Virus record (IMG/VR): IMGVR_UViG_3300021962_000021
Location: 1-64,000 of that record
Reading direction: 5' to 3' (one strand)
Length of the DNA: 64,000 nt
Part shown: positions 1 through 64,000 of the stretch, piece after piece
Numbering within the stretch: the first letter of the stretch is position 1
How the letters are laid out: each line of letters starts with the position of its first letter
Translations under genes and position numbers: made by a program
Notes under the pieces: model-generated
Told to the model about the DNA's origin: nothing
The model's input: only the letters and a program-made list of their open reading frames with translations
Databases searched by the model: none

Positions 1-25
1 GTTGATGAAACAACGGATGTAGCAA

Positions 26-1081
26 ATGAGTCAGATTAATAAAAAGTATTTAGATATACTAAAACAAATAGATGAAGAACATAGAGGTTTTGGAGATTTA
101 CATAAAAACTCAAAAACCTTAGTTATTGATGGTCTTAATACCTTCATTCGTTCTTGGTCAACAGCACCAAATCTTTCAGATAATGGTGACCATATTGGAG
201 GAATAGTCGGCACTTTAAAAAGTATCGGTTACGCAATCCGTTTAATTAACCCTACCAGAGTTATTATTACATTTGATGGTAAGGGTGGTTCCAAAAGCAG
301 ACAAAATATTTACGCAGGATATAAGGCGGATAGAGCTAAAAACAAAATCCGTCTTAATCGTGCTATCACTGGTGGAGATATGAATCCTGAGGATGAACAA
401 ATCTCAATGAGAAGGCAGATGGTGGGATTGGCAGACTTATTAACTTATTTACCTGTTACCATTATGTTATATGATGGAATTGAGGCAGATGATGTTATGG
501 GTTATATCGCTACCCAATTAAGACAAGAAGGTGAGAAAGTAGTGTTAATGTCCTCAGATAAAGATTTCTTACAATTAGTAAATAAGGATGTAAGTGTTTA
601 CTCACCTACCAAAAAGAAAATATATACACCTGATGTAGTATTAGAAGAATTTGGTATTCATCCACACAATTTTATCAATTTCAGAATGATTGATGGTGAT
701 AAATCCGATAGTATTGAAGGTATCAATGGATTGGGTATCAAATCAATTATCAAAGCATTTCCAATTCTTGCAGAAGAAACTTATCATACAACTGAAAGTA
801 TGTTGGAATATTGTAAGAATGTAGATAAAAGAGTAAAAGCACACGAATTATTTGAAAATGGTTTGGCAATTTGCGAAAGAAATCGTAGATTAATGCAGTT
901 AGCGGAACCTGAATTTAGTGGTAATCTTCGTATGAAAATTATGGATAGATACGATGAACCAACTCCTAAATTTGATAAACAAGGTTTCTTAAAAACAGGA
1001 TTAAGACATGGTGTTGTGGATGCATTTAAAGATATTAATGATTGGTTACAATCCACATTTGGACATATTTCAAAATTTTAA
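26..1081 (+). CDS. 5'-3' exonuclease / flap endonuclease (T4 RNase H, Pol I 5'-3' exo family)
   Basis: IDGLNTF, FDGKGG, YKADR, EADD, SSDKDFLQL, GDKSDSIEGINGLG motifs of the 5'-3' exonuclease family. Confidence 0.9.
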   Translation: MSQINKKYLDILKQIDEEHRGFGDLHKNSKTLVIDGLNTFIRSWSTAPNLSDNGDHIGGIVGTLKSIGYAIRLINPTRVIITFDGKGGSKSRQNIYAGYKADRAKNKIRLNRAITGGDMNPEDEQISMRRQMVGLADLLTYLPVTIMLYDGIEADDVMGYIATQLRQEGEKVVLMSSDKDFLQLVNKDVSVYSPTKKKIYTPDVVLEEFGIHPHNFINFRMIDGDKSDSIEGINGLGIKSIIKAFPILAEETYHTTESMLEYCKNVDKRVKAHELFENGLAICERNRRLMQLAEPEFSGNLRMKIMDRYDEPTPKFDKQGFLKTGLRHGVVDAFKDINDWLQSTFGHISKF

Positions 1082-1093
1082 AAATAAAAAGTT

Positions 1094-1399
1094 ATGGCAG
1101 ACAAATTAGCAAAACCGTTGGGTGATAGAGTTCTTTTAACAGAAACGGATGCACCATCGGAAAAGACAGTAGGTGGTATTATTATACCGGATTCGGCAAG
1201 ACAAGAAGATGTTAAAAGAGCAAAAGTAGAAGCGGTTGGTGATGGATTATTTACACAAGCGGGCGTTCCAATCCCAATGAGTTTAAAAGTTGGTGATGAA
1301 GTTATTCTACCTGGATATCATCAAGGACAAGAAGTTAAGATAGGTGGAAACAAATATATCTTAATTAGAGAATCGGAAATATTAATGGTTATTAGATAA
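1094..1399 (+). CDS. groES: co-chaperonin GroES
   Basis: KPLGDRVL, TVGGIIIPDSA, VEAVGDG, LIRESEIL. Confidence 0.95.
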   Translation: MADKLAKPLGDRVLLTETDAPSEKTVGGIIIPDSARQEDVKRAKVEAVGDGLFTQAGVPIPMSLKVGDEVILPGYHQGQEVKIGGNKYILIRESEILMVIR

Positions 1400-1424
1400 T
1401 AAAAAAACATGGAGGAAACAAACT

Positions 1425-1658
1425 ATGAAGTGTATTAAATGTATTAAACAAACTAAAAATTACGATTTAAACGAAATCCGTAGAACGGAAAATCAAGATG
1501 CGGAAGAAAAAGTAGCAAGTGGTGTTTGGATGTTTATTTCAAAATCAGAATGGAAACTTGCAACTAGAAAACCAAAAACCGAAGAGGTTATATCAACCGA
1601 AGTAGTTGAGAAGGTTAAATCAAAAAAGCAATTAAGAAAAGAAAAAATTAAAGAATAA
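1425..1658 (+). CDS. hypothetical protein
   Basis: 77 aa ORF whose stop overlaps the helicase start (TAATG). Confidence 0.65.
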   Translation: MKCIKCIKQTKNYDLNEIRRTENQDAEEKVASGVWMFISKSEWKLATRKPKTEEVISTEVVEKVKSKKQLRKEKIKE

Positions 1659-3016
1659 TGGAAGCAGTAGATACATTGGTGAAATATGGTCAATCGTATC
1701 AATCTAAAGTTGTTGCTTCATTTATTTCAGATGAAAAATTCTTAGAGCAGGTAAACGAAATTACTAAACCGGAATTCTTCGAATCTCAAGCAAACCAATG
1801 GATTGTAAAAGAAACTCAAAATTACTTTGATGAGTTTCGTGCAACACCGACCATGGAGGTTTTCAAAATCAAAGTGGGAGAGATTGAAGATAAGGTTTTG
1901 AAACAAACTGTCATTGAGCAGTTAAAGGGTGTTTATCAGCAAATAGGAACCGATGATTTACCTTATGTTAAGAAAGAGTATCTTACCTTCGCCAAAAATC
2001 AAAAGGTTAAGGAAGCCCTCTTAAAATCTGTTGATTTACTAAAATCAGGTCAATATGATAAGATTATAGACACAATGACAGCTGCATCTAAAGTAGGTGT
2101 AGAAAATGATTTGGGTTTAGATTTCATTGATGACTTTGAAAATATCTTAGAGGAAGTTAAAAGAGATTCGGTAGGAACCGGATGGGATGTTATTGATGAA
2201 CTAATGGATGGTGGTTTAGGACCAGGTGAGTTAGGAGTAGTTATGGCACCTTCTGGTATTGGTAAGAGTTGGTTTCTATCCAAAATTGCATGTGAGGCTT
2301 TAAAGAGAGGTGTTAATGTTCTTCATTACACTTTGGAATTATCGGAATCATATGTAGGACAAAGATACATTACAATTCTTACAAACATTGCTACCGCAGA
2401 CCAAAAGTTAAGAAAAGATGATATTGTTCGTAAAGTAAAACAAACACCGGGTAGAGTAAAAATCAAATACTATCCACCACAATTCGCATCGGCAAAAACA
2501 TTATCAGCACATATTGATAAAGTTAAAGCAAGTGGTTTCAATCCACAATTAATCATTATAGATTACGCCGATTTGTTAAAGAGTGGTAATAGAGCTAGTG
2601 ATGGTTTATACGCAGAATTAGGTGGTATTTATGAAGAATTGAGAGGATTGAGTGGTATGACAGGTATTCCTGTTTGGACAGCAACACAAACTAATAGAGC
2701 AGCAATTGACCACGAAGTTATCCAAGCCGATTCAGTTGGGGATTCATATAAAAAAGTTCAAACTGCCGATTTCATTATGAGTGTGAGTAGAAAGACCAAA
2801 GATAAGTTATCAAACACAGGCCGTATCCACATTGTAAAGAATAGATTTGGTCCCGATGGTATGACATTTCCTGCTAAGATAGATACTTTTCATGGTGTTA
2901 TGGATGTATTTGCAGCAACATCAGTAGATGGTATGGCAGCTACAAAAGAAAGTAAGAATGGTGAAGGATTGGAAAAGAAACTTTTACATAAGAAATATGT
3001 AGAAAATATGGGGTAA
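1658..3016 (+). CDS. DnaB/gp41-like replicative helicase
   Basis: Walker A APSGIGKS, IIIDYADLL, TATQTNR, IVKNRFG. Confidence 0.93.
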   Translation: MEAVDTLVKYGQSYQSKVVASFISDEKFLEQVNEITKPEFFESQANQWIVKETQNYFDEFRATPTMEVFKIKVGEIEDKVLKQTVIEQLKGVYQQIGTDDLPYVKKEYLTFAKNQKVKEALLKSVDLLKSGQYDKIIDTMTAASKVGVENDLGLDFIDDFENILEEVKRDSVGTGWDVIDELMDGGLGPGELGVVMAPSGIGKSWFLSKIACEALKRGVNVLHYTLELSESYVGQRYITILTNIATADQKLRKDDIVRKVKQTPGRVKIKYYPPQFASAKTLSAHIDKVKASGFNPQLIIIDYADLLKSGNRASDGLYAELGGIYEELRGLSGMTGIPVWTATQTNRAAIDHEVIQADSVGDSYKKVQTADFIMSVSRKTKDKLSNTGRIHIVKNRFGPDGMTFPAKIDTFHGVMDVFAATSVDGMAATKESKNGEGLEKKLLHKKYVENMG

Positions 3017-3172
3017 TAAGTATTAAAAAATAAAAAAATATTTTTTGAAAAAAACCTAAAATTTACTAAAGAAAATGGAACTATTGTCCGTTAGAGTCCA
3101 TATTTATCTTTACATTTTCGGGTTTTTCCGAAAAAATTATTATTAATAAAAATAAAAAAAATTTACAAAACA

Positions 3173-5894
<2,722 letters not shown>

Positions 5895-5917
<23 letters not shown>

Positions 5918-6158
5918 CGCAGTATGGTGTGGACCTTGTAGAATGTTAGCACCTGTAATGAATGAAATCAAAGGTAAATATCCAAATGTAAAGTTTGAAG
6001 ATATTGATATAGATGAATATACATCTGAAGTAGAAAAATACGGAGTAACATCAGTTCCGACCGTAATCATTGAAAAGAATGGTGAATTGTTAGAAAGATT
6101 TACTGGTTTACAATCAAAGATAGCATATCAAAATGCAATTAATGAAGCTATAAAATAG
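5895..6158 (+). CDS. trxA: thioredoxin
   Basis: WCGPC active site, SVPT. Confidence 0.93.
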
Positions 6159-6159
6159 T

Positions 6160-6759
6160 ATGAGATTAGTAGCATTTGGCGATTCATTTACACATGGTTA
6201 TGGTGTTAGTGATAGTATAAAATGGAAAGGTTCAGCGCATCCAAATAAATTTGAAGATTTTTATAGAAGAATGAACTCTTGGCCAAGATATTTGGCAGAA
6301 AAATTAGATATACCATTTATCAATATGGGACAATGTGCGATAGGAAATAAAGAAATATATGAAATAATAAAAGAGAATGTTGATGAAATTTTGGATGATG
6401 ATTTAATAATTGTAGCATTTTCATTTCCATATAGAAATACAACTAGTCCAAATGATGATTATAAAAAAATAGATGAAATATTAAAAAATCACAACAGATA
6501 TTATTTTAATGCATTCTATCCAACGTTTAATGATGAAGAACCAATTAATATAGATTTTAGTAGATTTATAAGACCTGATTATAGTTTTGCATCATATTTA
6601 CAAAATGTTGAAAAAGCAATTCAAAAACCTCTTTTTGAAAATAATTGTTGGTATTCTCCTTTAAATATAGAAGGAAATCAACATCCAAATTTAGAAGGGT
6701 ATAAACATATTGCTCAATTTATCTATGATGAATTAAAAGAAAAATTGAATTTGTTATAA
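6160..6759 (+). CDS. SGNH/GDSL-like hydrolase family protein
   Basis: N-terminal GDSFT block, C-terminal HPN. Confidence 0.65.
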   Translation: MRLVAFGDSFTHGYGVSDSIKWKGSAHPNKFEDFYRRMNSWPRYLAEKLDIPFINMGQCAIGNKEIYEIIKENVDEILDDDLIIVAFSFPYRNTTSPNDDYKKIDEILKNHNRYYFNAFYPTFNDEEPINIDFSRFIRPDYSFASYLQNVEKAIQKPLFENNCWYSPLNIEGNQHPNLEGYKHIAQFIYDELKEKLNLL

Positions 6760-6983
6760 TGAAAAAAATTCCGTATATTAGGGTTATGTTAAAAGGTGAA
6801 GCGCATCCGATGCACAAACTTACTGAAAAGCAAGTTGAAACGATTAGAGAACTATGGAAAGTTGGACATCGTAATATAAAAGTATTGGCTAGAAATAATG
6901 GTGTATCACCTGCTAATATTAAAAAAATAGTTACAAACCAAACATGGCAACATATGCTAAAGTGGCCGTATGAAAAAGCTTAA
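6759..6983 (+). CDS. small HTH DNA-binding protein
   Basis: KGEAHPMHKLTEKQVETIR followed by helix-turn-helix pattern (LARNNGVSPANI), like the HTH module appended to HNH endonucleases. Confidence 0.6.
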   Translation: MKKIPYIRVMLKGEAHPMHKLTEKQVETIRELWKVGHRNIKVLARNNGVSPANIKKIVTNQTWQHMLKWPYEKA

Positions 6984-7725
6984 AATGTCATTTTTTGATT
7001 TTAGTAAAACATATGATTATCCAATATTTTTACAAGAATGTTTAAATAAAGAACAAAATTCTATTTTTAGAAACATAATAGATACACATCATTCTTATGT
7101 AAAATATAAAGATGTTCCACAGAGAAGAATTAATTATTTAATTTATAGAACATCAGATAGTAAACCCATCGGCGCAATAGGAATATCTTCTTGCGTTTTA
7201 GCAATCGGTGTAAGGGATAGGTGGATTGGTTGGGATAAAGAAATTAGATTAATAAATTCAAATAAGGTAGCAAATAATTATAGATTTTGTTTAGTGCCTG
7301 ATAATGGTATTAAAAATGTAGGAACAATGGCACTTAAACTATTAAGAGAAGATGGTGCTAAAAGATGGCAGGAAAAATATGGTGATGAATTAGTATTATT
7401 AGAAACATTTGTCCAACCGCTTATTGAAGGTTCTGAAAATAAAAGAAATGGTGCAGTATATCTGGCCGATAATTGGGTAATGATTGGTGAAACATTAGGA
7501 AATTCTATAAAAAAGGCACCACTATTGTTATGGCAAAAAGAAAATTCTGCAAGAGGTGAATTGGCTAGAACTAATCCAGAAGCAGCTATAGCAAAGTATG
7601 CAGTGGGGAGAGAACACTATGTTGTTACCGAATCGCCTATAAAAAAAGTTTTTGTAAAACCATTAGTAAAAAATTGGAAAGAAAGGTTATTAAATAATGA
7701 AAGAAGCAAACAAACAATATTGTGA
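6970..7725 (+). CDS. DUF4338 (DruA-like, Mom/GNAT-fold) protein
   Basis: RRINYLI, RDRWIGW, VANNYRF, LLETFV, GAVYLADNW-IGET pattern typical of DUF4338. Confidence 0.75.
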   Translation: MKKLKMSFFDFSKTYDYPIFLQECLNKEQNSIFRNIIDTHHSYVKYKDVPQRRINYLIYRTSDSKPIGAIGISSCVLAIGVRDRWIGWDKEIRLINSNKVANNYRFCLVPDNGIKNVGTMALKLLREDGAKRWQEKYGDELVLLETFVQPLIEGSENKRNGAVYLADNWVMIGETLGNSIKKAPLLLWQKENSARGELARTNPEAAIAKYAVGREHYVVTESPIKKVFVKPLVKNWKERLLNNERSKQTIL

Positions 7726-8500
7726 TGTATCCAGAGTTACAATTAGAGAAATAAGTCCATCAATTGCAAAAGAAATTATAGTTAAAAAACACTATACGCA
7801 TGCATGGACGGCTTGTAGATACTCTTTGGGTATATTTTATAGAACCGATGAATCAAACGCATTAGGAGATAACGAAAAGTTAATCGGATGTTTAGTTTAC
7901 GGATTTCCAGTAGGTGCAAGAGCAGCAAATTCTATTTCCGAATTACTTACAAAAGATAATGTATTAGAACTTACTCGTCTTTATTGTGATGATGGGTATG
8001 GTGCTAACATAGAAAGTTATGCAATCGGACAATCATTCAAATGGTTTAGAGAAAACGATAAAGCAATTAAGGTATTGATTTCCTACGCAGATAACGGACA
8101 GGAACATTTGGGTGGTATATACCAAGCAACGAACTGGATATATCAGGGAATGAACACAGAAATTGCTTTAATGCCCAATTACGGAATATCTTTATCAAAC
8201 AACCCATACGATTGGATTCATAGTAGGACAGTATTCTCAATGTGGGGTAGTGGTAATTTAGAACACCTTCGTAGAGAAATCGGAAAGCAAGGATATAAAG
8301 AGTTTTGGAGAAGGGAAGAACCACCAAAGCATAGATATGTGCAAGTAATTACAGGTGATAAAAAAGAAAAGAAAGCAATCTTAAAATCACTAAAACACGC
8401 AGTAAGAGAATATCCAAAGAACGCAAAAGAATTTAATAAGGATATAGAACATCACCTAACAATAGCACCCGAAACAGAATTAGCAAGTAAGTTTTGGTAA
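7697..8500 (+). CDS. Mom-like DNA adenine-modification protein (GNAT fold)
   Basis: IVKKHYTH, LELTRLY, LISYAD, HLGGIYQATNWIYQG; matches the Mu Mom family pattern. Confidence 0.82.
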   Translation: MKEANKQYCDVSRVTIREISPSIAKEIIVKKHYTHAWTACRYSLGIFYRTDESNALGDNEKLIGCLVYGFPVGARAANSISELLTKDNVLELTRLYCDDGYGANIESYAIGQSFKWFRENDKAIKVLISYADNGQEHLGGIYQATNWIYQGMNTEIALMPNYGISLSNNPYDWIHSRTVFSMWGSGNLEHLRREIGKQGYKEFWRREEPPKHRYVQVITGDKKEKKAILKSLKHAVREYPKNAKEFNKDIEHHLTIAPETELASKFW

Positions 8501-8524
8501 TGTGGTATATTTTCCGTATATTAG
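8493..8524 (+). promoter_or_regulatory. Bacteroidota sigma70-type promoter
   Basis: TTTG at 8493-8496, 20 nt spacer, TATATTAG at 8517-8524. Confidence 0.65.
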
Positions 8525-8550
8525 ATTATAACAAAAATAAAATCTGAAAT

Positions 8551-9942
8551 ATGAAAAAAAATTCTAAAATTAAATTTATTGAATTATTACAACACGATTT
8601 ATTAAGACCTAAACAAATTATAAAAATAGATGGTGATATAATACCACAAAGCGGATTAACAAGTTGCGTTTACCAATATTATGATGTTATAAACAAAAAA
8701 TGGTATATTGGTATGCATTTAGATACCGGAAAAGTTTATTGGACATCTACTACAAACAAAGAATTTAAAAAAATTTTAACAAACCATAATTCTCAACTAA
8801 TTTTAACGATTATTAAATGGGGGTCTGTGCAAGAAATGTATCAGTTAGAGCATGAATTACTTTCCAAAGTAAATGCTAGGGATAATAAAGATTATTATAA
8901 TTTATCAAATGGTAAACCTGGTACAAAAGAAATTAATTATAAATTAATAAATCAAATTGCATTAGAGTTAGATTGGATAAGAGATGATAGAAATGATAAA
9001 ACTATCAATGATTTTCAAATTTTAAAATATACAGATAATTTAAACAATATAATCTTTGGATTTAATTTTCTTTTAGAAAAAAATTCAATTAGTGATTTAT
9101 ATAATCATCCAAAACTACAAGTAAGAGCGGAAACTCTTGATAGAGAAAATATGGATAAAATTAAAGGTAGATTATCAATACAGGGTAATTCCGAATTTAC
9201 ATCTCCGCCAATTTTTCTAAAAAATAGAACATATAAAGGTGTGTTTTATAATTATTTATTAATAAGTGGAAACCACACAATAACTTCATATTGGGAACTT
9301 GGGACTCCATTTGATGAAGCAGAAATAAATTGTATCTTTATACCAGAAGAAATACACCAAAAGTTTTCAGATATAGAATTGCATATATTAGGAAATGAAT
9401 TAAATTCTGAAAAACGTGCATCAAAACCGTTTTCAAAAGATGATGCTTTTCGTGAAGGTTTATTTTTACATGAAGAAGGCAATTCTTGGAAAACTAAAGA
9501 AGTTTATGCACAATGGATAAGACGTGGACTTACACCAGCAAATGTATACAATGTTTGGGATAGAATAGACCAAGAAATTATTAATATTAAAATGAGAAAA
9601 TCAAATATGATTGTTATGGATTATGAGGGTGACCACAAATATATTGTTGATGAATTAATTAAAAATACTCCAAATGATATTTTTGCATGTCATTACTCAA
9701 GTGGAGCACCAGCATTAGACCGTATATTAATAAGTTATTGGGATACTCAAGAAGATAGAGAAATAAATAAATTAAAAAAACAAAAATCTATAAGAGTTTA
9801 TATAACACATCCAAGCGAAACCGTTAAAAATAAAACATGGCCTAAATTAAAAAATAGATTTGAAAAAATTCAACGTAAAGAAAATGGAACGCATGTTGAA
9901 TATGTTGAATTAGAAATGTATACAGAAAAAGAAATACGATAA
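8551..9942 (+). CDS. Seg-type GIY-YIG nuclease-like N-terminus fused to ParB/Srx-like domain
   Basis: VYQYY..WYIGMH and E.ELL.KVNARDN.DYYNLSNG (Seg-like); central LQVR..PPIFL..LLISGNHT (ParB-like DGNHR variant). Confidence 0.55.
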   Translation: MKKNSKIKFIELLQHDLLRPKQIIKIDGDIIPQSGLTSCVYQYYDVINKKWYIGMHLDTGKVYWTSTTNKEFKKILTNHNSQLILTIIKWGSVQEMYQLEHELLSKVNARDNKDYYNLSNGKPGTKEINYKLINQIALELDWIRDDRNDKTINDFQILKYTDNLNNIIFGFNFLLEKNSISDLYNHPKLQVRAETLDRENMDKIKGRLSIQGNSEFTSPPIFLKNRTYKGVFYNYLLISGNHTITSYWELGTPFDEAEINCIFIPEEIHQKFSDIELHILGNELNSEKRASKPFSKDDAFREGLFLHEEGNSWKTKEVYAQWIRRGLTPANVYNVWDRIDQEIINIKMRKSNMIVMDYEGDHKYIVDELIKNTPNDIFACHYSSGAPALDRILISYWDTQEDREINKLKKQKSIRVYITHPSETVKNKTWPKLKNRFEKIQRKENGTHVEYVELEMYTEKEIR

Positions 9943-9943
9943 T

Positions 9944-11167
9944 ATGAAATTTTGGGACACAGGCGAAGAAACAAATACCGAAACATTTGATTTCGAAAGA
10001 GAGAAAAAAGCATTGATAGATAATTTAGATTACCTATTTGCAATGTCCGTTCAGGAACAAACTCTATACAAAAAATGGTTAGAGTGGAATGAAGATTTGC
10101 ATGGTAGTATGAAACTACTTCCTGCACTTCATGCACAATACGATAAGATTTGGAAACCGAAAGATATAAACGATAAAGAAGGAACTATTGCAGAAATTCA
10201 AAACATGCAACCTTATGTAGAAATCGTTGAAGAAGGTGAAGAAGCAACTAAGTGGACTTATATGAGAAAGTTAATTAGTTCAATGGAGTTCACACCAAAT
10301 CCGGGTAGAAATGTAAAAGCATTCGTAAAGGATAGAGTAAGTGGTAAAGTATTGGGTGTAATATCATTGGGTTCGGACGTTACTTCAATGGGTGTAAGAG
10401 ATAAGTATATTGGGTGGACTAAAGAAGATAAATTCGAAAAAGGTAAGTTAAACAATACCGCAATCGGAACATCTATTATCGCAACTCAACCTTTGGGTTA
10501 CAACTTTTTAGGTGGTAAATTGGTATCAGCATTAACAACATCCCCCGCATTTAGAGAGCATTGGAAACAAAAATATGAGAATGTTCTAATCGCAGTTGGA
10601 ACAACATCGCTCTATGGTATTCACTCACAATACAATGCTATTCCACATTTCAAAACATTAGGTGAAACAGCGGGTAAGATTAGTATTAAACCTGATGATA
10701 AGTTTTATGACCCTTGGCATCAATGGTTGAAGGTGAATAGAGCAGATTGGTATGCAGAAGAAATCACCGAAGAAAGAGCAAGAAATGGTGCAAATATGGG
10801 TTATGATAGAAACGGACCTGTAAGTGGTATTAAACAAAAGATAATTACAAAAATATTCAAAGAATTGGGTATTAAAGCAGACCAATATCATCACGGATTT
10901 CAAAGAGGTGTATACTTCGCAATGATGTATGAAAATGGAAATGAATTCCTTTGTGATAAAATTACTGAAGATAAATTAGTAATGAAGGATAAGTTTGTAG
11001 AAGGTGATGATTATACAATCCGTTGGTGGAAAAAACAAGCAATCAAACGATATTCAAAATTGCACGAAGAAGGTAGATTAAAACCAGAAACTCTGTTTTA
11101 CGCGGATGCAATCGGATTGACTTGGGAACAAATGAAAGACAAATTTTTAGCAGACGTAGGAAGATAA
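9944..11167 (+). CDS. Druantia DruA-like (DUF4338) protein
   Basis: VLGVISLGSD, RDKYIGW, QPLGYNFLGGKL, TTSLYG. Confidence 0.75.
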   Translation: MKFWDTGEETNTETFDFEREKKALIDNLDYLFAMSVQEQTLYKKWLEWNEDLHGSMKLLPALHAQYDKIWKPKDINDKEGTIAEIQNMQPYVEIVEEGEEATKWTYMRKLISSMEFTPNPGRNVKAFVKDRVSGKVLGVISLGSDVTSMGVRDKYIGWTKEDKFEKGKLNNTAIGTSIIATQPLGYNFLGGKLVSALTTSPAFREHWKQKYENVLIAVGTTSLYGIHSQYNAIPHFKTLGETAGKISIKPDDKFYDPWHQWLKVNRADWYAEEITEERARNGANMGYDRNGPVSGIKQKIITKIFKELGIKADQYHHGFQRGVYFAMMYENGNEFLCDKITEDKLVMKDKFVEGDDYTIRWWKKQAIKRYSKLHEEGRLKPETLFYADAIGLTWEQMKDKFLADVGR

Positions 11168-11170
11168 AAT

Positions 11171-13726
11171 ATGTATCAAAACATTTATTACGAAAGAACA
11201 AAAAACACAATTCACATTTGGGATGATGCCCGTGGTTACTTTACAATGCCATATCGAAAGTATGCATACAAAAAAGACCCATACGGACAGTATCGTTCTA
11301 TGAATGGTGATAAACTGACACGAATTTCAAAGTGGGAAAAGGATGAGGCAGATGACCTTTTTGAAAGTGATGTGCCGGAAACTACAAGAGTATTGGTTGA
11401 TATGTATGATAGTGATATCCCATCCACAGGTCATAGAATAATGACGTTTGACATTGAGGTGGAAATGATATCAGGTCTACCAAACACAAAAGAAGCTCAA
11501 AACGAAATCACAGCAATTGCTGCACATGATAGTGCAACAAATTTATTTGATGTTTTCGTATTAGATAAACAAAGAAAAATTAAGAAAAATGAGAACAAGT
11601 TTACCAAAGATGGTAGAGAAGTTAGTGTTCACATTTTCGATAACGAGAAAAATCTCCTATTTGCTTTCCTTAATTACTACGAAGAAGTTAATGCAACTAT
11701 TCTTACGGGATGGAATATAGACTTTTTTGATATTCCATATTTGTATAATAGAATTAAAAATGTTTGTGGTGAAGGACATGCGAAAAGATTATCCCGTATC
11801 GGACAATGTTTTTACTCACCTTACAGAGACAAGTGGACTTTCGGTGGTGTATCTATTTTAGATTATATCAATTTGTATAAACAATACAACTTTGGTTTGG
11901 AAAGTAGTTACACCCTAAACCACATAGCAACAAAAGAGTTGGGTAGAGGTAAAGTAGAATATGAAGGTAGTTTGGATGATTTATTCGAAAACGATTTAGA
12001 AAAGTTTATTGAGTATAACATTGTGGACGTTGACCTTGTTGTGGCAATGGATGCAAAACTGAAATTCATTGAGTTATGTAGGGCAATTTGTCACGCCGGT
12101 TATGTTCCGTATGAAGATTACATCTATTCATCAAAGTGGTTAGAAGGAGCGTGTTTATCTTATCTTAAAAACAAAGGATTAGTAGCAACCAATAAACCAA
12201 AAGATAGAAAGGAGAGAATGCAAGCACTACGAGATAATGATGAAGAAAAATTCATTGGTGCATATGTAAAAGAACCTATCGTTGGAAAGTATGATTGGAT
12301 TTATGACTTGGACTTAACATCTCTATACCCATCAATCATTATGACTTTGAATATCAGTCCTGAAACAAAGATTGGTAAGATACAAAATTGGGATGCAGAA
12401 AGATGGATTAAAGGTGAAGATGTAGGAACTTATACAATCGTTGGAAAAGATGATACATACGAATATACAAAAGAGGAATTGGCAGATGTAATTAAAGATA
12501 GTAATTTGGGTGTTGCAGCAAATGGAGTTTTATATAACCAAGATAAGCCGGGTTTGATTGCAGATATTCTAAACGATTGGTTTCAAAAACGTGTGGAATA
12601 TCGTAAGTTAGAAAAGAAATATGGTGAGGAAAAAAATACCGAACAATATGAGTTTTATGGTAAAAGACAACACGTTCAAAAAATTCTACTAAACTCAATG
12701 TATGGTGTATTAGGTTTGCCGGCGTTTCGTTTCTATGATGTAGATAATGCAGAAGCAGTAACTCTGACAGGACAAGTTGTAATTAAAAAGACAGCTGAAA
12801 TGGCAAACATCAAATATTGGAAAGAGCTAGGAACAAAAGAAGATTACAATGTTTATATAGATACCGACTCAATTTATATGATGGCAGAACCTTTGGTAAA
12901 GCATAGATACCCTGATTATAAAAACTTTGATGAAGAAAGAATGGCACAAGAGGTAAACACTATTGCAGAGGAAACCCAAACATTCTTAAACAAATTCTAT
13001 GATATGTTGGCAGAGAGATTTTTCTTCATACCAAAAGAGAAGCATAGATTTGAAATTAAAAAAGAATATATCAGTAAAGCAGGATTTTGGGTAGCAAAGA
13101 AAAGATACGCACAATGGATGATTTTGAAGAATGGTATTCCGTGTGATAAGTTGGATGTGAAAGGATTGGATGTAGTTCGTTCTTCGTTTCCAAAAGCATT
13201 TCAGGAGTTTATGGCAAGAACTCTAAAAGATATTTTAATGGGTAAGGATAACGCATTTATAGATGATTCATTACTTACTTTCAAAAAGAGTATGGCAGGA
13301 TTGCCTGTAAACAAAATTGCAAAGGGTGGAGCAATTAAAGAATTGAGTAAGTATGACAACGGTAGTTGGGTTAAAGGTAAAGCAATAGCAGACTTTGAGA
13401 AAGGAACACCTGCACACGTTAAAGCCGGAATAGCATACAATAGATTATTAAAATTCTTCAACTGTCCATACAAACACGAACCAATCAGAGATGGTGATAA
13501 AGTAAAGTGGGTATATCTTAAAACAAACCCATTGGGATTGGAAGGATTGGCATTTAAAGATTATAATGACCCTAAAGAGGTTATGGATTTTATCGAAACT
13601 TATATTGATAGAGATGAAATTTACAAAGCAGAATTAGAAAATAAGATTGATGACTTTTACAACGCATTGAAGTGGGAGAAAGTATCAAATGAAACAAAAA
13701 CAGCACAGAAATTTTTCGCATTTTAA
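11171..13726 (+). CDS. family B DNA polymerase with 3'-5' exonuclease
   Basis: FDIEV, GWNIDFFDIPYL, YNIVDV, DLTSLYPSII, KILLNSMYG, YIDTDS, KKRYA; no intein insertion. Confidence 0.97.
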   Translation: MYQNIYYERTKNTIHIWDDARGYFTMPYRKYAYKKDPYGQYRSMNGDKLTRISKWEKDEADDLFESDVPETTRVLVDMYDSDIPSTGHRIMTFDIEVEMISGLPNTKEAQNEITAIAAHDSATNLFDVFVLDKQRKIKKNENKFTKDGREVSVHIFDNEKNLLFAFLNYYEEVNATILTGWNIDFFDIPYLYNRIKNVCGEGHAKRLSRIGQCFYSPYRDKWTFGGVSILDYINLYKQYNFGLESSYTLNHIATKELGRGKVEYEGSLDDLFENDLEKFIEYNIVDVDLVVAMDAKLKFIELCRAICHAGYVPYEDYIYSSKWLEGACLSYLKNKGLVATNKPKDRKERMQALRDNDEEKFIGAYVKEPIVGKYDWIYDLDLTSLYPSIIMTLNISPETKIGKIQNWDAERWIKGEDVGTYTIVGKDDTYEYTKEELADVIKDSNLGVAANGVLYNQDKPGLIADILNDWFQKRVEYRKLEKKYGEEKNTEQYEFYGKRQHVQKILLNSMYGVLGLPAFRFYDVDNAEAVTLTGQVVIKKTAEMANIKYWKELGTKEDYNVYIDTDSIYMMAEPLVKHRYPDYKNFDEERMAQEVNTIAEETQTFLNKFYDMLAERFFFIPKEKHRFEIKKEYISKAGFWVAKKRYAQWMILKNGIPCDKLDVKGLDVVRSSFPKAFQEFMARTLKDILMGKDNAFIDDSLLTFKKSMAGLPVNKIAKGGAIKELSKYDNGSWVKGKAIADFEKGTPAHVKAGIAYNRLLKFFNCPYKHEPIRDGDKVKWVYLKTNPLGLEGLAFKDYNDPKEVMDFIETYIDRDEIYKAELENKIDDFYNALKWEKVSNETKTAQKFFAF

Positions 13727-13728
13727 TT

Positions 13729-14475
13729 ATGAAGGCACTTAAATTTTGGAATCCAGAAGAATTTGATATTGCATCCTACAAATGGTCAATAAAAGAAAGA
13801 GTAGACAAAGAAATATTGGGAAACGGTTCTGATGAAGGAAATTGTTATTATACATTTAACGAATTAGGATTTAGAGGAGATTCTCCAAAAAAGAAAGGTA
13901 TACGAATAATGTCCGTTGGATGTTCACATACCGAAGGTATAAATGTGCACAATCATCAAACTTGGCCACATCTTATATCAAAAAAAATTCCAAATGGTGT
14001 GGATTTAAATTTAGGAATAAGTGGTAGAAGTAATGATTATATAGCAAGAACAATATTGACATGGTCGGATACTTTAAAACCATCTTTAGTTTTGGTTATG
14101 TATACATACCCATATAGAAGAGAGTTTTACAAATCAGATGGTAGTATTGAACCATATCATCCAACTCCTTGGGGATATTTTGATGAAGATACATTTGGTA
14201 GACGTGATTGGGCAAAGATGATAGAATTACAAAATGAAGAAGAAGATTTTATAAATTGGTATAAAAACCACCAATTAATAACATATTATTTAAAATCAAA
14301 AGATATTCCTTTTATTTGGAATGGAACTTTTGTAGGAACTGATTACACCGATGAAAATAGATTTGATGGTGATTATCCTAATTTTCCAGATGAAAATTTA
14401 CATGCAACAGGCGGTGAAAATGAAATCTATGTTGCAAAATTATTTAAACATATAAAAGAAAAATTTGAATTTTAG
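13729..14475 (+). CDS. SGNH-like hypothetical protein
   Basis: FNELGFRG, VGCSHTEG, NLGISGRSND, late LHA. Confidence 0.55.
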   Translation: MKALKFWNPEEFDIASYKWSIKERVDKEILGNGSDEGNCYYTFNELGFRGDSPKKKGIRIMSVGCSHTEGINVHNHQTWPHLISKKIPNGVDLNLGISGRSNDYIARTILTWSDTLKPSLVLVMYTYPYRREFYKSDGSIEPYHPTPWGYFDEDTFGRRDWAKMIELQNEEEDFINWYKNHQLITYYLKSKDIPFIWNGTFVGTDYTDENRFDGDYPNFPDENLHATGGENEIYVAKLFKHIKEKFEF

Positions 14476-14495
14476 AAATATTTTTCGTATATTTA
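14464..14495 (+). promoter_or_regulatory. Bacteroidota sigma70-type promoter
   Basis: TTTG 14464-14467, 20 nt spacer, TATATTTA 14488-14495. Confidence 0.6.
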
Positions 14496-14524
14496 AAAAA
14501 CATAAAACTTAAAAAAACAAAATT

Positions 14525-15238
14525 ATGAACAAAGCAAATTTATTAAAATTTATTCAAAAGTATTCATTAGGTGGATTGATTGAATCAGTAGCATGGAATG
14601 CAGAAGGAACGAAATTATCAGTTAGATTTATATCAGATGATAAAACTCTTTTAGGTGAAGTAGAATTTAACGCATTTACATCAACTGGTTTTAATGTAGG
14701 TATCTATACAACATCATTATTGAAAAATATGATTGGTGTATTGGATAATGATATCGCATTAAAAGTTGATAAAGCAGGTGATAAAGCAGTTACTCTTAAG
14801 TTGAGTTCGGATGATACTGAAACATCTTATCAATTGGCCGACTTGGGTGTTATTCCTCCGGTTCCAGATTTGAAAGCATTGCCTGATTTCGGAATTACAA
14901 TTGATATGACATCTCAGATGGTAGACCGTTTCATTAAAGCAAAGGGTGCATTGAGTGATGTAGACACTTTCACAGTATTTACCGAAGGTGGTGATTTGAA
15001 GATGGCAATTGGTTATTCTTCAATCTCTACAAACAGAGTTACATTTACTGCAATTAAGGGATTCGATGGTGATGTAAAACCAATTTCTTTCTCATCAAAA
15101 TATTTGAAAGAAATTTTGACAGCAAACAAAGAAGCAACAAATGCAAAATTAAAAGTTTCAACAGATGGTTTATCAAATGTTGAATTTCAAATTGATGATT
15201 TTGTATGTAAATACTATTTAGTAGAAATTTCAAATTAA
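14525..15238 (+). CDS. DNA polymerase sliding clamp (gp45/PCNA-like)
   Basis: 237 aa two-domain beta pattern ending CKYYLV; lies between polB and clamp loader. Confidence 0.75.
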   Translation: MNKANLLKFIQKYSLGGLIESVAWNAEGTKLSVRFISDDKTLLGEVEFNAFTSTGFNVGIYTTSLLKNMIGVLDNDIALKVDKAGDKAVTLKLSSDDTETSYQLADLGVIPPVPDLKALPDFGITIDMTSQMVDRFIKAKGALSDVDTFTVFTEGGDLKMAIGYSSISTNRVTFTAIKGFDGDVKPISFSSKYLKEILTANKEATNAKLKVSTDGLSNVEFQIDDFVCKYYLVEISN

Positions 15239-15242
15239 TAAA

Positions 15243-15617
15243 ATGACAGACGAACAAACAAAAGAAATGTTAGAATCAACATTAGGTCCAGAAATAGATA
15301 AAATGGCACAAGAAGTATTACAACCACAAGGTAGTGTTATAATGCCAGAACCACAACCAATTAAGGATGCAGAGTGGTGTTTTCAATTCTTCAATAATGA
15401 ACCAATTGTTTTTGGTTGGAGTACAGAAGGTGCGGAACCATCTCCATTGATATTACAAATTCAACCAAACCAAAATGATGTTTTAACATTTAAACAAAAT
15501 GGTATGGAATTTAAAATTTTCCCAAGAGCAATTAGTGAAGAAACTAAAAAACTAAGAAAAGAACAAGAAAATGAAAGTAAAAATCAAGAAGTTACATCCG
15601 AAAGCAGTAATTCCTAA
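15243..15617 (+). CDS. hypothetical protein
   Basis: 124 aa ORF in operon. Confidence 0.6.
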   Translation: MTDEQTKEMLESTLGPEIDKMAQEVLQPQGSVIMPEPQPIKDAEWCFQFFNNEPIVFGWSTEGAEPSPLILQIQPNQNDVLTFKQNGMEFKIFPRAISEETKKLRKEQENESKNQEVTSESSNS

Positions 15618-15987
15618 TTATGCAAAAGCCGGTGATGCCGGTATGGATTTAGTTATTACATCAATTATTGGTGAAAATAAAGAAGATATATCTTATGGAT
15701 TTGGAATATCTATGGAAATACCTGAAGGATTTTTAGGATTGGTATTCCCTCGTTCATCTATTAGAAAATATGATTTAATTTTGTCAAACGCAGTGGGTGT
15801 AATTGATAGTGGATATAGAGGTGAATTACAGGCGACATTTAAAAAAACAGGTCTACACAAATATGAAGTAGGAGATAGAGGTGCACAAATTATAATTTTA
15901 CCTTATCCCGATATTGAATTTGAAGAAGTAGAAGAATTATCTAACACCGAAAGAGGCGAAGGCGGATTCGGTTCAACAGGAAAGTAA
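15571..15987 (+). CDS. dut: dUTPase
   Basis: AGMDL, PRSS, GVIDSGYRGE, RGAQII, RGEGGFGSTG. Confidence 0.96.
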   Translation: MKVKIKKLHPKAVIPNYAKAGDAGMDLVITSIIGENKEDISYGFGISMEIPEGFLGLVFPRSSIRKYDLILSNAVGVIDSGYRGELQATFKKTGLHKYEVGDRGAQIIILPYPDIEFEEVEELSNTERGEGGFGSTGK

Positions 15988-15988
15988 T

Positions 15989-16936
15989 ATGAGTTTTTTC
16001 GCAAACGATATAAGCAAAAGAGAACATAGTTTATGGGTGGAGAAATACCGCCCACAAACTCTTGCAGATTATGTAGGAAATGAGCAAGTAAAAGAAACAA
16101 TCCAACAATATTTGGATACTAATGATATTCCACATTTATTATTTTATGGTAAAGCGGGTACGGGTAAAACTACACTTGCAAAACTTATTGTAAATACGAT
16201 TAAGTGTGACCATATGATTATCAACGCATCGGATGAAAACAATGTTGATACTGTGAGAACAAAGGTAAAGAACTTTGCATCTTCGGTAGGTTTCGCAGGA
16301 TTTAAGGTAATTATATTGGATGAGTTTGATTATATGACTCCAAACGCACAGGCAATCCTAAGAAACTTAATGGAAACATTTTCTAAACATTGTAGATTCA
16401 TTTTGACTTGTAATTACATTGAGAAAATTATTGACCCTATTCAAAGTAGATGTCAATCGTTTGCAATCACTCCACCAACTAAAAAAGATGTGGCAGTGCA
16501 AGTATCAAAAATATTAGATACTGAAAAGATTAAATACGATATTAAGAATGTGGCAGATATTATTAATTCATACTATCCGGACATTCGTAGAATCTTAAAC
16601 ACCTGTCAACTACAATCAGCTAAAGGTGAATTGAAAGTAGACCATAAAGTAATGGTTGAATCAAACTTTCAAACTAAATTGATTGATTTATTAAAATCAT
16701 CAAATGATAAAAGAAATTTATTTTTATCAATTAGACAGGCAGTTGCGGATAATCATCTAAACGATTATTCAGAAATGTATTCAATGTTATATGATAAAGT
16801 AGATGAATATGCGGCAGGAAATACCGCAAATGTAATCTTAACTATTGCAGATGGATTATCAAAAGATGCATTAGTAGTAGATAAAGAAATAGTGTTTATG
16901 AGCACAATTATTCAAATTTTAAATATTATAAAATAA
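15989..16936 (+). CDS. clamp loader large subunit (RFC/gp44-like AAA+)
   Basis: WVEKYRP, GKAGTGKTT, ILDEFD, QSRC. Confidence 0.94.
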   Translation: MSFFANDISKREHSLWVEKYRPQTLADYVGNEQVKETIQQYLDTNDIPHLLFYGKAGTGKTTLAKLIVNTIKCDHMIINASDENNVDTVRTKVKNFASSVGFAGFKVIILDEFDYMTPNAQAILRNLMETFSKHCRFILTCNYIEKIIDPIQSRCQSFAITPPTKKDVAVQVSKILDTEKIKYDIKNVADIINSYYPDIRRILNTCQLQSAKGELKVDHKVMVESNFQTKLIDLLKSSNDKRNLFLSIRQAVADNHLNDYSEMYSMLYDKVDEYAAGNTANVILTIADGLSKDALVVDKEIVFMSTIIQILNIIK

Positions 16937-17178
16937 TGGAACAAGGAATGAACCAATTACCGCCGAATTTTAATTTAAATGATGCGAGAGATATGGATTG
17001 TGAATGTGGTGGAAAAATTTTCCTACCAGGTTATAGATTCAAAAAGATTAGTAGATTATTAACAGGTGCACCAAAAGATTCGGTTATGCCTATTGAATTG
17101 TATGTGTGTGCAGCTTGTGGAAAACCACTACAAGAATTGTTACCACAAGAATTACAAGAATCTAAAATCATAGAATAA
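16936..17178 (+). CDS. small Zn-ribbon protein
   Basis: CECGG and CAACG pairs. Confidence 0.6.
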   Translation: MEQGMNQLPPNFNLNDARDMDCECGGKIFLPGYRFKKISRLLTGAPKDSVMPIELYVCAACGKPLQELLPQELQESKIIE

Positions 17179-17630
17179 TGGCTGCAAAAAAGTTATTTGA
17201 CCATTTAAATGCAATAACTGCGGAGCAAGACCCTAAGTATTTTGATAAACTTTCGGAAGAAGATTTAAAATCGTGGAGTAACTTTATGATTAATAGATTT
17301 CTTTCAATGAAACCAGAATGGGTAGAATTGATTGCAACTTTACTTCCTTTGACACAAACATTACAACCAAAGGAAATGTATAAGTTATATATCAGCGTTA
17401 TACCAAAAGGTAAACAATATCTTAAATATACAAAAGGAAAATCCGAAGATAAATACGAAGAATTTTTAATTGATTTAATCAAAAAAGATTTTCAATGTTC
17501 AGAAAAAGAAGCATTGGAATATATCGAAGTTCTATACTCAACAAGAGAAGGTAGAGAAAATATAAAATATATTTGCGAAAAATACGGAACTGATAAAAAA
17601 CAAATTACAAAACTGAAGTTGAAAATATAA
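17178..17630 (+). CDS. putative clamp loader small subunit (gp62-like)
   Basis: LFDHLNAI, WSNFMINRFLSM, YLKYTK; located just downstream of the gp44-like gene. Confidence 0.5.
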   Translation: MAAKKLFDHLNAITAEQDPKYFDKLSEEDLKSWSNFMINRFLSMKPEWVELIATLLPLTQTLQPKEMYKLYISVIPKGKQYLKYTKGKSEDKYEEFLIDLIKKDFQCSEKEALEYIEVLYSTREGRENIKYICEKYGTDKKQITKLKLKI

Positions 17631-18490
17631 TGCTTAATAAAAAATATTTGGTAGCTACAGGTTGTTCATTTACAGATGGGCATTTATTACAAGAGGAGGG
17701 TTCTTGGGCTACTTATTTTTCAAAAAGAAATAATTTAGAATGTATTAATTTGGGAGTCGGTGGTGCAGGAAATCAATTTTTAAGTTCAAATTTAATACAA
17801 TACGCAACTGTGAATAGAGATATAGCAGAAAATGCTATTTTTGGAATTCAATTAAGTGAGTGTTTAAGAACTTTGGTTTGTTTGGATTTTCCAGATGTAA
17901 ATGGTTTTCCAAAATATTGGCATATAACGCCCGCACAATTTATAAGAGAAAATGGATTTAATGGGTGGGATTTATCATCATTTCATACTAAATTTATTTA
18001 TGATAACAAATTTGCATTGGCACCATTTTATATGAATGTAACCAATTCGGTTTTAATATCAATAAATGCAATTATATCTTTGGTGGATTTTTTTAATAAA
18101 AATAATTATCCATTTTTTATATTTGATGGAATTACAAAAGTTATACCTGAAAAAGTAAATGATAAGTGGCAATTAATAAATCCAAATCAAAATAACGACT
18201 GTTGGGATGTTGATGTTATAGAGGAACAATCTCCTGATTGGATTTTTTATAAAAAAGAAGCAAAACCTGTTATACATAAATCTATTATAGATTATATAAA
18301 TTCAATTCCGAATTATATTTCAAAAGATAAAACTCTTAAAATTTATTTAGAAAATTTAGGACAAGAAAAATATAAAAATCCTAATTTTTTCTTTGAAGGA
18401 AATCAAGGACATCCAAATTCAGATGGGTGTAAAGAATGGGTAGAATACATTCAACATAATATTGAAAAATTATTTGGTGTTTACGAATAA
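17630..18490 (+). CDS. SGNH-like hypothetical protein
   Basis: GCSFTDG, NLGVGGAGN, C-terminal GHPN. Confidence 0.6.
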   Translation: MLNKKYLVATGCSFTDGHLLQEEGSWATYFSKRNNLECINLGVGGAGNQFLSSNLIQYATVNRDIAENAIFGIQLSECLRTLVCLDFPDVNGFPKYWHITPAQFIRENGFNGWDLSSFHTKFIYDNKFALAPFYMNVTNSVLISINAIISLVDFFNKNNYPFFIFDGITKVIPEKVNDKWQLINPNQNNDCWDVDVIEEQSPDWIFYKKEAKPVIHKSIIDYINSIPNYISKDKTLKIYLENLGQEKYKNPNFFFEGNQGHPNSDGCKEWVEYIQHNIEKLFGVYE

Positions 18491-18511
18491 TTTTAGTATC
18501 TTAAAAGTATT

Positions 18512-19393
18512 ATGGCAAGAGTATCATTTTCACAATACAGCATGTGGAGTTCGTGTCCACAACAATATAAGTTAGCATACATAGATGGTTTATCAGAATC
18601 ATCTTCAAATATACATTCAATATTTGGAACAGCAATGCACGAAACTTTACAACACTATTTAGAAAAGTGTTTAAGGATTTCAAAATCACAAGCGGATAAG
18701 ATGATTGATTTGGGTGAGTTCTTAAAAGAAAGAATGAGAGAGACTTACTTAAAAGAAACTGGTGGTGAAATCGGTTCTAATATTTGCACTAAGGAAGAAA
18801 TGATAGAATTTTTATACGATGGACAAGTATTATTAGATTGGTTTCAAAAACCCAAAAACTTTAACAAATTCTTTTCGTTAAAACACGATGAGTTGGTAGC
18901 AATTGAACAACCCATAAACACAAAGATTTCAGAGAATGTAAACTTTATGGGTTTTATAGATTTGATTATCAGAGATACATTTAATGGTAGATATAGAATC
19001 ATTGACTTTAAAACTTCCACAAGAGGTTGGAGTAAATATCAAAAATCAGACCCAGTTAAAAATGCACAAATATTACTATACAAAAAATTCTATGCAGAAT
19101 TACTAAACATTTCCGAAGATGTAATTGATGTTGAATTTATCATATTAAAAAGAAAGGTAGAAGTAAGAGAGGATATCCCAACACATAGAATGAGCAAGCA
19201 TGTTCCTGCAAATGGTAAAGTATCGGTAAATAAAGCGTGGAAAGGATTTAAAGAGTTTGTGGATACTATTTTTGATAAAGATGGTAATTATAATCTAAAC
19301 ATAGAATATCCCAAAAAAGCAACCAAACTTTGCGAATGGTGCGAATTCTTTGAAAGAGGAATATGTGATAGAGGATTAAAAAATTTAAATTAA
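18512..19393 (+). CDS. PD-(D/E)XK nuclease (Cas4/AddB-like, 4Fe-4S staple)
   Basis: SSCPQQY, GFIDLI, IIDFKT, Q.LLY, C-terminal CEWCEF..GIC; upstream TTTG-N20-TATCTTAA promoter at 18473-18504. Confidence 0.85.
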   Translation: MARVSFSQYSMWSSCPQQYKLAYIDGLSESSSNIHSIFGTAMHETLQHYLEKCLRISKSQADKMIDLGEFLKERMRETYLKETGGEIGSNICTKEEMIEFLYDGQVLLDWFQKPKNFNKFFSLKHDELVAIEQPINTKISENVNFMGFIDLIIRDTFNGRYRIIDFKTSTRGWSKYQKSDPVKNAQILLYKKFYAELLNISEDVIDVEFIILKRKVEVREDIPTHRMSKHVPANGKVSVNKAWKGFKEFVDTIFDKDGNYNLNIEYPKKATKLCEWCEFFERGICDRGLKNLN

Positions 19394-19418
19394 AAGCAAT
19401 ATATATTTAAAATTAGTT

Positions 19419-20798
19419 ATGGCAAAAAAGAAAATTCTGTTACTTTCGGATGATTTAAGAATGGCAAGTGGTATTGCCAATGTATCCAAACAATTGGTAT
19501 TAGGAACGGTTGATAAGTATGATTGGGTTCAACTAGGAGCTGCAATCAAACATCCAGAAGCTGGAAAGGTTTTAGACTTAAATGAAGATGTTAGAAAAAG
19601 AACAGGCGTAGAAGATGCAAATGTGAAAATATATCCATCAGACGGGTATGGTAATCCAGATGCAATCAGACAGTTATTGATGGTTGAAAAACCGGATGCT
19701 ATCTTACACTTTACAGACCCGAGATATTGGATTTGGTTATATGAAATGGCACATGAGATTAGACAAACTACACCACTATTCTTTTATCACATTTGGGATG
19801 ATTTACCAGACCCAAAATACAATAGAGATTATTATGAAAGTTGTGATTGGTTGGGGTGTATTTCCAAACAAACATATGGCATCGTAAAGAGAGTCGGTAC
19901 GTGGGATAAAGAACCATATTGGAATAAATTACAAGATTGGCAAGTAAGTTATGTTCCACACGGTATAAATTCGGAAGATTATAAACCTGTAGAAGTTCCT
20001 GAAGATTTTAAGAAAAGTATTTTTGGAGATAAAGATTACGATTTTGTATTGTATTGGTCAAATCGTAATATCAGAAGAAAACAACCAATTGATGCAATGC
20101 TGGCATTTGAGGAGTTTAGACAAACATTAAGACCAGAACAACAAGATAAAGTTTGTATGTTAATGCATACTACTCCTGTTGATGAAAATGGAACTGATTT
20201 ACCTAAAGTCGCAGAACATTTAATGCCTGATGCAAATATCATTTTTGCACCAAATAGATACACAGAAACGGAATTAAACTATCTTTATAATTTAGCAGAT
20301 GTTACGATTAACTTAGCATCAAACGAAGGGTTTGGATTAGCAACTGCAGAATCGGTAATGGCTGGAACACCAATTATTGTAACGGTAACGGGTGGTTTGC
20401 AAGACCAATGTGGATTTAGAGAGAAAGGAAGTGGTAAGTTATTAACCGCAGATGATTATGTTGAAATTGGTTCTCTACATGATAAGTATAAAAAGAATAC
20501 ACACGTTTGGGGTGATTGGGTAACACCAACGTGGCCAGTTCGTTCAACAACAGGTTCAGTTCCTACTCCATATATCTTTGATGATAGAGTTGATTTTCAG
20601 GATGTAGCACCATTAATTAGAGGATGGTATGATATGGGTAGAGAAGAAAGAAAGAAAATGGGATTAAAAGGTAGAAAACATTTTATGAGTGAAGGTAAGT
20701 TGAGTAGAGAAGCAATGTGTAATGCATTGGTTGAGGGTATGGAAGGTGCATTCGCAAATTGGAAACCAATTAAAAAATACAATCTAATTAAGTTATAA
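19419..20798 (+). CDS. glycosyltransferase (GT-B / GT4-like)
   Basis: SGIANVS, RNIRRKQ, NEGFGL..AESVMAGTPII. Confidence 0.85.
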   Translation: MAKKKILLLSDDLRMASGIANVSKQLVLGTVDKYDWVQLGAAIKHPEAGKVLDLNEDVRKRTGVEDANVKIYPSDGYGNPDAIRQLLMVEKPDAILHFTDPRYWIWLYEMAHEIRQTTPLFFYHIWDDLPDPKYNRDYYESCDWLGCISKQTYGIVKRVGTWDKEPYWNKLQDWQVSYVPHGINSEDYKPVEVPEDFKKSIFGDKDYDFVLYWSNRNIRRKQPIDAMLAFEEFRQTLRPEQQDKVCMLMHTTPVDENGTDLPKVAEHLMPDANIIFAPNRYTETELNYLYNLADVTINLASNEGFGLATAESVMAGTPIIVTVTGGLQDQCGFREKGSGKLLTADDYVEIGSLHDKYKKNTHVWGDWVTPTWPVRSTTGSVPTPYIFDDRVDFQDVAPLIRGWYDMGREERKKMGLKGRKHFMSEGKLSREAMCNALVEGMEGAFANWKPIKKYNLIKL

Positions 20799-20799
20799 T

Positions 20800-22065
20800 A
20801 TGAAACCAACATTAATATTTCAAGCACCAATAGCAACAAGAAGTGGATATGGTGACCACGCGAGAGACCTTTTACACTCTCTTTATAAATTAGATAAATT
20901 TAATATCAAAGTAATAAGCACTCGTTGGGGACAAACACCAATGGATGCATTAAATTATAATAATGAATTTCACAAATGGATTGTGGATAATATCATTCCA
21001 AAAATAACAGAAAAACCTGACATTTATATGCAAGTAACTGTTCCAAATGAATTTCAACAATTGGGGCATTACAATATTGGAATCACTGCAGGTATAGAAA
21101 CAACAGCATGTGCATTAGATTGGATACAGGGATGTAATAGAATGGATTTAATTATTACACCATCTGAGCATGCAAAACTTAGTTTAGTTGGAACAGTTTA
21201 TAATGAAGCAAACCAACAGGGGCAATTAATTCGTCAACACAAAATTGAGAAACCAGTTGAAGTTTTATTTGAGGGTTTTGATGAAAATGACTTTGGAACT
21301 AATGTTGTTACAAATATTAAAGAATTAGATGAAATTAAAGAAGATTTTGTTTTTCTATTTGTAGGACATTGGTTGAAGGGTGATTTAGGAGAAGATAGAA
21401 AGAATGTTGGTATGATGATTAAAACATTTGCTATGGCATTCAAAGATGAAAAAGTAAAGCCTGCATTAGTATTAAAAACATCATCAGCAACATTTAGTGT
21501 AATAGACAGAGAAAATACTATTGCTAAAATTAGAGCTGCATTGGGAAAAGATTATGGTAAAGTTCCAGTATATCTTATACATGGTGATATGAGTGTATCG
21601 GAAATGAATGGATTGTATGAACATCCAAAAGTAAAAGCAATGTTAAACTTCACAAAAGGTGAAGGATTTGGTAGACCTTTGTTAGAATTTAGTTTAACGG
21701 GTAAACCAGTAATCGTTTCTAATTGGAGTGGCCATTTGGATTTCTTAAAAGAGGGAGCAGTATTATTAGATGGTGAATTAAAAAATGTGCATGAATCGGC
21801 AGCAGACCAATTCTTATTAAAAGAATCACAATGGTTTAATGTAAACATTTCAAAAGCATTACAAAGTATTAAAGATGTTTATAAAAACTATGATAAATAC
21901 AAAGTAGCATCTTTTCAATTAGGCAAGCAAAACAAACAAAACTTTGGTTTAGAAAAAATGACTAAATTGTTCGATAGTATTTTAAATCAGTATGGTATTT
22001 ATACTAAGATACAACCGAAGTTTCAACAACTTCAACTACCTAAATTGAAAATGTTAAATAAATAA
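20800..22065 (+). CDS. glycosyltransferase (GT-B / GT4-like)
   Basis: RSGYG, EDRKN, GEGFGRPLLEF..TGKPVI. Confidence 0.85.
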   Translation: MKPTLIFQAPIATRSGYGDHARDLLHSLYKLDKFNIKVISTRWGQTPMDALNYNNEFHKWIVDNIIPKITEKPDIYMQVTVPNEFQQLGHYNIGITAGIETTACALDWIQGCNRMDLIITPSEHAKLSLVGTVYNEANQQGQLIRQHKIEKPVEVLFEGFDENDFGTNVVTNIKELDEIKEDFVFLFVGHWLKGDLGEDRKNVGMMIKTFAMAFKDEKVKPALVLKTSSATFSVIDRENTIAKIRAALGKDYGKVPVYLIHGDMSVSEMNGLYEHPKVKAMLNFTKGEGFGRPLLEFSLTGKPVIVSNWSGHLDFLKEGAVLLDGELKNVHESAADQFLLKESQWFNVNISKALQSIKDVYKNYDKYKVASFQLGKQNKQNFGLEKMTKLFDSILNQYGIYTKIQPKFQQLQLPKLKMLNK

Positions 22066-22538
22066 TGAGCAATTACAATCCAATATATCGTAAATTTGTA
22101 GATGATAGAAATAATGTTGCGCCTAATAAAATGACTAGGGGTAAATTCTATTTAATAAAAGAATACGAATATGTCGACGGTGATAAGGGTAGATTTACAG
22201 AAACAACCGCCCCAATTGTATTTACGCTTTTTGTATCAAAAGCAAAAGATATAATCCATTGTATAAAGGTATCAAATGTAAATCCAAATTTAATTAAAAG
22301 ATTTTTTGGTAAATTTGTAAATGAAGAAACTGAAAGATTGCAAATGAGAGGAAATGCAAAACAAATTTACGAAAAAACAATAGTTAAAATGCCAACAATT
22401 ACAAAAGATTCATATAGAACTTATAAAATAAGTGGATTAAGAAAGGTGATTGAATTAAATATGGATGTAAATGAAATTACTCCAAAAAATAAAAATGTAA
22501 TAGGAATAGATGTAAAATCACAAAAAAGAAATACATAA
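22065..22538 (+). CDS. hypothetical protein (weak resemblance to T4 gp2 DNA end protector)
   Basis: GKFY..P.VF..YRTY pattern; assignment weak. Confidence 0.35.
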   Translation: MSNYNPIYRKFVDDRNNVAPNKMTRGKFYLIKEYEYVDGDKGRFTETTAPIVFTLFVSKAKDIIHCIKVSNVNPNLIKRFFGKFVNEETERLQMRGNAKQIYEKTIVKMPTITKDSYRTYKISGLRKVIELNMDVNEITPKNKNVIGIDVKSQKRNT

Positions 22539-22541
22539 TTT

Positions 22542-23021
22542 ATGACATCAAAAGAGTTTACAATTTGGTTAAAAGGATTTATTACAGCATGTAATGAGTA
22601 TTCTCCTACACCAAAACAATGGGATATAATTAAAGAAGAATTGGAAAACGTAAAGGATGATACTTCAGCTCCATCATTTCCTTTTGGAACACCAAACACT
22701 ACACCATATCCGCTAGACACAACTCCAATAAACCCAGTGATAGACCCGTTTCCAAAATGGCAATATCCACATTATGTAGACCCATATAATCCATACAAAG
22801 TAACTTGTAAAGGAGAAGAAACGCCAACTGGAACTACAATTACAACAACACCTGGTACTGGATTTGTTACGATAGCAAATCCAAATTTAGTATCGTGGGG
22901 CAGTGGTTCGATTACAACAAATAATCCACCATTTGGATTCGGAGTAACATCAACCGCATACGGATACCCAAGTGGTTCTGCATGGCATTATACAAATGGT
23001 GGAAACGATATAAAAGATTAG
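22542..23021 (+). CDS. hypothetical Pro/Thr-rich protein
   Basis: 159 aa ORF, low-complexity C-terminus. Confidence 0.6.
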   Translation: MTSKEFTIWLKGFITACNEYSPTPKQWDIIKEELENVKDDTSAPSFPFGTPNTTPYPLDTTPINPVIDPFPKWQYPHYVDPYNPYKVTCKGEETPTGTTITTTPGTGFVTIANPNLVSWGSGSITTNNPPFGFGVTSTAYGYPSGSAWHYTNGGNDIKD

Positions 23022-23022
23022 A

Positions 23023-23895
23023 ATGAAAAAAGTATTAGTTACAGGTGGTTGTGGTTTTATAGGATACGCATTAACTTTGGAATTAATTAAAAGAGGTTAT
23101 GAAGTTGATGTTATAGATAATCTTTCAATTGGTAAAGAAGCAAAGATACCCGAAGCATGTAATTTCTTGGGTGGTGATATTAGAGCAATGGATAACATAG
23201 ATGATAAACCATATCTTTATATATTTCATTTAGCAGCATTGAGTAGAATACAACCATCATTTCAAAATCCAAATTTGACATTTTCAATAAATGTAGATGG
23301 AACAAAGCAAGTAATTGAATACGTTTATCATAACAAATCTAAATTGATTTATGCTGGTTCATCTTCTAGACATCATAATCCAATACTATCACCTTACGCT
23401 ATGAGTAAACATATGGGAGAAGAATGGATAAAGATGTTTAAGGGGGTATATGGATTGAATGCGGAGATAGTTAGATTTTATAATGTGTATGGACCTGGTG
23501 AGTTAGTGGATTCACATATGGCAGCGGTGATTGGAAAGTGGAGAAGTCAAATTGAAAAAAATTATCCAATATCAATAGTTGGTGACGGTGAACAACGAAG
23601 AGATTTTACGCATATTGATGATATAGTAGATGGTTTAATTAGAATAGCAGAAAGTGATGAAAAACACGAAGATGCTTGGGAATTAGGAACGGGTAAAAAC
23701 TATTCTATAAATGAAGTTGCAGATATGTTTGTTAAAAAATTTAATTGCACTAAATTAAACATTTTTGACCAAAAAGGAAATTATAGAGAAACATTGAGAA
23801 TTAATAATGATGCTATCGAAAGATTAGGATGGCAACCTACTGATAAATTAAAAAGTTACATAAATGAAATTAAGTTACGCAATAACGGCTTGTAA
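23023..23895 (+). CDS. NAD-dependent sugar epimerase/dehydratase
   Basis: TGGCGFIG, HLAA, YAMSK (YxxxK), RFYNVYGP, RDFTHIDD. Confidence 0.92.
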   Translation: MKKVLVTGGCGFIGYALTLELIKRGYEVDVIDNLSIGKEAKIPEACNFLGGDIRAMDNIDDKPYLYIFHLAALSRIQPSFQNPNLTFSINVDGTKQVIEYVYHNKSKLIYAGSSSRHHNPILSPYAMSKHMGEEWIKMFKGVYGLNAEIVRFYNVYGPGELVDSHMAAVIGKWRSQIEKNYPISIVGDGEQRRDFTHIDDIVDGLIRIAESDEKHEDAWELGTGKNYSINEVADMFVKKFNCTKLNIFDQKGNYRETLRINNDAIERLGWQPTDKLKSYINEIKLRNNGL

Positions 23896-24487
23896 CGAAG
23901 TCGAAGAAACCCTTAGATTGGTTACACAGTTATTAAACTACAAAGGAGAAAATTCAGAAGTTGTAGTTTTATTAGATACACCAAAAGCACCTACCGAATT
24001 ATTAGAATATTTGGAATTACAAGGTGAAGCAAATCACATTAACCTAATTGAATCGGAATTTGATAATGATTTTGCACAATGGAAAAATCTTTTAAATTCA
24101 CAATGTAAAGGTGAATGGATATTTCAGTTAGATGCTGATGAATACTTAGACCCAAATCTTATTGTAAATTTAGAAGAAATATTAGATACTAATACTGATA
24201 AAGATTTGATATTAGTTCCTAGAATTAATACTGTTGAAGGATTAACCGAAACACATATTCAAAAATGGGGTTGGAATGTAAATGAAAAAGGTTGGGTAAA
24301 TTTTCCAGATGTTCAAACCCGTATCTATAAAAATTCAGATAAGATTGGATGGAGTGGAAAGGTGCACGAAAGAATTGTAGGATTTGAATCATATACTGCA
24401 TTTCCAACGGATGAAGTGTATTGTATTAAACATCCAAAGACAATAGAAAGACAAGAAAAACAAAACAACTATTACGAAACTTTATAA
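23864..24487 (+). CDS. GT2-family glycosyltransferase
   Basis: ITACNE, LDADE, VHERI. Confidence 0.8.
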   Translation: MKLSYAITACNEVEETLRLVTQLLNYKGENSEVVVLLDTPKAPTELLEYLELQGEANHINLIESEFDNDFAQWKNLLNSQCKGEWIFQLDADEYLDPNLIVNLEEILDTNTDKDLILVPRINTVEGLTETHIQKWGWNVNEKGWVNFPDVQTRIYKNSDKIGWSGKVHERIVGFESYTAFPTDEVYCIKHPKTIERQEKQNNYYETL

Positions 24488-25149
24488 TGGTATACATTTA
24501 TTATCACATATATGCTATTGATGGTGTTGAATCTATAATAGATGAACAACTAAAACTGATACAAACTCATTTTAATTTTCCATTTATACTTAATGTTGGA
24601 ATATCAATTGCAAATGAAAATGTATCATCAAAGGAAATTATTGAAAAATTTTATAAATTTAATAAACCAAATTATAAAATAAGAGATATTAGATGTAAAG
24701 GTAATGAATTTGTTACATTAGATTTAATAGAAGAAGATAAAAATATTTTCAAAGATTCTGATTATATTTTGTATATTCATACAAAGGGTGCATCTAAACA
24801 AAAAGAAGCTGTTTATAAAAACATAAAAACTTGGAGAGAGTTGATGAACTATTTTAATATAGAAAAGGTAAAAAGTGTTATTAAAATATTTGAAAAAAGT
24901 GATTTTAACACATATGGTGTTTTATATAGTGAATTAGCAAATTGGAAATTATATTCAGGAAATTTTTGGTGGATGAAAGGTAGTTATGCAAAAACAATTT
25001 CATTGGACTCTGTAAAAAGAAATAATAGATTTTATGCAGAAACTCAATTTGTAAGTATGGGTGAAAATTGGAATCCATACTCACCATACAATAGAACAGG
25101 TGAAAATCATTATGATATAGAATTTAAAAAAGAAGAGTATGCAAAATAA
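24487..25149 (+). CDS. glycosyltransferase-like protein
   Basis: ILYIHTKG, YSGNFWW, AE motifs seen in GT-like proteins of large phages. Confidence 0.5.
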   Translation: MVYIYYHIYAIDGVESIIDEQLKLIQTHFNFPFILNVGISIANENVSSKEIIEKFYKFNKPNYKIRDIRCKGNEFVTLDLIEEDKNIFKDSDYILYIHTKGASKQKEAVYKNIKTWRELMNYFNIEKVKSVIKIFEKSDFNTYGVLYSELANWKLYSGNFWWMKGSYAKTISLDSVKRNNRFYAETQFVSMGENWNPYSPYNRTGENHYDIEFKKEEYAK

Positions 25150-26014
25150 AATAACATTTATATATAATCACAAACCAAACGAAACCTGGTCAACTCCACT
25201 ATCTTTATTGAATGAATTTAAAGAAAGAGGTTGGGAAACTGAAATAGTTCCAATTACTGCAGATGATGATTCTGTATTACAATTGTGGATTCAACAAGAT
25301 ACACCAACCGATATAGTATTGTTTATGGATTGGGGTAGAATTGATTCACCATATTTGGATAAAAGTTTAAAACCATCGGCATGTTGGATACAGGAAAGTG
25401 GTGATGACCCACAAAATTTTGAAAGAAACTATCCAAAAGCAAGTCGTTTTCATTATACAATTACACCGGATAGAGTATCGGCAGCCGAATACAGAGAAAG
25501 AGGTATAGATGCAGAATGGATACCACATTGGGCAGATACTGCAGTTCAATTTCCAATGAATTTAGAACCCGAATATGTTGCGGTAACGAGCAGAGGACCT
25601 GGTGGTTCTCAATTTTTAGATTATCTCACCAATTGGGCAGAAGGTGTAATTGGAAATAAAAACGGAATGGAAGCAAAGGAGCATACTGAATTTTTGAATA
25701 AAGGTTTAATGATTATTCAAAATAGTAGATGGGGTGAAATTACAAGAAGAATATTTGAAGGAATGGCTTGTGGTAAAATGGTATTAACCGATAGATTGGA
25801 TGTGAGTAGGGGGTTAGAAGAATTATTCATTGATGGACAAGATATCGTATTATATAATGATATGTTTGATTGTATTGAAAAGATTAATTATTACAATGAA
25901 AACGAAGAAGAAAGAGAAAGAATTGCATATAATGGAATGGCAAAGGTTATAGCAAATCATACACAAATACAAAGAGTAGATAAATTAATAGAAAAATGGA
26001 AAGGTTACCGATAA
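25139..26014 (+). CDS. glycosyltransferase (CgeB/Glyco_trans_1_2-like)
   Basis: RRIFEGMACG..VLTD, RIAYNG..KV..NHT. Confidence 0.75.
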   Translation: MQNKITFIYNHKPNETWSTPLSLLNEFKERGWETEIVPITADDDSVLQLWIQQDTPTDIVLFMDWGRIDSPYLDKSLKPSACWIQESGDDPQNFERNYPKASRFHYTITPDRVSAAEYRERGIDAEWIPHWADTAVQFPMNLEPEYVAVTSRGPGGSQFLDYLTNWAEGVIGNKNGMEAKEHTEFLNKGLMIIQNSRWGEITRRIFEGMACGKMVLTDRLDVSRGLEELFIDGQDIVLYNDMFDCIEKINYYNENEEERERIAYNGMAKVIANHTQIQRVDKLIEKWKGYR

Positions 26015-26736
26015 GTATAGGAATATTATCCTGGCATAGTGGACAAGTATTAGTAGATACATTAACCACATATTATGAAAATGGTTTGTTTGATATGGTA
26101 AATGATGTTACTATTCTATTTCAGGAAGTAACACCACAAGATATTCAAATTGCAACTCATTTTGGATTAGATTTTATAGGATTACAAAAGAACATTGGAA
26201 TCGGACAAGCATTCATTAGATTAACTGAAAATGCACAATCCGATTATGTTTTAGTATTGGAGCATGATTGGAATCTGATAGAGGATAGAGAAACCACATA
26301 TAACACATTAAAGAGAAGTTATCAAGCAATTGAAATGGGATTGGATGTTGTTAGATTAAGACATAGGAAAAATCCAGGCCACCCACATTTTTCTTTTCAA
26401 TACCAAGGAAGAGAATTGGAATATTATGATAAAGAAATTGAATGCACATCGCCGCATTTATTGGATTCAGTTCATTGGTGTGAACCGGCTGAAAAGTTTC
26501 CGGAACACATTAAAAAGAGTGAAGATATGTTTCATACCACATCTCGATATGGTAATTGGACAAACAATCCATGTCTTTATAAAAAACAATTTTACTTAGA
26601 TGTGGTTAGACCATTTGCAGGAGAAGGTATCGGATTAGAAGGAAATATAAGTAAGTGGTGGGCACAGCAGAATTATAAAGTTGGTCACAATGAAGGTTTA
26701 TTTATGCACAACGATTGGCAAAAATACGGAAGATAA
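25996..26736 (+). CDS. GT-A fold glycosyltransferase-like protein
   Basis: NIGI, VLVLEHDW, VVRLRHR, WTNNPCLY. Confidence 0.55.
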   Translation: MERLPISIGILSWHSGQVLVDTLTTYYENGLFDMVNDVTILFQEVTPQDIQIATHFGLDFIGLQKNIGIGQAFIRLTENAQSDYVLVLEHDWNLIEDRETTYNTLKRSYQAIEMGLDVVRLRHRKNPGHPHFSFQYQGRELEYYDKEIECTSPHLLDSVHWCEPAEKFPEHIKKSEDMFHTTSRYGNWTNNPCLYKKQFYLDVVRPFAGEGIGLEGNISKWWAQQNYKVGHNEGLFMHNDWQKYGR

Positions 26737-28103
26737 TGATAAAATTAATTATATTTGATTTAGATGGTGTATTGGTTGAGGCCAAAGATATACACTTTAA
26801 AACACTAAACCAAGCTCTTTGGGAAATTGGTAAAAGTGATAAGTATGTAATTTCAGAAGCAGAACACCTTTCAATATATGATGGATTAAAAACGAATCAA
26901 AAATTAGAATTACTTACACAAAATAAAGGATTACACCCAAATACATACGAAACCGTTTGGAATAGAAAGCAACATCTTACGATTGATGCAATATCGGAAT
27001 TACAACCTGATTTAGATAAAATTGAATTGTTTAAAGAGCTTCGTAATAGAGGTTATAAATTAGCAGTTGCATCAAACTCAATTAGAAGGTCAGTATTGGT
27101 AATGTTGGCGAAGATTGGTATTATTGAGTATATGGATTTAATCATCTCTAATGAGGATGTAAAGAACTCTAAACCACATCCTGAAATGTATTGGAAGGCA
27201 ATGAGTATGATGGGTGTTTTGCCAGAACAAACTCTAATCGTAGAAGATTCACCACATGGTTTGTTAGCTGCGAGTAGAAGTAGAGCAAATGTATTAAGAG
27301 TAGATAATCCAAAAGATTTGGTATTATCGAAAATTATTAGTAAATTAGAACAAAGGACAAATATGAAAATACCAAAATGGCAAGGTGGTAAGATGAATGT
27401 TCTTATCCCAATGGCAGGAGCAGGAAGTAGATTTCAACAAGCAGGATATACATTTCCAAAACCCCTAATTGATGTTGAAGGTAAACCAATGATTCAAGTT
27501 GTTGTTGATAATTTGAACATTGATGCAACTTTCATTTATGTAGTTCAGAAAGAACATAGAGCAAAATATAATTTAGATACTCTATTAAACTTAATCACTC
27601 CAAATTGTAAGATTGTAGAAGTTGATGGAATTACAGAAGGTGCTGCATGCACAACTTTATTAGCAAAAGAATATATTGATAACGATGCACCATTAGTTAT
27701 GGCAAACTCTGACCAATTTTTAGAGTGGGATTCCAATGAGTTTATGTATAAGATGATTGAACAAAAAGTTGATGGTGGGATTGTTACATTTACAGCAACA
27801 CATCCAAAGTGGTCATTCGCTAAAGTGGATGAGTATGGGTATGTTACGGAAGTAGCTGAAAAGAATCCAATTTCAGATATAGCAACTGTTGGTGTTTATT
27901 ATTGGGCTAAAGGTTCTGATTATGTAAAATATGCAGAACAAATGATTGAAAAGAATATCAGAGTAAACAATGAGTTTTATGTTTGTCCTGTTTTCAATGA
28001 AGCAATTGGTGATGATAAAAAAATCAAAACATTTAACATTGATAAGATGTGGGGATTGGGAACACCTGAAGATTTAACATATTACTTAGAAAATCATAAA
28101 TAA
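26736..28103 (+). CDS. HAD phosphatase fused to sugar nucleotidyltransferase-like domain
   Basis: N: FDLDGVL, KPHPE, VEDS; C: IPMAGAGSRF, PKPLI, ANSDQ, GLGTPEDL; probable start 26736. Confidence 0.85.
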   Translation: MIKLIIFDLDGVLVEAKDIHFKTLNQALWEIGKSDKYVISEAEHLSIYDGLKTNQKLELLTQNKGLHPNTYETVWNRKQHLTIDAISELQPDLDKIELFKELRNRGYKLAVASNSIRRSVLVMLAKIGIIEYMDLIISNEDVKNSKPHPEMYWKAMSMMGVLPEQTLIVEDSPHGLLAASRSRANVLRVDNPKDLVLSKIISKLEQRTNMKIPKWQGGKMNVLIPMAGAGSRFQQAGYTFPKPLIDVEGKPMIQVVVDNLNIDATFIYVVQKEHRAKYNLDTLLNLITPNCKIVEVDGITEGAACTTLLAKEYIDNDAPLVMANSDQFLEWDSNEFMYKMIEQKVDGGIVTFTATHPKWSFAKVDEYGYVTEVAEKNPISDIATVGVYYWAKGSDYVKYAEQMIEKNIRVNNEFYVCPVFNEAIGDDKKIKTFNIDKMWGLGTPEDLTYYLENHK

Positions 28104-28798
28104 TGAAAGTAGCGTTGATGTTGACTGGCTTGGCCAGAAAAGTTGAAAAAGGTTATGATAGTTATTGGAAATATATTTTAAATAATAATGATGTAGACCT
28201 TTATTTGCATGCATGGTATAGTAAACCAGATGAACTAACAAATCACGAAGATAGTGATATAGTTTCTAAAGTATATCCAAATCACAAATATCTTTTTATA
28301 GAAAAACCATTCAAATTTACAGAATATAGAAAAGGAATTGACAATCCTGGAAATGATAATTCCAGACCTTTGGAAGATTTTGATGTAGCAGGTAATTTTA
28401 GAAGTTTTCCTATGTATTATGGTTGGCAATCAACATATCAGCAAATTTTAAATTCAGATACAAAATATGATTGTGTAATTAGAAGTAGATATGATTTGGG
28501 TGGGTTACCATTAAATTTATCTAAATTGGATTTAACAAAAATAAATGTAGCTGTAAATCATTGGAATGGTTGGGATAAAAATGATGATAATTTATGTGTA
28601 ACAAACAAAGAAACTGCAGATTTAATATTTCCAAATATATTCGATAATATAGTTGCACATCATAAAGTAACAGGCCAAATAGGTTGTGCAGAAGATAATT
28701 GGACAGATTTCTTAAAAAGAAAAGGATTACATCACTTATCATATAAAGACCCAAATATTAATTTTCATTTATTAAGAGATAATAAATTATGGTATTAA
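28103..28798 (+). CDS. glycan-associated hypothetical protein
   Basis: VALMLTGLAR, DLYLHAW, VIRSRYD; paralogous pattern to 30465. Confidence 0.55.
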   Translation: MKVALMLTGLARKVEKGYDSYWKYILNNNDVDLYLHAWYSKPDELTNHEDSDIVSKVYPNHKYLFIEKPFKFTEYRKGIDNPGNDNSRPLEDFDVAGNFRSFPMYYGWQSTYQQILNSDTKYDCVIRSRYDLGGLPLNLSKLDLTKINVAVNHWNGWDKNDDNLCVTNKETADLIFPNIFDNIVAHHKVTGQIGCAEDNWTDFLKRKGLHHLSYKDPNINFHLLRDNKLWY

Positions 28799-29232
28799 TA
28801 TCACATAGAGGAAATATTGACGGAAGAATTCCAAGTAGAGAAAATCATCCTGATTACATAGCAGAAGCAATAAAAGATGGATATGAAGTTGAAATTGATG
28901 TTTGGTTTACATCGGATGGTTGGTATTTAGGACACGATGAACCACAATATAAAATAAAAACGGAATATCTTTTTAATCAAAAATTGTGGATGCATTGTAA
29001 AAACGCCGCAGCGTTAGAAAAATTAAATAAATGGAATAATGTAAAATATTTTTGGCATGCAAATGATGATTATACTTTAGTTTCAAATGGGATGGTTTGG
29101 GTATATCCAGGAAAACAAGCATTGAAAAATTCAATATATTGTATGCCAGAATGGGGTTATAATGGTGATTTATCAATTTGTTATGGAATTTGCACGGATG
29201 AAATTTTAAAATATAAAGAATTATACAAATAA
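28789..29232 (+). CDS. glycerophosphodiester phosphodiesterase-like (PLC-like) protein
   Basis: ISHRGN, VEIDVW, LGHD, HCKN, GICTD. Confidence 0.75.
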   Translation: MVLISHRGNIDGRIPSRENHPDYIAEAIKDGYEVEIDVWFTSDGWYLGHDEPQYKIKTEYLFNQKLWMHCKNAAALEKLNKWNNVKYFWHANDDYTLVSNGMVWVYPGKQALKNSIYCMPEWGYNGDLSICYGICTDEILKYKELYK

Positions 29233-30468
29233 ATGAAAGAAGTTAAACAGATTACAAATTGTCCGATTACAAATGATTCGGAAAGATTTACTTATATAGA
29301 TTTAGGCGATATGCCTTTGGTAAACAATTTATGTGATACAAAAGAAGAATCATTGAATTGTAAAAAATATCCATTATCAGTTCAATATTTTAAAAAGAGT
29401 AAATTATCGTGTTTAACTGAAAATGTAGACCCGAACTTAATGTTTTCACAATACTCATATAAATCGGGTGTAGTAAAAGTATATGCAGACCATTGCGAAG
29501 AAATGTTTAAATTTGTTGATACATATTTGAATTTAACAGAAAATGATAATGTATTGGATGTTGGTGGAAATGATGGAACTTTGTTAAAATCATTTCTAAA
29601 ACTAAAACCATATTTAAATGTATTAAATGTGGATGCATCAGAAAATCTTACAAAGTTAAGTGAACAAAAGGGTGTTCCAACTCATAATGCATTTTGGGGA
29701 ACTGAAACGGCAAAAAAGTTAAATAAAAAGTTTAAATTGATTACCTCTACAAATGTATTTCAACATACCCCACCTATTGTGGATTTTGTAGAAGCTATAT
29801 CAATGAGTTTAGAACCATATGGTATTTGGTGTTTGGAATTCCCATATTGGAAAACAAATATGGAAACAAAACAATATGACCAAATATATCACGAACATGT
29901 TTATTTTTATTTATTAGAACCATTGGCAGAACTATTTGCAAAATTTGGTTTAAGAATTATAAAGGTAACTCCGCAATCCATACATGGTGGTAGTTTAAGA
30001 TTATTAATATCTCATATTGGAAAATTGGGAGAAGCATGGCAACCATGTTCATATGTAGAAAAGTTCATTTCGGAAGAACAAGAAATAACGGAAGAATATT
30101 ATAAAAATTGGGGTAAAGAAATTGAATGGCATATTCAAACTTGTAGAGAATATTTAGGAATTACAAAATCAATTGGTGGAAAAATCGTAGGATTTGGGGC
30201 AGCTGCAAAGGGATGTATATTCTTAAATAGTGCAAAGATAGACCATAATATATTGGATGCAATAATAGATGATACCGATTTAAAGCAAGGTAAATTTGTT
30301 CCTGGAACAGGTATTCAAATTCATAGTAGAGAATATTTAAAAAACAATCATGTCGATGCTATTCTAATATTGGCACACAACTTTAAAGATGTTATTATCG
30401 AAAGTTTAAGAAATGATGGGTATAAAGGTCAGTTTATTGTTTTATTTCCAAATATAGAAGTTATATGA
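29233..30468 (+). CDS. NDP-hexose C-methyltransferase family protein
   Basis: LGDMPLVN, DVGGNDG, NVFQH, YDQIYHEH, IHGGSLR, GAAAKG, LAHNF. Confidence 0.85.
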   Translation: MKEVKQITNCPITNDSERFTYIDLGDMPLVNNLCDTKEESLNCKKYPLSVQYFKKSKLSCLTENVDPNLMFSQYSYKSGVVKVYADHCEEMFKFVDTYLNLTENDNVLDVGGNDGTLLKSFLKLKPYLNVLNVDASENLTKLSEQKGVPTHNAFWGTETAKKLNKKFKLITSTNVFQHTPPIVDFVEAISMSLEPYGIWCLEFPYWKTNMETKQYDQIYHEHVYFYLLEPLAELFAKFGLRIIKVTPQSIHGGSLRLLISHIGKLGEAWQPCSYVEKFISEEQEITEEYYKNWGKEIEWHIQTCREYLGITKSIGGKIVGFGAAAKGCIFLNSAKIDHNILDAIIDDTDLKQGKFVPGTGIQIHSREYLKNNHVDAILILAHNFKDVIIESLRNDGYKGQFIVLFPNIEVI

Positions 30469-31133
30469 GAATAGGAATTAATTTAGTTGGAGTTTCGTAT
30501 AACGATGGAAAGGTTGGTAGATATAGAAATTATGAAGATGCATTGGAAGGATTTATGACCAATGTTGTAAATCCGTTGATAGAAGAAGGACATGAACTAT
30601 TTTCATATCTATACACATATGATTCTCCAAAAAGAGAAGATATTATAAAAACTTACAATCCAGTTAAATCAACATTTTTAGACCCAAATTATAATAAAAT
30701 GGGTGGCGGCGATGTTATTGAAAATCAAATGAAAATAATATCTTTAACATACATCAATGCATTAAATGAATTAGTTGATGAAAAGTTGGATTTAGTTATT
30801 TCAACTAGATTTGATATTTCATTTAATATAAATCCATTTAAAGAATTTAATTTTGAAATTGATAAATTCAATTTTCTATTTAGAGAACCTATAATGAAAA
30901 CATTGCCATTAGTATGTGATACATTTTATGTTTTTCCACATTCAATGACAAATGATTTTATACAAGCAATTATAGATATGGAAACAAACCCATATCAAGG
31001 TGTAAATATTGCAATGCATAATATGTTGAGACCTATACAAAAAATAGTTGGAGAAGATAAAGTTAAATATGTTTGTGATGAATATTATTCTAGTTTAGAA
31101 AATCCATTTTATAAATTAACAAGACATGGCTAA
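30465..31133 (+). CDS. glycan-associated hypothetical protein
   Basis: IGINLVG, ISTRFD, CDTFY; similar pattern to 28103. Confidence 0.5.
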   Translation: MRIGINLVGVSYNDGKVGRYRNYEDALEGFMTNVVNPLIEEGHELFSYLYTYDSPKREDIIKTYNPVKSTFLDPNYNKMGGGDVIENQMKIISLTYINALNELVDEKLDLVISTRFDISFNINPFKEFNFEIDKFNFLFREPIMKTLPLVCDTFYVFPHSMTNDFIQAIIDMETNPYQGVNIAMHNMLRPIQKIVGEDKVKYVCDEYYSSLENPFYKLTRHG

Positions 31134-31917
31134 TTGGTTAAACGCATATTTGTGGGGATATAAAAATTGGGAAGCTGCTGACCATGCTTTTCGTAAATTT
31201 AAAGAATTTTATCCAGAAGGCGATATATTCATTAAAGTAGATGATGGTGGTGATTTTGAAAACTATAAAAAGGTTGCAGAAAAGTGGAATGCTGATATTT
31301 CAAAAAATCCATTTCAAATAGGTTATCCTGGAAATCATCAACAACATAATGTTGGTAGAGATTGTTGGCCAAAAGATAATGCATTTTTATGGTGCGACAA
31401 CATATATTGGACTTGTAAAAAATCGGACTCAAAATTTCTAATAGTATTGGAAGAAGATAGTTTTATTCTTAAACCAATCAGTATTATCAAACAATGTGAA
31501 TTTGGTATTGCTGGATTTGAATATAATACAAATGTTATTCCACAATATTTAATGGATATAGTTAATCAATTGGGTGGTAATACCGATATACCGTTAAATA
31601 TATTTGGTAGAAAAGGATATGGTGCAGGTGGAGGATTTATTATAGATTGTGATAAGTGGTGTAAGAGTTGGGAAAAATTTAGACCTGTATTAGAATTAAA
31701 TTACGATATGATTTCATCTTATGAAAAATTGATAGGATGGTCGGATTGTTTGGCACAACTTACTATAATGGTAGGTGGATATGAAGTTTTACAAAATCCA
31801 AATCATGTACAAGCTTGGTATCACGAAAGACCGGATTTATATCCAAACTATACACATTGGAGAGATTATGAGATTGCAGATTATGTAAAAGATATTGAAA
31901 TAATAAAAGGATTATAA
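31126..31917 (+). CDS. glycosyltransferase-like protein
   Basis: LEEDSF (DxD-like), GGGFI. Confidence 0.45.
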   Translation: MANWLNAYLWGYKNWEAADHAFRKFKEFYPEGDIFIKVDDGGDFENYKKVAEKWNADISKNPFQIGYPGNHQQHNVGRDCWPKDNAFLWCDNIYWTCKKSDSKFLIVLEEDSFILKPISIIKQCEFGIAGFEYNTNVIPQYLMDIVNQLGGNTDIPLNIFGRKGYGAGGGFIIDCDKWCKSWEKFRPVLELNYDMISSYEKLIGWSDCLAQLTIMVGGYEVLQNPNHVQAWYHERPDLYPNYTHWRDYEIADYVKDIEIIKGL

Positions 31918-32711
31918 TGAAATACACAATAGTAGGTTGTATAACAAAATATGGAGTAGATGATATCAAACCATATGTTGAGTCGATTAAACAAAGTGGA
32001 TTCAATGGTGATAAGATAATGTTGGTTTATGATGTTTCTGGAGAAGTATTAGATTACTTAATGGAAAATGATTGGTTAATTGCACAGGGACAATTACAAG
32101 AACATATCATTCTACAAAGATTTAGAGATATGTATGCACTTTTACACGCATCGAGAACGGATGTAATAATTTGGACTGATGTGAAAGATGTTATATTTCA
32201 AAAAGACCCAACGGAATGGTTGAATAAATGGATGAGACGAGATATACTTGCATTTAGTGAATGTGTTAGATTAAAAGATGACCCATGGGCTTGTGTAAAT
32301 AGTGGAACAACATTTCCAATGGAATGGGAATATGGAATAAAAGAAGAAATCAGCTATTGTGCAGGAACTATTGTTGGTAAAAGAGAAGCAATGAGAGATT
32401 TGTTTATTGACATTTATAGATGGAGTAAAACAACTGCAAACCCAGAACAACTTTCTGACCAAGCTGCATATAATGTTTTATTGAGATTAGACCATTATAA
32501 ACATAGTGTAGAGTTTGTAGAACAAGAAAGAGGATTTGCAACACAATTAGGAACGGTTTGGATAAATAAAGATAAGTTTTCATTAACCGAACCAACACCA
32601 ATGTTTAAAGATGGTAAATTCTACAATCAAAAAGGTGATGAATTTACAATAGTTCATCAATACGATAGAGACCCACAAATTAAAAAAGAAATTTATGAAA
32701 GGTATAATTAG
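31917..32711 (+). CDS. glycosyltransferase-like protein
   Basis: TDVKDVIFQKDP, CAGTIVG, DQAAYN, IVHQYDR. Confidence 0.55.
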   Translation: MKYTIVGCITKYGVDDIKPYVESIKQSGFNGDKIMLVYDVSGEVLDYLMENDWLIAQGQLQEHIILQRFRDMYALLHASRTDVIIWTDVKDVIFQKDPTEWLNKWMRRDILAFSECVRLKDDPWACVNSGTTFPMEWEYGIKEEISYCAGTIVGKREAMRDLFIDIYRWSKTTANPEQLSDQAAYNVLLRLDHYKHSVEFVEQERGFATQLGTVWINKDKFSLTEPTPMFKDGKFYNQKGDEFTIVHQYDRDPQIKKEIYERYN

Positions 32712-33585
32712 TATATTTGCACTTCCACAAGAATTGGAAGATTTGGCATTAACATTGGAAAGATTAAAAAGAAATTCGGCTTACATAGATAAATCCGTAG
32801 AATACAAAATAGATTTAACACTATCTTTATCGGATGAATTAACCGATTGGGAAAATTCTAAATTACCGAAAGAGTATTTTAGAGATAGAGCAACGGAATT
32901 GTGTGATAAGTATTTAGATTGGGGTGAATATGTATTGAGATTTGATAACAACTCAACAATATTAGGATGTGTTTCTCAAAGAAGAATGAGCTTGAAAAAC
33001 TATTCAGATGCCGATTTTTTTATTTGGTTAGATACGGATATTGTATTTAAAGATACTACATTATATTACATAACATCCGCATATCAAATGATAAAGAGTT
33101 CTGGAATGGATATGTTTATAGTGACTCCACAATTTGTAAAACAATGGGATAATACTTGGGACATAATTACTAATAAAAATTATTGGAATAAACCAATTAA
33201 TTATCATTTAGAATGCGACATATATCAAGAAGGATTACCACAATTAGAAGAAGTGGAAATCACACAAATAAATCAATTAAAATTTGCCGGTGGTTGGTTT
33301 ACATTAATATCAAAACCTTTATTGGATAGAATTGGTATACCCGAATCATTTGGACACTATGGATTGGAAGATACATTTGTTATGGCATGTGGTATGGTTA
33401 TGGCGCAAAACGGAGAAAATGTAGGTCAATTTGTAATGGAAAATTTAATTGTAGGTGAAAATCATAAGAACAGACCAAATCAATCTATAAAACAATATTT
33501 ATCATTAAGGGATAGAAAAGATGAGTTTAAAAAAATAGCTCATTCAAATTGGGAATCGGAAATTAATAAATTTATTCAAAAATGA
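32695..33585 (+). CDS. glycosyltransferase-like protein
   Basis: WLDTDI, GGWFTLI, YGLEDT. Confidence 0.55.
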   Translation: MKGIISIFALPQELEDLALTLERLKRNSAYIDKSVEYKIDLTLSLSDELTDWENSKLPKEYFRDRATELCDKYLDWGEYVLRFDNNSTILGCVSQRRMSLKNYSDADFFIWLDTDIVFKDTTLYYITSAYQMIKSSGMDMFIVTPQFVKQWDNTWDIITNKNYWNKPINYHLECDIYQEGLPQLEEVEITQINQLKFAGGWFTLISKPLLDRIGIPESFGHYGLEDTFVMACGMVMAQNGENVGQFVMENLIVGENHKNRPNQSIKQYLSLRDRKDEFKKIAHSNWESEINKFIQK

Positions 33586-34289
33586 CAATAGAACAATCAA
33601 AGGAAAAATTAAAAAAAAGTGGTTTTACTTATTTTAATTTAAAAGATTTTGATGAAAACGAATATCAGAAATTGGAAGTATTAAAATGTAATGATACTAC
33701 CAATTTTCAAAAACATATGACATCTTTTAGAGGTGATGCGTTATATAATTCAAAACCTGATGGTAAAAATTCAATTTGTGTAAATGATGATTTTACAACA
33801 TTTGAAAATGCAAATCTTAAAAAAAATGAAATAATAGTAAATAGTAAAAAGTTTGCACAATTATGGTTTTTTAGAGGATTGAGTAGAGTATTAGAAGATG
33901 CAAATCTTAAATATTCTTTAAACGAATATGATTCATTGGTAAAAAAGATAATTGATTTTTATTTTGATATGAATCCTATGCAAGAATATTCATCACCAAG
34001 TAGTATAACATATTATAATAATAATTGTTTGTTAGAAAATCATTCTGATGGAACGGGTACCGGTAGAATATGTGCATTACTTATTTATTTAAATGAAACA
34101 TATAGTGAAGAAGATGGTGGAATTTTAATATTAAACAATACGGATAAAGTGATTCCAACATTTGGAACCGTTGCTATTATTGATTTACAATCATTCGATA
34201 TACCACATATGGTTACGGAAGTAGTGGGTGGAATTGGTAGATATGCAATATTATCTTTTGTGAGAAAAAAAGAAGATGAGTTTAAATAA
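33582..34289 (+). CDS. 2OG-Fe(II) oxygenase
   Basis: HSD..RICALLIYLN..GGIL..PHMV..RYAI. Confidence 0.8.
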   Translation: MTIEQSKEKLKKSGFTYFNLKDFDENEYQKLEVLKCNDTTNFQKHMTSFRGDALYNSKPDGKNSICVNDDFTTFENANLKKNEIIVNSKKFAQLWFFRGLSRVLEDANLKYSLNEYDSLVKKIIDFYFDMNPMQEYSSPSSITYYNNNCLLENHSDGTGTGRICALLIYLNETYSEEDGGILILNNTDKVIPTFGTVAIIDLQSFDIPHMVTEVVGGIGRYAILSFVRKKEDEFK

Positions 34290-34330
34290 AATTTTCAATA
34301 TTTATATCAGTATATACAACAAAATATAAT

Positions 34331-34714
34331 ATGAAATTTGAAGTAACTCATCCGAAAATTTGGAAAAAATTGGCAGAAAAACAAATGCCAATGAAAAATA
34401 AACTCAAAATTTACGAAAAACTTGGTGGAGCATATCGTTTGGGAGAAAATGGTGGAGAGCAAGTATTCAATAAAATGACCGAATTGCTTAAACACAAAGC
34501 AAACGAAGAAAATTCTGGTGGTGACCACGAAGTTGGTATGGCTATGGGTCAATTAGAAGATATAATGAAAAACGCAACCGAACTTAAAGGTAAAATCGGA
34601 ACACAAGAGAAAAATCTTCCAGGTTGGATTACAGACCATATTTCACAGGCAATGCAATTTATTAATCAAGCTAACACCGGCTATCACGAATTAGGTGATA
34701 AGGGAGAAAAATAA
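34331..34714 (+). CDS. hypothetical protein
   Basis: DHEVGMA, LPGWITDHI; preceded by TATTTATA at 34299. Confidence 0.65.
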   Translation: MKFEVTHPKIWKKLAEKQMPMKNKLKIYEKLGGAYRLGENGGEQVFNKMTELLKHKANEENSGGDHEVGMAMGQLEDIMKNATELKGKIGTQEKNLPGWITDHISQAMQFINQANTGYHELGDKGEK

Positions 34715-35028
34715 TGGAAAATATATATTCAGTATTAATTACGGCAATTTCGGTATTAGGTGGAACAACCGCTTTTCGTTTTTATGAAAAGAGAGCAATG
34801 CGTAAAGAAAGAGATGATGAATTCATCAGACATGATTGTAAAGACCGTATCGCAAAGTTAGAAGCATTATTAGCTCAATCATCTAAAGAAAAGGATGAAA
34901 TGAGAAATATGATTTTAGATTTAACAAAGCAAGTAGCAGCTTTGACTGTTAAAGTAGAATTTCTTACAAGAGAAAATGAAGAACTTTCTAAAAAAGCTAA
35001 ACCAAAAAAGACATTATTGAATGGTTAA
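34714..35028 (+). CDS. membrane-anchored coiled-coil protein (holin/spanin-like candidate)
   Basis: N-terminal hydrophobic segment, then heptad-rich region. Confidence 0.5.
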   Translation: MENIYSVLITAISVLGGTTAFRFYEKRAMRKERDDEFIRHDCKDRIAKLEALLAQSSKEKDEMRNMILDLTKQVAALTVKVEFLTRENEELSKKAKPKKTLLNG

Positions 35029-35866
35029 GAACGGATTTATAGAAGGATTATGGAATGGAATGAAAGTTGAATTTGGAAAAATTTACAACAATCCATTTGT
35101 TAATGCCTTTAAACCAATACAAGAAGCGGAAAGCAAAAAATTAAGAGTATTTGATTTTGATGATACTTTGGTAAAAACAAAATCTCACATATATGTTAAA
35201 CATGGTGATGGTAAAGAATCAAAATTAACACCGGGTGAATATGCCGTTTATGAACCAAAATCAGATGATAAGTTTGATTTTTCTGATTTTGAAAAAGTAA
35301 AACAACCACAAGAAATAAAAGGAATTACCAAATTATTAAAGACGGTAGCAAAATCCGAAGGAGAAAGAAAGGTTGTAATACTTACTGCAAGAAGTGCATA
35401 TAAACCAGTTAAAGATTACTTAAAAGATATTGGATTGGAAGGAATATATGTTATAGCATTGGGCGATTCTGACCCACAAAAGAAAGCAGATTGGATAGAG
35501 GATAAAATTAAAAAAGGATATGATGATGTTTTCTTCATTGATGATTCTCACAAAAACGTAACAGCTGTGAGTAAATTAAAAGAAAAATATCCTAATATAA
35601 AAATGAAAGTTCAGCACGTAAAGCACGAAACACCTGAACTTCCAAAAAATACATTTAAAAAATCAGAAAAAGATACTCCAATGCCAACCAAAAAATCAGA
35701 ACCAAAAGGAAATGATATGAGTTTAAAATCGTTATTACCAAAAGATTTGGATAAAAAGATTAAAAATCCAGATACTGATAAAATGATTAAAATAAGTTCA
35801 GCATTAAAATACGATAAAAATACAAAAGCATTTAAAGCAGCGCAATTCGCATTAAAAAAGAAATAA
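35021..35866 (+). CDS. HAD-superfamily protein with basic C-terminal extension
   Basis: VFDFDDTL, ILTAR, FIDD. Confidence 0.75.
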   Translation: MVKNGFIEGLWNGMKVEFGKIYNNPFVNAFKPIQEAESKKLRVFDFDDTLVKTKSHIYVKHGDGKESKLTPGEYAVYEPKSDDKFDFSDFEKVKQPQEIKGITKLLKTVAKSEGERKVVILTARSAYKPVKDYLKDIGLEGIYVIALGDSDPQKKADWIEDKIKKGYDDVFFIDDSHKNVTAVSKLKEKYPNIKMKVQHVKHETPELPKNTFKKSEKDTPMPTKKSEPKGNDMSLKSLLPKDLDKKIKNPDTDKMIKISSALKYDKNTKAFKAAQFALKKK

Positions 35867-35869
35867 GTT

Positions 35870-36277
35870 ATGTCACATATTTTATTAAAAGAATTATTAT
35901 CAGACCTTTTTTCTGAAAAGGAAAAAAAAGGAATAATGCCAGAAGAAGAATGGAAAAATTTAGATGATGATAATAGTACTGAAAATATTCAAAAGAAAAT
36001 AAAATATGTTAGAGGATTATCCGATGAATGCAGAAAATATGCTATGGAAAATCATAGTGATTGGAAACATGATGTTGGTAGTGGTAGAGTTAGTGGATTA
36101 AAAATACATCCAGATTTACAAAAGAAAATTGAAGAAGAAGGATTACCATCCGGATTTAGTATGGGTGTAGATAAAAATGGATATTATATACATACGCATA
36201 GAGCAAGAAGTAAATCAAGAACAAATCCAGCTGGTTTCACACATAAAGAAATTAAATTTGTAGATAGTACCGGATAA
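35870..36277 (+). CDS. hypothetical protein
   Basis: 135 aa ORF, YYIHTHRARSKS. Confidence 0.6.
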   Translation: MSHILLKELLSDLFSEKEKKGIMPEEEWKNLDDDNSTENIQKKIKYVRGLSDECRKYAMENHSDWKHDVGSGRVSGLKIHPDLQKKIEEEGLPSGFSMGVDKNGYYIHTHRARSKSRTNPAGFTHKEIKFVDSTG

Positions 36278-36296
36278 TATAAAATAAAAATAAGTT

Positions 36297-36743
36297 ATGA
36301 TATACCTTTTTACAGGTCAGCCAGGAAGTGGTAAAACTACATTGGCAAAAAAATTACAAACGTGGTTACAAACCGATAAGAAGAATTGGAGAAAATCCGT
36401 ATTTCATATTGACGGAGACCAATTAAGAGAATTGTTTCCAAATACAGATTATTCAAAGGAAGGTAGATATAAAAACATCAATAAAGCATTTGATATTGCA
36501 AAATATTTGGATAGTTGTGGTAATGATGTTGTTATTAGTTTAGTTTCACCATATAGAGAGTTAAGAGAAAAATTCAAATCGGAATGCAAGGTGCAAGAAA
36601 TCTACTGTCACACAAAAAAGATGAGAGGTAGAGAAGATAAATTTGCATTAGATTACGAACCACCTATTGAATTTTTTGTAAATTTAGATACATCTGATAA
36701 TCCAGAAAACACATTTAATAAGCTAATAAAAATATTAGTTTGA
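36297..36743 (+). CDS. cysC: adenylyl-sulfate (APS) kinase-like P-loop kinase
   Basis: GQPGSGKTT, IDGDQLR, VVISLVSPY, YEPP. Confidence 0.75.
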   Translation: MIYLFTGQPGSGKTTLAKKLQTWLQTDKKNWRKSVFHIDGDQLRELFPNTDYSKEGRYKNINKAFDIAKYLDSCGNDVVISLVSPYRELREKFKSECKVQEIYCHTKKMRGREDKFALDYEPPIEFFVNLDTSDNPENTFNKLIKILV

Positions 36744-36775
36744 TATACTTATTAGTATAATTAAATGTTAATAGT

Positions 36776-37363
36776 ATGGAACAAATAGAAGAAAGTTTTT
36801 TTCCAAATCTGGAAGATAAACCAAAGGGGAAACGTGGTGTCGGTGCAAAACCACTACTAGAATCTCAAATAAAAGCAGCACAAGAAAAATCACAATCAGC
36901 ATTTGAAGCAGCAAGATTATTGGGTGTATCATATAACACTTATAAAAAATATGCGAAATTATATGGTATTTTTGAAGATTTAAAAAATCCATATGGAATT
37001 GGAATTCATAAAGCAAAAAAGATAAAAAATAAAAAATATCACATTGATGATTTAATTGCAGGAAAGCATTTAAGATATCCTCTTCACAAATTTAAAAATA
37101 AACTATTTGATAGTGGATATGTTCCAAAAGTTTGTGGAAGTTGTGGATTTAGTGAAGAAAGAATTACAGATGGTAAAATGCCATTACTTATAGATTTTTT
37201 AGATGGTAATTTAAATAATAGAAAATTAGATAATATTAGACCACTTTGTTACAATTGTTTTTTCCTATTAGTAGGTGAAAGAAATGTAAAAAATTGGTAT
37301 GAAGAAAACGGAATGCCAGATGAAGAAGAAAATATACAGGAGCAAAGTTCCATTCAGGATTAG
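36776..37363 (+). CDS. HTH plus degenerate HNH-like Zn-finger protein
   Basis: AARLLGVSYNTY; CGSCG..LIDFLDGNLNNRKLDNIRPLCYNC (His positions replaced). Confidence 0.6.
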   Translation: MEQIEESFFPNLEDKPKGKRGVGAKPLLESQIKAAQEKSQSAFEAARLLGVSYNTYKKYAKLYGIFEDLKNPYGIGIHKAKKIKNKKYHIDDLIAGKHLRYPLHKFKNKLFDSGYVPKVCGSCGFSEERITDGKMPLLIDFLDGNLNNRKLDNIRPLCYNCFFLLVGERNVKNWYEENGMPDEEENIQEQSSIQD

Positions 37364-38354
37364 TTTCGGTGGTGGTGGAACAGACATGCCCGATTATTGT
37401 AAATATCATACGGGTGCAGTAATCAATACTACCATTCGTTTATTTACACATACATCTCTACAATTACGAGATGATAATAAAGTTACATTTAAATGGGTAA
37501 ATAAGGATGAATATGAGGAGCATGAGTTTAGTAGTTGGTTGGATTGTTCTTATGGATTAAAACTCTTTAAAGCAACTCACAATCACATATTTACACGCTT
37601 TCAATTAGACCCAATTGGTTACGATATAGTGACCAATCAAGATGTTCCAACTGGTAGTGGATTGGGAACATCATCTACTCTAATTGTTTCTCTTATTGGA
37701 GTGTATATGGAATTATTCAATCTACCATTGGGAGAATATGATATTGCTGAAATGGCAATTCAAATTGAAAGAGTTGAATTAAAAGAAAATGGTGGTAAGC
37801 AAGACCAATACGCAGCTGCATTTGGCGGATTCAATTATATGGAATTCAAAGGAGATGATGTTATCGTAAATCCACTTCGTATCAAAGATAGTGTACAAGA
37901 TGAATTAGAAAACAATGTTGTTCTTTATTTTACAAACTTTACAAGGAAAAGTTCGGATGTGTTGGAAGAGCAAGTAAAGAAAATGAAAGAACAAAACAAA
38001 ACATCAACATTATCATTACATGCATTGGTAGAGCAAGCAAAGTTGATAAAAGATTGCTTAATCAAAGGAAACATAGATGACTTGGGTGAAATATTGGATT
38101 ACGGATTTCAGCAAAAGAAAATGTTGGCAAAAGGAATAAGCACTCCTGAAATAGAATTATTATATGAAACTGCACTAAAAGCAGGTGCAACCGGTGGGAA
38201 AATAAGTGGTGCCGGCGGTGGTGGATTTATGTTTTTCTATTGTCCTAATAATACAAAATATGATGTAATAAAAGCATTGGATAAATTAAAAATGGGTTAT
38301 CATCAACCATTTACTTGGAATAAATTTGGATTAAGAACTTGGCAAATTGGATAA
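37320..38354 (+). CDS. hddA: GHMP kinase, D-glycero-alpha-D-manno-heptose-7-phosphate kinase-like
   Basis: PFRISFGGGGTD, PTGSGLGTSS, GGKQDQY, KISGAGGGG; probable start 37320. Confidence 0.85.
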   Translation: MKKKIYRSKVPFRISFGGGGTDMPDYCKYHTGAVINTTIRLFTHTSLQLRDDNKVTFKWVNKDEYEEHEFSSWLDCSYGLKLFKATHNHIFTRFQLDPIGYDIVTNQDVPTGSGLGTSSTLIVSLIGVYMELFNLPLGEYDIAEMAIQIERVELKENGGKQDQYAAAFGGFNYMEFKGDDVIVNPLRIKDSVQDELENNVVLYFTNFTRKSSDVLEEQVKKMKEQNKTSTLSLHALVEQAKLIKDCLIKGNIDDLGEILDYGFQQKKMLAKGISTPEIELLYETALKAGATGGKISGAGGGGFMFFYCPNNTKYDVIKALDKLKMGYHQPFTWNKFGLRTWQIG

Positions 38355-38388
38355 TTTTACTTATATTTATAAAAGTAAATAAGATAAT

Positions 38389-38799
38389 ATGGCATATAGT
38401 GACAAAGTTTTAGACCACTATTCAAATCCTAAAAATGTAGGAACTTTGGACAAATCTAAAAATAATGTAGGAACAGGATTGGTAGGTGCTCCAGAGTGTG
38501 GTGATGTAATGAGATTACAAATTGAAGTAAACAATAATATCATAACCGATGCAAAATTTAAAACATTTGGTTGTGGTTCAGCAATTGCAGCAAGTTCTTT
38601 AGCAACCGAATGGTTGAAAGGAAAAAGTTTGGATGAAGCCGTAACGATTGATAATATGGATTTGGTAGAAGAATTAAACCTACCACCAGTTAAGATACAT
38701 TGTTCGGTATTGGCAGAAGATGCAATCAAATCTGCAATCAATGATTATAGAAAAAAACAAGGATTAGAAGAATTAGTTTTTGAAGAATCACACATATGA
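38389..38799 (+). CDS. iscU: Fe-S cluster scaffold IscU
   Basis: YSDKVLDH, PECGD, FGCGSA, LPPVKIHCS. Confidence 0.97.
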   Translation: MAYSDKVLDHYSNPKNVGTLDKSKNNVGTGLVGAPECGDVMRLQIEVNNNIITDAKFKTFGCGSAIAASSLATEWLKGKSLDEAVTIDNMDLVEELNLPPVKIHCSVLAEDAIKSAINDYRKKQGLEELVFEESHI

Positions 38800-39119
38800 T
38801 TACAGTCACAGAAACAGCAGCAAAAAAAGTAAAATCATTAATTGAAGAAAGTGGTTTTAAAACACCTTATTTAAGAGTATCCGTTAGGGGTGGTGGGTGT
38901 AGTGGATTATCTTATGACCTTTCATTTGATACCGAACAACAACCAAACGATACCCTTGCAGAAGATAAAGGTGTAAAAATTTTAGTAGATAATAAATCGT
39001 TACTATACTTATTCGGCACTGAATTGGAATTTTCAGATGGTTTAAATGGTAAGGGTTTTCAATTTATAAACCCCAACGCTAGCCGAACTTGTGGATGTGG
39101 GGAAAGTTTTGCAGTATGA
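38796..39119 (+). CDS. iscA: Fe-S cluster carrier IscA/HesB
   Basis: GGGCSGLSY, CGCGESF. Confidence 0.95.
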   Translation: MITVTETAAKKVKSLIEESGFKTPYLRVSVRGGGCSGLSYDLSFDTEQQPNDTLAEDKGVKILVDNKSLLYLFGTELEFSDGLNGKGFQFINPNASRTCGCGESFAV

Positions 39120-39487
39120 TAACTAAACCAGTAAGAGTAGAAAAAAAATGGGGTTACGAATTATGGATTCACAATGACCCTCAATATTGTGGAAAACTAT
39201 TAGTATTCCCACAATCGGGTAATCATTTTTCAATGCATTATCACATGATTAAAAACGAAACTTGGTATATCCAAAGTGGAAGTTTTGAATTTCATTACAT
39301 TGATACCGAACATGGAAAACGTGTTAGAAATATACTTAAAACGGGCGATGTTGTTTATATTGAAAAAGGTAAACCACACCAATTGGTCGCAATGGAAGAT
39401 AATTCGGTAGTATTTGAAGTATCTACGGAACACTTTGATAGTGATTCATATAGAATTTACAGAGAATCACATTATGATTTAAAATAA
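39116..39487 (+). CDS. cupin-domain protein (sugar isomerase-like)
   Basis: KKWGYE, SMHYH..KNETW, HQL, FEVST; start 39116 overlaps the iscA stop. Confidence 0.75.
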   Translation: MITKPVRVEKKWGYELWIHNDPQYCGKLLVFPQSGNHFSMHYHMIKNETWYIQSGSFEFHYIDTEHGKRVRNILKTGDVVYIEKGKPHQLVAMEDNSVVFEVSTEHFDSDSYRIYRESHYDLK

Positions 39488-39489
39488 TT

Positions 39490-40329
39490 ATGTCTACACT
39501 AAGAGCAAAAGAAAATGGTAGTGAGCAAAAGCTGTGGATATTTGGTGATTCATTCACAGGCCAATATTTTTTAGAAAATTCTTGGCAATGGATTTTATAT
39601 CAAAAATTTGTAGGAAAAAAAATATACATAAGTTCCAGAGGTAGTAGAGATACACAAACTATAATTGATATTTTCTTAAGAAACTTACACAAAATAAAAG
39701 CTACCGATTTAGTTATATTATTTTTACCAACAATGTGTAGATGGAGATTACCATTAAAAAATCCTGTATGGGATGTTGAATGGAGTTCCGATTTGTTAAA
39801 AAGTGAAGATTACGAAAAACAATCTTTATTGGATTATTTTATAGGAAGTTTAGGATACGCTGCGGCTCCCACACAAAGTGAGAGAGAACTGGAAGAACCA
39901 CTATCTTTACTACCATATACTATATTTGAACCAACAAAAAATTATGCAGATTTGTTGGATAATTTAGATGCTAGTGAATTTGATAAGATTAAAAAAAATA
40001 TATCCAACTTATCAATCGGTGATGTAAATTCAATGATTTCTGCTTCAAATGCAAATCTCAAAAATATGAATGAAATATTAAATTCATTTAAAAAATATTT
40101 TCCATTTGAACTTTATATAATAAGTTGGACAAACGAATATGATGAAAATATAGTTGAGGGTAGAAAGCATTTGGAAAATTCTTTAAAAGAATGGCATACG
40201 CAGCATATGGATTACATTGAAACAAATGGTGAATCTGGATCAATTCACGATTTTCATTGGTCTAAAAAAATGAATAAATTATTCGCAGATTATCTTATTG
40301 CTAAATTTCCACAATTTTTTAACTTATGA
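39490..40329 (+). CDS. SGNH-like hypothetical protein
   Basis: IFGDSFT, late DFHWS. Confidence 0.5.
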   Translation: MSTLRAKENGSEQKLWIFGDSFTGQYFLENSWQWILYQKFVGKKIYISSRGSRDTQTIIDIFLRNLHKIKATDLVILFLPTMCRWRLPLKNPVWDVEWSSDLLKSEDYEKQSLLDYFIGSLGYAAAPTQSERELEEPLSLLPYTIFEPTKNYADLLDNLDASEFDKIKKNISNLSIGDVNSMISASNANLKNMNEILNSFKKYFPFELYIISWTNEYDENIVEGRKHLENSLKEWHTQHMDYIETNGESGSIHDFHWSKKMNKLFADYLIAKFPQFFNL

Positions 40330-40526
40330 GTATAAAGAGTTCTAAAGAAAACCTTAGTAAAACGGAAAAATCGCAAAAATTCGAATACATATTTGAAGAT
40401 GATGAATCTAAATCTATTTGGAAATATGACTTGAAGAAATTCCCGAATGGGCCCGTTTCGGTTGAATATCATTGGAAAGCACATTATCTAAAAGAATTAG
40501 AATTAAAAAGAAAAAGAGGAAGATAA
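40326..40526 (+). CDS. hypothetical protein
   Basis: 66 aa ORF in operon. Confidence 0.55.
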   Translation: MSIKSSKENLSKTEKSQKFEYIFEDDESKSIWKYDLKKFPNGPVSVEYHWKAHYLKELELKRKRGR

Positions 40527-40582
40527 TTTGGTTGTATCAAATTTTTTCCTTATATTTACTTAACAAACAAAAAACAGCAATT

Positions 40583-40765
40583 ATGGCTAGTAAAAAAGAA
40601 GAATTATTCCAAACAATGAAAGAATTGTGGAATAAATTTGAAGAAGAACACAACAAGACAACAAAGGTATCACAAAAAAATGCAAGAACCTTAATCGGCG
40701 ACTTAAAAAAAGTAGTTACAGATTATCGTCAAGCATCGGTAGAAGAGACTAAAAGTAGTAATTAA
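40583..40765 (+). CDS. histone H1-like (Hc1-like) small protein
   Basis: NAR..IGDLKK...YRQASV pattern of Bacteroidota Hc1-like proteins; own promoter TTTG 40527, TATATTTA 40551. Confidence 0.6.
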   Translation: MASKKEELFQTMKELWNKFEEEHNKTTKVSQKNARTLIGDLKKVVTDYRQASVEETKSSN

Positions 40766-40790
40766 AATTTACGCAGTCAAATATACTCAC

Positions 40791-40821
40791 AATCCCTCAC
40801 CCTAAAAGTGGGGGATTTTTT
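40791..40821 (+). terminator. intrinsic terminator
   Basis: AATCCCTCAC / GTGGGGGATT stem followed by T run. Confidence 0.8.
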
Positions 40822-40876
40822 GGTAATGTCAAAAATATTTCGTATATTTATTTATTAACAATTAAAAACAAAAGTT

Positions 40877-41083
40877 ATGGCAAAGTATTATTCAGTATTA
40901 GTTGCAGTAGAAGTAGAAGATGCAAAAGGTAAAATTAAGAAAAACAAAGAGCAGTATTTGGTAGATGCAATGTCTTGCACAGAAGCAGAAGCTAAGTTGG
41001 TAAATAAATTTACTAAAGATGCTGTTAAGTTGGAATATGAAGTAGTAAAAGTATCAGAAACAAAAATCATCGAAGTATTTTAA
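40877..41083 (+). CDS. DUF4494-like protein
   Basis: EQYLVDAMSCTEAE, ETKI.EV; promoter TTTG 40819, TATATTTA 40843. Confidence 0.7.
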   Translation: MAKYYSVLVAVEVEDAKGKIKKNKEQYLVDAMSCTEAEAKLVNKFTKDAVKLEYEVVKVSETKIIEVF

Positions 41084-42174
41084 TGAAAATTGGAATTGAT
41101 TTTGGTTCTCTGGAAGATATTAGTAATATACTATGGTGTATAAAAAATCTAAATCTTCAAAAAATTCAAGATAAAAAAGAATTTATTTTGAATGATTCAA
41201 ATGATGAATTTATTTTTGTGCAAAATACAACCGATAGACCATCAGATACAATTCAAAATTGTGATATCAAAATTAGAGCATATCACACATTTCAGGAATG
41301 GAAAAATATGATTGGATATGATTTATTAATTCAATCACAAATTGTTGAAAATTATCATATTTACAATAATGATTTAAAAGAATTTTTAGATGCAGGAAAT
41401 ATAGCATTATCTTCTGCATCTATTTCTTTTAAACATCCTAATTTTTATTATGAACCGCTTTTCAACATAAACTATTTTTATTATTTTTATGGATTTAATT
41501 ATTTAAATTATTACAAAATAAAAACTGATAAGTTAGGTTTAATTGGTTGTTATCATAAAGGCGGTGGAAAATCGTGGAGAGATGAAATTTTTAATACTAT
41601 TAAAAATGATTTACAAAATGATTTAATTAGTTTTCAAAATAGAGATTACAACTATAAAAATTTATATCAACCATATTCGAATGAATATGAAATAGGATTT
41701 AATTTGTGGGGATTAAATCATATATCAGGATATATAGATTATAAAATGGCATCTTGCAATCTTATATTTGAAACAATGCAACACAATGGTAATAATGAAG
41801 AACATGATACCAGAATGTTTGATAGAAGATATATTACAGAAAAAACCACAAAAGCTTTAATTTACGGTCAGGAAGAAATATTTTTCATTTGGTATGGTCC
41901 ACAAGATATTTATGAATATTTGATGGATATGGGATTTTGGTTTTATAATTCGGAATTTTATAAAGGAGACATAATACAATCCGTATATGATGCATCAAAT
42001 GAGTTGAAAAAATTAAAAATAGAATTAGGAAATAACAATGCGGTTTATGATTATCTAAAAGAAAATTATGGGCATAAATTAAAAAACAATGTAGATTTGT
42101 TTTATAAAATGTTGGATTGTTATTACAAAAAAGATGAGGTTTTAAATTTAATAAAAAATGGAAAAAGAAATTAA
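41083..42174 (+). CDS. hypothetical protein
   Basis: 363 aa Tyr/Asn-rich ORF with FET..ITEKT.K motif. Confidence 0.6.
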   Translation: MKIGIDFGSLEDISNILWCIKNLNLQKIQDKKEFILNDSNDEFIFVQNTTDRPSDTIQNCDIKIRAYHTFQEWKNMIGYDLLIQSQIVENYHIYNNDLKEFLDAGNIALSSASISFKHPNFYYEPLFNINYFYYFYGFNYLNYYKIKTDKLGLIGCYHKGGGKSWRDEIFNTIKNDLQNDLISFQNRDYNYKNLYQPYSNEYEIGFNLWGLNHISGYIDYKMASCNLIFETMQHNGNNEEHDTRMFDRRYITEKTTKALIYGQEEIFFIWYGPQDIYEYLMDMGFWFYNSEFYKGDIIQSVYDASNELKKLKIELGNNNAVYDYLKENYGHKLKNNVDLFYKMLDCYYKKDEVLNLIKNGKRN

Positions 42175-42406
42175 AGAACAAAAAGAGCTTGTATTAAAAA
42201 GAGTTCCACCGGGAGACAGATGGGTGTTTGCTACAACTCCAAAGGGAACAATTTATTCATCTCTAACCGATGCATTGGAAGCTTGGTATCAAAACACAGG
42301 CGATACTAATTTTTATATCGAAGCAAGAAAAGGAACGGTTGAAATTATTAAGCAAGAAGAAGTAGAAATACCTGTTAAGAGATTTTCATTATATGGGGAA
42401 GATTAA
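42158..42406 (+). CDS. hypothetical protein
   Basis: 82 aa ORF in operon. Confidence 0.6.
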   Translation: MEKEIKEQKELVLKRVPPGDRWVFATTPKGTIYSSLTDALEAWYQNTGDTNFYIEARKGTVEIIKQEEVEIPVKRFSLYGED

Positions 42407-42827
42407 AACTTTAGTAATAGTGAGTGGTTATTTTAATCCAATACATGAAGGACATTTGGAATATCTTAATCGTTCTAAAGCACTTGGGGATTTTCTATAT
42501 GTAATAGTTAATAATGATTTACAAAGAGAATTGAAAGGTTCAAAACCATTCTTAACAGAACAACAAAGAAGAATAATTGTAAAAAATATAAAAGCAGTTG
42601 ATGATGTAATTATATCAATTGATAAAAATAAATTTGTAGATAAAACAATAGAATTTATACATAGACACGAGTCTCACAAATATGATAGAATTTTATTTAC
42701 AAATGGTGGAGACCAAACAGCCGAAACAATTGGTGAAAAATCAATTTGTGAAAAACTAGGTATAGAAATGATTTTCGGTTTAGGAGATAAAATTCAATCA
42801 TCATCGTGGTTATTAAATAAACTATGA
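42393..42827 (+). CDS. cytidylyltransferase-family nucleotidyltransferase
   Basis: SGYFNPIHEGH (HxGH), NGGD, KIQSSS. Confidence 0.85.
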   Translation: MGKIKTLVIVSGYFNPIHEGHLEYLNRSKALGDFLYVIVNNDLQRELKGSKPFLTEQQRRIIVKNIKAVDDVIISIDKNKFVDKTIEFIHRHESHKYDRILFTNGGDQTAETIGEKSICEKLGIEMIFGLGDKIQSSSWLLNKL

Positions 42828-43132
42828 GTTATATTATAGGAAAAGAGTGTGTTGGTTGTATTGATATGGGATGTTTAAAGGTATGTCCTGTCGATTGTAT
42901 ACATGGCCCAATAAAAAATGATGATAATGGTTTAGGTGCAAAAAACTTATTAGAAGAAGAAAAGCAAGGGAAGCAATTGTATATAAATCCAAATGATTGT
43001 ATAAATTGTGGTGCCTGTATATCCGAATGTCCTGTAGATGCAATATATAGAACAGAAAAAGAAGCAATTGAATTGGGAGATATTGACTCCGTGCATAAAA
43101 ATTATGAATTCTTCGGACTTAAATTTAACTAA
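42824..43132 (+). CDS. 4Fe-4S dicluster ferredoxin
   Basis: CVGC..CLKVCPVDC and CINCGACISECPVDAI. Confidence 0.9.
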   Translation: MSYIIGKECVGCIDMGCLKVCPVDCIHGPIKNDDNGLGAKNLLEEEKQGKQLYINPNDCINCGACISECPVDAIYRTEKEAIELGDIDSVHKNYEFFGLKFN

Positions 43133-43183
43133 AAATTTTTTATATTTATATTTAACTAAAACGTTCACTAAAACAAAAAACAA

Positions 43184-43450
43184 ATGAGCACAGTAGCATT
43201 AGTAGTAATTGTATTGGCCGTTGCCGGTGGGGTTACTTACCTTTTAATGAAAAAAGGAAAAATTCAAGACGCAAACAACAACAACATTCCTGACGTGGTT
43301 GAAAAACCAATTGAGGAAGTAAAAGAGGTTGTTAAAAAAACAGCAGCAAAAGCTAAAAAAGTAGCAAAGGTTGTTGAAGAAGTTGCAAAAGAAGTAAAGG
43401 TTAAAAAGCCAGCAACTAAAAAAGCAGAAAGTAAGAAATCAGCAAAGTAA
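43184..43450 (+). CDS. membrane-anchored Lys/Ala-rich protein
   Basis: N-terminal TM, KKTAAKAKK tail; TATTTATA at 43143. Confidence 0.65.
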   Translation: MSTVALVVIVLAVAGGVTYLLMKKGKIQDANNNNIPDVVEKPIEEVKEVVKKTAAKAKKVAKVVEEVAKEVKVKKPATKKAESKKSAK

Positions 43451-43479
43451 GTAAAGTAAAATCGGAGAAATAACCAATT

Positions 43480-43614
43480 ATGGCAAAAGCAAAAGGCGGA
43501 AACTCTTCTCAAAAAACAACATTTGGCAAGAGAAAAACTGGTCCAGGTTCTGGTACAAAGAGTTATAACAAACATACTCCAAAACCAAAACAATATAGAG
43601 GACAGGGTAGATAA
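43480..43614 (+). CDS. small basic protein ending YRGQGR
   Basis: 44 aa ORF read by hand, MAKAKGG...KQYRGQGR; below the ORF-track cutoff. Confidence 0.65.
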   Translation: MAKAKGGNSSQKTTFGKRKTGPGSGTKSYNKHTPKPKQYRGQGR

Positions 43615-43615
43615 T

Positions 43616-44620
43616 ATGATAAAGTTAAGAGACCTTTTAAAGGAAGAGGTTGTTGTAAAAAACAAAAAAACAGGTAATGTTTATGTGGTTAAGAATTTTG
43701 ACCCATCTAAACATGACAAACCTACTCCTGCCGAAGTTGATAAAGCCAAAGCAGCAAATGGTGGAAAACTTCCAAAAGGTGAACAACCATCTCAAAAACC
43801 TACCCCACAACAACCACAAGGGCAACCACAAAAAGGGCAAAAGGTAGCAGCATCGGATTTCAAAACAGCAGCTGAAAAACCTACGAATGGAAAAACCGAT
43901 ATTCCAATGTTAAAGGATTTAATGCCAAACGCAGACTTTAACAGAAAACCATTATCAGCCGTTGCACCTATTGAAAGACAACAAATTTCCACTATTATAG
44001 ATAAACTTGCCGATTTAGGTAAGCAAGCAAAAGAGAAAGGTGAAAAAGCACCTAACTTTAATTTGTGTCAAGTAACTGTTCCAGGTACTAACCTATATTG
44101 TGATGGAAACAAAGGAATTCCAAGAGAGGATATGCCACAATTCAAAGGAACACCTGAACCAGGATCACCTGCGGATAAACTACCAAAGGATGAAAATGGT
44201 GAAGCAGATACCGAAGAATTTTTTAAAGAAATGTTGAATAAACAAGGTATCAAAGTTTCAGAACCAGCAGCAGTTCCACCAGACCGTTTAAAAGCAACAC
44301 AAAGTGAGCTTGTCGGCGTTAAGGTAGCAGGAATGAGTAAAGTATTAGCAGACCCTAATCATCCTGCATATGAAAAAATTACAGCACCTATATATGTTTC
44401 CAATGATGGATATGTATTAGATGGTCACCACAGATGGGCGGCAGTTGTAGCACATAATGCAGCAAACCCAGATAATCAAATCCCAATGAATGTTAGAGTA
44501 ATTGATGAACCAATTGAACCATTGGTAAAACGCTCAAATGCATTCGCAGAAGCAATCGGTATTAGAGCTAAAAAAGCAGATACTGGAGCAGGTGGAGGAC
44601 CACAACCGATTACTAAATAG
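43616..44620 (+). CDS. ParB/Srx-like domain protein, probable virion-internal
   Basis: LKATQSEL, PIYVSNDGYVLDGHHRWAA; probable start MIKLRDLLKE at 43616. Confidence 0.7.
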   Translation: MIKLRDLLKEEVVVKNKKTGNVYVVKNFDPSKHDKPTPAEVDKAKAANGGKLPKGEQPSQKPTPQQPQGQPQKGQKVAASDFKTAAEKPTNGKTDIPMLKDLMPNADFNRKPLSAVAPIERQQISTIIDKLADLGKQAKEKGEKAPNFNLCQVTVPGTNLYCDGNKGIPREDMPQFKGTPEPGSPADKLPKDENGEADTEEFFKEMLNKQGIKVSEPAAVPPDRLKATQSELVGVKVAGMSKVLADPNHPAYEKITAPIYVSNDGYVLDGHHRWAAVVAHNAANPDNQIPMNVRVIDEPIEPLVKRSNAFAEAIGIRAKKADTGAGGGPQPITK

Positions 44621-44648
44621 TTTTATATTTATAAGAAACTATATAATC

Positions 44649-45482
44649 ATGCTACTTAAAAAAGGAGATAACAACGAGAACGTAAAATTAATGCAAGAGA
44701 AGTTAGGAATTTCTCCTGCAGTAACTAACTTTGGTCCAAAAACCGAAGCAGCAGTAAAAGAATTTCAAGCAAAGCACGGATTAACTGCCGATGGTATTGT
44801 TGGTGATAAAACGTGGGCGATGATTATGGGAGAGAATACTCCACCACCGCCACCACCTGCACCGATTGTACCTGTTGGTGGTTTGAAATTGGATGCATTA
44901 AAAGGACATGTTCCTGATGCAGTTATCCAAATGATTCCCGATACAGCGGCCAAATTCCAAATCAACACTCCATTAAGATTAGCACACTTCTTAGCACAAT
45001 GTGGACATGAAAGTGGTGGATTTAGAGTAACACAAGAGAATTTAAACTATTCAGCAAAAGGTTTGAATGGTATATTTAAGAAATATTTCCCAACTGAAGC
45101 TGCAGCAGCATCCTACGCTAGACAACCACAAAAGATTGCAAACAAAGTATATGCAAATCGTATGAGTAATGGTGATGAGGCTAGTGGGGATGGCTTTAAG
45201 TTTCGTGGTAGAGGATATATCCAATTAACAGGTAGAGCAAACTATACTGAATTTGGTAAAGCAATCGGAGAAGATATTGCAAATAACCCTGATATAGTTA
45301 GTGGAAAGCACGCATTATTATCGGCAGCATGGTTCTGGTCTAAAAATGGATTGAACAAAATGGCTGATGGTGGTGCAAGTGATGTAGTAGTAACATCTAT
45401 TACTAAGAGAGTAAATGGTGGAACTATTGGATTAGCAGACCGTATCAAACACTTTAAAGAATACTATCATTTATTAGCATAA
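44649..45482 (+). CDS. endolysin: peptidoglycan-binding domain plus GH19 domain
   Basis: FGPKTEAAVKEFQ..LTADGIVG; LAHFLAQCGHES, FRGRGYIQLTG, VNGGTIGL; probable start 44649. Confidence 0.92.
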   Translation: MLLKKGDNNENVKLMQEKLGISPAVTNFGPKTEAAVKEFQAKHGLTADGIVGDKTWAMIMGENTPPPPPPAPIVPVGGLKLDALKGHVPDAVIQMIPDTAAKFQINTPLRLAHFLAQCGHESGGFRVTQENLNYSAKGLNGIFKKYFPTEAAAASYARQPQKIANKVYANRMSNGDEASGDGFKFRGRGYIQLTGRANYTEFGKAIGEDIANNPDIVSGKHALLSAAWFWSKNGLNKMADGGASDVVVTSITKRVNGGTIGLADRIKHFKEYYHLLA

Positions 45483-45485
45483 AAG

Positions 45486-45511
45486 AAAGGGAGTTAAATA
45501 CTCCCTTTTTT
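45486..45511 (+). terminator. intrinsic terminator (possibly bidirectional)
   Basis: AAAGGGAGT / ACTCCCTTT stem plus T run. Confidence 0.85.
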
Positions 45512-45548
45512 ATTTGGTTTATTCAAAAAATATTCTTATATTAGATTT

Positions 45549-45725
45549 ATGGAAAAATTTAAAATATTATTAAACATTTTATTAGTTACTTGTATTGTTG
45601 GATTGGCGATATCATATGTAACACAATTAATAAACTTACCATTTAAACTGAATTTTTTAGAAGCAGTTGGGGTTTATTGTTTGTGGACACCTATACACCA
45701 TACTTTTACTAGAAAAGAAAACTAA
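45549..45725 (+). CDS. small two-TM membrane protein
   Basis: 58 aa hand-read ORF MEKFKILLNILLVTCIVGLAIS...; promoter TTTG 45513, TATATTAG 45537. Confidence 0.55.
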   Translation: MEKFKILLNILLVTCIVGLAISYVTQLINLPFKLNFLEAVGVYCLWTPIHHTFTRKEN

Positions 45726-45780
45726 CTTTAATCATAGGTTTTGGTTATAATCTTATATTTATGTAAGAGAATAACCATTT

Positions 45781-46434
45781 ATGAGACAAAAAGTAACAGC
45801 ACTGGCATTAGGCCTTAAGGAAAGAGCTATATATTTTATACTAGCTCCATTTTTAGCATTCATTGGACTTGCGTTTTTATTCCAAGTCTTTTTTGTAATC
45901 CTTCAATTTAGTGGAAATGAAAATCTTGCAACAGATATTGCAAATGAAATTTCATGGAGAATTGATGGAACATTTAAAAATTCACCAGAAAACATTTGGT
46001 ATAACGCAGATGAACACATTTGGGTTGAAAGTGTAGAAAACAAAGTAAAGATTGGTAAATTGGCGGGAAACCGTAATTTGGAATTTGGTGTTAAGAATGT
46101 ATTAGAAGAATATTTACAGGATAAAAATTATAATTTATCTCCTGATGCTACGCAAAAACTTAAAGTAGAAATTGTATATTTAGATGTCTTAACTACAAAG
46201 ACAAACATTTCAGTATTTCATAAAGGGGAAGAAGAAGTTGTTATCAGAATGAAGGGTATCCTTTATAAAGATGGCAAAAAAGAAAAAGAGGTAATGGTTG
46301 AAGAATCATCATCAGAAATTTCCATGTCTACACTTATTGTTGACCAGGGTGGTAAATTCAATCAAACTTCGTTATCAAACGCACTTAAAAAAGCAGCAGA
46401 TAAACTAATAACAAAACTTTTTGAAAAAAAATAA
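45781..46434 (+). CDS. membrane-anchored envelope protein (CsgG/LptE-like alpha/beta fold candidate)
   Basis: N-terminal TM; C-terminal SNALKKAADKLI helix pattern like 54044. Confidence 0.45.
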   Translation: MRQKVTALALGLKERAIYFILAPFLAFIGLAFLFQVFFVILQFSGNENLATDIANEISWRIDGTFKNSPENIWYNADEHIWVESVENKVKIGKLAGNRNLEFGVKNVLEEYLQDKNYNLSPDATQKLKVEIVYLDVLTTKTNISVFHKGEEEVVIRMKGILYKDGKKEKEVMVEESSSEISMSTLIVDQGGKFNQTSLSNALKKAADKLITKLFEKK

Positions 46435-46435
46435 T

Positions 46436-48103
46436 ATGAAAAAATTATTAAGTATTTTAGGGGTATTATTGATGGTATCCCTTTCGTCTTTTGGACAAAT
46501 CATAGTTAATCAATCAATTTCTACTGGACCTTATAAAGTTGGTGATACCATCACAGTAACTTATAATGTAGATAAAGGAACAACTAAACCACGTTATTTT
46601 TGGTTGAGATATCAATATAATAATAAGGCGTTGACTTACCTTTCTACCACATTTTCACAAGGTAATCAATCTCAAACATATTATACAAGTTGGAATAACT
46701 ATAAGTTTACTGCAGCTGCAAACATATCAGATACTTCATTATATGCACAATATAGTGCAACTCCTTGGGGATATGCAGTAAATGCAGATTGGAATGTTGG
46801 CCAATTGGCAATTCAAAGAGCAGACCAAAGTGTGAATGGTGTAATAGCAACCCAAAAATATATTCTTAAAGACCAAAATGTTTATGAAAATTTTCACAAA
46901 TTAGATTTATCATACGCATTAGATAGTGCAACGGGTAATAACATTCCGTTTGTAAAAACAACATCTGGACCATTATCCATTACAGGGGTTACGGGTAATA
47001 CTTCTTTCTTTAAGGTGAGAGTTTTATTTCCAAATGGATATACAATTACAGACCACAATGTTCAATTAATGAGATTGAAAAATGATGGAACCGGTGATAT
47101 TGATTGGTCACAACAACCGATTGCACAAAGAGCATTGGATGCAAGTGGCGAAGCTCTATTCACTTCGGGTATTAAAGTTGGTGATTCGTTGGGTGTATTT
47201 GTATCACCCGCTTCACAAAAGACTTGGATGAATAATGTAATAACCGTATCGGATGCATATAAATCATTTTTGGGTGTTTCTCAAACTGATTTAAGTGGTG
47301 TTCCTACATTTTTCACTCGTCCAAATTTTGAAAAGAAAATAGGTAATATTACAAAAAATGATATGACATTTACCGAAGCAGATGCATACTATTCATTTGC
47401 ATATGTGATGGGGCAAGACGTATCGGCAAATGCATTTGTTCCAACATCAACAGCAACTTCGTGGAGATGGCATAGTGGTTTGTTAAACCAGAGTTGGTTA
47501 GATGGAACTTCTAAATATAGAGTATATGTAACACAACCTGCACAGACTGTAAATGCTGTATTTGCATGGGGTGGTGATTTAGATTGGTCACATTCATCTC
47601 ATCCTGATACGGTAGCAGCTAGAATAGCAAGTGGTATTTACACAAATGCAGCTAATCCTGGATCATCTGATGTTGCTACTATTAAAACTATGGCAATGAC
47701 TTCATATTCTACTAATGTTTATGAAAATAAAACAGCGGAGACTGCAAAATTATCTATCGTTTCTAAATTAGAGGGTGGTAAGGTTGTATTAACCGGTGCA
47801 TTGACAAAAGAAGGATTGGCGGGTTTACAGGTTGTAATGAATTATGATTCTACGAAATTAGAATTAGAAAATGTAATATTTGATGCGGGTTCAACAATTA
47901 CCAACTTCTCAACAAAAGAAAATGGTAGATTGACATTTGGTTCAATTGACCAATTAAAAACGGCTAGAATCAAAACGGGTATACCATATAAATTAGTATT
48001 TGCACCAAAGGGAGAATTAACAAATACGGCTGGTTTATTCTTCTTTGTATTGGCAGATGCAGTAGATGGTGCCGGTAAAAAAGTTGAATTAACCATAGAA
48101 TAA
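46436..48103 (+). CDS. exported cohesin/dockerin-like protein
   Basis: signal peptide SFG|Q; ITVSDAY/ADAY dockerin-like repeats; C-terminal GLQVVMNYDSTKLEL cohesin-like. Confidence 0.55.
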   Translation: MKKLLSILGVLLMVSLSSFGQIIVNQSISTGPYKVGDTITVTYNVDKGTTKPRYFWLRYQYNNKALTYLSTTFSQGNQSQTYYTSWNNYKFTAAANISDTSLYAQYSATPWGYAVNADWNVGQLAIQRADQSVNGVIATQKYILKDQNVYENFHKLDLSYALDSATGNNIPFVKTTSGPLSITGVTGNTSFFKVRVLFPNGYTITDHNVQLMRLKNDGTGDIDWSQQPIAQRALDASGEALFTSGIKVGDSLGVFVSPASQKTWMNNVITVSDAYKSFLGVSQTDLSGVPTFFTRPNFEKKIGNITKNDMTFTEADAYYSFAYVMGQDVSANAFVPTSTATSWRWHSGLLNQSWLDGTSKYRVYVTQPAQTVNAVFAWGGDLDWSHSSHPDTVAARIASGIYTNAANPGSSDVATIKTMAMTSYSTNVYENKTAETAKLSIVSKLEGGKVVLTGALTKEGLAGLQVVMNYDSTKLELENVIFDAGSTITNFSTKENGRLTFGSIDQLKTARIKTGIPYKLVFAPKGELTNTAGLFFFVLADAVDGAGKKVELTIE

Positions 48104-48104
48104 T

Positions 48105-50396
48105 ATGAAAAGATTATTAGTTACTTTATTACTTTTATTAACATCATTTTTAGGGTTCGGACAGAGTGTATCTGCTCCGGACTCTAAATCATTTTTACCA
48201 TCTACAGCAGGACAGGATGCTAGTGGATTTAGTTTGAGTGGTTTTAGTTCAACAGCAACCCTTTTAGCATCAATCAGTTTAGTAAACCCACCATCGGGTA
48301 CAACCTTTTATCTCAATACAACAGCAGGTTTAACCGCAGCAAGTGGATTCACTTTAGCAGGTAATAAGACTCGTTTAGTGGTAACGGGTACAATGGCTAA
48401 TATCAATACGGCATTAGCATCTCTTAAAGTAAATACTGGTTCGGTAAGAGGTAATGTTGCATTATCCGTAGCAGCAACTGTAAATCCAACCGGATACTAT
48501 TACAATGGTGTAAACGGACATTTTTATAGACCAATATCAACAACTGCAACTTATATAAATGCTAGAACATTAGCATCACAACAAACATTCAAAGGACAAC
48601 AAGGATATTTAGTAACAATAACTTCAGCCGATGAAGATGCTTTCATTTTTAATAATGTACCACAAGGTAATATTTGGTTTGCATTAACAGATGAAGTAAG
48701 TGAAGCAAGATGGACAATTGATGCGGGACCTGAAGCAGGAACTTTAATTAAAATCAATAATGGACAATTAAATGGAAACATACCAGGTCAATACAACAAC
48801 TGGGCACCCGGTGAACCAAACAATAGTGGTAATGAAGATTATGCAGTAACTAAATGGGGTGGTGGTTCTCAATGGAATGATTTACCAAACCATTTTTCAA
48901 ATCCTTATGTAATTGAATTTGGAACTTGGACTAACCCTGATAATGCAACATTTACAGAGTTTTACACCAATTCAGTAACACATACAAACGGAGAAGTTCT
49001 AACCGCAAGATTCAATATTGATTTTGGTAATAATGTAGATGAAACTAAATTTTCAGCAAAAGCAAACACTTTTGTAAATAATGTGTGGGGTGTAACAACA
49101 AACACATCGAGAGTATTAAGTGGGTTGGGTAAAGCAGATTTAACAAATGATTTAGATACGATAAAAGTAAATGGTAATGGTGTTAGAGCAACAACAACGG
49201 GAGGACAAGTAGAATGGTGTGTAGTATATGATTATGAACCATCAAATCAAAGATACCAAATTTTAATAGATAAAAGAGAATTTCCACAAGGCATTTCAGC
49301 AAGTGGTGTTACAACTTTACAATTATTTGATTTGTGGAATGGACCCGTGACGTATCAATGGGATGATGGAACATGGGCTGCTTATTGGATTTATACACCA
49401 ACAGAATTTAATTTTGCAGGTTCATCATTTACATCTAATATAAGACGAGCTGGATTTTTTTGGGGATTAAGTGCAGAATTTACATTTACGCCCATTCAAA
49501 TATACAAACAACATGGAGTAGATTTATCATACATCAACCAAACTGATTTAAATACTTTGTATAATAGTATTGTGACCGTATCAGATGTGTATTTAGCATT
49601 TAAGGAATTGGCTAATGGTGGGATATTTGGAAACGAAACAGGTAATGAATTTGGATATGGTATACAATTTATGAATGCTGATGTAGATGGTAATGGTGTA
49701 TTTAATGAAGCAGATACTTACAAATTATTACAACATTTAACAGGTATACAATCAATAAACGAATATCAAACATTAACATATTTGATGAAGTTATATGGTA
49801 AATCGGAATATGATGGGATTACAAAATCAAATTGGAATACACAATTTAACTCAACGAGGAGTTTATATCCATTCAGTTTAAATACCGGAACACTTAACAA
49901 CACATATAATGTTAGTGTAAGTTGGAAAGGTGATGTAAATCTTTCACATTCGGCAATACCTGTAGTTAATACCACACCTAATTCAATTACAGGTATGAGT
50001 ATTAGAACAATGAGTATTCCTACATCAAATCAAATAAACGCATCAATTATAACCGAAATGGTTGGTGATAGTGTTTATGCATATATCACAATAGACCCAT
50101 TACAACAAGAATTAGTAGGAACACAATTTCAAATAAATTACGATAATACTTTATTGAAATTTGGAAATGTATCCTATAAAACAAAAGGTTCACCAACTAA
50201 CTATGGAACCGATAAATCAACATATGTAAATTTGGGTTCTTTAATTACGGATGGTGGAACTTTGGATAATACTACGGAATATAAAGTATCATTCACAACA
50301 AAATCAAAATTGAATAATGTATTAGGATTAATTTCAATTGGATTTATGGATGCGGTAAATAAAGCAGGAACAACATTAAAAATTAGAATGCAATAA
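48105..50396 (+). CDS. exported C-type lectin / dockerin / cohesin-like protein
   Basis: signal GFG|Q; GHFY..GYLVTITS..NNWAPGEPNNSGNEDY..WNDL (C-type lectin, EPN motif); ADVDGNGVFNEADTY (dockerin/EF-hand); GTQFQINYDNTLL (cohesin-like). Confidence 0.72.
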   Translation: MKRLLVTLLLLLTSFLGFGQSVSAPDSKSFLPSTAGQDASGFSLSGFSSTATLLASISLVNPPSGTTFYLNTTAGLTAASGFTLAGNKTRLVVTGTMANINTALASLKVNTGSVRGNVALSVAATVNPTGYYYNGVNGHFYRPISTTATYINARTLASQQTFKGQQGYLVTITSADEDAFIFNNVPQGNIWFALTDEVSEARWTIDAGPEAGTLIKINNGQLNGNIPGQYNNWAPGEPNNSGNEDYAVTKWGGGSQWNDLPNHFSNPYVIEFGTWTNPDNATFTEFYTNSVTHTNGEVLTARFNIDFGNNVDETKFSAKANTFVNNVWGVTTNTSRVLSGLGKADLTNDLDTIKVNGNGVRATTTGGQVEWCVVYDYEPSNQRYQILIDKREFPQGISASGVTTLQLFDLWNGPVTYQWDDGTWAAYWIYTPTEFNFAGSSFTSNIRRAGFFWGLSAEFTFTPIQIYKQHGVDLSYINQTDLNTLYNSIVTVSDVYLAFKELANGGIFGNETGNEFGYGIQFMNADVDGNGVFNEADTYKLLQHLTGIQSINEYQTLTYLMKLYGKSEYDGITKSNWNTQFNSTRSLYPFSLNTGTLNNTYNVSVSWKGDVNLSHSAIPVVNTTPNSITGMSIRTMSIPTSNQINASIITEMVGDSVYAYITIDPLQQELVGTQFQINYDNTLLKFGNVSYKTKGSPTNYGTDKSTYVNLGSLITDGGTLDNTTEYKVSFTTKSKLNNVLGLISIGFMDAVNKAGTTLKIRMQ

Positions 50397-50740
50397 TGAA
50401 GAAGATATTATTTATATTATTTTTATCGTTGGTAGCTTGTAAAAAGGTAGAAGTTATACCACAACCAGAACCAACACCTATTGATATTTTTTCAGTAAAT
50501 GAAGTAACTCTTACAAACGGACAAGATTTTAATTTTACTTTAAAAAGTGGTGGAGTTCATATAATTACATTATTTGATTCAACCACCCAACAGGTTGTAA
50601 CTAAAGAAAAAATTAACGGAATTGTAGGTAATAACACAAAAAAAATATATACTAAATCATTATCACAAAAAAGTTTATATTTATACATAGTTAATGAGAA
50701 TAACCAAGAAATAGGCAGAACTTTAATTAAAATCCAGTAA
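50396..50740 (+). CDS. lipoprotein
   Basis: lipobox LVAC; small beta-rich domain. Confidence 0.7.
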   Translation: MKKILFILFLSLVACKKVEVIPQPEPTPIDIFSVNEVTLTNGQDFNFTLKSGGVHIITLFDSTTQQVVTKEKINGIVGNNTKKIYTKSLSQKSLYLYIVNENNQEIGRTLIKIQ

Positions 50741-50742
50741 CA

Positions 50743-51108
50743 ATGAAAAAACTTTTATTTGTATTATTTACAATTGTAATGGTTGGTTGTACAAAAACAC
50801 CAATAGCACCATTGCCACCACAAGTTGACAATTCTTTAAAAATTGAAAAAGTTGCAGGTATCAAATTGCAATCACCATTTGTGACTTCAGAAGTTGCAAT
50901 GAATGTGAAAGTAGAAACCTCACAAACTGTTACTGTAAAAATCATTGATATTGCAAACAGAGTAGTATCAAAAGAAGAAATGTATTTAAATTCCGGAGAT
51001 AACATCTTAAAAGTATATACCACCGCTTTACCAGCATCGGCATATAGAATAGGATTATATGATAAAAACGGAAATTTATTAGGAATCACAGATTTTAACA
51101 AACTATAA
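50743..51108 (+). CDS. lipoprotein with T9SS C-terminal-sorting-domain-like Ig fold
   Basis: lipobox MVGC; VKIIDIANRVV..GDN...TALPASAYRI resembles type A CTD. Confidence 0.55.
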   Translation: MKKLLFVLFTIVMVGCTKTPIAPLPPQVDNSLKIEKVAGIKLQSPFVTSEVAMNVKVETSQTVTVKIIDIANRVVSKEEMYLNSGDNILKVYTTALPASAYRIGLYDKNGNLLGITDFNKL

Positions 51109-51120
51109 AAACAAAAATTT

Positions 51121-51426
51121 ATGTCAGAAGAACAAAAAGAATCAGGTGGAACTTCATTGAAAAACATTATTTTGGGATTGGTATCGACTATAACTTTAGG
51201 TGTTGGTGGTTGGTTCACAACTAAATTAACAGGTGGAGATGAAAAAGAAGCAGCTCCAGTTCAACAAGCAGCTCCTGTAATTAACATCCAAAACACCAAT
51301 CAACAATCTCAAGCGGCAGGTGGTGGAAAAACTGTAATCGTTAAAGAAAAAACAGTAGAAAAACCGGCAGCTCCAGTTAAGAAGAAAGAAGGTGATGAGT
51401 TCAAAGAGAAACCGGCAGAATGGTAA
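51121..51426 (+). CDS. single-TM protein
   Basis: IILGLVSTITLGVGGWF TM then Q/K-rich tail. Confidence 0.65.
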   Translation: MSEEQKESGGTSLKNIILGLVSTITLGVGGWFTTKLTGGDEKEAAPVQQAAPVINIQNTNQQSQAAGGGKTVIVKEKTVEKPAAPVKKKEGDEFKEKPAEW

Positions 51427-51518
51427 TATGGTATCAAATAGGGACAGTTCTATTTTTTATAGTAGGACTTTCGTTATTAATTAATTGGTCATTTAAAATA
51501 AAGAAAAAAGATGAGTAA
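51420..51518 (+). CDS. 32 aa single-TM peptide
   Basis: hand-read MVIWYQIGTVLFFIVGLSLLINWSFKIKKKDE, overlapping both neighbours. Confidence 0.45.
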   Translation: MVIWYQIGTVLFFIVGLSLLINWSFKIKKKDE

Positions 51519-52176
51519 TCAACAACCGCCAAGCGGATTTAGGGATTTATTAAACGCAATGATGAAACGTAGATGGTATATTACTGCGTTGGTATTGGGT
51601 GGATTTATGTTTATAATGGCCGGAATGTTCGCCGCTATCGGTATAGGAACAAAAATGGCAGCAGAGTGGAAGGAACTTCTATTATTGTTATTAGGTGCGT
51701 TTATTGGTAGCTATGGTAAAATCATAGATTACTGGTTTAGTGATACCGATAAGGATAAGATGTTAGTTCAGAAAATGGATGAAGAAGATGGTGTTTCGAT
51801 GTCGCATACAAACGATATGAAAGAAACTAATAAACCAGTAACTCCAATCATTCCAGATGCATTTGTAGCAGGAGCAGCTGCAGCAAGAGAATTAGCAGTA
51901 GTAGAAAACAAACAAAATTTTGAATTGGCTAAAATCGAAGCAAGTCAACCAAAACCGGTAGAAACTCCAAAATCACAACCAAGAACAGGTGTTGAAGTTG
52001 ATGAAGATGGTGATGGTGTAATGGATGGTATTGATTTTGATGGTGATGGTAAGATTGATATGTATTTCGCACATAGACAATGTGAACACATTTGGGGTGA
52101 TACTGACCATAATGGTGAAGAAGAATGTCAGAAATGTGGAAAGATAAAAGATGAAGATGCTGAAATGGCAGGATAA
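51511..52176 (+). CDS. two-TM protein with acidic EF-hand-like loops
   Basis: two TMs, DYWFS, DEDGDGVMDGIDFDGDG, C-terminal C..CG. Confidence 0.65.
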   Translation: MSNQQPPSGFRDLLNAMMKRRWYITALVLGGFMFIMAGMFAAIGIGTKMAAEWKELLLLLLGAFIGSYGKIIDYWFSDTDKDKMLVQKMDEEDGVSMSHTNDMKETNKPVTPIIPDAFVAGAAAARELAVVENKQNFELAKIEASQPKPVETPKSQPRTGVEVDEDGDGVMDGIDFDGDGKIDMYFAHRQCEHIWGDTDHNGEEECQKCGKIKDEDAEMAG

Positions 52177-52215
52177 AATGGGTTATTTAATTAATAACAA
52201 TTAAAAACAAAAACT

Positions 52216-52488
52216 ATGGGATTTTGGAAAGAATTATTTAAAGACAACAATGATATCAACGAAAAATCAGTAGTTGGTTTCTTATCATTCGCATGTATGG
52301 TAATTGCATTATTCGTAGACTTGGTAACAGGTTGGATGGGTAAAGAATTATTAATTAACGAATATATTTTTAACGGATTTTTAGTAATCACATTGGGTGC
52401 ATTTGGTATCGCATCGGTTGATAAATACATCAACAGAAAAGCGGAGCATGATAAAAACAAACTGGACGCCGGTGTAGAAGAAGGATAA
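52216..52488 (+). CDS. two-TM membrane protein (holin-like candidate)
   Basis: INEKSVVGF, two hydrophobic helices, charged tail. Confidence 0.6.
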   Translation: MGFWKELFKDNNDINEKSVVGFLSFACMVIALFVDLVTGWMGKELLINEYIFNGFLVITLGAFGIASVDKYINRKAEHDKNKLDAGVEEG

Positions 52489-52504
52489 TAATTTGGTAAT
52501 ATTG

Positions 52505-52533
52505 AAAACCCTCACTTTTAGTGGGGGTTTTTT
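52505..52533 (+). terminator. intrinsic terminator
   Basis: AAAACCCTCACT / AGTGGGGGTTTT stem plus T run; resembles the 40791 terminator. Confidence 0.8.
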
Positions 52534-52543
52534 ATTTATAGGT

Positions 52544-53239
52544 ATGAAAGATTTATTAACAATTGTAATTCCTTGTAAAAATGAAAAAGATAACATATAT
52601 GAGTGTATTTCATTTATTGCAAAACAAGTGGGAAGCACAGGACTTAAAATTATTATTGCAGATAATTCCGATGAAGGTGATAGTTTAGATTTTTTATATT
52701 ATGTTCAGAGAGATTTTAAATATTCTTTAGATATTCAATTTATACAAGGTGGATTTCCAGCAAAAGCAAGATTGGAAGGTAGTAAATTAGTAGAAACACC
52801 TTATATTCTATTCTTAGATGCAGATATAATGTTACAAGATAAATTTGTATTGGGTGAATGTTTAGCATATAATACAGATTTAGTAACTGTCCCATTTCAA
52901 ACCGAAAAAGGATTCAATTGGATATTCCGATTATTTGATATTCAACAAAGAATGAGTAATTGGTTAGGAACTCCATTTGCTATTGGTGGGTTTCAATTGT
53001 GGAAAACCGAATCATATTGGAAAACTGGAGGATATGATGAAACCCATTTATTTGCAGAAGATTATTGGGTTTCACAAAAAACAGAAGTGATGAAAATACA
53101 CAATACAAAAGGTATTTGGACATCGGCTAGAAGATTTAAAAATAAAGGTTTCTTTTATATGTTTTGGTTGAGTATAAAATGTTATTTTAATAGAAATAAT
53201 TCGGAATTTTTTAAACAACATCACAATTATTGGATATGA
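52544..53239 (+). CDS. GT2-family glycosyltransferase
   Basis: IVIPCKNE, FLDADI, GGYDE, AEDY, TSARRF; probable start 52544. Confidence 0.85.
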   Translation: MKDLLTIVIPCKNEKDNIYECISFIAKQVGSTGLKIIIADNSDEGDSLDFLYYVQRDFKYSLDIQFIQGGFPAKARLEGSKLVETPYILFLDADIMLQDKFVLGECLAYNTDLVTVPFQTEKGFNWIFRLFDIQQRMSNWLGTPFAIGGFQLWKTESYWKTGGYDETHLFAEDYWVSQKTEVMKIHNTKGIWTSARRFKNKGFFYMFWLSIKCYFNRNNSEFFKQHHNYWI

Positions 53240-53306
53240 AAAAAAAGATTTATTTTAAAGAAATTTTAATTGGAACAACCATTTTAATGATAATCCTTAT
53301 TAAACT

Positions 53307-54038
53307 ATGCACTCTATAAAATACAAAGCAATTATAGTATCCGACTTACATTTAGGAACAAAAGATAGTAAAGCAGAAGAGTTTATTGAATTTTTAGAAG
53401 AACATCCAACCGAACTATTGGTGTTAAATGGTGATATAATTGATGGTTGGGCAATCAATAGAGGAAGTAAGTGGAAAAAACAACACACAAAAGTAATAGG
53501 TAAATTACTTAAACTTTCAAATAAAACACAAATCATTTGGATAAGAGGAAACCATGACGAATTTATACAAGAATTTATGGGAAACCATTTTGGCGGAATT
53601 GAAATTAGAGAAGATTATATTATCGACTTACCTAATTCTAACAAAAGTTATTATATTTTCCACGGAGATGTTATTGATGTTTTTATAACAAAATATAAAT
53701 GGTTAGCAAAAATAGGTTCAGTAGGATATGATTTTGCACTTTGGTTAAATAGATGGTATAATCGTTATAGAAAATGGAGAAACTTACCATACCAATCAAT
53801 ATCACAAAAAATTAAAAGTGGAGTAAAAGCTGCCACAAATTACATAAACGATTTTGAAACAACTGCTCTATCAATGGCATCTAAAAAAAGATGTGATGGG
53901 GTTATGTGTGGACATATTCATCAACCAGAAGATAGAATGATAAATGGACATCATTATCTTAATTCAGGAGATTGGGTTGAAAATATGACTGCTATTTGTA
54001 TAGATAAAGAGGAAACTCTATATTTATATAAAAAATAG
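53307..54038 (+). CDS. calcineurin-like phosphoesterase, LpxH2/PlcP family
   Basis: SDLHLG, NGDIIDGW, RGNHDE, HGD, CGHIH, NSGDWVE. Confidence 0.85.
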   Translation: MHSIKYKAIIVSDLHLGTKDSKAEEFIEFLEEHPTELLVLNGDIIDGWAINRGSKWKKQHTKVIGKLLKLSNKTQIIWIRGNHDEFIQEFMGNHFGGIEIREDYIIDLPNSNKSYYIFHGDVIDVFITKYKWLAKIGSVGYDFALWLNRWYNRYRKWRNLPYQSISQKIKSGVKAATNYINDFETTALSMASKKRCDGVMCGHIHQPEDRMINGHHYLNSGDWVENMTAICIDKEETLYLYKK

Positions 54039-54043
54039 TATGT

Positions 54044-54763
54044 ATGAAAAAATTATTCGTATTATTCGTTGGCTTTTTGTTAAGCAATGTTGTAGTTGCC
54101 CAAACTGTGGGAAGCACAAAAACTGAACAATATAAAGCATCATTTGAAACCGCAATTGATATTTCTAACTTTTTAGATTATGATGGACCACAAATTCCAA
54201 TCCAAATCTTAAAGTGTGGTATTTCCGATGAGATGTATGAAATGTATCCTGAACTAAAAGAGAAAAGAGTAGGATTGGGTGTAGCAAATATTTCAATGGA
54301 ATATTTGGAAAACCTTAATCGTTTCAAATTTACCGAAGATAAAACTGAAATTAAAAACAGAATGGTGCAACAATTCAAAGCATCAAACGCTGGTATTTCT
54401 GAAAACAAAATTGAAGGTAGAGGTAAAATCAATTTAGCAAAATACTTCGTAACAATCGAATGTTATGATTATTCGGTATCAGAAGATGAGACAGTGAATT
54501 TAAAAGATGGTGTTAAAAACCTAATGGTGACTCGTATCGGTTTACAGGTTAGATTTACCGATGCAGAAACAGGTGTAGTATTCGGAGCAAGTGGTTTGGG
54601 TGAGGCCAAAACTACAAGAGAATTAACTTTATTATCAGATGCAACCATTGATCCTGTTAAGTTTAACCAATCTACTATTTCTATCGCAACAAAGAAAGCA
54701 TTGGATATTGCTTGTGCTAGAATTTTAGATAGAATGATTAAAAAACAAATCTTTACTAAATAA
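54044..54763 (+). CDS. CsgG-like exported protein
   Basis: signal VVA|Q; LENLNRFKFTE, IGLQVRFTDAETG, ATKKALDIA pattern. Confidence 0.6.
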   Translation: MKKLFVLFVGFLLSNVVVAQTVGSTKTEQYKASFETAIDISNFLDYDGPQIPIQILKCGISDEMYEMYPELKEKRVGLGVANISMEYLENLNRFKFTEDKTEIKNRMVQQFKASNAGISENKIEGRGKINLAKYFVTIECYDYSVSEDETVNLKDGVKNLMVTRIGLQVRFTDAETGVVFGASGLGEAKTTRELTLLSDATIDPVKFNQSTISIATKKALDIACARILDRMIKKQIFTK

Positions 54764-54966
54764 TGATAAGATTAAGTAATTTAATTAAAGAAACAAGTGC
54801 AGACCATTCTAACGATAGGGATATGGTGGTAGGAGTTACGGAAATAATTAAAATGGTAAAAGATTTAGACAATAGAAAAGATATAGCAGTTTCAATGATG
54901 GCAAAATTCAGAAATGAAGATGTTATATTTGATAAAGATGAATTTTTAAAAATGTGTCAAATATGA
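54763..54966 (+). CDS. hypothetical protein
   Basis: 67 aa, starts MIRLSNLIKE. Confidence 0.55.
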   Translation: MIRLSNLIKETSADHSNDRDMVVGVTEIIKMVKDLDNRKDIAVSMMAKFRNEDVIFDKDEFLKMCQI

Positions 54967-55247
54967 AAAACTTACTATTAGCAGCAATATTGTTATTAGG
55001 AATAGCAAGTTGCACTCCGGTTAAATATGTAATGATTGACCCTAAAGATTCTACAAAATTGGTAGAGGTTAGAAAGAGAATTGTATATGATGATTATTAT
55101 ATGCAATCTCCATTGTTTTATAATTATTGGATAACACCACATTATAGAACACCTATTATTATACAACAACCAATTAGAGTTCCTCAACCACCGGTTAGAT
55201 ATAAACAATCAGCACCTATAAGAAAATTTGAACCACGTAAAAGATAA
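54963..55247 (+). CDS. lipoprotein
   Basis: lipobox IASC. Confidence 0.65.
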   Translation: MKNLLLAAILLLGIASCTPVKYVMIDPKDSTKLVEVRKRIVYDDYYMQSPLFYNYWITPHYRTPIIIQQPIRVPQPPVRYKQSAPIRKFEPRKR

Positions 55248-56662
55248 TGAAAAAGTGGTTAATAGGTCTTATTGTTGTTTTATTATTTGCTTTAAAAGCC
55301 AATGGACAAACCTATACCCAAACTTATGTTGATAAGTGTACCGGAGAAATTAAGATAGTTACAACATCCTATGTAAATGGTAATGCAATAGTTTCTTTTT
55401 ATAATCAAGTAAAGATATTCACACCATCGGAAGTTGCAACCGGTGTAGTTCAGGGGTGGTTAAACTCAGTTTATGCACAATATAATTCGATGGCATGCCC
55501 AACGAATCAGGTAGTAACACAGACTGTTCAAAATACAGTTACACAAGCTGCTTCACAAGCCGCATCTTCTGCAGCAAGTGCAGCTGCAAGTTCAGCGGCA
55601 TCTTCATCGGCAAGTTCGGCAGCAAGTAGTTCAGCATCATCTGCGGCATCATCATCTGCAAGTTCGGCAGGTAGTTCTGCAGCAAGTAGTGGGGCATCGG
55701 CTTCTTCATCAACACCGCCGGCAAGTAGTAGTTCATCTAGTAGCTCATCTTCATCTAGCTCAAGCAGTTCATCTTCTTCATCATCTTCGGAAAGTAAAAC
55801 TGAAACAAAGAGTGAGGGTAGTTCTTCATCATCCGAGTCAAAGAGTGAGAGTAAATCGGAAAGCAAATCGGAAGAATCAAAATCCGAAAGTAAGAGTGAA
55901 GAAAAGAAAGAAGAATCTAAATCCGAATCCAAAGAAGAAAAGAAAGAGGAAAAAAAGGAAGAGAAGAAAGAATCCAAAAAAGAAGAAAAGAAAAAATCAG
56001 GTGGATTAAACCCAATGATATTGGCATCAGATTTAACAGCGGCACAAAATCCTGATAAAAAAATGAATGCAATTTTGGGATTGGGTTGGAGTAGAGCAAG
56101 TATGGCCGGTGATGAATCATTCTCTGCAAATGCAATGATATGGAGTAATTTAAAACAATTTGCATTAGGTGGTGGTTATACTAAAATGGAATTTGATGAA
56201 GGACAATTAAAAGCAATCCATTCATATGGAACTACTGTCGCATATTTGGATGGTAACTATATGAATTTAATGAGTTACACTTATATTAAACCACATCCAA
56301 AACACGGAACATATGGTTATAATTTGGGTGTTGTGAATTTATTTATTAAAAATCCAGAAAAAGATAGATGGGAATATAATATGATTTCATCGGGTGTAGC
56401 ATTTTGGACTAAACCATACGCATATAGTAAAAAATTGACAATATCACCACAAACATTTATTTTACTATCACCAATTAGTTATAATTCTACAACAGGAAAC
56501 ACATTGGTAAATAGACATATGGGATTTTTAGTAGGAAGTTCATTTGACTATAAAATCAGTAAAAGATTTGGATTCAGCATAAACTATAAGATAGCAGGAA
56601 ACACTATGCCTGGATCTCCTATATTACATAATGTATTAATTGGAAGCAGATTAATATTATAA
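55247..56662 (+). CDS. exported protein with Ser/Ala and Glu/Lys low-complexity linker and C-terminal beta-barrel-like domain
   Basis: signal ANG|Q; alternating hydrophobic strands in the last ~220 aa. Confidence 0.65.
   Translation: MKKWLIGLIVVLLFALKANGQTYTQTYVDKCTGEIKIVTTSYVNGNAIVSFYNQVKIFTPSEVATGVVQGWLNSVYAQYNSMACPTNQVVTQTVQNTVTQAASQAASSAASAAASSAASSSASSAASSSASSAASSSASSAGSSAASSGASASSSTPPASSSSSSSSSSSSSSSSSSSSSSESKTETKSEGSSSSSESKSESKSESKSEESKSESKSEEKKEESKSESKEEKKEEKKEEKKESKKEEKKKSGGLNPMILASDLTAAQNPDKKMNAILGLGWSRASMAGDESFSANAMIWSNLKQFALGGGYTKMEFDEGQLKAIHSYGTTVAYLDGNYMNLMSYTYIKPHPKHGTYGYNLGVVNLFIKNPEKDRWEYNMISSGVAFWTKPYAYSKKLTISPQTFILLSPISYNSTTGNTLVNRHMGFLVGSSFDYKISKRFGFSINYKIAGNTMPGSPILHNVLIGSRLIL
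55546..55997 (+). repeat. low-complexity coding repeat (SSAA / poly-Ser / SESK / EEKK)
   Basis: visible in translation, synonymous codons varied. Confidence 0.9.
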
Positions 56663-56686
56663 CTTATATTTATTTTAAAATTATAG

Positions 56687-57289
56687 ATGAAAAAATTATT
56701 TACGTTATTTACACTTTTAGTTATTGGTGTTATAACATTCGCACAAGATACCGTTAGAGTTAAAAACAATGTATTCGAAGTTCTTTATTCACAATCATTG
56801 GAACAACCATTGATGATTAAATATCATTCAACAAATAGACCTACAAAGGTTAATAGAGGTGCTATGGATTTTTACAAAGAACCAAATATCAAAACATCCG
56901 ATGCTGATGATTACAAAGCAAACATATATGATAAAGGACATGGTGCACCCGCTGCAACATTCTCTGATAATATCGAAAATCTTAAACAAACATTTTCGTA
57001 TTTGAATTGTATTCTACAAGACCAATATCTTAATAGAGGTGAGTGGAGATTGTTAGAGGAACAAGAAAGAAAGTGGGATGATACTGAAAATTTAACAGTA
57101 GTAATTAAAGTTTTATTTGATAAGCCTGTTAAAAGAATACCAACAAATGCTGCAATACCAATTGTTTTACAAAAGCATATTTATTTTGAAAACCAAAAGA
57201 AATGGAAGTGTTATGTATTTTTAAATGAAAGACCTAAATATAAGTGGGAAGAATTAGAAATGATTTGCCCACCATCTGACCATAAATAA
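56687..57289 (+). CDS. exported DNA/RNA non-specific endonuclease (NucA family)
   Basis: signal TFA|Q; YDKGHGAPAA, LNRGEW..LE. Confidence 0.88.
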   Translation: MKKLFTLFTLLVIGVITFAQDTVRVKNNVFEVLYSQSLEQPLMIKYHSTNRPTKVNRGAMDFYKEPNIKTSDADDYKANIYDKGHGAPAATFSDNIENLKQTFSYLNCILQDQYLNRGEWRLLEEQERKWDDTENLTVVIKVLFDKPVKRIPTNAAIPIVLQKHIYFENQKKWKCYVFLNERPKYKWEELEMICPPSDHK

Positions 57290-57305
57290 AACAAAAATTT
57301 AAGTA

Positions 57306-57719
57306 GTGTTTAAACCAAATCATTTACACTTATTAGTGAAGGGATATATGAGCACCCCACCAAAAGAAGAAGCTCATTTGAATGAATTTTTTAAGAAATT
57401 AGTAGAGAAAGTAAGAATGGTAGTAGTTGCCGGACCAACATCCGTTTATGTTAATGAACCGGGTAATGAAGGAATAACAGGAACGGTGACATTAGCAACA
57501 TCGCATGCTAGTATTCACGTTTGGGATGCGGAAAGACCTGCAATGTTCCAATTTGATTTATATAGTTGTTCGGAATTTACAGCAGAAGAAGTATTAGAAG
57601 AATTAGATAATTGGTTTGGATTAGAATCAGCAAATTGGATAATGTTAGATAGAAATGGTGATGATTTTGATTCTATTGTATCCGGAAAATGGGAAGGGGC
57701 TGGGGTAACCACGTCGTAA
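57306..57719 (+). CDS. pyruvoyl-dependent S-adenosylmethionine decarboxylase-like proenzyme
   Basis: HLLV, GITGTVTLATSHASIHVW, FDLYSC; GTG start. Confidence 0.75.
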   Translation: MFKPNHLHLLVKGYMSTPPKEEAHLNEFFKKLVEKVRMVVVAGPTSVYVNEPGNEGITGTVTLATSHASIHVWDAERPAMFQFDLYSCSEFTAEEVLEELDNWFGLESANWIMLDRNGDDFDSIVSGKWEGAGVTTS

Positions 57720-57739
57720 ACCCAAAAATTTTTGATAGC

Positions 57740-58399
57740 ATGAGTTATTTAGTTGCGAACATACCACCAATCGAAGTGCTCATAGATAAACGATTTCTAT
57801 ACGATTTTCAAAAAGATGAGAAAGGAAACCTATTGGGAGAAGGGGAATGGGAAAAAGGGCATTGGGTAAGTGTTAAATCAATTCCTAATCGTGCACTCTT
57901 ATTTGAAACCCACATTGATAAATTCGGCGCGGTATATGATAAACTACCTATTCATGCATTTCGTTGGAGACCTCTGGACGCAAATGATAGGGTGTTTCCT
58001 TTGGATTTTCTACAACTTTGGGATTGTTTATCATACAATATATCGGTTATCGAAAAAAGGGTTTTAAGGGGTGTTAAAACCTATACCACAATGAAAGACC
58101 ATACCGTTGTCGGTGGTGATTATCTCTTTACAATTGATACAACACATTCTGACCCAAATGAAATAGATTGTGGGTGGAGTGAAACACCAAACGAACATAA
58201 GTGTTATAATATATCGAAGTTAGAAAACGGTCAATTTTGTGCACAACCAAATAATAGAACTAAATTTTATCAACCAAGTAGAACTGCTGATATAAATGAG
58301 ATACCTTATTTTAGACATTCTACAAAGATATGGTCATGTGAAGATTACGGAAAATGGCGACCTTCGGATGAAAATTGGAACTACGATACGTCTATTTAA
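57740..58399 (+). CDS. conserved phage hypothetical protein
   Basis: YLVANIPP, KLPIHAF, LQLWDC, EHKC, AQPNNR; probable start 57740. Confidence 0.65.
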   Translation: MSYLVANIPPIEVLIDKRFLYDFQKDEKGNLLGEGEWEKGHWVSVKSIPNRALLFETHIDKFGAVYDKLPIHAFRWRPLDANDRVFPLDFLQLWDCLSYNISVIEKRVLRGVKTYTTMKDHTVVGGDYLFTIDTTHSDPNEIDCGWSETPNEHKCYNISKLENGQFCAQPNNRTKFYQPSRTADINEIPYFRHSTKIWSCEDYGKWRPSDENWNYDTSI

Positions 58400-58440
58400 A
58401 AAAACTTATATTTATATAGGTAATAATTAAAACAATTAAA

Positions 58441-58620
58441 ATGGAAGAAATATTATACAAAATAACATTTTCTGGAAATGAAACTCCTGTAGAAGGTTGC
58501 GAATCTATGACAGATGAACAAGCTACTGCATGGTTGAATGAAAATCAAGAATATTTCGAAGAACCGAATGAGTCAGGCGATACTGCAAAATATATTCGTG
58601 TTCCTTTAACGGCTGAATAA
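58441..58620 (+). CDS. small acidic hypothetical protein
   Basis: 59 aa hand-read ORF after TATTTATA (58409). Confidence 0.55.
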   Translation: MEEILYKITFSGNETPVEGCESMTDEQATAWLNENQEYFEEPNESGDTAKYIRVPLTAE

Positions 58621-58679
58621 TTTCACATCTAAATTTATTCTATTTATAATTTGTTGATAATCAATGAGTTATAAATAAA

Positions 58680-58747
58680 TTTGGCGATTTCAAAAATTCT
58701 TCGTATATTTGATATTCAAATCGGTAATACTGATTTTAGTTCTTTAA
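58680..58747 (+). promoter_or_regulatory. sigma70-type promoter plus boxA-like element upstream of tmRNA
   Basis: TTTG 58680, TATATTTG 58704-58711, AGTTCTTTAA 58738-58747. Confidence 0.75.
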
Positions 58748-58752
58748 AATAT

Positions 58753-59122
58753 GGGGATGTTTGGTATTGATTGCCATGCGAATGATAATATCACAAGTAG
58801 AGAAATGATACTATCTCTTAATATCGTATCGAAACAATAAATGACGAAAAGTCAACAATGACTTACGATGACCTTATGGCATTCGTAGGTATGGATTACG
58901 CTGTAGCAGCCTAATCCTACTCGGGTCGGAATACATATAACCTAGGAACAGAAGTATCTATAAAGGTGGAAAATTGACTGAACCCAAAATCGAGTCAAAA
59001 CATTGATTATGATAAAATGTAAAAACTCATATATTTGTCAGTTGTGAATAACTGAATAAACTTGTGAGACGTTGGTATTATGATTACTCGGTAAGACACG
59101 GGTTCGACTCCCGTCATCTCCA
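58753..59122 (+). ncRNA. ssrA: tmRNA
   Basis: GGGGATG/CATCTCC acceptor stem with G3-U, T-arm GGTTCGACTCC, tag ORF 58843-58914 ending YAVAA-stop. Confidence 0.95.
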
Positions 59123-59212
59123 CAAAAACGCTAATATGTAAAGTATTGATTGTCAATAAGGCGTTGATTATCAATGAGTTATAACTTATTGATTTTCAAT
59201 GACTTAAGAAAG

Positions 59213-59221
59213 TTATCCACA
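59213..59221 (+). promoter_or_regulatory. perfect DnaA box
   Basis: TTATCCACA; single copy, function unproven. Confidence 0.4.
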
Positions 59222-59235
59222 TTTTTTAAAAAATA

Positions 59236-59306
59236 TTTGGTAGTTTAAAAAACTTTTCGTATATTTGATATTCAAATGTGAAAAACATATTTAGTTTAGT
59301 TCTTTA
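59236..59306 (+). promoter_or_regulatory. sigma70-type promoter plus boxA-like element upstream of tRNA-fMet
   Basis: TTTG 59236, TATATTTG 59260-59267, AGTTCTTTA 59298-59306. Confidence 0.75.
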
Positions 59307-59321
59307 TTTATATTATTATAT

Positions 59322-59394
59322 CGTGGGGTAGTAGCAGCGGTAGCTCGTTAGGCTCATAACCTAAAGGTCGGTGGTTCGAATCCATCCCCCGCAA
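59322..59394 (+). tRNA. tRNA-fMet (CAT), initiator type
   Basis: C1:A72 mismatch, anticodon loop CTCATAA, canonical T arm. Confidence 0.92.
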
Positions 59395-59593
59395 CAAAGT
59401 AATTAAGGTTGAAGCCAATAGTAATAAAACCGACTATGTGAAAAAAATAAAGCCGGATACCTTAATAACTTATTTTAAAAAATATTTGGTAGTTTAAAAA
59501 ACTTTCCTTATATTTACAATGTTCAAATGATATATGACCTTATAGGCGATGAAAGATACTCGGGTAGTTGATTTTGAATAAAAAATAAATAAA

Positions 59594-59692
59594 TTTGGTA
59601 GATTAATTTTTTTTTACTATATTTATTAAACATTGGGGTTGTAAATATTCTTACTAATGTAAGTTGTAAAGATTCCCCGATTAGTTCTTTAA
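59594..59692 (+). promoter_or_regulatory. promoter, hairpin and boxA-like leader
   Basis: TTTG 59594, TATATTTA 59618, GGGG..CCCC hairpin, AGTTCTTTAA 59683-59692. Confidence 0.65.
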
Positions 59693-60562
59693 AAGATTGA
59701 AAATATTTTACATAGTAGGCTCGTCCTACATAGTAAACAACCGCCGCCTATGGTGGTTAAATAAACTACGAAAGTAGGATAAAGTGAGAATGCTTGGTTT
59801 AGTATTCTTGCGGCATCAGCAATGGTGCTTGAGTAGGCAAGTGGGATATCATCTGAGCCTTGTACGAAAGGGTAACACTATATCGGAAGGGTTTGGGTGA
59901 CTGGGGATATGTAGAATCTCTAGTTGAGTTCGGAAGAACAATAAGAATAACCCATAGAATATCAGTAAGAAGTATGTGGCTAATCACTATATATCATTGC
60001 GGTATTCAATTTCAAAGTGGTCTTAAAACCAAGCTATCCGAAAGGACGTAAGGTATGTTAATGTACAAGTGGTGTTGTTATTAACCTTTAATGTGGGACA
60101 CCAATCCCTATTAATGAAGATGACTTAAAAAATGGTGTTGACGATAACACATTGGGTAGTTTAGTATTCTCTCGTTCAAAAGATGGGGGAGCTGGTTGGC
60201 AAGCCACTACCTGAACAATCTACAAACCAAACTCAAATTTGCTTTAGGTGCAAACTATAAATCAATTTTAAGCTTAAGTGCTTGCCAGTTACGGACGAAA
60301 GGTGTCTACATAGTAATGGGTTGTCCATTGCCACGATACCACCGCAAGTGGTCTGTGATTCTTACGAAAAGTTTCTAGTTCCGCAAGAATGAATTTGCTC
60401 GGCAGGGTAGAAGAAATAGAGTAATGAGAGAGTAGTCAGTAACTCAATGAGTGGTTAGCATTACTAACCGACACTGAACGGATACATCTCAAAAGGGTGT
60501 GGATAAGAAAGGAAAAAAATAATCTTTCTAAAGGACGTTCTTCCCAAATGTGTAATCTCAGC
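59693..60562 (+). ncRNA. large structured ncRNA, GOLLD-like
   Basis: ~870 nt without credible ORF, many GNRA-capped hairpins, own promoter, ends directly before a tRNA; boundaries approximate. Confidence 0.65.
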
Positions 60563-60571
60563 ATTTTATAA

Positions 60572-60665
60572 GCGGAGTTAGTGTAATGGTCCACGCGGGT
60601 TCGCCCACGGGTTAGCACACCCCTCTTCCAGGGGGGAAGATGTAGTTCGATTCTATGGCCCCGCT
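60572..60665 (+). tRNA. tRNA-Gly (TCC) with ~20 nt D-loop insertion
   Basis: CCCCT-CTTCCAG-GGGGG anticodon arm, U73, extra UUCG hairpin in D loop. Confidence 0.8.
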
Positions 60666-60996
60666 CAATTACGATTTTCGTAGTCTTTTTCCAATGTTGT
60701 TCTGGCAGGTGAGTGGACAAGTAGGTTAGGACTTTAAATATCAAACCTAAAAGTTGTAAGACTGTCAGTTTTTGTGGGGGAAGTTTTTTACTATAAACAA
60801 ACGTAATCTAACACGATATGATTACCGAATAAAAGTAGTAGGCCGCTACATTGAGAGTATTCGTTCCCCTTATTACTCTCTTTATTAAAGGCTAAATGGT
60901 AATTTGATGAGGCTAGTATTAACCGGAGCATGACTTGACGTGGCGTATTTTGAAATCGAATTACTTTTATTTAAAAAAATATTATATATATTAGAG

Positions 60997-61155
60997 ATGA
61001 AAACTTTAACATTACATACAAATTGTTCTAACCAATCATTGAGAAATGAGTGGCAGGGGATTAGTATGTTTAATGCTATATCAAATCCGGCAACGCTTAA
61101 TTTAGGCAAGGTGGATTATATTAGCAAGATGTTAGAGGACACTGATGTAGGATAA
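60997..61155 (+). CDS. short ORF, candidate leader peptide
   Basis: 52 aa MKTLTLHTNCSNQ...; stop 27 nt before a terminator that precedes the tRNA array. Confidence 0.45.
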   Translation: MKTLTLHTNCSNQSLRNEWQGISMFNAISNPATLNLGKVDYISKMLEDTDVG

Positions 61156-61182
61156 AATGTAAAAATTTTAGAACAATATTTG

Positions 61183-61214
61183 AAACCTCTAACTCACAAA
61201 GTTAGGGGTTTTTT
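61183..61214 (+). terminator. intrinsic terminator / attenuator
   Basis: AAACCTCTAAC / GTTAGGGGTTT stem plus T run. Confidence 0.8.
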
Positions 61215-61219
61215 GTTTT

Positions 61220-61294
61220 GGGGATATAGCTCAGCGGTAGAGCGGGTCACTGTTAATGACTAGGTCATAGGTTCGAATCCTTTTATCCCCGCCA
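61220..61294 (+). tRNA. tRNA-Asn (GTT)
   Basis: cloverleaf, CCA encoded. Confidence 0.95.
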
Positions 61295-61298
61295 AATA

Positions 61299-61373
61299 GG
61301 GAAATTAGCTCAGTTGGTTTAGAGCATCTCGTTTACACCGAGAGGGTCATTGGTTCGAATCCAGTATTTCCCA
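61299..61373 (+). tRNA. tRNA-Val (TAC)
   Basis: cloverleaf, TCTCG-TTTACAC-CGAGA. Confidence 0.95.
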
Positions 61374-61378
61374 CAAAC

Positions 61379-61460
61379 TGGGGTATCGCATAGTGGCAAT
61401 TGCGGCTGACTGTAAATCAGCTCTCATTTGAGTTCGGCGGTTCGAGTCCGTCTACCCCAA
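61379..61460 (+). tRNA. tRNA-Tyr (GTA)
   Basis: cloverleaf with long variable arm. Confidence 0.95.
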
Positions 61461-61469
61461 CAAACAATA

Positions 61470-61542
61470 GGTGATGTAGCTCAGTTGGTAGAGCACCGCA
61501 CTGAAGATGCGGGTGTCAGCAGTTCAAGTCTGTTTATCACCA
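61470..61542 (+). tRNA. tRNA-Phe (GAA)
   Basis: cloverleaf, CCGCA-CTGAAGA-TGCGG. Confidence 0.95.
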
Positions 61543-61548
61543 CAAAAT

Positions 61549-61622
61549 GACTTCTTAGCTCAATTGGTTAGAGCACTACACTTTTAATGTAGGGGTTTTG
61601 AGTTCGAGTCTCAAAGGGGTCA
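61549..61622 (+). tRNA. tRNA-Lys (TTT)
   Basis: cloverleaf, CTACA-CTTTTAA-TGTAG. Confidence 0.95.
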
Positions 61623-61632
61623 CTTTGAATAA

Positions 61633-61708
61633 CGGAATATAGAGGAGTCCGGTCTATCTCGCTTCGTTTGGGACGAAGAGCACGCAGGTTCGAATCCTGC
61701 TATTCCGA
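61633..61708 (+). tRNA. tRNA-Pro (TGG)
   Basis: cloverleaf, CTTCG-TTTGGGA-CGAAG. Confidence 0.95.
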
Positions 61709-61756
61709 CAGATATGGTTCGCACTAGACAATGCGTGAAAATAGGAAGTGCAAAAT

Positions 61757-61830
61757 TGGAATATAGCTCAATTGGTTAGAGCATTCGCCTGATACGCGAA
61801 AGGTTGTAGGTTCGAGTCCCACTATTCCAA
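61757..61830 (+). tRNA. tRNA-Ile (GAT)
   Basis: cloverleaf, TTCGC-CTGATAC-GCGAA. Confidence 0.95.
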
Positions 61831-61835
61831 CATAC

Positions 61836-61906
61836 ATCCGCATGGTGAAATGGTATCATAACGGTCTCCAAAACCGCTGTTCCGAGTTCGAATCTTGGTG
61901 TGGGTG
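61836..61906 (+). tRNA. tRNA-Trp (CCA)
   Basis: cloverleaf, G73. Confidence 0.9.
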
Positions 61907-61911
61907 CAATT

Positions 61912-61984
61912 GGCTCTTTGGTGTAATGGATTAGCACATAACACTACGGATGTTAGAGTAAGGGTTCGAATCCTTTAGGAGCTA
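61912..61984 (+). tRNA. tRNA-Arg (ACG)
   Basis: cloverleaf, TAACA-CTACGGA-TGTTA. Confidence 0.93.
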
Positions 61985-61999
61985 CTAAAACAAAATGAT

Positions 62000-62335
62000 A
62001 TGAAAACATTTAAAGATTTGGAATTTAATGCACATCCAACTCATATGTTGGGTGGAGTTCAAGCTCGTATGGATTTTGATAATGGGTATGGAGTGAGTGT
62101 AGTGAAAAGTCCATATACATATGGTGGTGATAAAGGATTATACGAATTAGCAGTATTCAAAGATGGTCATATTCATTATGATAATCCAATTGCTAAAGGT
62201 GATGTTGTTGGTTATTTAAGACCAGAAGATGTAACCGATGCAATGTTAATAATTCAGAAATTTGAAAAAGAAAATGAAATAAAAAATGATCCTGATTTTA
62301 TGTATAATTGGATTAGGAATAAAAGTGGAAAATAA
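62000..62335 (+). CDS. conserved phage hypothetical protein
   Basis: FDNGYGVSVV..YGG..GLYELAV. Confidence 0.7.
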   Translation: MKTFKDLEFNAHPTHMLGGVQARMDFDNGYGVSVVKSPYTYGGDKGLYELAVFKDGHIHYDNPIAKGDVVGYLRPEDVTDAMLIIQKFEKENEIKNDPDFMYNWIRNKSGK

Positions 62336-62338
62336 GAT

Positions 62339-62602
62339 ATGGCACATTTAATACCAAATAATTCCACTCCATCGGTAACACAAATTAAACCCAAACCAAT
62401 ATTCGTAATGAGGTTTAGTAATTCAATGAGTGATGAAGATGCGAGACAAACTTGTGAAACGATATACAAATCCGATATGAATAATGAGTATCATATAATT
62501 GTAATTCGTAATGACAAAGATAGAGATGAGTTTGAATTATATAACGCAGATAAGATTGAAAGACAAGAGTGGAATGAAATAGTTAAAAAATTAAAGTTAT
62601 GA
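62339..62602 (+). CDS. hypothetical protein
   Basis: 87 aa ORF. Confidence 0.6.
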   Translation: MAHLIPNNSTPSVTQIKPKPIFVMRFSNSMSDEDARQTCETIYKSDMNNEYHIIVIRNDKDRDEFELYNADKIERQEWNEIVKKLKL

Positions 62603-63123
62603 GACGTAAGATAATATTCATAGATGTAGATGGCCCGTTGGCGTGGGGAACGTGGGGTGATGGTAGAGTTGAAATGAGTTTAGGTTCATCATCAACATTT
62701 AAAATACCATACGCTTGGGTTGAAGAAGATTGTCAGGCTCTTAAAAAGATTTTGGATGAGAGTAATGCAAAGATGGTATTAAGTTCAGATTGGAGAAAAC
62801 ATTTTAGTTTCTTACAAATGAAAAGAATATTTGAATACTACGGAATTGCAGGACACAATTTGATTGATATAACTACACATCAGGACCTATGGATGAAGTT
62901 GAGTAGACCTGCAATTGAGTGGGAGAGAGCAGCTGAAATCAAAAAGTGGGTAAAGGATAATAAAATTAGTAATTGGATTTCAATTGATGATATGCAGTTG
63001 AATAAACAATTCAAATGGATGAAAGTTCCACAATGGAGACATGTTCAGGTTGATGGTGATTTTGGAGTAGGTGGTAGATTAAGAGATAAGATTGATGAAT
63101 GTATCATCAAACTAAATAGATAA
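62599..63123 (+). CDS. HAD-domain protein (Swiss Army Knife RNA-repair-like HAD)
   Basis: FIDVDGPL, VLSSDWR, RAAEI..W, WISIDD. Confidence 0.75.
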   Translation: MRRKIIFIDVDGPLAWGTWGDGRVEMSLGSSSTFKIPYAWVEEDCQALKKILDESNAKMVLSSDWRKHFSFLQMKRIFEYYGIAGHNLIDITTHQDLWMKLSRPAIEWERAAEIKKWVKDNKISNWISIDDMQLNKQFKWMKVPQWRHVQVDGDFGVGGRLRDKIDECIIKLNR

Positions 63124-63132
63124 AATAGTTGA

Positions 63133-63205
63133 GGCGGATTGGCCGAGGGAAGTGAGGTGAAGCTCTGCAAAAGCTTTTAGGTAGGTTTGAATCCTACATC
63201 CGCCT
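63133..63205 (+). tRNA. tRNA-Cys (GCA)
   Basis: cloverleaf, U73, AAGCT-CTGCAAA-AGCTT. Confidence 0.9.
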
Positions 63206-63214
63206 CAACTATAT

Positions 63215-63283
63215 TGTGGGAAGGTTAGGTAACCCGTTTGGTCTCATAAGCCAGATATTCAGGTTCGATTCCTGGTCCCGCAA
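63215..63283 (+). tRNA. tRNA-Met/Ile2 (CAT) with shortened D arm
   Basis: intact acceptor, anticodon and T arms; 69 nt. Confidence 0.75.
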
Positions 63284-63289
63284 CAACAT

Positions 63290-63364
63290 GGTGGCCGTAG
63301 CCTAATGGTAGGGCGAAAGTTTGTGGCACTTTATGTAAGAGTTCGATTCTCTTCGGTCACACCA
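63290..63364 (+). tRNA. tRNA-His (GTG)
   Basis: G-1, cloverleaf, A73, CCA encoded. Confidence 0.93.
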
Positions 63365-63423
63365 CCCCGGGTTTTGGAGCTGGTATCTCTTTTTCCCGAT
63401 ATAAATGAAAAAACTACCAAAAA

Positions 63424-63507
63424 GGAAAGATGGGTGAGTGGTTTAAACCAGCAGTTTACTAAACTGCCGATTCAAAAGGTCCGTGAGTTCGAATCTCACT
63501 CTTTCCG
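63424..63507 (+). tRNA. tRNA-Ser (ACT)
   Basis: long variable arm, G73, GCAGT-TTACTAA-ACTGC. Confidence 0.88.
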
Positions 63508-63508
63508 C

Positions 63509-63649
63509 ATGAAAAATGATAAATTTGAAACTAACAAAAGAGTAAATCGTATTGTTAGAATAAGAAAAATTATTAGAGAAAATGGAGCTTGTTTAATATG
63601 TGTGAGAAGATGGAATGGTGGAGTGAAAAAATATAGAACAAACTGTTAA
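63509..63649 (+). CDS. small basic hypothetical protein
   Basis: 46 aa ORF MKNDKFETNKR... filling the Ser-Leu spacer. Confidence 0.35.
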   Translation: MKNDKFETNKRVNRIVRIRKIIRENGACLICVRRWNGGVKKYRTNC

Positions 63650-63652
63650 AAT

Positions 63653-63726
63653 GCCCGTATGGCGTAATTGGCAACCGCACTGGTCTTAGAAACCAGTTTG
63701 TGAAAGTTCGAGTCTTTCTACGGGTA
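63653..63726 (+). tRNA. tRNA-Leu (TAG) with short variable loop
   Basis: CTGGT-CTTAGAA-ACCAG, A73, 5 nt variable loop. Confidence 0.88.
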
Positions 63727-63755
63727 CAAAAAATAAATTATCAATATGTAATATT

Positions 63756-64000
63756 ATGGAATACAAACGGCTATATGATGGAGTAAAAATTGACATGATT
63801 GAATATGTCAGAGAGTATTTAAGTGGAAAAGAAAATGTAGAAATACTAATTGGTTGTGATTCACAAAACTTTTCCGATAAAACTATTTACGCAATCGTTG
63901 TAGCTTTGTATCATAAAGGTAAAGGAGCACATGTTCTTTATAGTAAATGGAAAACCCAAAGAGAACCAACACGTTCAGTAAGATTGTTGAGTGAAGTATG
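63756..64000 (+). CDS. YkuK-like (RNase H-fold) protein, truncated by window end
   Basis: hand-read MEYKRLYDG..EILIGCDSQ..YAIVVALY..GKGAHVLY..RLLSEV. Confidence 0.75.
   Translation, partial: MEYKRLYDGVKIDMIEYVREYLSGKENVEILIGCDSQNFSDKTIYAIVVALYHKGKGAHVLYSKWKTQREPTRSVRLLSEV

What the first reader, a model, noticed from the sequence alone, without database searches (positions are those of the whole stretch)
6970..11167. Three Mom/DUF4338 (GNAT-fold) genes in operon with the DNA polymerase: candidate multi-step DNA hypermodification system
Seen: short DUF4338-type gene (6970), Mom-like gene (7697, overlapping it), GIY-YIG/ParB gene (8551) and long DruA-like gene (9944) ending 3 nt before polB. 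Known: Mu Mom modifies adenine to methylcarbamoyl-adenine using acetyl-CoA and iron on newly replicated DNA. DUF4338 is the DruA component of the Druantia defence system and has been linked to the Mom/GNAT superfamily. ParB-like domains recur in phage base-modification loci. Inference: three divergent paralogs next to the replisome genes could form an undescribed acyl-type base-modification pathway for anti-restriction. This would also suggest a biochemical role for DruA.
Basis: partly seen in the sequence, partly recalled or inferred. Interest (0 to 1): 0.85.

Follow-up and report, generated by a model that had tools for sequence, protein, structure and literature searches.

The report
Mom/DruA GNAT gene cluster beside phage polymerase
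A large uncultured aquatic phage carries, just upstream of its DNA polymerase gene, one genuine Mom-type DNA-modifying enzyme and two distant DruA-type relatives that probably act as separate DNA modifiers, not as steps of one pathway; the fourth gene is an inserted nuclease cassette.

Summary
Four tightly packed + strand genes sit at the stated coordinates: ORF1 (Pfam DruA), ORF2 (Pfam Mom), ORF3 (no Pfam hit) and ORF4 (Pfam DruA). ORF4 ends 3 nt before a family-B DNA polymerase gene.

ORF2 keeps every residue that is invariant in the Mom family, including the essential R111 and S124. ORF1 is a complete stand-alone DruA core, not a fragment. Profile comparison links Mom to ORF1 (95%) and ORF1 to ORF4 (99%), but does not link Mom to ORF4 directly. 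The ORF4 model is confident (pLDDT 92), and its structural neighbours are all GNAT enzymes, though weakly.

- Mom is now known to use Gly-tRNA(Gly), not acetyl-CoA and iron.
- The genes occur independently in other phages, so an obligate multi-step pathway is unlikely. Parallel modifiers fit better.
- ORF3 is a rare cassette inserted between Mom and ORF4.

ORF4's family does look DNA-directed. It lies in replisome gene clusters across aquatic T4-like phages and is fused to ParB_N or UDG domains elsewhere.

This is a new variant of a known kind. No chemistry has been shown.

The parts
6759..6983 (+). Small HTH protein gene (74 aa). It is conserved immediately upstream of, and overlapping, the first GNAT gene of the cluster in relatives.
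   Evidence: PHROG HTH DNA-binding protein 2e-4. It is found directly before ORF1, MomB or MomA in most related loci. Its role as regulator or DNA-binding partner is inferred only.
6970..7725 (+). ORF1, 'DruA-S': a stand-alone short DruA-core GNAT-like protein (251 aa).
   Evidence: Pfam DruA 6.9e-23. The family is made of complete viral proteins of about 237 aa. hhalign gives 95.4%/E 1.9e-8 to the Mom family and 99.3%/E 1.5e-20 to ORF4's family. It keeps the equivalents of Mom H58, Y59, R111, N121, S124 (as T119), Y159 and N163, but has G118 and Q149 in place of E123 and D149.
7697..8500 (+). ORF2: a bona fide Mom-family enzyme (267 aa).
   Evidence: Pfam Mom 1.1e-41, full profile. PHROG Mom-like 1.9e-44. 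phmmer to the Mu Mom crystal chain 8bv8 gives 3.5e-5. It has all 11 positions that are invariant in 51 Mom sequences including Mu: H32, Y33, R94, N104, E106, S107, S129, D132, G139, Y142, N146.
8501..8550 (+). Intergenic region. It holds the conserved Mom/DruA-L spacer motif GTATATTAG (8516-8524), followed by the left junction of the ORF3 cassette.
   Evidence: Alignment with relatives in which Mom and DruA-L are about 30 nt apart.
8551..9942 (+). ORF3: an inserted accessory gene (463 aa) with a GIY-YIG-type nuclease N-terminus, a probable ParB/Srx-like middle domain and a further alpha/beta C-terminal region.
   Evidence: PHROG homing endonuclease 1.2e-5. Invariant residues Y41, Y52, G54, E100, N117 and the motif 'ISGNHT'. 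AF2 model pLDDT 84. Sulfiredoxin fold hit with probability 0.94 but E 0.05. Only 24 family members in 5.8 billion proteins. Clean insertion relative to L005, L006, L008 and L059.
9944..11167 (+). ORF4, 'DruA-L': a full-length DruA homologue (407 aa) with an N-terminal helical domain, a GNAT-like core, a helical insertion and C-terminal helices.
   Evidence: Pfam DruA 1.9e-21. PADLOC DruA 4.7e-21 over model positions 85-346 of 407. AF2 pLDDT 92, pTM 0.89. Foldseek PDB neighbours are all GNAT-fold enzymes, best E 0.014. 3049 homologues found and 1071 cluster representatives.
11171..13726 (+). Family-B (T4 gp43-like) DNA polymerase gene.
   Evidence: Pfam DNA_pol_B 7.7e-34 and exonuclease domain 6.5e-23. 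PHROG 262 at 3.6e-180.

Best explanation
The locus is a replication-module island of deeply diverged Mom-superfamily (GNAT-fold) transferases in a roughly 238-kb uncultured aquatic T4-like phage. The three enzymes most likely work in parallel, not in series.

- ORF2 is a true Mom. Most likely it takes glycine from host Gly-tRNA(Gly), transfers it to N6 of adenine in double-stranded phage DNA after replication, and the adduct rearranges to N6-carbamoylmethyl-adenine, which blocks restriction. This is inferred from family membership and conserved catalytic residues.
- ORF1 (DruA-S) is a stand-alone DruA core. It is homologous to Mom over nearly its full length and keeps the H/Y/R/N/(S/T)/Y/N positions but lacks both acidic residues. 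I predict it is an active transferase with a different donor, target base or sequence context. This is inference.
- ORF4 (DruA-L) is a full-length DruA homologue with a GNAT-like core but its own conserved residue set. Its family lies inside replisome gene clusters of many aquatic T4-like phages and is fused to ParB_N or UDG domains in other viruses. I predict that it acts on DNA at or after replication, as an (amino)acyl transferase or a modification accessory. This is inference.
- ORF3 is a later cassette insertion encoding a GIY-YIG-type nuclease with a ParB/Srx-like domain.
For: - ORF2 membership and residues.
- Current Mom mechanism and essential residues R111 and S124: PMC13219725.
- Homology chain Mom-DruA-S-DruA-L.
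- ORF4 structure and GNAT neighbours.
- DNA-directed context of DruA-L. It lies next to PolB in the window lineage, in the order PolB-x-DruA-L in more distant contigs, and between the clamp-loader genes gp44 and gp62 in Synechococcus phages S-SM2, S-PRM1 and S-SCSM2R.
- Fusions of the DruA-L domain. ParB_N-type N-termini were found in 11 of 19 long homologues tested, UDG in one and DUF3102-type in five. An ESM Atlas cluster of 235 mainly viral DruA+ParB_N proteins also exists.
- A stand-alone ParB-like gene (u388) lies between Mom and DruA-L in L010, L016 and L078, and is homologous to the fused ParB_N domain.
- Parallel rather than serial action. The genes occur independently. Copy number and composition of the island vary, with 1-3 Mom types and DruA-S optional.
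- MomA and MomB share about 59% of consensus residues in the catalytic core (ORF2 residues 81-160). They share only 8/40 in the segment matching Mu Mom's essential HTH-like DNA-binding insertion, although each paralogue is conserved there internally.
Against: - No chemistry is shown. Nothing here demonstrates a modified base.
- A direct Mom-DruA-L profile match is not significant (E 0.15).
- Mu Mom (8bv8) is not among the top 50 structural neighbours of the ORF4 model, and no PDB hit reaches E 1e-3.
- In the alignments, DruA-L lacks equivalents of Mom R111, S124, D149 and probably Y159, so a different substrate class is possible.
- ORF2 lacks Mu's R151 (it has G134), which was essential in Mu, and W48.
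- No tRNA-Gly is among the 15 phage tRNA genes in the window, so there is no dedicated donor supply.
- Co-location with replisome genes could simply reflect early or middle gene expression.
Confidence: 0.5

Rival explanations
1. One reading: the three paralogues are successive steps of one acyl-type hypermodification pathway. One variant is that they add residues one after another, as the paralogous FemX/A/B transferases do with Gly-tRNA.
For: The genes are adjacent and tightly packed, with no terminator between them. Mom and DruA-L co-occur in nearly all complete loci of the close lineage. DruA-S lies close to DruA-L in several different gene orders in other lineages. The precedent of serial aa-tRNA-dependent GNAT-fold paralogues (Fem transferases) comes from my own knowledge and from Fig. 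5 of PMC13219725.
Against: Mu Mom alone makes the complete modification (PMC13219725). Mom occurs as a single copy in 282 isolated phage records. DruA-L occurs in 31 records, 25 of them Synechococcus phages, while Synechococcus is absent from the ten commonest Mom-carrying genera. DruA-S occurs in none. Island composition varies freely.
Confidence: 0.12
2. The DruA-type proteins (ORF1, ORF4) do not modify DNA bases. They may be GNAT-fold acyltransferases acting on a protein (for example a replisome or host factor), on a tRNA/RNA or on a small molecule. Alternatively they may be non-catalytic DNA-binding factors, or decoys that interfere with host Druantia. On this view only ORF2 modifies DNA.
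For: The ORF4 model's neighbours are ordinary protein or small-molecule N-acetyltransferases, malonyl-CoA decarboxylase, FeeM and TmcA, not Mom. DruA-L lacks Mom's catalytic residues. DruA's function is unknown in the literature I could search. In bacteria the DruA domain is fused to several transposase families, which suggests DNA association but not necessarily base chemistry.
Against: The fusions to ParB_N and UDG domains and the recurrent ParB-like neighbours point to DNA as the substrate. DruA-S keeps most Mom active-site positions. DruA-L has many invariant polar residues (S144, D145, R152, Q182, K192, T220-S222, Y230, R321), as expected of an enzyme.
Confidence: 0.3
3. ORF3 is a working partner of the island rather than a selfish homing endonuclease gene. 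It could be a ParB-like targeting or loading factor for DruA-L. It could also be a nuclease that degrades unmodified host or competitor DNA while the phage's own modified DNA is protected, as the T4 GIY-YIG endonuclease II does.
For: ParB-type proteins recur in the same slot (u388) and as fusions to DruA-L. ORF3-family genes turn up in many related loci, and in the loci listed in full they lie directly upstream of the glycosyltransferase-like gene GT370. The ORF3 stop and the ORF4 start are 1 nt apart. The T4 EndoII analogy is from my own knowledge.
Against: The ORF3 family has only 24 members against 3049 for DruA-L. Its presence is patchy and its position shifts. It is a clean insertion relative to close relatives. 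Classic GIY-YIG/NUMOD3 homing endonuclease genes occupy the same slots in L009, L014 and L015. Its ParB-like motif lacks the arginine patch, and the profile match to the fused ParB_N is not significant (E 0.043).
Confidence: 0.25

Closest known systems
Phage Mu Mom (Pfam PF25680; PDB 8bv8), a tRNA-dependent DNA adenine aminoacyltransferase
   Same: ORF2 matches the whole Mom profile. It keeps H58, Y59, R111, N121, E123, S124, D149, Y159 and N163. Like Mu mom with com, it is preceded by a small overlapping upstream gene.
   Different: About 28% identity to Mu Mom. R151 (essential in Mu) is Gly here, and W48 (the dimer contact) is Ser. The gene sits in a replication module of a large lytic-type phage rather than at the end of a transposable phage genome. 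It has DruA-type relatives beside it. The upstream gene is an HTH protein, not a Com zinc finger.
DruA (DUF4338, PF14236) of the type I Druantia anti-phage system
   Same: ORF4 aligns with PADLOC's DruA model over positions 85-346 of 407 and is the same size as the model. ORF1 matches the core. Others have called DUF4338 a GNAT domain (PMC10853773). DruA-like proteins were already noted in six Synechococcus phages by structure comparison (bioRxiv 10.1101/2025.08.05.668817).
   Different: The genes are phage-encoded and have no DruB-E partners. The window has no ORF longer than 851 aa, so nothing the size of a DruE helicase is present. The context is a replisome module, not a defence island. 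The function of DruA itself is unknown.
Free-standing GIY-YIG homing endonucleases of T4-like phages (Seg proteins)
   Same: The ORF3 N-terminus has GIY-YIG-type invariant residues and a PHROG homing-endonuclease hit. The gene is an intergenic cassette with patchy distribution in a slot that also holds classic GIY-YIG/NUMOD3 genes in relatives.
   Different: ORF3 is twice the usual size. It has no NUMOD or other standard DNA-binding modules. Instead it carries a probable ParB/Srx-like domain plus an extra alpha/beta domain. In related loci it is typically paired with a glycosyltransferase-like gene.

Membership tests
Mom family (ORF2) | Scores above Pfam PF25680's curated cut-off over the full domain | tested here: met
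   143.2 bits against a cut-off of 27.1, profile positions 2-202 of 202.
Mom family (ORF2) | Essential catalytic residues R111 and S124 (Mu numbering) | tested here: met
   They correspond to R94 and S107 in ORF2 and are invariant in 51 family sequences. Their essentiality is from PMC13219725.
Mom family (ORF2) | Other active-site residues: H58, Y59, D149, Y159 | tested here: met
   H32, Y33, D132 and Y142.
Mom family (ORF2) | R151, essential in Mu Mom | tested here: not met
   The aligned residue is G134. This position varies (G/K/V) across the lineage, while the R154 position is His in 49 of 51 sequences.
Mom family (ORF2) | HTH-like insertion between the last strands of the GNAT core | tested here: inconclusive
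   The Pfam match runs through the profile's C-terminus and ORF2 has sequence in the corresponding segment. No structure of ORF2 was modelled.
Mom family (ORF2) | Uses Gly-tRNA(Gly) and yields N6-carbamoylmethyl-dA in dsDNA | not testable with these tools
   Needs expression and nucleoside LC-MS.
Mom family (ORF1, ORF4) | Mom catalytic set: R111, S124, E123, D149 | tested here: not met
   ORF1 keeps R105 and T119 but has G118 and Q149 in place of E123 and D149. In ORF4's family these positions align with S/T, G191 and L223.
Pfam DruA / DUF4338 (ORF1, ORF4) | Scores above PF14236's curated cut-off | tested here: met
   81.7 and 77.0 bits against a cut-off of 27. PADLOC DruA models give 1.6e-7 and 4.7e-21.
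Druantia type I defence system | DruA accompanied by DruB, DruC, DruD and the large DruE helicase | tested here: not met
   The neighbours are replication and nucleotide-metabolism genes. The longest ORF in the window is PolB at 851 aa.
GNAT superfamily (ORF4) | GNAT fold | tested here: inconclusive
   The model is confident (pLDDT 92). The top 50 Foldseek PDB hits are essentially all GNAT-fold acyltransferases, with probability up to 0.99. However, the best E is 0.014 and TM by target is at most 0.49. The homology chain to Mom also supports this.
GNAT superfamily (ORF4) | Acyl-CoA (or aminoacyl-tRNA) donor site | not testable with these tools
   There is a conserved Q182-P-x-G185...G190-G191-K192 segment at the position of GNAT motif A. 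Reading it as a donor site is my inference only.
GIY-YIG homing endonuclease (ORF3) | GIY-YIG catalytic motif residues | tested here: inconclusive
   Invariant Y41, Y52-I-G54, E100 and N117 fit the pattern. The usual Arg may be replaced by K74. PHROG gives 1.2e-5. There is no Pfam hit and no PDB profile hit.
GIY-YIG homing endonuclease (ORF3) | Mobile, sporadic, intergenic cassette | tested here: met
   24 family members, shifting positions and a clean insertion.
ParB/Srx fold (ORF3 middle domain) | Recognisable ParB_N domain with the GxRR motif | tested here: inconclusive
   No Pfam hit. hhalign to the DruA-fused ParB_N gives E 0.043 and probability 1.2%, aligning 'ISGNHT' with 'ISGHRR'. Sulfiredoxin hit with probability 0.94 and E 0.05. 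ESM Atlas ParB_N leads.

The most novel reading that the evidence does not exclude
DruA-type GNAT proteins are DNA-base (amino)acyl transferases related to Mom. On this reading, a large clade of aquatic T4-like phages uses a mix-and-match set of them (Mom A/B/C, DruA-S, DruA-L, with ParB-like helpers) at the replication fork to install several different amino-acid-derived DNA modifications. By extension, DruA in type I Druantia would mark or sense DNA chemically, which would give that defence system its first biochemical handle.
Probability: 0.25. Interest if true: 0.85.

Novelty: new variant of a known kind. Interest (0 to 1): 0.6.

Why it matters
Mom was only recently shown to be a tRNA-dependent DNA aminoacyltransferase, and nothing is known about what DruA/DUF4338 proteins do.

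This locus places a canonical Mom beside two DruA-type relatives and supplies the intermediate (DruA-S) that links the two Pfam families. It also shows that the DruA-L family is abundant, with thousands of sequences. That family is embedded in the replisome gene clusters of pelagiphages, cyanophages and related uncultured phages, and it is repeatedly joined to ParB_N or UDG domains.

This gives a concrete, cheap experiment: express each gene and read out the nucleosides. The result could reveal new DNA modifications in ecologically dominant phages and suggest a biochemical activity for a Druantia component.

Tried and rejected
- **ORF1 as a truncated pseudogene or a frameshift fusion with ORF2: rejected.** Its family consists of complete viral proteins of about 237 aa. 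In relatives, ORF1 and the next Mom gene are separate.
- **Direct Mom-DruA-L homology: not found.** BLASTP, hhalign with shallow and deep profiles and profile searches against PDB sequences were all non-significant. Only the chain through DruA-S holds.
- **ORF3 profile against PDB sequences:** no hit.
- **ORF3 against the ParB_N domains fused to DruA-L:** not significant.
- **Cyanophage protein annotated 'methylcarbamoylase mom' (S-SCSM2R):** Pfam calls it DruA, not Mom, so it does not bridge the two families.
- **Motif GTATATTAG / TCCGTATATTAG as a recurring promoter:** only 2-3 copies in the window, not beyond chance.
- **Sigma-70 promoter and terminator scans:** nothing above the shuffled background.
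- **Context of the ParB-DruA and UDG-DruA fusions:** the contigs were too short, and P0130 found no relative in the viral contigs.
- **First structure job:** I removed them and did not resend them.

Full report
**What is there.** The window is the first 64 kb of a 238-kb IMG/VR contig. All long ORFs are on the + strand. The finding's coordinates are exact:

| Gene | Coordinates | Length | Pfam match |
|---|---|---|---|
| ORF1 | 6970-7725 | 251 aa | DruA, 6.9e-23 |
| ORF2 | 7697-8500 | 267 aa | Mom, 1.1e-41, full profile |
| ORF3 | 8551-9942 | 463 aa | none |
| ORF4 | 9944-11167 | 407 aa | DruA, 1.9e-21 |
| PolB | 11171-13726 | 851 aa | DNA_pol_B plus exonuclease domain |

The neighbours are replication and nucleotide-metabolism genes: a 5'-3' exonuclease, GroES, a DnaB-like helicase, a class II RNR, PhoH, dUTPase, clamp-loader subunits and a PD-(D/E)XK nuclease. 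The genes overlap or lie 1-50 nt apart, and no + strand terminator-like site was found. Co-transcription is therefore plausible but not shown. The nearest cultured relatives are Pelagibacter and Synechococcus T4-like myophages.

**ORF2 is a real Mom.** It aligns with the Mu Mom crystal chain 8bv8. I built an alignment of 51 Mom-type sequences from related contigs plus Mu. Eleven positions are invariant in it: H58, Y59, R111, N121, E123, S124, S146, D149, G156, Y159 and N163 (Mu numbering). ORF2 has all of them. Two Mu features are missing: R151 is Gly and W48 is Ser.

Mom transfers glycine from Gly-tRNA(Gly) to N6 of adenine in dsDNA. The adduct then rearranges to N6-carbamoylmethyl-adenine, and R111 and S124 are essential (PMC13219725).

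**How the three proteins are related.**
- ORF1 and ORF4 are related by BLASTP (3e-8) and by profiles (99.3%, E 1.5e-20, 222 columns).
- ORF1's family aligns with the merged Mom family at 95.4%, E 1.9e-8, over 209 columns.
- ORF4's family does not match Mom directly (E 0.15).

So ORF1 is the intermediate that joins the two Pfam families. ORF1 is not a fragment, because its family consists of complete viral proteins of about 237 aa. It keeps the equivalents of H58/Y59 (H41, Y43), R111 (R105), N121 (N116), S124 (T119; S in 9 of 24 relatives), Y159 (Y164) and N163 (N168). It has Gly and Gln in place of the acidic E123 and D149.

ORF4's family has a different invariant set: S144, D145, R152, W158, Q182, P183, G185, G190, G191, K192, T220-S222, Y230, R321 and others. 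None of Mom's catalytic residues align with it.

**ORF4 structure.** The AlphaFold model is confident (pLDDT 92, pTM 0.89). It shows an N-terminal helical domain, an alpha/beta core, a three-helix insertion before the last strand and C-terminal helices. The top Foldseek PDB neighbours are essentially all GNAT-fold enzymes, but the scores are weak (best E 0.014), and 8bv8 is not among the top 50. In the viral model library the strong matches are uncharacterised phage proteins and, unexpectedly, giant-virus proteins (Faunusvirus 4e-20, Yasminevirus 8e-15).

**Conservation of the cluster.** I mapped the genes on 104 fetched loci, then on 79 more.
- The common order in the close lineage is HTH gene - [DruA-S] - [MomB] - MomA - [variable cargo] - DruA-L - [variable cargo] - PolB.
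- In more distant contigs the order is HTH - Mom - Mom - [variable] - GT370 - PolB - x - DruA-L.
- MomB is a second Mom paralogue, about 45% identical to ORF2. It is present in most relatives but absent from the window.
- A third, short Mom type ('MomC') lies upstream of RNR in some relatives.
- DruA-S is sporadic. Four loci carry DruA-S, MomB, MomA and DruA-L together.
- Among 51 diverse loci of at least 9 kb, DruA-L has GT370 within 8 kb in 35, PolB in 26, Mom in 22 and an ORF3-family gene in 8.

In isolated phage genomes the genes occur independently. Mom is found in 282 records, always once, and Synechococcus is not among the ten commonest genera. DruA-L is found in 31 records, 25 of them Synechococcus phages. 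DruA-S is found in none. In the cyanophages S-SM2, S-PRM1 and S-SCSM2R the DruA-L homologue lies between the clamp-loader genes gp44 and gp62.

The triad is therefore not a conserved unit. What is conserved is the link between DruA-L and replisome genes.

**Evidence that DruA-L acts on DNA.** Many homologues are 550-740 aa long with N-terminal extensions. Of 19 extensions examined, 11 form one ParB_N-type family and five a DUF3102-type family. One homologue carries a UDG domain. The ESM Atlas has a mostly viral cluster of 235 DruA+ParB_N proteins, and it shows bacterial DruA domains fused to several transposase families. In L010, L016 and L078 a stand-alone ParB-like gene (u388) sits between Mom and DruA-L. 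It is homologous to the fused ParB_N domain (PHROG 3.5e-9; BLASTP 5e-7; hhalign 91.5%). The same pair thus occurs both as adjacent genes and as a fusion.

**ORF3.** Its family is small, at 24 proteins. Invariant residues fit a GIY-YIG nuclease (Y41, Y52, G54, E100, N117), and a later 'ISGNHT' motif resembles the ParB/DndB core. The support is weak:
- PHROG homing endonuclease 1.2e-5;
- a sulfiredoxin-fold hit with probability 0.94 but E 0.05;
- a non-significant profile match to ParB_N.

Alignment with close relatives shows ORF3 as a clean insertion of about 1.4 kb. It lies between a conserved spacer motif and the DruA-L start codon. Classic GIY-YIG/NUMOD3 homing endonuclease genes occupy the same slots elsewhere. 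I therefore read ORF3 as an accessory, probably mobile, nuclease gene. One caveat is that ORF3-family genes in relatives sit directly upstream of GT370 in the loci listed in full, which hints at a role beyond pure selfishness.

**Mechanism proposed.** ORF2 modifies adenines in replicated phage DNA with glycine from host Gly-tRNA(Gly). This is inferred from membership. ORF1 and ORF4 are separate transferases, or a transferase plus an accessory factor, with their own donor or target. This is inference.

Parallel action is favoured for three reasons. The genes occur independently. Mu Mom needs no partner. The Mom paralogues differ mainly in the segment that corresponds to Mu's essential HTH-like DNA-binding insertion (8/40 identical consensus residues, against about 59% in the core), which suggests different DNA sequence specificities. 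The sequential-pathway model and the 'not DNA' model remain open.

**Novelty.** Several elements are already known:
- Mom-like genes are common in phages.
- DUF4338 has been called a GNAT domain (PMC10853773).
- DruA-like proteins in six Synechococcus phages were noted by structure comparison (bioRxiv 10.1101/2025.08.05.668817).

I found no paper in the searched library that holds both 'DUF4338' and 'Mom', and nothing that describes Mom/DruA paralogue islands. I rate this a new variant of a known kind, of moderate to good interest. Its value rests on one simple experiment.

Noticed in passing
window 60152-60564 (+): A full-length GOLLD RNA (Rfam RF02032, 278.6 bits, model positions 1-416 of 416) lies next to the phage tRNA cluster. 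This large structured RNA has no known function.
   Followed up: partly
window 58753-59125 and 59322-63727 (+): The phage encodes a tmRNA (Rfam 77.5 bits; tag peptide ending in ...AVAA) and 15 tRNA genes. None of them is tRNA-Gly, the donor used by Mom.
   Followed up: partly
window 6160-6759 and 13729-14475 (+): Two weak GDSL-lipase/acylhydrolase-like genes flank the island, one before the HTH gene and one after PolB. Each is present in only some relatives.
   Followed up: no
L023:2439-3548, L027:9214-10368 and many other loci; absent from the window: A gene of about 370 aa with weak glycosyltransferase GT1/GT4 hits ('GT370') lies directly upstream of PolB in 35 of 51 diverse DruA-L loci. It could be a further DNA-modification component.
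   Followed up: partly
L047:9384-10862, L025:2844-4364, L010:6832-7995, L004:3051-4652: The slots Mom|DruA-L and DruA-L|PolB hold varied cargo in relatives: DUF262/GmrSD_N plus an HNH/EndoVII nuclease, an HNH protein, a ParB-like protein and a P-loop/thymidine-kinase-like protein.
   Followed up: partly
L005:1954-2589, L006:2475-3071, L010:2020-2622, L081:12590-13198: A third, short Mom type ('MomC', about 200 aa, Pfam Mom 2.4e-37) lies upstream of the RNR gene, or after PolB in L081, in relatives. It is absent from the window.
   Followed up: partly
L107:2854-4002, L108:2701-3756, L106:2707-3825: In the Synechococcus phages S-PRM1, S-SM2 and S-SCSM2R the DruA-L homologue is inserted between the clamp-loader genes gp44 and gp62. 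One of these records annotates it as 'methylcarbamoylase mom', although Pfam calls it DruA.
   Followed up: yes
BFVD hits to the ORF4 model: Giant-virus proteins (Faunusvirus, Yasminevirus, Dasosvirus) share the DruA-L fold at E 4e-20 to 6e-9, so the family reaches beyond phages.
   Followed up: no
ESM Atlas clusters: In bacteria the DruA domain is fused to IS4, ISAs1, IS66, IS701 and Tn5-type transposases, an unexplained association.
   Followed up: no
L087:666-5501, L082:4455-7965, L086:3786-6793: In some related contigs the RNR gene matches in four or five separate pieces and the PolB gene in two. This suggests introns, inteins or inserted endonuclease genes.
   Followed up: no
window 6769-6781 and 8512-8524 (+): The 13-nt string TTCCGTATATTAG occurs twice, at the start of the HTH gene and at the left junction of the ORF3 cassette. 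It is not significant on its own (5 of 100 shuffles reach two matches).
   Followed up: partly

Follow-up and report, generated by a model that had tools for sequence, protein, structure and literature searches.

A block of about 11 kb in a large phage genome raises the question of why a virus would encode so many proteins bearing export signals or membrane anchors. The block lies at 45.8-56.7 kb of the first 64,000 nucleotides (here referred to as the window) of the 238-kb genome in IMG/VR record IMGVR_UViG_3300021962_000021, which belongs to a T4-like jumbo phage that infects Bacteroidota, probably Flavobacteriales. An earlier note, made from the sequence alone, had listed four SPI-type exported proteins, three lipoproteins and several membrane proteins in this block, including a CsgG-like protein, a second protein with a similar terminal helix, a C-type lectin protein and a beta-barrel-like protein, and had read them as a virus-encoded secretion and surface-display system. 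We therefore asked whether the export signals and folds are real, whether the genes belong together, and what they might do.

Exported and membrane proteins cluster in the block

To define the block, we annotated each gene by profile searches, inspection of its N terminus, and detection of its orthologs in 43 fully flanked metagenomic loci (described below; counts in the list refer to these loci). All genes are on the + strand.

45483-45511 (+): terminator-like hairpin (12-bp stem plus T run) right after the endolysin gene (44538-45482; PG_binding_1 and GH19), marking the upstream edge of the first transcription unit
45549-45725 (+): 58-aa small hydrophobic protein, not part of the conserved core, 3 of 43 loci
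45781-46434 (+): core gene, 217-aa protein with an N-terminal membrane anchor and a predicted periplasmic domain of the CsgG/LpoB kind, 43 of 43 loci
46436-48103 (+): core gene, 555-aa secreted modular protein with a beta-rich N-terminal part, a dockerin-like segment and a C-terminal cohesin, 43 of 43 loci
48105-50396 (+): core gene, 763-aa secreted protein with an N-domain (residues 20-135), C-type lectin (136-280), hypervariable beta domain (about 356-477), dockerin-like EF-hand segment (478-560) and C-terminal cohesin (641-763)
50396-50740 (+): core gene, 114-aa lipoprotein, predicted small beta-sandwich, 43 of 43 loci
50743-51108 (+): core gene, 121-aa lipoprotein with a DUF3244/T9SS-sorting-domain-like beta-sandwich, 43 of 43 loci
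51121-51426 (+): core gene, 101-aa bitopic membrane protein with a Pro/Ala/Lys-rich tail ending in a conserved Trp, 42 of 43 loci
51511-52176 (+): core gene, 221-aa membrane protein with two hydrophobic segments, 42 of 43 loci
52216-52488 (+): last gene of the first unit, 90-aa protein with two transmembrane segments, short and divergent and less often detected, 23 of 43 loci
52504-52532 (+): strong terminator-like hairpin (13-bp stem plus T run) that ends the first transcription unit
52544-53239 (+): passenger gene, family-2 glycosyltransferase, 3 of 43 loci
53307-54038 (+): passenger gene, LpxH-like metallophosphoesterase, 3 of 43 loci
54044-54763 (+): core gene and the most conserved, 239-aa exported protein of the CsgG/HfaB/LpoB superfamily without a lipid anchor in this phage, 43 of 43 loci at 67-94% identity
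54763-54966 (+): passenger gene, 67-aa protein, 3 of 43 loci
54963-55247 (+): passenger gene, 94-aa Pro-rich basic lipoprotein, 4 of 43 loci
55247-56662 (+): core gene, 471-aa outer-membrane protein with a signal peptide, a domain of about 70 aa with two conserved Cys, a Ser/Glu/Lys-rich disordered linker of about 150 aa and a predicted C-terminal beta-barrel (about 255-471), 40 of 43 loci
56687-57289 (+): associated gene just downstream of the block, secreted non-specific DNA/RNA endonuclease, within reach in 11 of 43 loci

Four proteins carry SPI-type signal peptides followed by Gln at +1, in keeping with the Bacteroidota Q-rule (PMC5837995): 46436-48103 (SSFGQ), 48105-50396 (GFGQ), 54044-54763 (VVAQ) and 55247-56662 (ANGQ). 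The endonuclease at 56687-57289 (TFAQ) is a fifth. Lipoboxes were read in 50396-50740 (LVAC), 50743-51108 (MVGC) and 54963-55247 (IASC), and 45781-46434, 51121-51426, 51511-52176 and 52216-52488 encode membrane proteins. The glycosyltransferase, the metallophosphoesterase and the 67-aa protein are the exceptions within the block, as none has an export signal. To test whether this clustering could arise by chance, we ran a crude signal-peptide scan over 302 ORFs of the genome, which placed about 9 of roughly 11 candidates at 46.4-57.3 kb, under 5% of the genome, so the clustering is not chance; the scan missed 50743-51108, whose lipobox was read directly. The signal peptides were thus judged by eye and by a crude script, and the calls rest on sequence features and on the invariance of the cleavage-site Gln in three alignments (A2, A3 and A4, the last being that of the 471-aa protein). 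The observation of the earlier note is confirmed.

Among the passengers, the glycosyltransferase matched Pfam Glycos_transf_2 (46.7 bits) with only generic NCBIfam hits. The terminator-like hairpin at 52504-52532 overlaps the TTG-called N terminus of this ORF, whose real start is therefore probably the ATG at 52544. The metallophosphoesterase matched Pfam Metallophos (51.2 bits), and its best NCBIfam hit was UDP-2,3-diacylglucosamine diphosphatase at 57.8 bits, full length but below the 134-bit cut-off. The endonuclease matched Pfam Endonuclease_NS (71.3 bits).

Predicted folds of the core proteins

We next assessed the folds that had been proposed, and each was supported. For the 239-aa protein, Atlas searches gave feature scores of 0.93-0.94 and TM of 0.56-0.66 to CsgG clusters. 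An AF2 model (pLDDT 74.7, pTM 0.71) matched CsgG in Foldseek (E 1.6e-7), and VIA comparison gave Z of 11.0-11.4 to CsgG, 10.4 to PelC, 10.3 to Cj1090c and about 8 to LptE. The wider family of this protein, a lipoprotein family, has 290 clusters, and 8 of 18 sampled members hit Pfam CsgG (best 1.9e-17). The 217-aa protein had a weak Pfam Lipoprotein_16 hit, its C-terminal 100 aa resemble the 239-aa protein (E 4e-4), and hhalign to a bacterial 208-aa CsgG-like operon partner gave a probability of 66% and E 5e-5 over 117 columns, consistent with a second CsgG-like protein.

In the 763-aa protein, Pfam Lectin_C was hit at 23.7 bits, and alignment to mannose-binding protein covered EPNN, ED and WND, a motif that is invariant in 25 orthologs. 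Foldseek with its AF2 model returned cohesins (E about 2e-6, TMt 0.65-0.68), indicating a true cohesin fold, and the CD23 lectin (TMt 0.72). Among the 25 orthologs, Lectin_C was detected in 24, Cohesin in 16 and Dockerin_1 in 10. The central beta domain is swapped among relatives, suggesting a variable binding target. The 555-aa protein matched Pfam Cohesin at 27.7 bits, above the 24.1 cut-off, is paralogous to the lectin protein over the last 190 aa (E 3e-12), and was hit by the dockerin-region profile (E 3e-4). Its nearest Atlas clusters are all viral, several with Cohesin, Dockerin_1 and Por_Secre_tail. The dockerin assignment is nevertheless weak, resting on sub-threshold Pfam hits, one canonical Ca loop and low AF2 confidence.

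For the 471-aa protein, an Atlas structure search gave TM of 0.68-0.74 to autotransporter, DUF6662, DUF3570 and Omp85 barrels and 0.78-0.86 to viral clusters. The two small core lipoproteins are paralogs (E 1e-8). The 121-aa lipoprotein matched Pfam DUF3244 (21.3 bits), and the gene identified by coordinates as its ortholog in a 245-kb relative gave a sub-threshold Por_Secre_tail hit of 14.9 bits. A conservation profile over 50 orthologs of the 221-aa membrane protein showed a nearly invariant juxtamembrane stretch (51-95); the protein also has an Asp-rich Ca-loop-like run and a His/Cys cluster at the C terminus.

Co-conservation of the core genes

We next asked whether these genes are inherited as a unit. 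Nine core genes were present in 40-43 of the 43 fully flanked loci and the tenth (52216-52488) in 23, against 3-11 of 43 for passengers, and the spacing between the lectin and CsgG-like genes varied from 1.7 to 6.2 kb. The core thus stays together while the genes between and around it change, and the 11-kb block mixes a conserved core with variable passengers. Relatives carry an extra 295-aa outer-membrane barrel inside the module. All 79 IMG/VR loci belong to one clade, so part of the synteny is inheritance. However, compact versions occur in two further lineages, the cultured Flavobacterium phage immuto (gp012-gp019) and a metagenomic locus (L087), with different gene orders and only 25-55% identity. 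The recurring set comprises the 101-aa membrane protein, the CsgG-like protein, the barrel with its low-complexity linker, the lectin, a small LpoB-like protein, the cohesin protein and the nuclease. The 101-aa protein is 41% identical to immuto gp016 and 48% to the L087 homolog, in both cases next to the CsgG-like gene; the N-domain of the barrel protein is 34% identical to immuto gp018, which has the same architecture; and the endonuclease is 48% identical to immuto gp012, which lies directly upstream of that phage's lectin gene.

Interpretation of the module

The earlier note's interpretation is partly supported. Of the three outcomes named in advance as able to overturn it, neither different folds nor a lack of co-conservation was found, and nothing points to virion components, although this last point is indirect: the T4-type Gp23 capsid gene is at 197.7 kb, about 140 kb away, and cohesin and dockerin profiles hit no other protein in the genome. 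The secretion-system part of that interpretation is not shown, and grazer evasion, aggregation and superinfection exclusion remain hypotheses.

We interpret the block as a conserved accessory module whose products are aimed at the host cell envelope, not the virion, most likely forming an envelope complex that carries a glycan-binding scaffold; we hold this view with moderate confidence. What the analysis establishes is the gene content and its conservation: about ten core genes encode Sec-exported or membrane proteins, comprising two CsgG/LpoB-superfamily proteins (one membrane-anchored and one periplasmic, the latter a lipoprotein in other lineages), an outer-membrane barrel protein, two paralogous small lipoproteins, three small inner-membrane proteins, and two paralogous secreted proteins ending in a cohesin fold, one with an EPN-type Ca-dependent lectin domain; this core recurs in two other phage lineages, and bacterial homologs of the CsgG-like protein sit beside outer-membrane barrel genes. 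The mechanism, in contrast, is inferred, as are expression, localization and glycan binding. In this view, the proteins would be exported during infection through host Sec and signal peptidases I and II, the barrel and CsgG-like proteins would form an outer-membrane-associated complex, the cohesin and dockerin-like modules would link the two large proteins into a scaffold held at the envelope, and the lectin would bind mannose/glucose-type glycans of the envelope or cell surface. A search of RNA runs with a 10-kb query listed none, while six metatranscriptome runs shared 6-23% of the sampled words of the 720-bp CsgG-like gene. We found no published description of such a module.

As to purpose, our tentative proposal, which rests on analogy only, is that the scaffold coats or masks envelope glycans of the infected cell, excluding other phages and sparing progeny from wasteful adsorption. 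Gluing the cell to glycan-rich particles or to other cells ranks next and is less likely still.

Alternative explanations

We next considered whether the complex might never reach the surface, acting instead in the periplasm and at the inner face of the outer membrane, either to stabilize or remodel the envelope and peptidoglycan during a long jumbo-phage infection or in lysis timing and envelope disruption, with holin, antiholin or spanin-like roles for the small membrane proteins and lipoproteins. In support of this, no T9SS sorting domain was found in this genome, leaving passage of the lectin across the outer membrane unexplained, and the lipoproteins lack an acidic surface-export motif after the Cys. 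An endolysin lies directly upstream here and inside the module in another locus (L071), the fold relatives LpoB, PelC and LptE act at the periplasmic face, and the 221-aa membrane protein has the size and layout of T4-type holins. However, the endolysin is within reach in only 7 of 43 loci and is cut off from the module here by the terminator-like hairpin. By our reading of the sequences, the lipoproteins look like folded beta-sandwiches and the 101-aa protein has a disordered tail rather than a coiled coil, unlike known spanins. A lectin with a swapped specificity domain is hard to explain for a housekeeping envelope role. In addition, immuto gp015 carries Cohesin and Por_Secre_tail domains, above the cut-off, and many viral relatives in Atlas and BFVD carry T9SS sorting domains, which implies an extracellular location for that part and directly suggests a surface role for the cohesin module in the cultured relative. 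We consider this alternative doubtful.

A stricter form of the earlier note's idea, that the 239-aa protein is a true CsgG-type oligomeric outer-membrane pore secreting the lectin and cohesin proteins, or another phage substrate, to the cell surface, is somewhat less likely again. CsgG chains, including the membrane-bound form, are the top structural matches, family members hit Pfam CsgG, the model has unusually long beta strands at 134-173, and the large secreted proteins lack any other recognizable outer-membrane export signal. In contrast, the protein of this phage has no lipobox and no evident transmembrane hairpins: the long predicted hairpin has a charged tip (..SVSEDETVNLKDGVKN..), and the stretch where a second hairpin would lie is short and polar. 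PelC and Cj1090c score almost as well as CsgG in the structural comparison. Searches for CsgE, CsgF or curlin found none encoded. CsgG passes unfolded chains through a constriction of about 1 nm, which fits multidomain proteins of 555-763 aa poorly, and in immuto the cohesin protein uses the host T9SS instead.

It is very unlikely that the block is a loose collection of unrelated host-derived genes held together only by shared descent. Passenger genes do come and go, all 79 IMG/VR loci are one clade, and no member has a known function, but the set recurs in immuto and L087 in a different order, the core is retained while insertions accumulate between its genes, and the CsgG-like and barrel pairing is also seen in bacteria. 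Least likely of all is that the large proteins are virion parts, such as tail fibres or decoration proteins, with unused signal peptides: although the lectin protein has a mosaic, swapped central domain like receptor-binding proteins and weak BFVD matches include receptor-binding and tail-fibre-like proteins at low probability, the cleavage-site Gln is invariant and the signal peptides canonical across orthologs, neighbouring genes encode lipoproteins and an outer-membrane barrel, there are no PHROG structural hits, homologs carry T9SS sorting domains, and the module lies far from the Gp23 gene, among replication and metabolic genes.

Comparison with known systems

The fold of the 239-aa protein is almost as close to PelC and LptE-type proteins as to CsgG. 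In bacteria, two operons run barrel protein, 208-aa CsgG-like protein, then the lipoprotein homolog, and a third has a CsgG-like gene near DUF3187, an outer-membrane barrel family, although homology between the phage barrel and the bacterial operon barrels was not detectable. The inferred complex of the barrel and CsgG-like proteins would be comparable in layout to PelB/PelC or LptD/LptE.

Genomic setting

The 64 kb lie at the start of a single 238,219-bp virus record rated 100% complete. Nearly all genes are on the + strand, and GC is about 31%. To place the phage, we compared its marker genes with those of known phages. Its family-B DNA polymerase matches thousands of T4-type phages, with the best isolate match being Microcystis phage Mel-JY01 at 49%, and a Gp23-type major capsid gene is present at 197.7-199.1 kb (253.6 bits), indicating that the phage is T4-like. 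The moraphages (PMC12619734) were also considered; this phage has T4-type polymerase and capsid genes. The envelope-protein genes sit among replication, nucleotide and sugar-metabolism genes, about 140 kb from the capsid gene. Other features of the window are as follows.

about 19400-34300 (+), a long run of ORFs whose translations look, on visual impression only, like glycosyltransferases and sugar-nucleotide enzymes, which together with the envelope module would suggest heavy investment in glycans
57306-57719, an S-adenosylmethionine decarboxylase-like gene (Pfam AdoMet_dc, 47.4 bits), directly after the secreted nuclease gene of the module region
58753-59125 and 59322-63727 (+), a phage-encoded tmRNA (77.5 bits; tag peptide ending ..YAVAA) followed by tRNA genes, 15 by ARAGORN, all confirmed by Rfam
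60152-60564 (+), a full-length GOLLD RNA (Rfam RF02032, 278.6 bits, model positions 1-416), between the tmRNA and the tRNA array

Export signals cluster in one region

We first asked whether the region is as rich in exported and membrane-bound proteins as the earlier note had claimed. Translation of the ORFs, with signals judged from sequence features, gave the following products.

46436-48103, 555-aa protein with a predicted signal peptide followed by Gln
48105-50396, 763-aa lectin protein with a predicted signal peptide followed by Gln
54044-54763, CsgG-like protein with a predicted signal peptide followed by Gln
55247-56662, barrel protein with a predicted signal peptide followed by Gln
56687-57289, nuclease with a predicted signal peptide followed by Gln, directly after the 11-kb span described in the note
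50396-50740, 50743-51108 and 54963-55247, three proteins with lipoboxes
45781-46434, 51121-51426, 51511-52176 and 52216-52488, four membrane proteins

Gln at +1 is the Bacteroidota Q-rule (PMC5837995) and has already been noted for phage proteins of Porphyromonas (PMC10367356); in the ortholog alignments, this Gln is invariant or nearly so. A crude script applied to 302 genome ORFs placed about 9 of roughly 11 signal-peptide candidates in 46.4-57.3 kb. The clustering is therefore real, and the observation made in the note holds. Three genes in the span have no export signal: a GT2 glycosyltransferase, an LpxH-like phosphoesterase and a 67-aa protein. The ORF finder starts the GT2 gene at a TTG (52493), so that a strong terminator-like hairpin (52504-52532) overlaps the N-terminus called in this way, and the ATG at 52544 is the more likely start. 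The metallophosphoesterase (53307-54038) aligns end to end with LpxH (UDP-2,3-diacylglucosamine diphosphatase) at 57.8 bits, below the equivalog cut-off, and could be a lipid-A-pathway-like enzyme in a phage. In the membrane protein encoded at 51511-52176, residues 51-95 form a nearly invariant juxtamembrane stretch and residues 185-215 a conserved His/Cys cluster, with an Asp-rich Ca-loop-like run between them.

General searches added little. PHROGs gave no meaningful hit for any module protein, NCBIfam gave nothing useful, megablast of the region against GenBank phages found nothing, and neither did tblastn of the barrel protein against phages.

Predicted folds of the module proteins

We next examined the folds proposed in the note. 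The CsgG-like protein (54044-54763) has no Pfam hit itself, and profiles of its family (alignments A1 and A8) found no PDB sequence, so the link to CsgG rests on fold and on Pfam hits of family members. A protein-language-model search and the structure of a close homolog point to CsgG/HfaB/LpoB clusters. An AlphaFold2 model built on 25 orthologs has a pLDDT of 74.7 and a pTM of 0.71, and its top Foldseek matches in the PDB are CsgG (4uv2, 4uv3 and 6l7c; E 1.6e-7 to 1e-5). A second aligner, VIA, gave Z 11.0-11.4 over 160-173 residues, with PelC (10.4), Cj1090c (10.3) and LptE (about 8) following. A profile search of 1.84 billion representatives found 290 clusters in the wider family; of 18 sampled members, 8 hit Pfam CsgG (PF03783; best 1.9e-17) and 6 hit LpoB. 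Most of the 17 sampled relatives have a lipobox, including most of the bacterial members and another phage lineage (P0131), whereas the window protein has an SPI site (VVAQ-T) with no Cys. The protein is therefore a divergent member of the CsgG/LpoB superfamily that has lost the lipid anchor in this phage.

These data do not show it to be a pore. The model has long strands at 134-153, 156-173 and 179-195, but the tip of the long predicted hairpin is charged, and the 196-208 stretch is short and polar, leaving little room for a second hairpin. We also searched the genome for curli partners. No CsgE and no Curlin_rpt were found, and the only CsgF match was a sub-threshold 13.8 bits at 114 kb, unrelated to the module. 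A curli system was therefore rejected.

The second CsgG-like protein (45781-46434) shares its C-terminal region with the first (E 4e-4), has a weak Lipoprotein_16 hit, and aligns with a bacterial CsgG-like operon partner (hhalign probability 66%, E 5e-5). Alignment of the two phage CsgG-like families with each other by hhalign was weak, at 36%.

In the lectin protein (48105-50396), Pfam Lectin_C scores just above its cut-off, and alignment to mannose-binding protein covers the EPNN..ED..WND calcium/sugar site. E237, P238, N239, E244, W257, N258 and D259 are invariant in 25 orthologs, and a WIGL-type motif (..IWFALTD..) is present. Foldseek matched the CD23 lectin domain at TMt 0.69-0.73 (probability 1.0), although model confidence in the loops is low. 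The canonical disulfide cysteines are absent, with no Cys in residues 136-280. The C-terminal domain of the same protein, modelled with good confidence, matches solved cohesins (E 1.7e-6, TMt 0.65-0.68, rmsd 3.3 A), and 16 of 25 orthologs hit Pfam Cohesin (PF00963). The 555-aa neighbor scores 27.7 bits against a Cohesin cut-off of 24.1, and the two proteins are paralogous over their last 190 residues. The dockerin call is weaker: there is one canonical EF-hand-like loop plus helix (524-545) and a degenerate first repeat, Pfam Dockerin_1 gives 13.4 bits against a cut-off of 22.9, 10 of 25 orthologs hit weakly, and the AlphaFold2 pLDDT is below 50 at 479-566.

In the barrel protein (55247-56662), an Atlas structure search of residues 255-471 gave TM 0.74 to an autotransporter barrel, 0.68-0.70 to DUF6662, DUF3570 and Omp85, and 0.78-0.86 to viral clusters. 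Ahead of the predicted barrel lie a small domain with two conserved Cys and a Ser/Glu/Lys-rich linker of about 150 residues. This layout of N-domain, linker and barrel is compatible with an autotransporter-like passenger domain carried through the barrel to the surface.

The core genes are conserved together

To determine whether these genes form a module, we fetched 79 IMG/VR loci, with 52-92% identity in the best tblastn segment of the lectin protein, and searched them with every window protein from 42 to 59 kb. The lectin protein alone has more than 3,000 metagenomic homologs, all unnamed. Counts were taken from the 43 loci with full flanks (see the table below). The spacing between the lectin and CsgG-like genes ranges from 1.7 to 6.2 kb, and the barrel changes position in some loci. 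Many relatives carry, after the lectin gene, an additional secreted protein of about 295 aa that ends ..MIGTNFQF, as a typical outer-membrane barrel does, and that this window lacks (related loci L010:13539-14423, L032:13160-14044, L054:13148-14044, L055:13253-14140 and L016:13473-14363).

Table. Presence of window genes in the 43 fully flanked related loci.
Eight core genes: 42-43 loci
Barrel: 40 loci
Short 90-aa membrane protein: 23 loci
Endolysin, 58-aa protein, GT2, phosphoesterase, 67-aa protein, third lipoprotein, nuclease and AdoMet decarboxylase: 3-11 loci each (endolysin within reach in 7, phosphoesterase in 3)

Because these loci are one clade, we looked further afield. The cultured Flavobacterium phage vB_FspM_immuto (160 kb; host Flavobacterium sp. 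LMO8, Baltic Sea) has a compact version at 9.9-16.4 kb. Its genes are, in order, a secreted nuclease (48% identical), a lectin with EPN/WND, a 363-aa secreted protein, a cohesin protein, a homolog of the 101-aa membrane protein (41%), the CsgG-like protein (53%), a 474-aa protein with the same N-domain, linker and barrel layout, and a small protein resembling the second CsgG-like protein. In a third lineage, locus L087, the order is membrane protein, CsgG-like lipoprotein, barrel protein, lectin and small LpoB-like protein. Bacterial homologs of the CsgG-like protein were found in two uncharacterized operons (L082:7948-12546 and L084:8096-11608) that run barrel protein with an N-terminal extension, 208-aa CsgG-like protein, then the CsgG-like lipoprotein homologous to 54044-54763. 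A caspase-like Peptidase_C14 protein follows, with a PEGA domain, in L082 and is fused to the lipoprotein in L084. In a third context, the homolog lies near a DUF3187 gene, DUF3187 being a barrel family. An hhalign comparison of the phage barrel family with the bacterial operon barrels was not significant. Recurrence of the same set at low identity and in different orders is good evidence for a functional unit.

In the window, terminator-like hairpins at 45483-45511 and 52504-52532 frame a first unit, from the anchored CsgG-like protein to the 90-aa membrane protein, while the CsgG-like and barrel genes lie in a second stretch. A search near the module for T4-type late promoter motifs (TATAAATA) and Bacteroidota-type -7 motifs gave nothing usable for timing, and sigma-70-like sites were fewer than in shuffles. 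No RNA run was listed for a 10-kb query; with the 720-bp CsgG-like gene, six metatranscriptome runs shared 6-23% of its words, a match in words and not in mapped reads. K-mers of this gene were also found in freshwater, riverine, estuarine and marine-labelled metagenomes.

We also asked whether the genes could be a phage lysis cassette, and rejected this reading. The endolysin is not stably linked, being within reach in 7 of 43 loci and separated here by a terminator-like hairpin. By our reading of the sequences, the lipoproteins look like folded beta-sandwiches and the 101-aa membrane protein has a disordered tail, rather than resembling a small Pro-rich o-spanin and a coiled-coil i-spanin. 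Docking to the virion through cohesin or dockerin modules on structural proteins was likewise considered and rejected.

Predicted destination of the proteins

Export across the inner membrane is well supported, but beyond that the evidence is split. In immuto, the cohesin protein (gp015) ends in a T9SS sorting domain above Pfam's cut-off (34.6 and 37.8 bits). The nearest viral clusters and the best BFVD match of the window's large proteins also carry such domains, often with cohesin and dockerin hits, so that in the wider family at least the cohesin component is predicted to be sent to the cell surface. In contrast, no sorting domain (Por_Secre_tail or TIGR04183/04131) was detected in the module proteins or anywhere in this genome at E <= 1, and T9SS cargo was rejected for this genome. 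Only the small lipoproteins have a faint resemblance to one, through a DUF3244 hit and a 14.9-bit Por_Secre_tail hit in what is, by coordinates, the ortholog of 50743-51108. The lectin scaffold of this phage may thus lie either outside the cell or under the outer membrane.

A domain of the lectin protein is exchanged among orthologs

We next compared the domains of the lectin protein across orthologs. Mean pairwise identity is 0.75 for the N-domain (20-135), 0.77 for the lectin (136-280) and 0.43 for the middle domain (356-477), a confidently modelled beta domain. The relatedness of the middle domain correlates poorly with that of the rest of the protein (r = 0.31). The window and related locus L022 are 83% identical outside this domain and 33% identical inside it, whereas the window and related locus L059 are 59% identical outside and 75% identical inside. 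Such domain swapping is typical of proteins that bind a variable partner, which could be a strain-specific host surface structure or a competitor's protein.

Interpretation

We read the block as a phage accessory module that builds an outer-membrane-associated complex in the infected Bacteroidota cell. In this view, the barrel and the CsgG-like proteins would pair as PelB/PelC or LptD/LptE do, and the complex would carry a cohesin-linked, glycan-binding scaffold. The analysis itself establishes the clustered export signals, the fold assignments at the strengths given for each protein, and the recurrence of the gene set; expression, pairing, Ca-dependent sugar binding, cohesin-dockerin binding and purpose are inferred from sequence and predicted structure. 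Our preferred purpose, held tentatively, is masking of envelope glycans, with exclusion of other phages and protection of progeny from adsorption to infected cells or debris. The co-travelling secreted nuclease would fit by destroying DNA that reaches the periplasm or the surroundings. Attachment to glycan-rich particles or to other cells is the next option, and both purposes are inferences. The note's interpretation, a virus-encoded secretion and surface-display system, is only partly supported, since neither a secretion pore nor surface exposure in this phage has been shown.

Among the alternatives, a periplasm-confined or lysis-related complex is unlikely but survives best, and a true CsgG-type secretion pore is somewhat less likely still. 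An unrelated gene collection is very unlikely, and virion parts are the least likely of all.

A bolder possibility, which we consider doubtful, is that Bacteroidota phages encode a self-contained, cellulosome-like surface apparatus, in which a phage-made outer-membrane complex (barrel plus CsgG-like ring) and the host T9SS together put a cohesin/dockerin scaffold with an exchangeable specificity domain and a mannose-type lectin on the infected cell. The phage would thereby reprogram what the cell sticks to or which other phages can reach it. This would be a new class of virus-encoded envelope machinery, widespread in freshwater and brackish waters.

Phages are known to add single lipoproteins or outer-membrane proteins to their hosts. 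A co-conserved set of about ten genes with a lectin, cohesin/dockerin connectors, CsgG-like proteins and barrels would be the most elaborate phage-encoded envelope remodelling kit yet seen. The module could bear on superinfection exclusion, particle attachment and aggregation of Flavobacteria, which recycle algal carbon. It would give cohesin-dockerin modules and the CsgG fold a new biological setting, and it points to an uncharacterized bacterial pairing of a barrel with CsgG-like proteins. Since a cultured phage-host pair carries a compact version, the question can be addressed directly.

Full-text searches found no description of phage-encoded cohesin/dockerin, lectin and CsgG-like sets. 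GenBank already labels immuto's lectin and cohesin genes by domain, so the parts are partly annotated, but we found no report of the module. Phage genes that remodel the host envelope are already known, and this module differs from them in its set of parts; there is a fair chance that it is something categorically new.

Comparison with known systems

The curli secretion channel CsgG of E. coli, the wider CsgG/HfaB/LpoB clan and the fold relatives PelC and LptE share an alpha/beta fold with the phage protein over 160-173 residues (Z about 11), and members of the phage protein's family hit Pfam CsgG and LpoB. In bacteria, the family is an outer-membrane lipoprotein encoded next to a barrel protein, like PelC beside PelB and LptE beside LptD. 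The window protein differs in having no lipid anchor, no evident amphipathic transmembrane hairpins and no Pfam hit of its own, in the absence of encoded CsgA, CsgE or CsgF, and in being encoded by a lytic phage.

Cohesin-dockerin assemblies include cellulosome scaffoldins and non-cellulosomal cohesins such as those of Clostridium perfringens glycoside hydrolases. As in these, the C-terminal domains have a predicted cohesin fold (Foldseek E about 2e-6, TMt 0.65-0.68), a conserved EF-hand-like loop is followed by a helix (..NADVDGNGxFNEADTYKLLQHL..) as in a dockerin repeat, and several proteins of one locus carry both kinds of module, as in scaffold systems. However, there are no enzymes and no carbohydrate-active catalytic domains, the putative dockerin has only one canonical Ca loop and scores below Pfam's cut-off, and the setting is a Gram-negative envelope of Bacteroidota and a phage genome.

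With animal-type C-type lectin domains (mannose-binding protein, CD23, langerin), the phage protein shares the EPN...E...WND Ca/sugar site and a WIGL-like motif, invariant in 25 orthologs, and a fold match with a TMt of about 0.72. It lacks the canonical disulfide cysteines, and the domain is embedded in a 763-aa bacterial-style secreted protein. In comparison with T9SS cargo proteins of Bacteroidota, the homologous cohesin protein of immuto and many viral relatives end in a Por_Secre_tail sorting domain, and the small lipoproteins here have a weakly sorting-domain-like beta-sandwich, but no protein of this genome reaches even E = 1 against Por_Secre_tail, so this phage's proteins are not recognizable T9SS cargo.

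Phage-encoded envelope proteins that alter the infected or lysogenic cell include T5 Llp, lambda Lom and Bor, and Cor, alongside plasmid TraT and the outer-membrane barrels recently catalogued in huge phages (bioRxiv 10.64898/2026.10.24.761521). That preprint, of October 2026, catalogues barrels, PspA and sortases and reports 1,603 barrel proteins in huge phages, 678 of them from freshwater, often next to envelope genes, but its text mentions none of lectin, cohesin or CsgG. Like the module proteins, as we read them, these are phage-made lipoproteins and outer-membrane proteins that are exported by host pathways and are not part of the virion. Those, however, are single genes or simple pairs, whereas this is a co-conserved set of about ten genes with lectin, cohesin and CsgG-like parts.

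Follow-up and report, generated by a model that had tools for sequence, protein, structure and literature searches.

Surface proteins of Bacteroidota normally carry the T9SS C-terminal sorting domain (CTD) in cis, which raises the question of why a virus encodes two large cohesin proteins without such a tail, followed immediately by small lipoproteins that resemble the missing domain. We addressed this question in virus record IMGVR_UViG_3300021962_000021 (238,219 bp), of which the first 64,000 nucleotides, here called the window, were analyzed. The host is most likely a freshwater member of the Flavobacteriales. Our data indicate an operon of exported proteins, at least one with a lectin domain, each ending in a cohesin domain and paired with a tiny CTD-shaped lipoprotein. 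The phage may thereby plant its own lectins on the host envelope or interfere with the host secretion machine.

Results

The initial annotation described two proteins with shared segments and a C-terminal cohesin-like domain, then two small lipoproteins, the second resembling a type-A T9SS sorting domain. Each of these features was found at positions 46436 to 51108, and the observation is confirmed, although the dockerin it named is only partly borne out. The annotation missed that P2 is a lectin, that the four genes are the core of a larger envelope operon, and that the gene order is two nested pairs. The features of the region, all on the plus strand, are as follows.

45483..45511 (+), intrinsic-terminator-like hairpin (12-bp stem followed by a T run) just after the endolysin gene (PG_binding_1 + GH19, ending at 45482); proposed upstream border of the operon
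45549..45725 (+), tm58, a 58-aa membrane protein with a hydrophobic N-terminal segment, conserved in 9 related loci
45781..46434 (+), tm217, an N-terminally anchored or signal-bearing envelope protein always directly upstream of P1; present in 76 of 79 related loci and in distant lineages, where it has a cleavable signal peptide; its stop is 2 nt before the P1 start
46436..48103 (+), P1 (P0001, 555 aa), with a signal peptide (aa 1-20, cleavage before Gln21) and an unassigned beta-rich N-terminal region
47219..47425 (+), P1 degenerate dockerin-like module (aa ~262-330), homologous to the P2 module but without Ca ligands; family HMM hit at aa 262-399
47564..47596 (+), P1 invariant W-x-G-D-x-D/N-x-S-H-S motif (aa 377-387)
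47729..48100 (+), P1 C-terminal cohesin domain (aa ~432-555)
48105..50396 (+), P2 (P0002, 763 aa), with a signal peptide (aa 1-19, cleavage before Gln20), an N-terminal beta domain (aa 20-135) and a beta-sandwich (aa 285-476); AlphaFold2 model, mean pLDDT 80
48510..48929 (+), P2 C-type lectin domain (aa ~136-275) with EPN (237-239) and WND (257-259)
49533..49739 (+), P2 dockerin-like F-hand module (aa 477-545) with one canonical Ca loop, DVDGNGVFNEAD
49920..49952 (+), P2 invariant W-x-G-D-V-N-x-S-H-S motif (aa 606-616), followed by a disordered linker (aa 622-641)
50031..50393 (+), P2 C-terminal cohesin domain (aa 643-763)
50396..50740 (+), P3 (P0003, 114 aa), a lipoprotein (Cys15) made of a Pro-rich tether and a CTD-like beta-sandwich; proposed partner of P2
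50743..51108 (+), P4 (P0004, 121 aa), a lipoprotein (Cys16) with a ~21-aa tether and a CTD-like seven-strand sandwich (aa 38-121; model pLDDT 85); proposed partner of P1
51121..51426 (+), tm101, a single-pass membrane protein with a Lys/Pro/Glu-rich tail, conserved after the lipoprotein genes in distant lineages too
51511..52176 (+), tm221, a membrane protein with Asp-rich Ca-loop-like repeats and a Cys knuckle near its C-terminus
52216..52488 (+), p90, a small membrane protein and the last gene before the terminator
52504..52532 (+), intrinsic-terminator-like hairpin (13-bp stem followed by a T run); proposed downstream border of the operon
54044..54763 (+), sp239, a signal-peptide protein that co-occurs with the cassette and averages 84% identity among relatives
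55247..56662 (+), sp471, with a signal peptide, N-terminal domain, Ser/Lys/Glu low-complexity spacer and C-terminal outer-membrane beta-barrel (TM 0.6-0.84 to autotransporter, Omp85 and DUF481 barrels); co-occurs with the cassette

P1 and P2 are Sec-exported proteins with a conserved tail comprised of a dockerin-like F-hand module, an invariant WxGDxxxSHS motif, a flexible linker and a C-terminal cohesin. Shared segments are ITVSDAYKSF (aa 269-278) and AWGGDLDWSHS (aa 377-387) in P1, and VTVSDVYLAF (aa 490-499) and SWKGDVNLSHS (aa 606-616) in P2. The D, F, W-x-G-D and S-H-S positions are invariant in an alignment of 60 family members. The P1 W-x-G-D motif is also invariant in a set of 53 sequences and at least 90% conserved in 63 distant relatives. 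The C-terminal ~190 aa of the two proteins align at 26% identity (E 3e-12), a similarity well beyond chance. Pfam Cohesin scored 27.7 bits for P1 (cut-off 24.1) and 18.5 bits for P2, and 33 of the 63 distant relatives hit Cohesin (best E 3e-10). The P2 model shows a nine-strand domain that matches type-I and non-cellulosomal cohesins, with a Foldseek E of 1e-6 to Clostridium perfringens cohesins 2jh2, 2vo8 and 2w1n, and Z 13.4, rmsd 2.1 and 121 aligned residues to type-I cohesins.

The dockerin-like module is less secure. P2 scored 13.4-16.8 bits against Dockerin_1, below the 22.9 cut-off, and 27 of 60 scanned module sequences gave hits that were likewise below the cut-off (best E 6e-5). The P2 model shows the helix pattern of the module, but the homologous P1 module has lost the Ca ligands, and a profile of the module found no dockerin in the PDB. 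No T9SS tail was detected on P1 or P2, and the cohesin domain itself is not a CTD (hhalign 0.2%). P2 also contains a C-type lectin domain, supported by Pfam Lectin_C (23.7 bits; cut-off 22.6), PDB sequence hits to aggrecan and MBP CTLDs, and Z scores of 12-12.9 to CTLDs. EPN, E244 and WND are invariant in 52 orthologues. P2 orthologues swap this head, carrying either a C-type lectin or PA14/GLEYA on a constant tail.

P3 and P4 are paralogous lipoproteins (25% identity, E 1e-8) with lipoboxes LVAC and MVGC, respectively, and the Cys is invariant in 92 relatives. Each is only a short tether of ~20 residues plus a seven-strand sandwich. The best PDB match of P4 is the T9SS type-A CTD of mirolase (Z 11.0, rmsd 1.8 A), every non-viral ESM-Atlas neighbour carries Por_Secre_tail, and hhalign gave 88% against real CTDs. 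The CTD resemblance of P4 is real at fold and profile level. Nonetheless, no curated CTD model reaches its cut-off with P3 or P4, the PNP motif and conserved glycines are replaced, and MG and FN3 domains and DUF3244 proteins score only about 1 Z unit lower than the best CTD match. All 43 P4 orthologues end in ..NK(L/I/V/Q), and a near-invariant Lys lies near the C-terminus of CTDs, which T9SS binds by fold in a plastic pocket (PMC10994853). The lipoprotein export signal C-x-K-(D/E)2, as defined in PMC5080379, is present in 20 of 43 P4 orthologues, and acidic residues also follow the Cys in the distant lineages. The window's own P4 (C-T-K-T-P) and most P3 proteins lack a full signal, so surface exposure is not uniform across the family.

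The four genes lie in a ~7-kb operon (about 45.5-52.5 kb) made only of envelope proteins and conserved in more than 120 large-phage contigs. From tm217 to tm101, start and stop codons overlap or lie within 12 nt; no RNA data were listed. In eight divergent lineages every cohesin gene is directly followed by its own CTD-like lipoprotein gene. This arrangement was seen in the lineages labelled L104, L108, L109, L187, L189 and L191, and twice and separately on the single contig of L192 (P1-type then P4-type; P2-type then P3-type). P4-type genes follow P1-type genes in L104, L108, L109, L187, L189 and L192, whereas a P3-type gene directly follows the P2-type gene in L192. The window's order is therefore two nested pairs, P1-[P2-P3]-P4. 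Of complete cassettes, 123 have 2+2 copies and one has 1+1. Distance-matrix correlations were 0.63 for P2-P3 and 0.56 for P1-P4, against 0.36 for the adjacent P1-P2.

Interpretation

The absence of predicted cohesin, dockerin or CTD folds had been named in advance as grounds for discarding the initial annotation. All three folds are predicted, the cohesin and the CTD-like fold firmly and the dockerin only as a sub-threshold, degenerate module. The annotation proposed that the pair polymerises through cohesin-dockerin contacts and is anchored or exported in trans, or that the CTD mimic jams host T9SS, which powers gliding and could be a phage receptor. This interpretation is partly supported: the idea of action in trans gains real comparative support from gene pairing in every divergent lineage examined, while polymerisation, export through T9SS and jamming of T9SS were not assayed. 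The single complex prediction, of the kind the annotation had proposed as a test, returned no answer.

The best explanation, held tentatively, is that P1 with P4 and P2 with P3 are two modules, each consisting of a Sec-exported modular glycan-binding protein with a variable head (a C-type lectin in this P2; PA14/GLEYA or CBMs in relatives) and a lipoprotein that would serve as its cognate membrane anchor or address, supplied in trans. In this view, the conserved tail, most likely the cohesin, binds the lipoprotein, and the lipid holds the complex at the outer membrane. The CTD-shaped domain, or in many orthologues a K-(D/E)2 export signal, would give access to the cell surface, possibly through the SprA/PorV pocket, which recognises CTDs by shape. 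The infected cell would thereby be coated with phage lectins that bind host-type glycans, most likely to mask receptors (exclusion of other phages, protection of progeny from debris) or to stick cells together. The targeting signals, predicted folds, paralogy, operon borders proposed at the two hairpins, strict gene pairing, head swapping and intact sugar-binding motifs come directly from the analysis, whereas physical binding, route and final topology, the glycan bound and the biological purpose are inferred. Gene adjacency shows coupling, not contact, and there is no evidence of binding between any of these proteins. A CTD supplied in trans has no precedent, and a lipid anchor might hinder passage through the translocon. 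The host, and hence its T9SS, is inferred from signal-peptide style (cleavage before Gln) and from a mis-binned contig, a 3.4-kb relative in a Schleiferiaceae MAG that has 18 Por_Secre_tail proteins. Phage proteins annotated with a CTD in cis do exist in BFVD.

Two alternatives are doubtful to a similar degree. P3 and P4 might be T9SS decoys, lipid-tethered CTD mimics without a passenger that occupy the SprA/PorV substrate pocket or the PorU/PorV attachment complex and cannot be released. Secretion of gliding adhesins and other surface proteins that serve as phage receptors would thereby be shut down (superinfection exclusion), with a separate role for the lectins. The closeness of fold and profile to type-A CTDs, the position of the domain at the very C-terminus and its conserved Lys near the end are consistent with this view, and resistance to Flavobacterium phages reportedly maps to gliding and T9SS genes (PMC8315173, cited in PMC11611037). 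Decoys do not, however, explain why each lipoprotein gene is strictly paired with a cohesin-lectin gene in all lineages, the CTD motifs are degraded, half of the P4 orthologues carry a surface-export signal, and functional data do not exist. Alternatively, the sandwich may be just a small Ig-like, DUF3244-type module in an envelope complex unrelated to T9SS, acting in lysis, in envelope remodelling or in holding peptidoglycan or periplasmic glycans, with the lectins retained in the periplasm. DUF3244 is hit by 43 of 92 family members, as many as hit Por_Secre_tail, and DUF3244 structures score Z 8.3-9.4. The endolysin is adjacent here and in 14 relatives, the operon encodes four membrane proteins, a beta-barrel protein co-occurs with it, P1 and P2 have no known signal for crossing the outer membrane, and P4 has a weak Rz-like spanin hit (E 0.015). 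Conversely, the endolysin is not adjacent in most relatives and is separated from the operon here by the terminator-like hairpin, head swapping points to a variable, strain-specific glycan target rather than peptidoglycan, the non-viral Atlas neighbours are all CTD-bearing proteins, and spanin features (a short unstructured lipoprotein plus a coiled-coil partner) are absent.

Less likely is the main idea of the initial annotation, a self-assembling polymer in which the dockerin-like module binds, in a Ca-dependent way, the cohesin of the other protein or of its own kind to build chains or a lattice of lectins. Both module types reside in one polypeptide separated by a flexible linker, P2 retains a canonical Ca loop, and such a contact would be compatible with the best explanation. 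Against it weigh the failure of Dockerin_1 ever to reach its cut-off, the lost Ca ligands of P1 and the lack of a PDB dockerin match. Moreover, lineages with a single cohesin protein keep the module, so a P1-P2 heteropolymer cannot be its general role. Very unlikely is decoration of released virions by lectins that fold in the periplasm and act as accessory adhesins. A variable glycan-binding head on a constant tail resembles receptor-binding proteins, and a 101-aa ORF among the head genes has one dockerin/EF-hand-like loop. However, signal peptides and paired lipoproteins are not features of tailed-phage virion proteins, no other protein in the 238-kb genome carries the family's modules, and the operon lies among early and host-interaction genes, far from the structural genes near 190 kb.

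Comparison with known systems

The cohesins most resemble non-cellulosomal modules such as those of C. perfringens GH84C and GH33 and type-I cellulosomal cohesins, sharing a nine-strand jelly-roll at the end of a secreted multi-domain carbohydrate-active or carbohydrate-binding protein. They differ in being encoded by a phage of a Gram-negative Bacteroidota-type host, in the sub-threshold dockerin-like module that partly or wholly lacks Ca ligands, and in a conserved gene partner that is a lipoprotein rather than a dockerin-bearing enzyme. P3 and P4 resemble type-A CTDs (PF18962 / TIGR04183), such as the mirolase CTD (8qb1) and the NucA and FspA CTDs bound in SprA-PorV (8glk, 8glj), in the size of the seven-strand sandwich, its extreme C-terminal position, the Lys near the end and in-register profile similarity. 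They lack a passenger, and the domain is preceded by a lipoprotein signal peptide and short tether. DUF3244 (PF11589) lipoprotein-like proteins of Bacteroides (4g5a, 3d33, 3sd2) are also small stand-alone Ig-like sandwiches of Bacteroidota, but scores fall below the cut-off (21.3 against 25) and below the best CTD match. Their function is itself unknown, and no pairing with cohesin proteins is known to us.

Among the best viral structural matches to P4 are proteins of uncultured Caudovirales phages (BFVD A0A6J5M064, A0A6J5L910 and A0A6J5M2J1) that carry the host's T9SS tag fused to a passenger of 240-636 aa. Here, tag-like domain and passenger-like lectin are separate genes, and the tag-like protein is lipidated. 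Receptor-masking phage lipoproteins such as T5 Llp or the Cor proteins are likewise small outer-membrane lipoproteins thought to protect the infected cell and progeny phage. Sequence or fold relation to these was not examined; they act alone on a TonB-dependent receptor, whereas P3 and P4 are paired with lectins and look like secretion tags. Finally, the P2 lectin domain shares its fold and its EPN plus WND sugar/Ca site with animal-type Ca-dependent C-type lectins (CEL-I, mannose-binding protein, langerin), yet it is phage-encoded, is swapped for PA14/GLEYA in orthologues and contains no cysteine at all, so the hallmark disulfides are missing.

Genome context and likely host

The virus record, of which the window is the first 64 kb, comprises 238,219 bp and is rated complete by CheckV. 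All long ORFs of the window lie on the plus strand and G+C content is about 31%. Genes upstream of the P1 to P4 locus encode a DnaB helicase, a ribonucleotide reductase, a family-B-type DNA polymerase and several glycosyltransferases, and the genome is therefore that of a large tailed phage. Searches of the INPHARED phage collection by blastn and tblastn found no match, and PHROGs has no family for P1 or P2 and only marginal hits for P3 and P4. A polysaccharide-type gene cluster at 19419-34289 contains several family-1 and family-2 glycosyltransferases, an NAD-dependent epimerase/dehydratase (23023), a sugar C-methyltransferase (29233) and a HAD hydrolase fusion (26715). The phage may thus build or alter a surface glycan, which could be the ligand of its own lectins.

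Three lines of evidence point to a host among the Bacteroidota. Signal peptides of the exported proteins end just before a Gln that is at least 90% conserved in distant relatives, which is the "Q-rule" of Bacteroidota. Many of the lipoproteins carry the Bacteroidota lipoprotein export signal (PMC5080379). Lastly, the only hit in 185,579 species genomes is a 3.4-kb contig binned into a Schleiferiaceae (Flavobacteriales) MAG from a lake. This is a weak hint, because the contig is probably phage DNA that was binned with the MAG. The MAG itself has 18 proteins with a T9SS sorting domain above the Pfam cut-off. It also has an open frame of only 114 aa (L086; G001:C115:8599-8799, minus strand) carrying a Por_Secre_tail above the cut-off, suggesting that short CTD-only products may also exist in cells, although it could equally be a gene fragment.

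Modular architecture of P1 and P2

The initial annotation described two large proteins that share two sequence segments and end in a cohesin-like domain, followed by two small lipoproteins, one of which resembles a type A T9SS sorting domain. Inspection of the reading frames, alignments and predicted structures showed that these features are present. Proteins P1 to P4 are P0001 to P0004 of the window, and the features of the two large proteins are as follows.

46436-48103, plus strand: P1, 555 aa
46535-46711, plus strand: N-terminal region of P1 (aa ~34-92) with a second, weak Cohesin hit
47564-47596, plus strand: W-x-G-D-x-N/D-x-S-H-S motif of P1
48105-50396, plus strand: P2, 763 aa
49920-49952, plus strand: W-x-G-D-x-N/D-x-S-H-S motif of P2

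The tails of P1 and P2 align at 26% identity (E 3e-12). In an alignment of 60 sequences from both families, the D and F of the TVSD.Y..F segment and the W-x-G-D ... S-H-S motif are invariant. The latter is the most conserved element of the whole family, being invariant in the clade and at least 90% conserved in relatives at 20-30% identity. It sits just before the flexible linker to the cohesin, and whether it is a metal site or a processing site is unexplained.

Absence of predicted cohesin, dockerin or CTD folds had been named in advance as the observation that would overturn the initial reading, and we examined each by profile comparison, and the cohesin and CTD-like folds also by structure comparison. 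The Pfam Cohesin model (PF00963) scores 27.7 bits in P1, above its cut-off of 24.1, but only 18.5 bits in P2. The AlphaFold2 model of P2, built from a 52-sequence alignment (mean pLDDT 80), has a nine-strand C-terminal domain (aa 643-763) whose best matches are the non-cellulosomal cohesins of Clostridium perfringens and type-I cohesins (Foldseek E 1e-6; Z 13.4, rmsd 2.1, 121 of 144 residues aligned to type-I cohesins). The N-terminal region of P1 gives its additional Cohesin hit at 14.9 bits, and P1, which was not folded, may begin with another cohesin-like sandwich. Sequence and profile searches of the PDB with P1, the P1 family, the dockerin-like module and the lipoprotein family gave only noise.

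A C-type lectin domain (PF00059) at residues ~136-275 of P2 had not been recognized initially. It scores 23.7 bits against a cut-off of 22.6, has PDB sequence hits to the aggrecan and mannose-binding-protein domains, and aligns to C-type lectin domains with Z 12-12.9. Residues of the Ca/sugar site (E237-P238-N239, E244 and W257-N258-D259) are invariant in 52 orthologues. The conserved intradomain disulfides are absent, as the single Cys of P2, at position 372, lies outside the domain. The remainder of the model consists of an N-terminal beta domain, a well-modelled beta-sandwich (aa 285-476), a helical module (aa 479-545), a mixed region that ends in the invariant motif, and a disordered linker (aa 622-641) preceding the cohesin.

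The helical module of P2 hits Pfam Dockerin_1 (PF00404) over nearly the whole profile, but at 13.4-16.8 bits it falls below the cut-off of 22.9, and P1 gives no hit. When 60 module sequences were scanned individually, 27 hit Dockerin_1, all below the cut-off (best E 6.1e-5), and no other family came close. The two tandem F-hand Ca loops expected of a type I dockerin are not both present. In P2 the second loop is canonical (DVDGNGVFNEAD) while the first is degenerate and modelled as a helix, and in P1 both are degenerate. A joint sequence profile of the module found no dockerin in the PDB; the module was not submitted alone to structure search, and cohesin and lectin matches fill the hit lists for the whole P2 model. 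Docking, also proposed beforehand, was attempted as one complex comprising the P1 cohesin, the P2 cohesin and Ca, with the P2 dockerin-like module as the scored partner. The median score was 0.47, as against 0.67 in the control where the P1 cohesin was replaced, an outcome that is evidence neither for nor against binding of a dockerin partner; single pairs and lectin-lipoprotein pairs were not modelled. The only other dockerin-like signal in the genome is a 101-aa ORF among the head-morphogenesis genes, outside the window (G000:C1:193541-193846 of the phage genome), with one dockerin/EF-hand-like loop (DVDKDGEIEGSD; Dockerin_1 17 bits, below the cut-off). We therefore refer to a dockerin-like F-hand module, recognizable in P2 and decayed in P1, that is not a proven dockerin.

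We also considered whether the cohesin domain is a disguised T9SS tag. This was rejected because hhalign against real CTDs gives 0.2%, an HMM of host CTDs finds nothing in the 273 proteins scanned, and no Por_Secre_tail hit appears at E<=0.01 among 63 representatives of the family. ESM Atlas rows that suggested Por_Secre_tail in similar viral clusters scored below 0.9 and were not reproduced.

CTD-like lipoproteins P3 and P4

P3 and P4 are paralogues with canonical lipoboxes and an invariant Cys. A minus-strand ORF overlapping P4 (50727-51218) was dismissed, since all genes of the region are on the plus strand and it is the plus-strand frame that is conserved as a lipoprotein family. The P4 model (92-sequence alignment, pLDDT 85) is a seven-strand sandwich spanning aa 38-121, where pLDDT exceeds 90, at the extreme C-terminus. 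Foldseek against the PDB gave only generic Ig-like hits. However, an exhaustive alignment to 48,161 chains ranked the T9SS CTD of mirolase first (Z 11.0, rmsd 1.8, 77 of 88 residues) and the NucA CTD bound in the translocon third (Z 9.9), with the PorU, FspA and PorZ CTDs and three DUF3244 proteins within the next 40. MG and FN3 domains score Z 9-10. In the ESM Atlas, four viral clusters of the same family are followed by six rows (rows 5-10), all Bacteroidota proteins in which 88-100% of members carry Por_Secre_tail (rmsd 1.2-1.7 over 82-86 residues). Three of the best hits in the viral structure library are phage proteins annotated with a sorting domain.

Sequence evidence for a type A CTD (PF18962 / TIGR04183) is weaker. 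P0003 and P0004 give no hit to the curated models at E<=1 in Pfam or NCBIfam, nor does a scan of the genome. Of 92 family members, 40 hit Por_Secre_tail (best E 3.4e-4), 43 hit DUF3244 (PF11589) and 23 hit FlgD_ig, all below the cut-offs; P0004 itself scores 21.3 bits for DUF3244 against a cut-off of 25. A profile-profile comparison with 18 genuine CTDs from the Schleiferiaceae MAG gave 88% probability (E 2.8e-6) over 64 columns in register, whereas the cohesin alignment, used as a control, gave the 0.2% cited earlier. The defining motifs (PNP near the start, D-x-x-G-x-V and L-x-x-G-x-Y) are in register but replaced, reading QSPF, D-I-A-N-R-V and L-P-A-S-A-Y in P0004, while P-N-P, G, G and Y are invariant in the 18 real CTDs. 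By contrast, a Lys near the C-terminus, the one near-invariant feature noted in translocon-bound CTDs (PMC10994853), is conserved, lying in the last 4 residues of 43 of 43 P4 orthologues and in the last 8 residues of 48 of 49 P3 orthologues. In place of a passenger with a type-I signal peptide, P3 and P4 have a type-II signal and only a ~16-21-aa tether before the domain. T9SS-dependent export and PorU cleavage were not assayed here. Collectively, these data indicate that P3 and P4 are remote, passenger-less, lipid-tethered relatives or mimics of type-A CTDs.

The minimal export signal of Flavobacteriia surface lipoproteins is K-(D/E)2 at positions +3 to +5 (PMC5080379). Exactly C-x-K-(D/E)-(D/E) occurs in 20 of 43 P4 orthologues but in only 3 of 49 P3 orthologues, and distant lineages also have acidic residues after the Cys. 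The P0004 and P0003 proteins lack the signal, reading C-T-K-T-P and C-K-K-V-E, respectively. Surface exposure is therefore likely for many family members but not certain for the P4 of this window. A two-component spanin of the Rz/Rz1 type was also considered. P3 and P4 carry a folded 85-aa sandwich rather than being short unstructured Pro-rich lipoproteins, and the membrane protein tm101 has a low-complexity tail rather than periplasmic coiled coils, leaving a PHROG Rz-like hit at E 0.015 as the only support.

Gene neighborhood

From tm217 to tm101 (45781 to 51426) the genes overlap or are at most 12 nt apart. The unit tm58-tm217-P1-P2-P3-P4-tm101-tm221-p90 encodes only membrane, exported or lipidated proteins and is flanked by long-stem terminator-like hairpins. 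Expression was not examined, no RNA run being listed for 45700-51500. Neighboring features are as follows, all genes being on the plus strand.

44538-45482: endolysin with PG_binding_1 and a GH19 chitinase-like domain
45483-45511: terminator-like hairpin immediately after the endolysin gene
51511-52176: tm221, a membrane protein
52504-52532: terminator-like hairpin after p90
54044-54763: sp239, an exported protein with no family assignment
55247-56662: sp471, with a C-terminal outer-membrane beta-barrel
56687-57289: DNA/RNA non-specific endonuclease (Endonuclease_NS, E 1e-19)

The order tm217-P1-P2-P3-P4-tm101-tm221-(p90)-sp239-sp471 is kept in about 70 of 79 IMG/VR loci, many from contigs of 100-330 kb, whereas the endolysin is adjacent in only 14 of the 79. 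Protein tm221 has two adjacent Asp-rich Ca-loop-like repeats (DEDGDGVMDG, DFDGDGKID) and a C-x-x-C ... C-x-x-C knuckle near its C-terminus; its topology and role are unknown. Further signal-peptide genes follow the unit, encoding sp239, a 94-aa lipoprotein, sp471 and the endonuclease. The most conserved member of the neighborhood is sp239 (54-97%, mean 84% identity), which stays with the cassette in distant lineages. The endonuclease has a signal peptide that cleaves before Gln and would be a periplasmic or secreted phage nuclease, possibly acting against incoming DNA or extracellular DNA.

The layout of sp471 resembles that of an autotransporter, with a signal peptide, a ~90-aa N-terminal domain, about 150 residues of Ser-, Lys- and Glu-rich low complexity, and the C-terminal barrel (TM 0.6-0.84 to autotransporter, Omp85 and DUF481 barrels). 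An extra 297-aa gene between P2 and P3, absent from the window, occurs at L008:9227-10117, L006:9497-10399 and about 30 other related loci. Its product has a signal peptide, ends in ..GTNFQF (an aromatic outer-membrane beta-signal), is 80-93% conserved and is distantly related to the sp471 barrel. Neither sp471 nor the 297-aa barrel could be assigned as a PorP/SprF homologue, as both lack a Pfam hit and show only a generic outer-membrane beta-barrel similarity.

Family range and pairing of cohesin and lipoprotein genes

A word search found more than 3,000 close relatives of P1, none with a functional name. An exhaustive profile search of 1.84 billion representatives found only 191 at E<=1e-3, with the cohesin at the C-terminus in essentially all full-length ones. 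Among 63 of these, Pfam finds Cohesin in 33 (best E 3.3e-10), PA14 in 9, GLEYA in 7, Lectin_C in 2, CBM56, CBM49 and LCCL in one each, and Por_Secre_tail in none. The PA14-type proteins are P2 orthologues in the same phage clade and share everything from about residue 290 onwards. The family is therefore a constant tail carrying exchangeable sugar-binding heads.

In more distant lineages, with P1-type proteins at 24-31% identity, one cohesin gene is directly followed by one CTD-like lipoprotein gene. This holds for the loci L104, L108, L109, L187, L189 and L191. In a further locus, L192, two cohesin genes lie 4.5 kb apart and each has its own lipoprotein gene behind it, the P1-type gene being followed by a P4-type gene and the PA14/GLEYA P2-type gene by a P3-type gene. 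The window's order P1-P2-P3-P4 is thus two nested pairs. Of 125 complete cassettes, which overlap in part and are not 125 independent genomes, 123 have two of each gene, one has one of each, and one appears to have a broken P2. Distance-matrix correlations across 40 non-redundant loci fit the pairing (P2-P3 0.63 and P1-P4 0.56, against 0.36 for the adjacent P1-P2 and 0.35 for P2-P4), although P1-P3 is 0.55 and physical linkage confounds the measure. In several distant members the lipoproteins hit the HMM of host CTDs directly (E 4e-7 to 3e-5).

Discussion

Phages of Bacteroidota are poorly understood, as is the way they deal with the T9SS-dependent surface on which they adsorb. The best-supported statement is structural and comparative: a conserved phage operon sends modular lectins and CTD-shaped lipoproteins, in cognate pairs, to the host envelope. 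Beyond this we rely on inference. The pairing is best explained if the lipoprotein is the partner of the lectin's constant tail and holds it at the outer membrane, a reading we regard as tentative. The CTD shape, together with the shape-based recognition of CTDs by SprA/PorV (PMC10994853), makes use or abuse of the T9SS plausible. Head swapping argues for a variable, host-specific glycan target, as expected for receptor masking or cell-to-cell adhesion. The initial annotation had proposed that the large proteins polymerize through cohesin-dockerin contacts and are anchored or exported in trans, or that the CTD mimic jams the host T9SS, an interpretation that our data support only in part.

Alternatives to the anchor model are a pure T9SS decoy, a T9SS-independent envelope or lysis complex, a cohesin-dockerin polymer, and post-lysis decoration of virions, none of which is excluded. 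A more far-reaching possibility, which we consider unlikely, is a split T9SS substrate made by a virus. In this view, the secretion tag (CTD-like domain) and the cargo (lectin) are separate polypeptides that meet through the cohesin tail. The host's type-IX translocon, which moves folded proteins and recognizes the tag by shape, would then export the lectin piggy-back and leave it held on the surface by the tag's own lipid. This would be the first trans-acting CTD, and a phage-built surface-display system independent of the host sortase PorU and of A-LPS.

A strictly conserved pairing of an exported, head-swapping lectin with a lipidated look-alike of the secretion tag, found in more than a hundred large freshwater phage genomes, points to an undescribed way of rewiring the host surface, be it display of viral lectins, masking of receptors or blockade of secretion. 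If the tag works in trans, it would change the rule that T9SS cargo carries its CTD in cis and would give a simple two-part tool for surface display in Flavobacteria. If it works as a decoy, it would be the first natural protein inhibitor of T9SS.

Literature searches on phage cohesins and dockerins, on jumbo phages and T9SS, and on DUF3244 found nothing on this system. Its components each have precedents, as non-cellulosomal cohesins, C-type lectin domains in bacteria, T9SS CTDs and phage proteins with a CTD in cis are all known. A secretion tag acting in trans would be new in kind, although we think this improbable. What differs here from the known systems is the combination: an exported phage lectin with a cohesin tail, strictly paired with a lipidated, passenger-less CTD look-alike inside an all-envelope operon.
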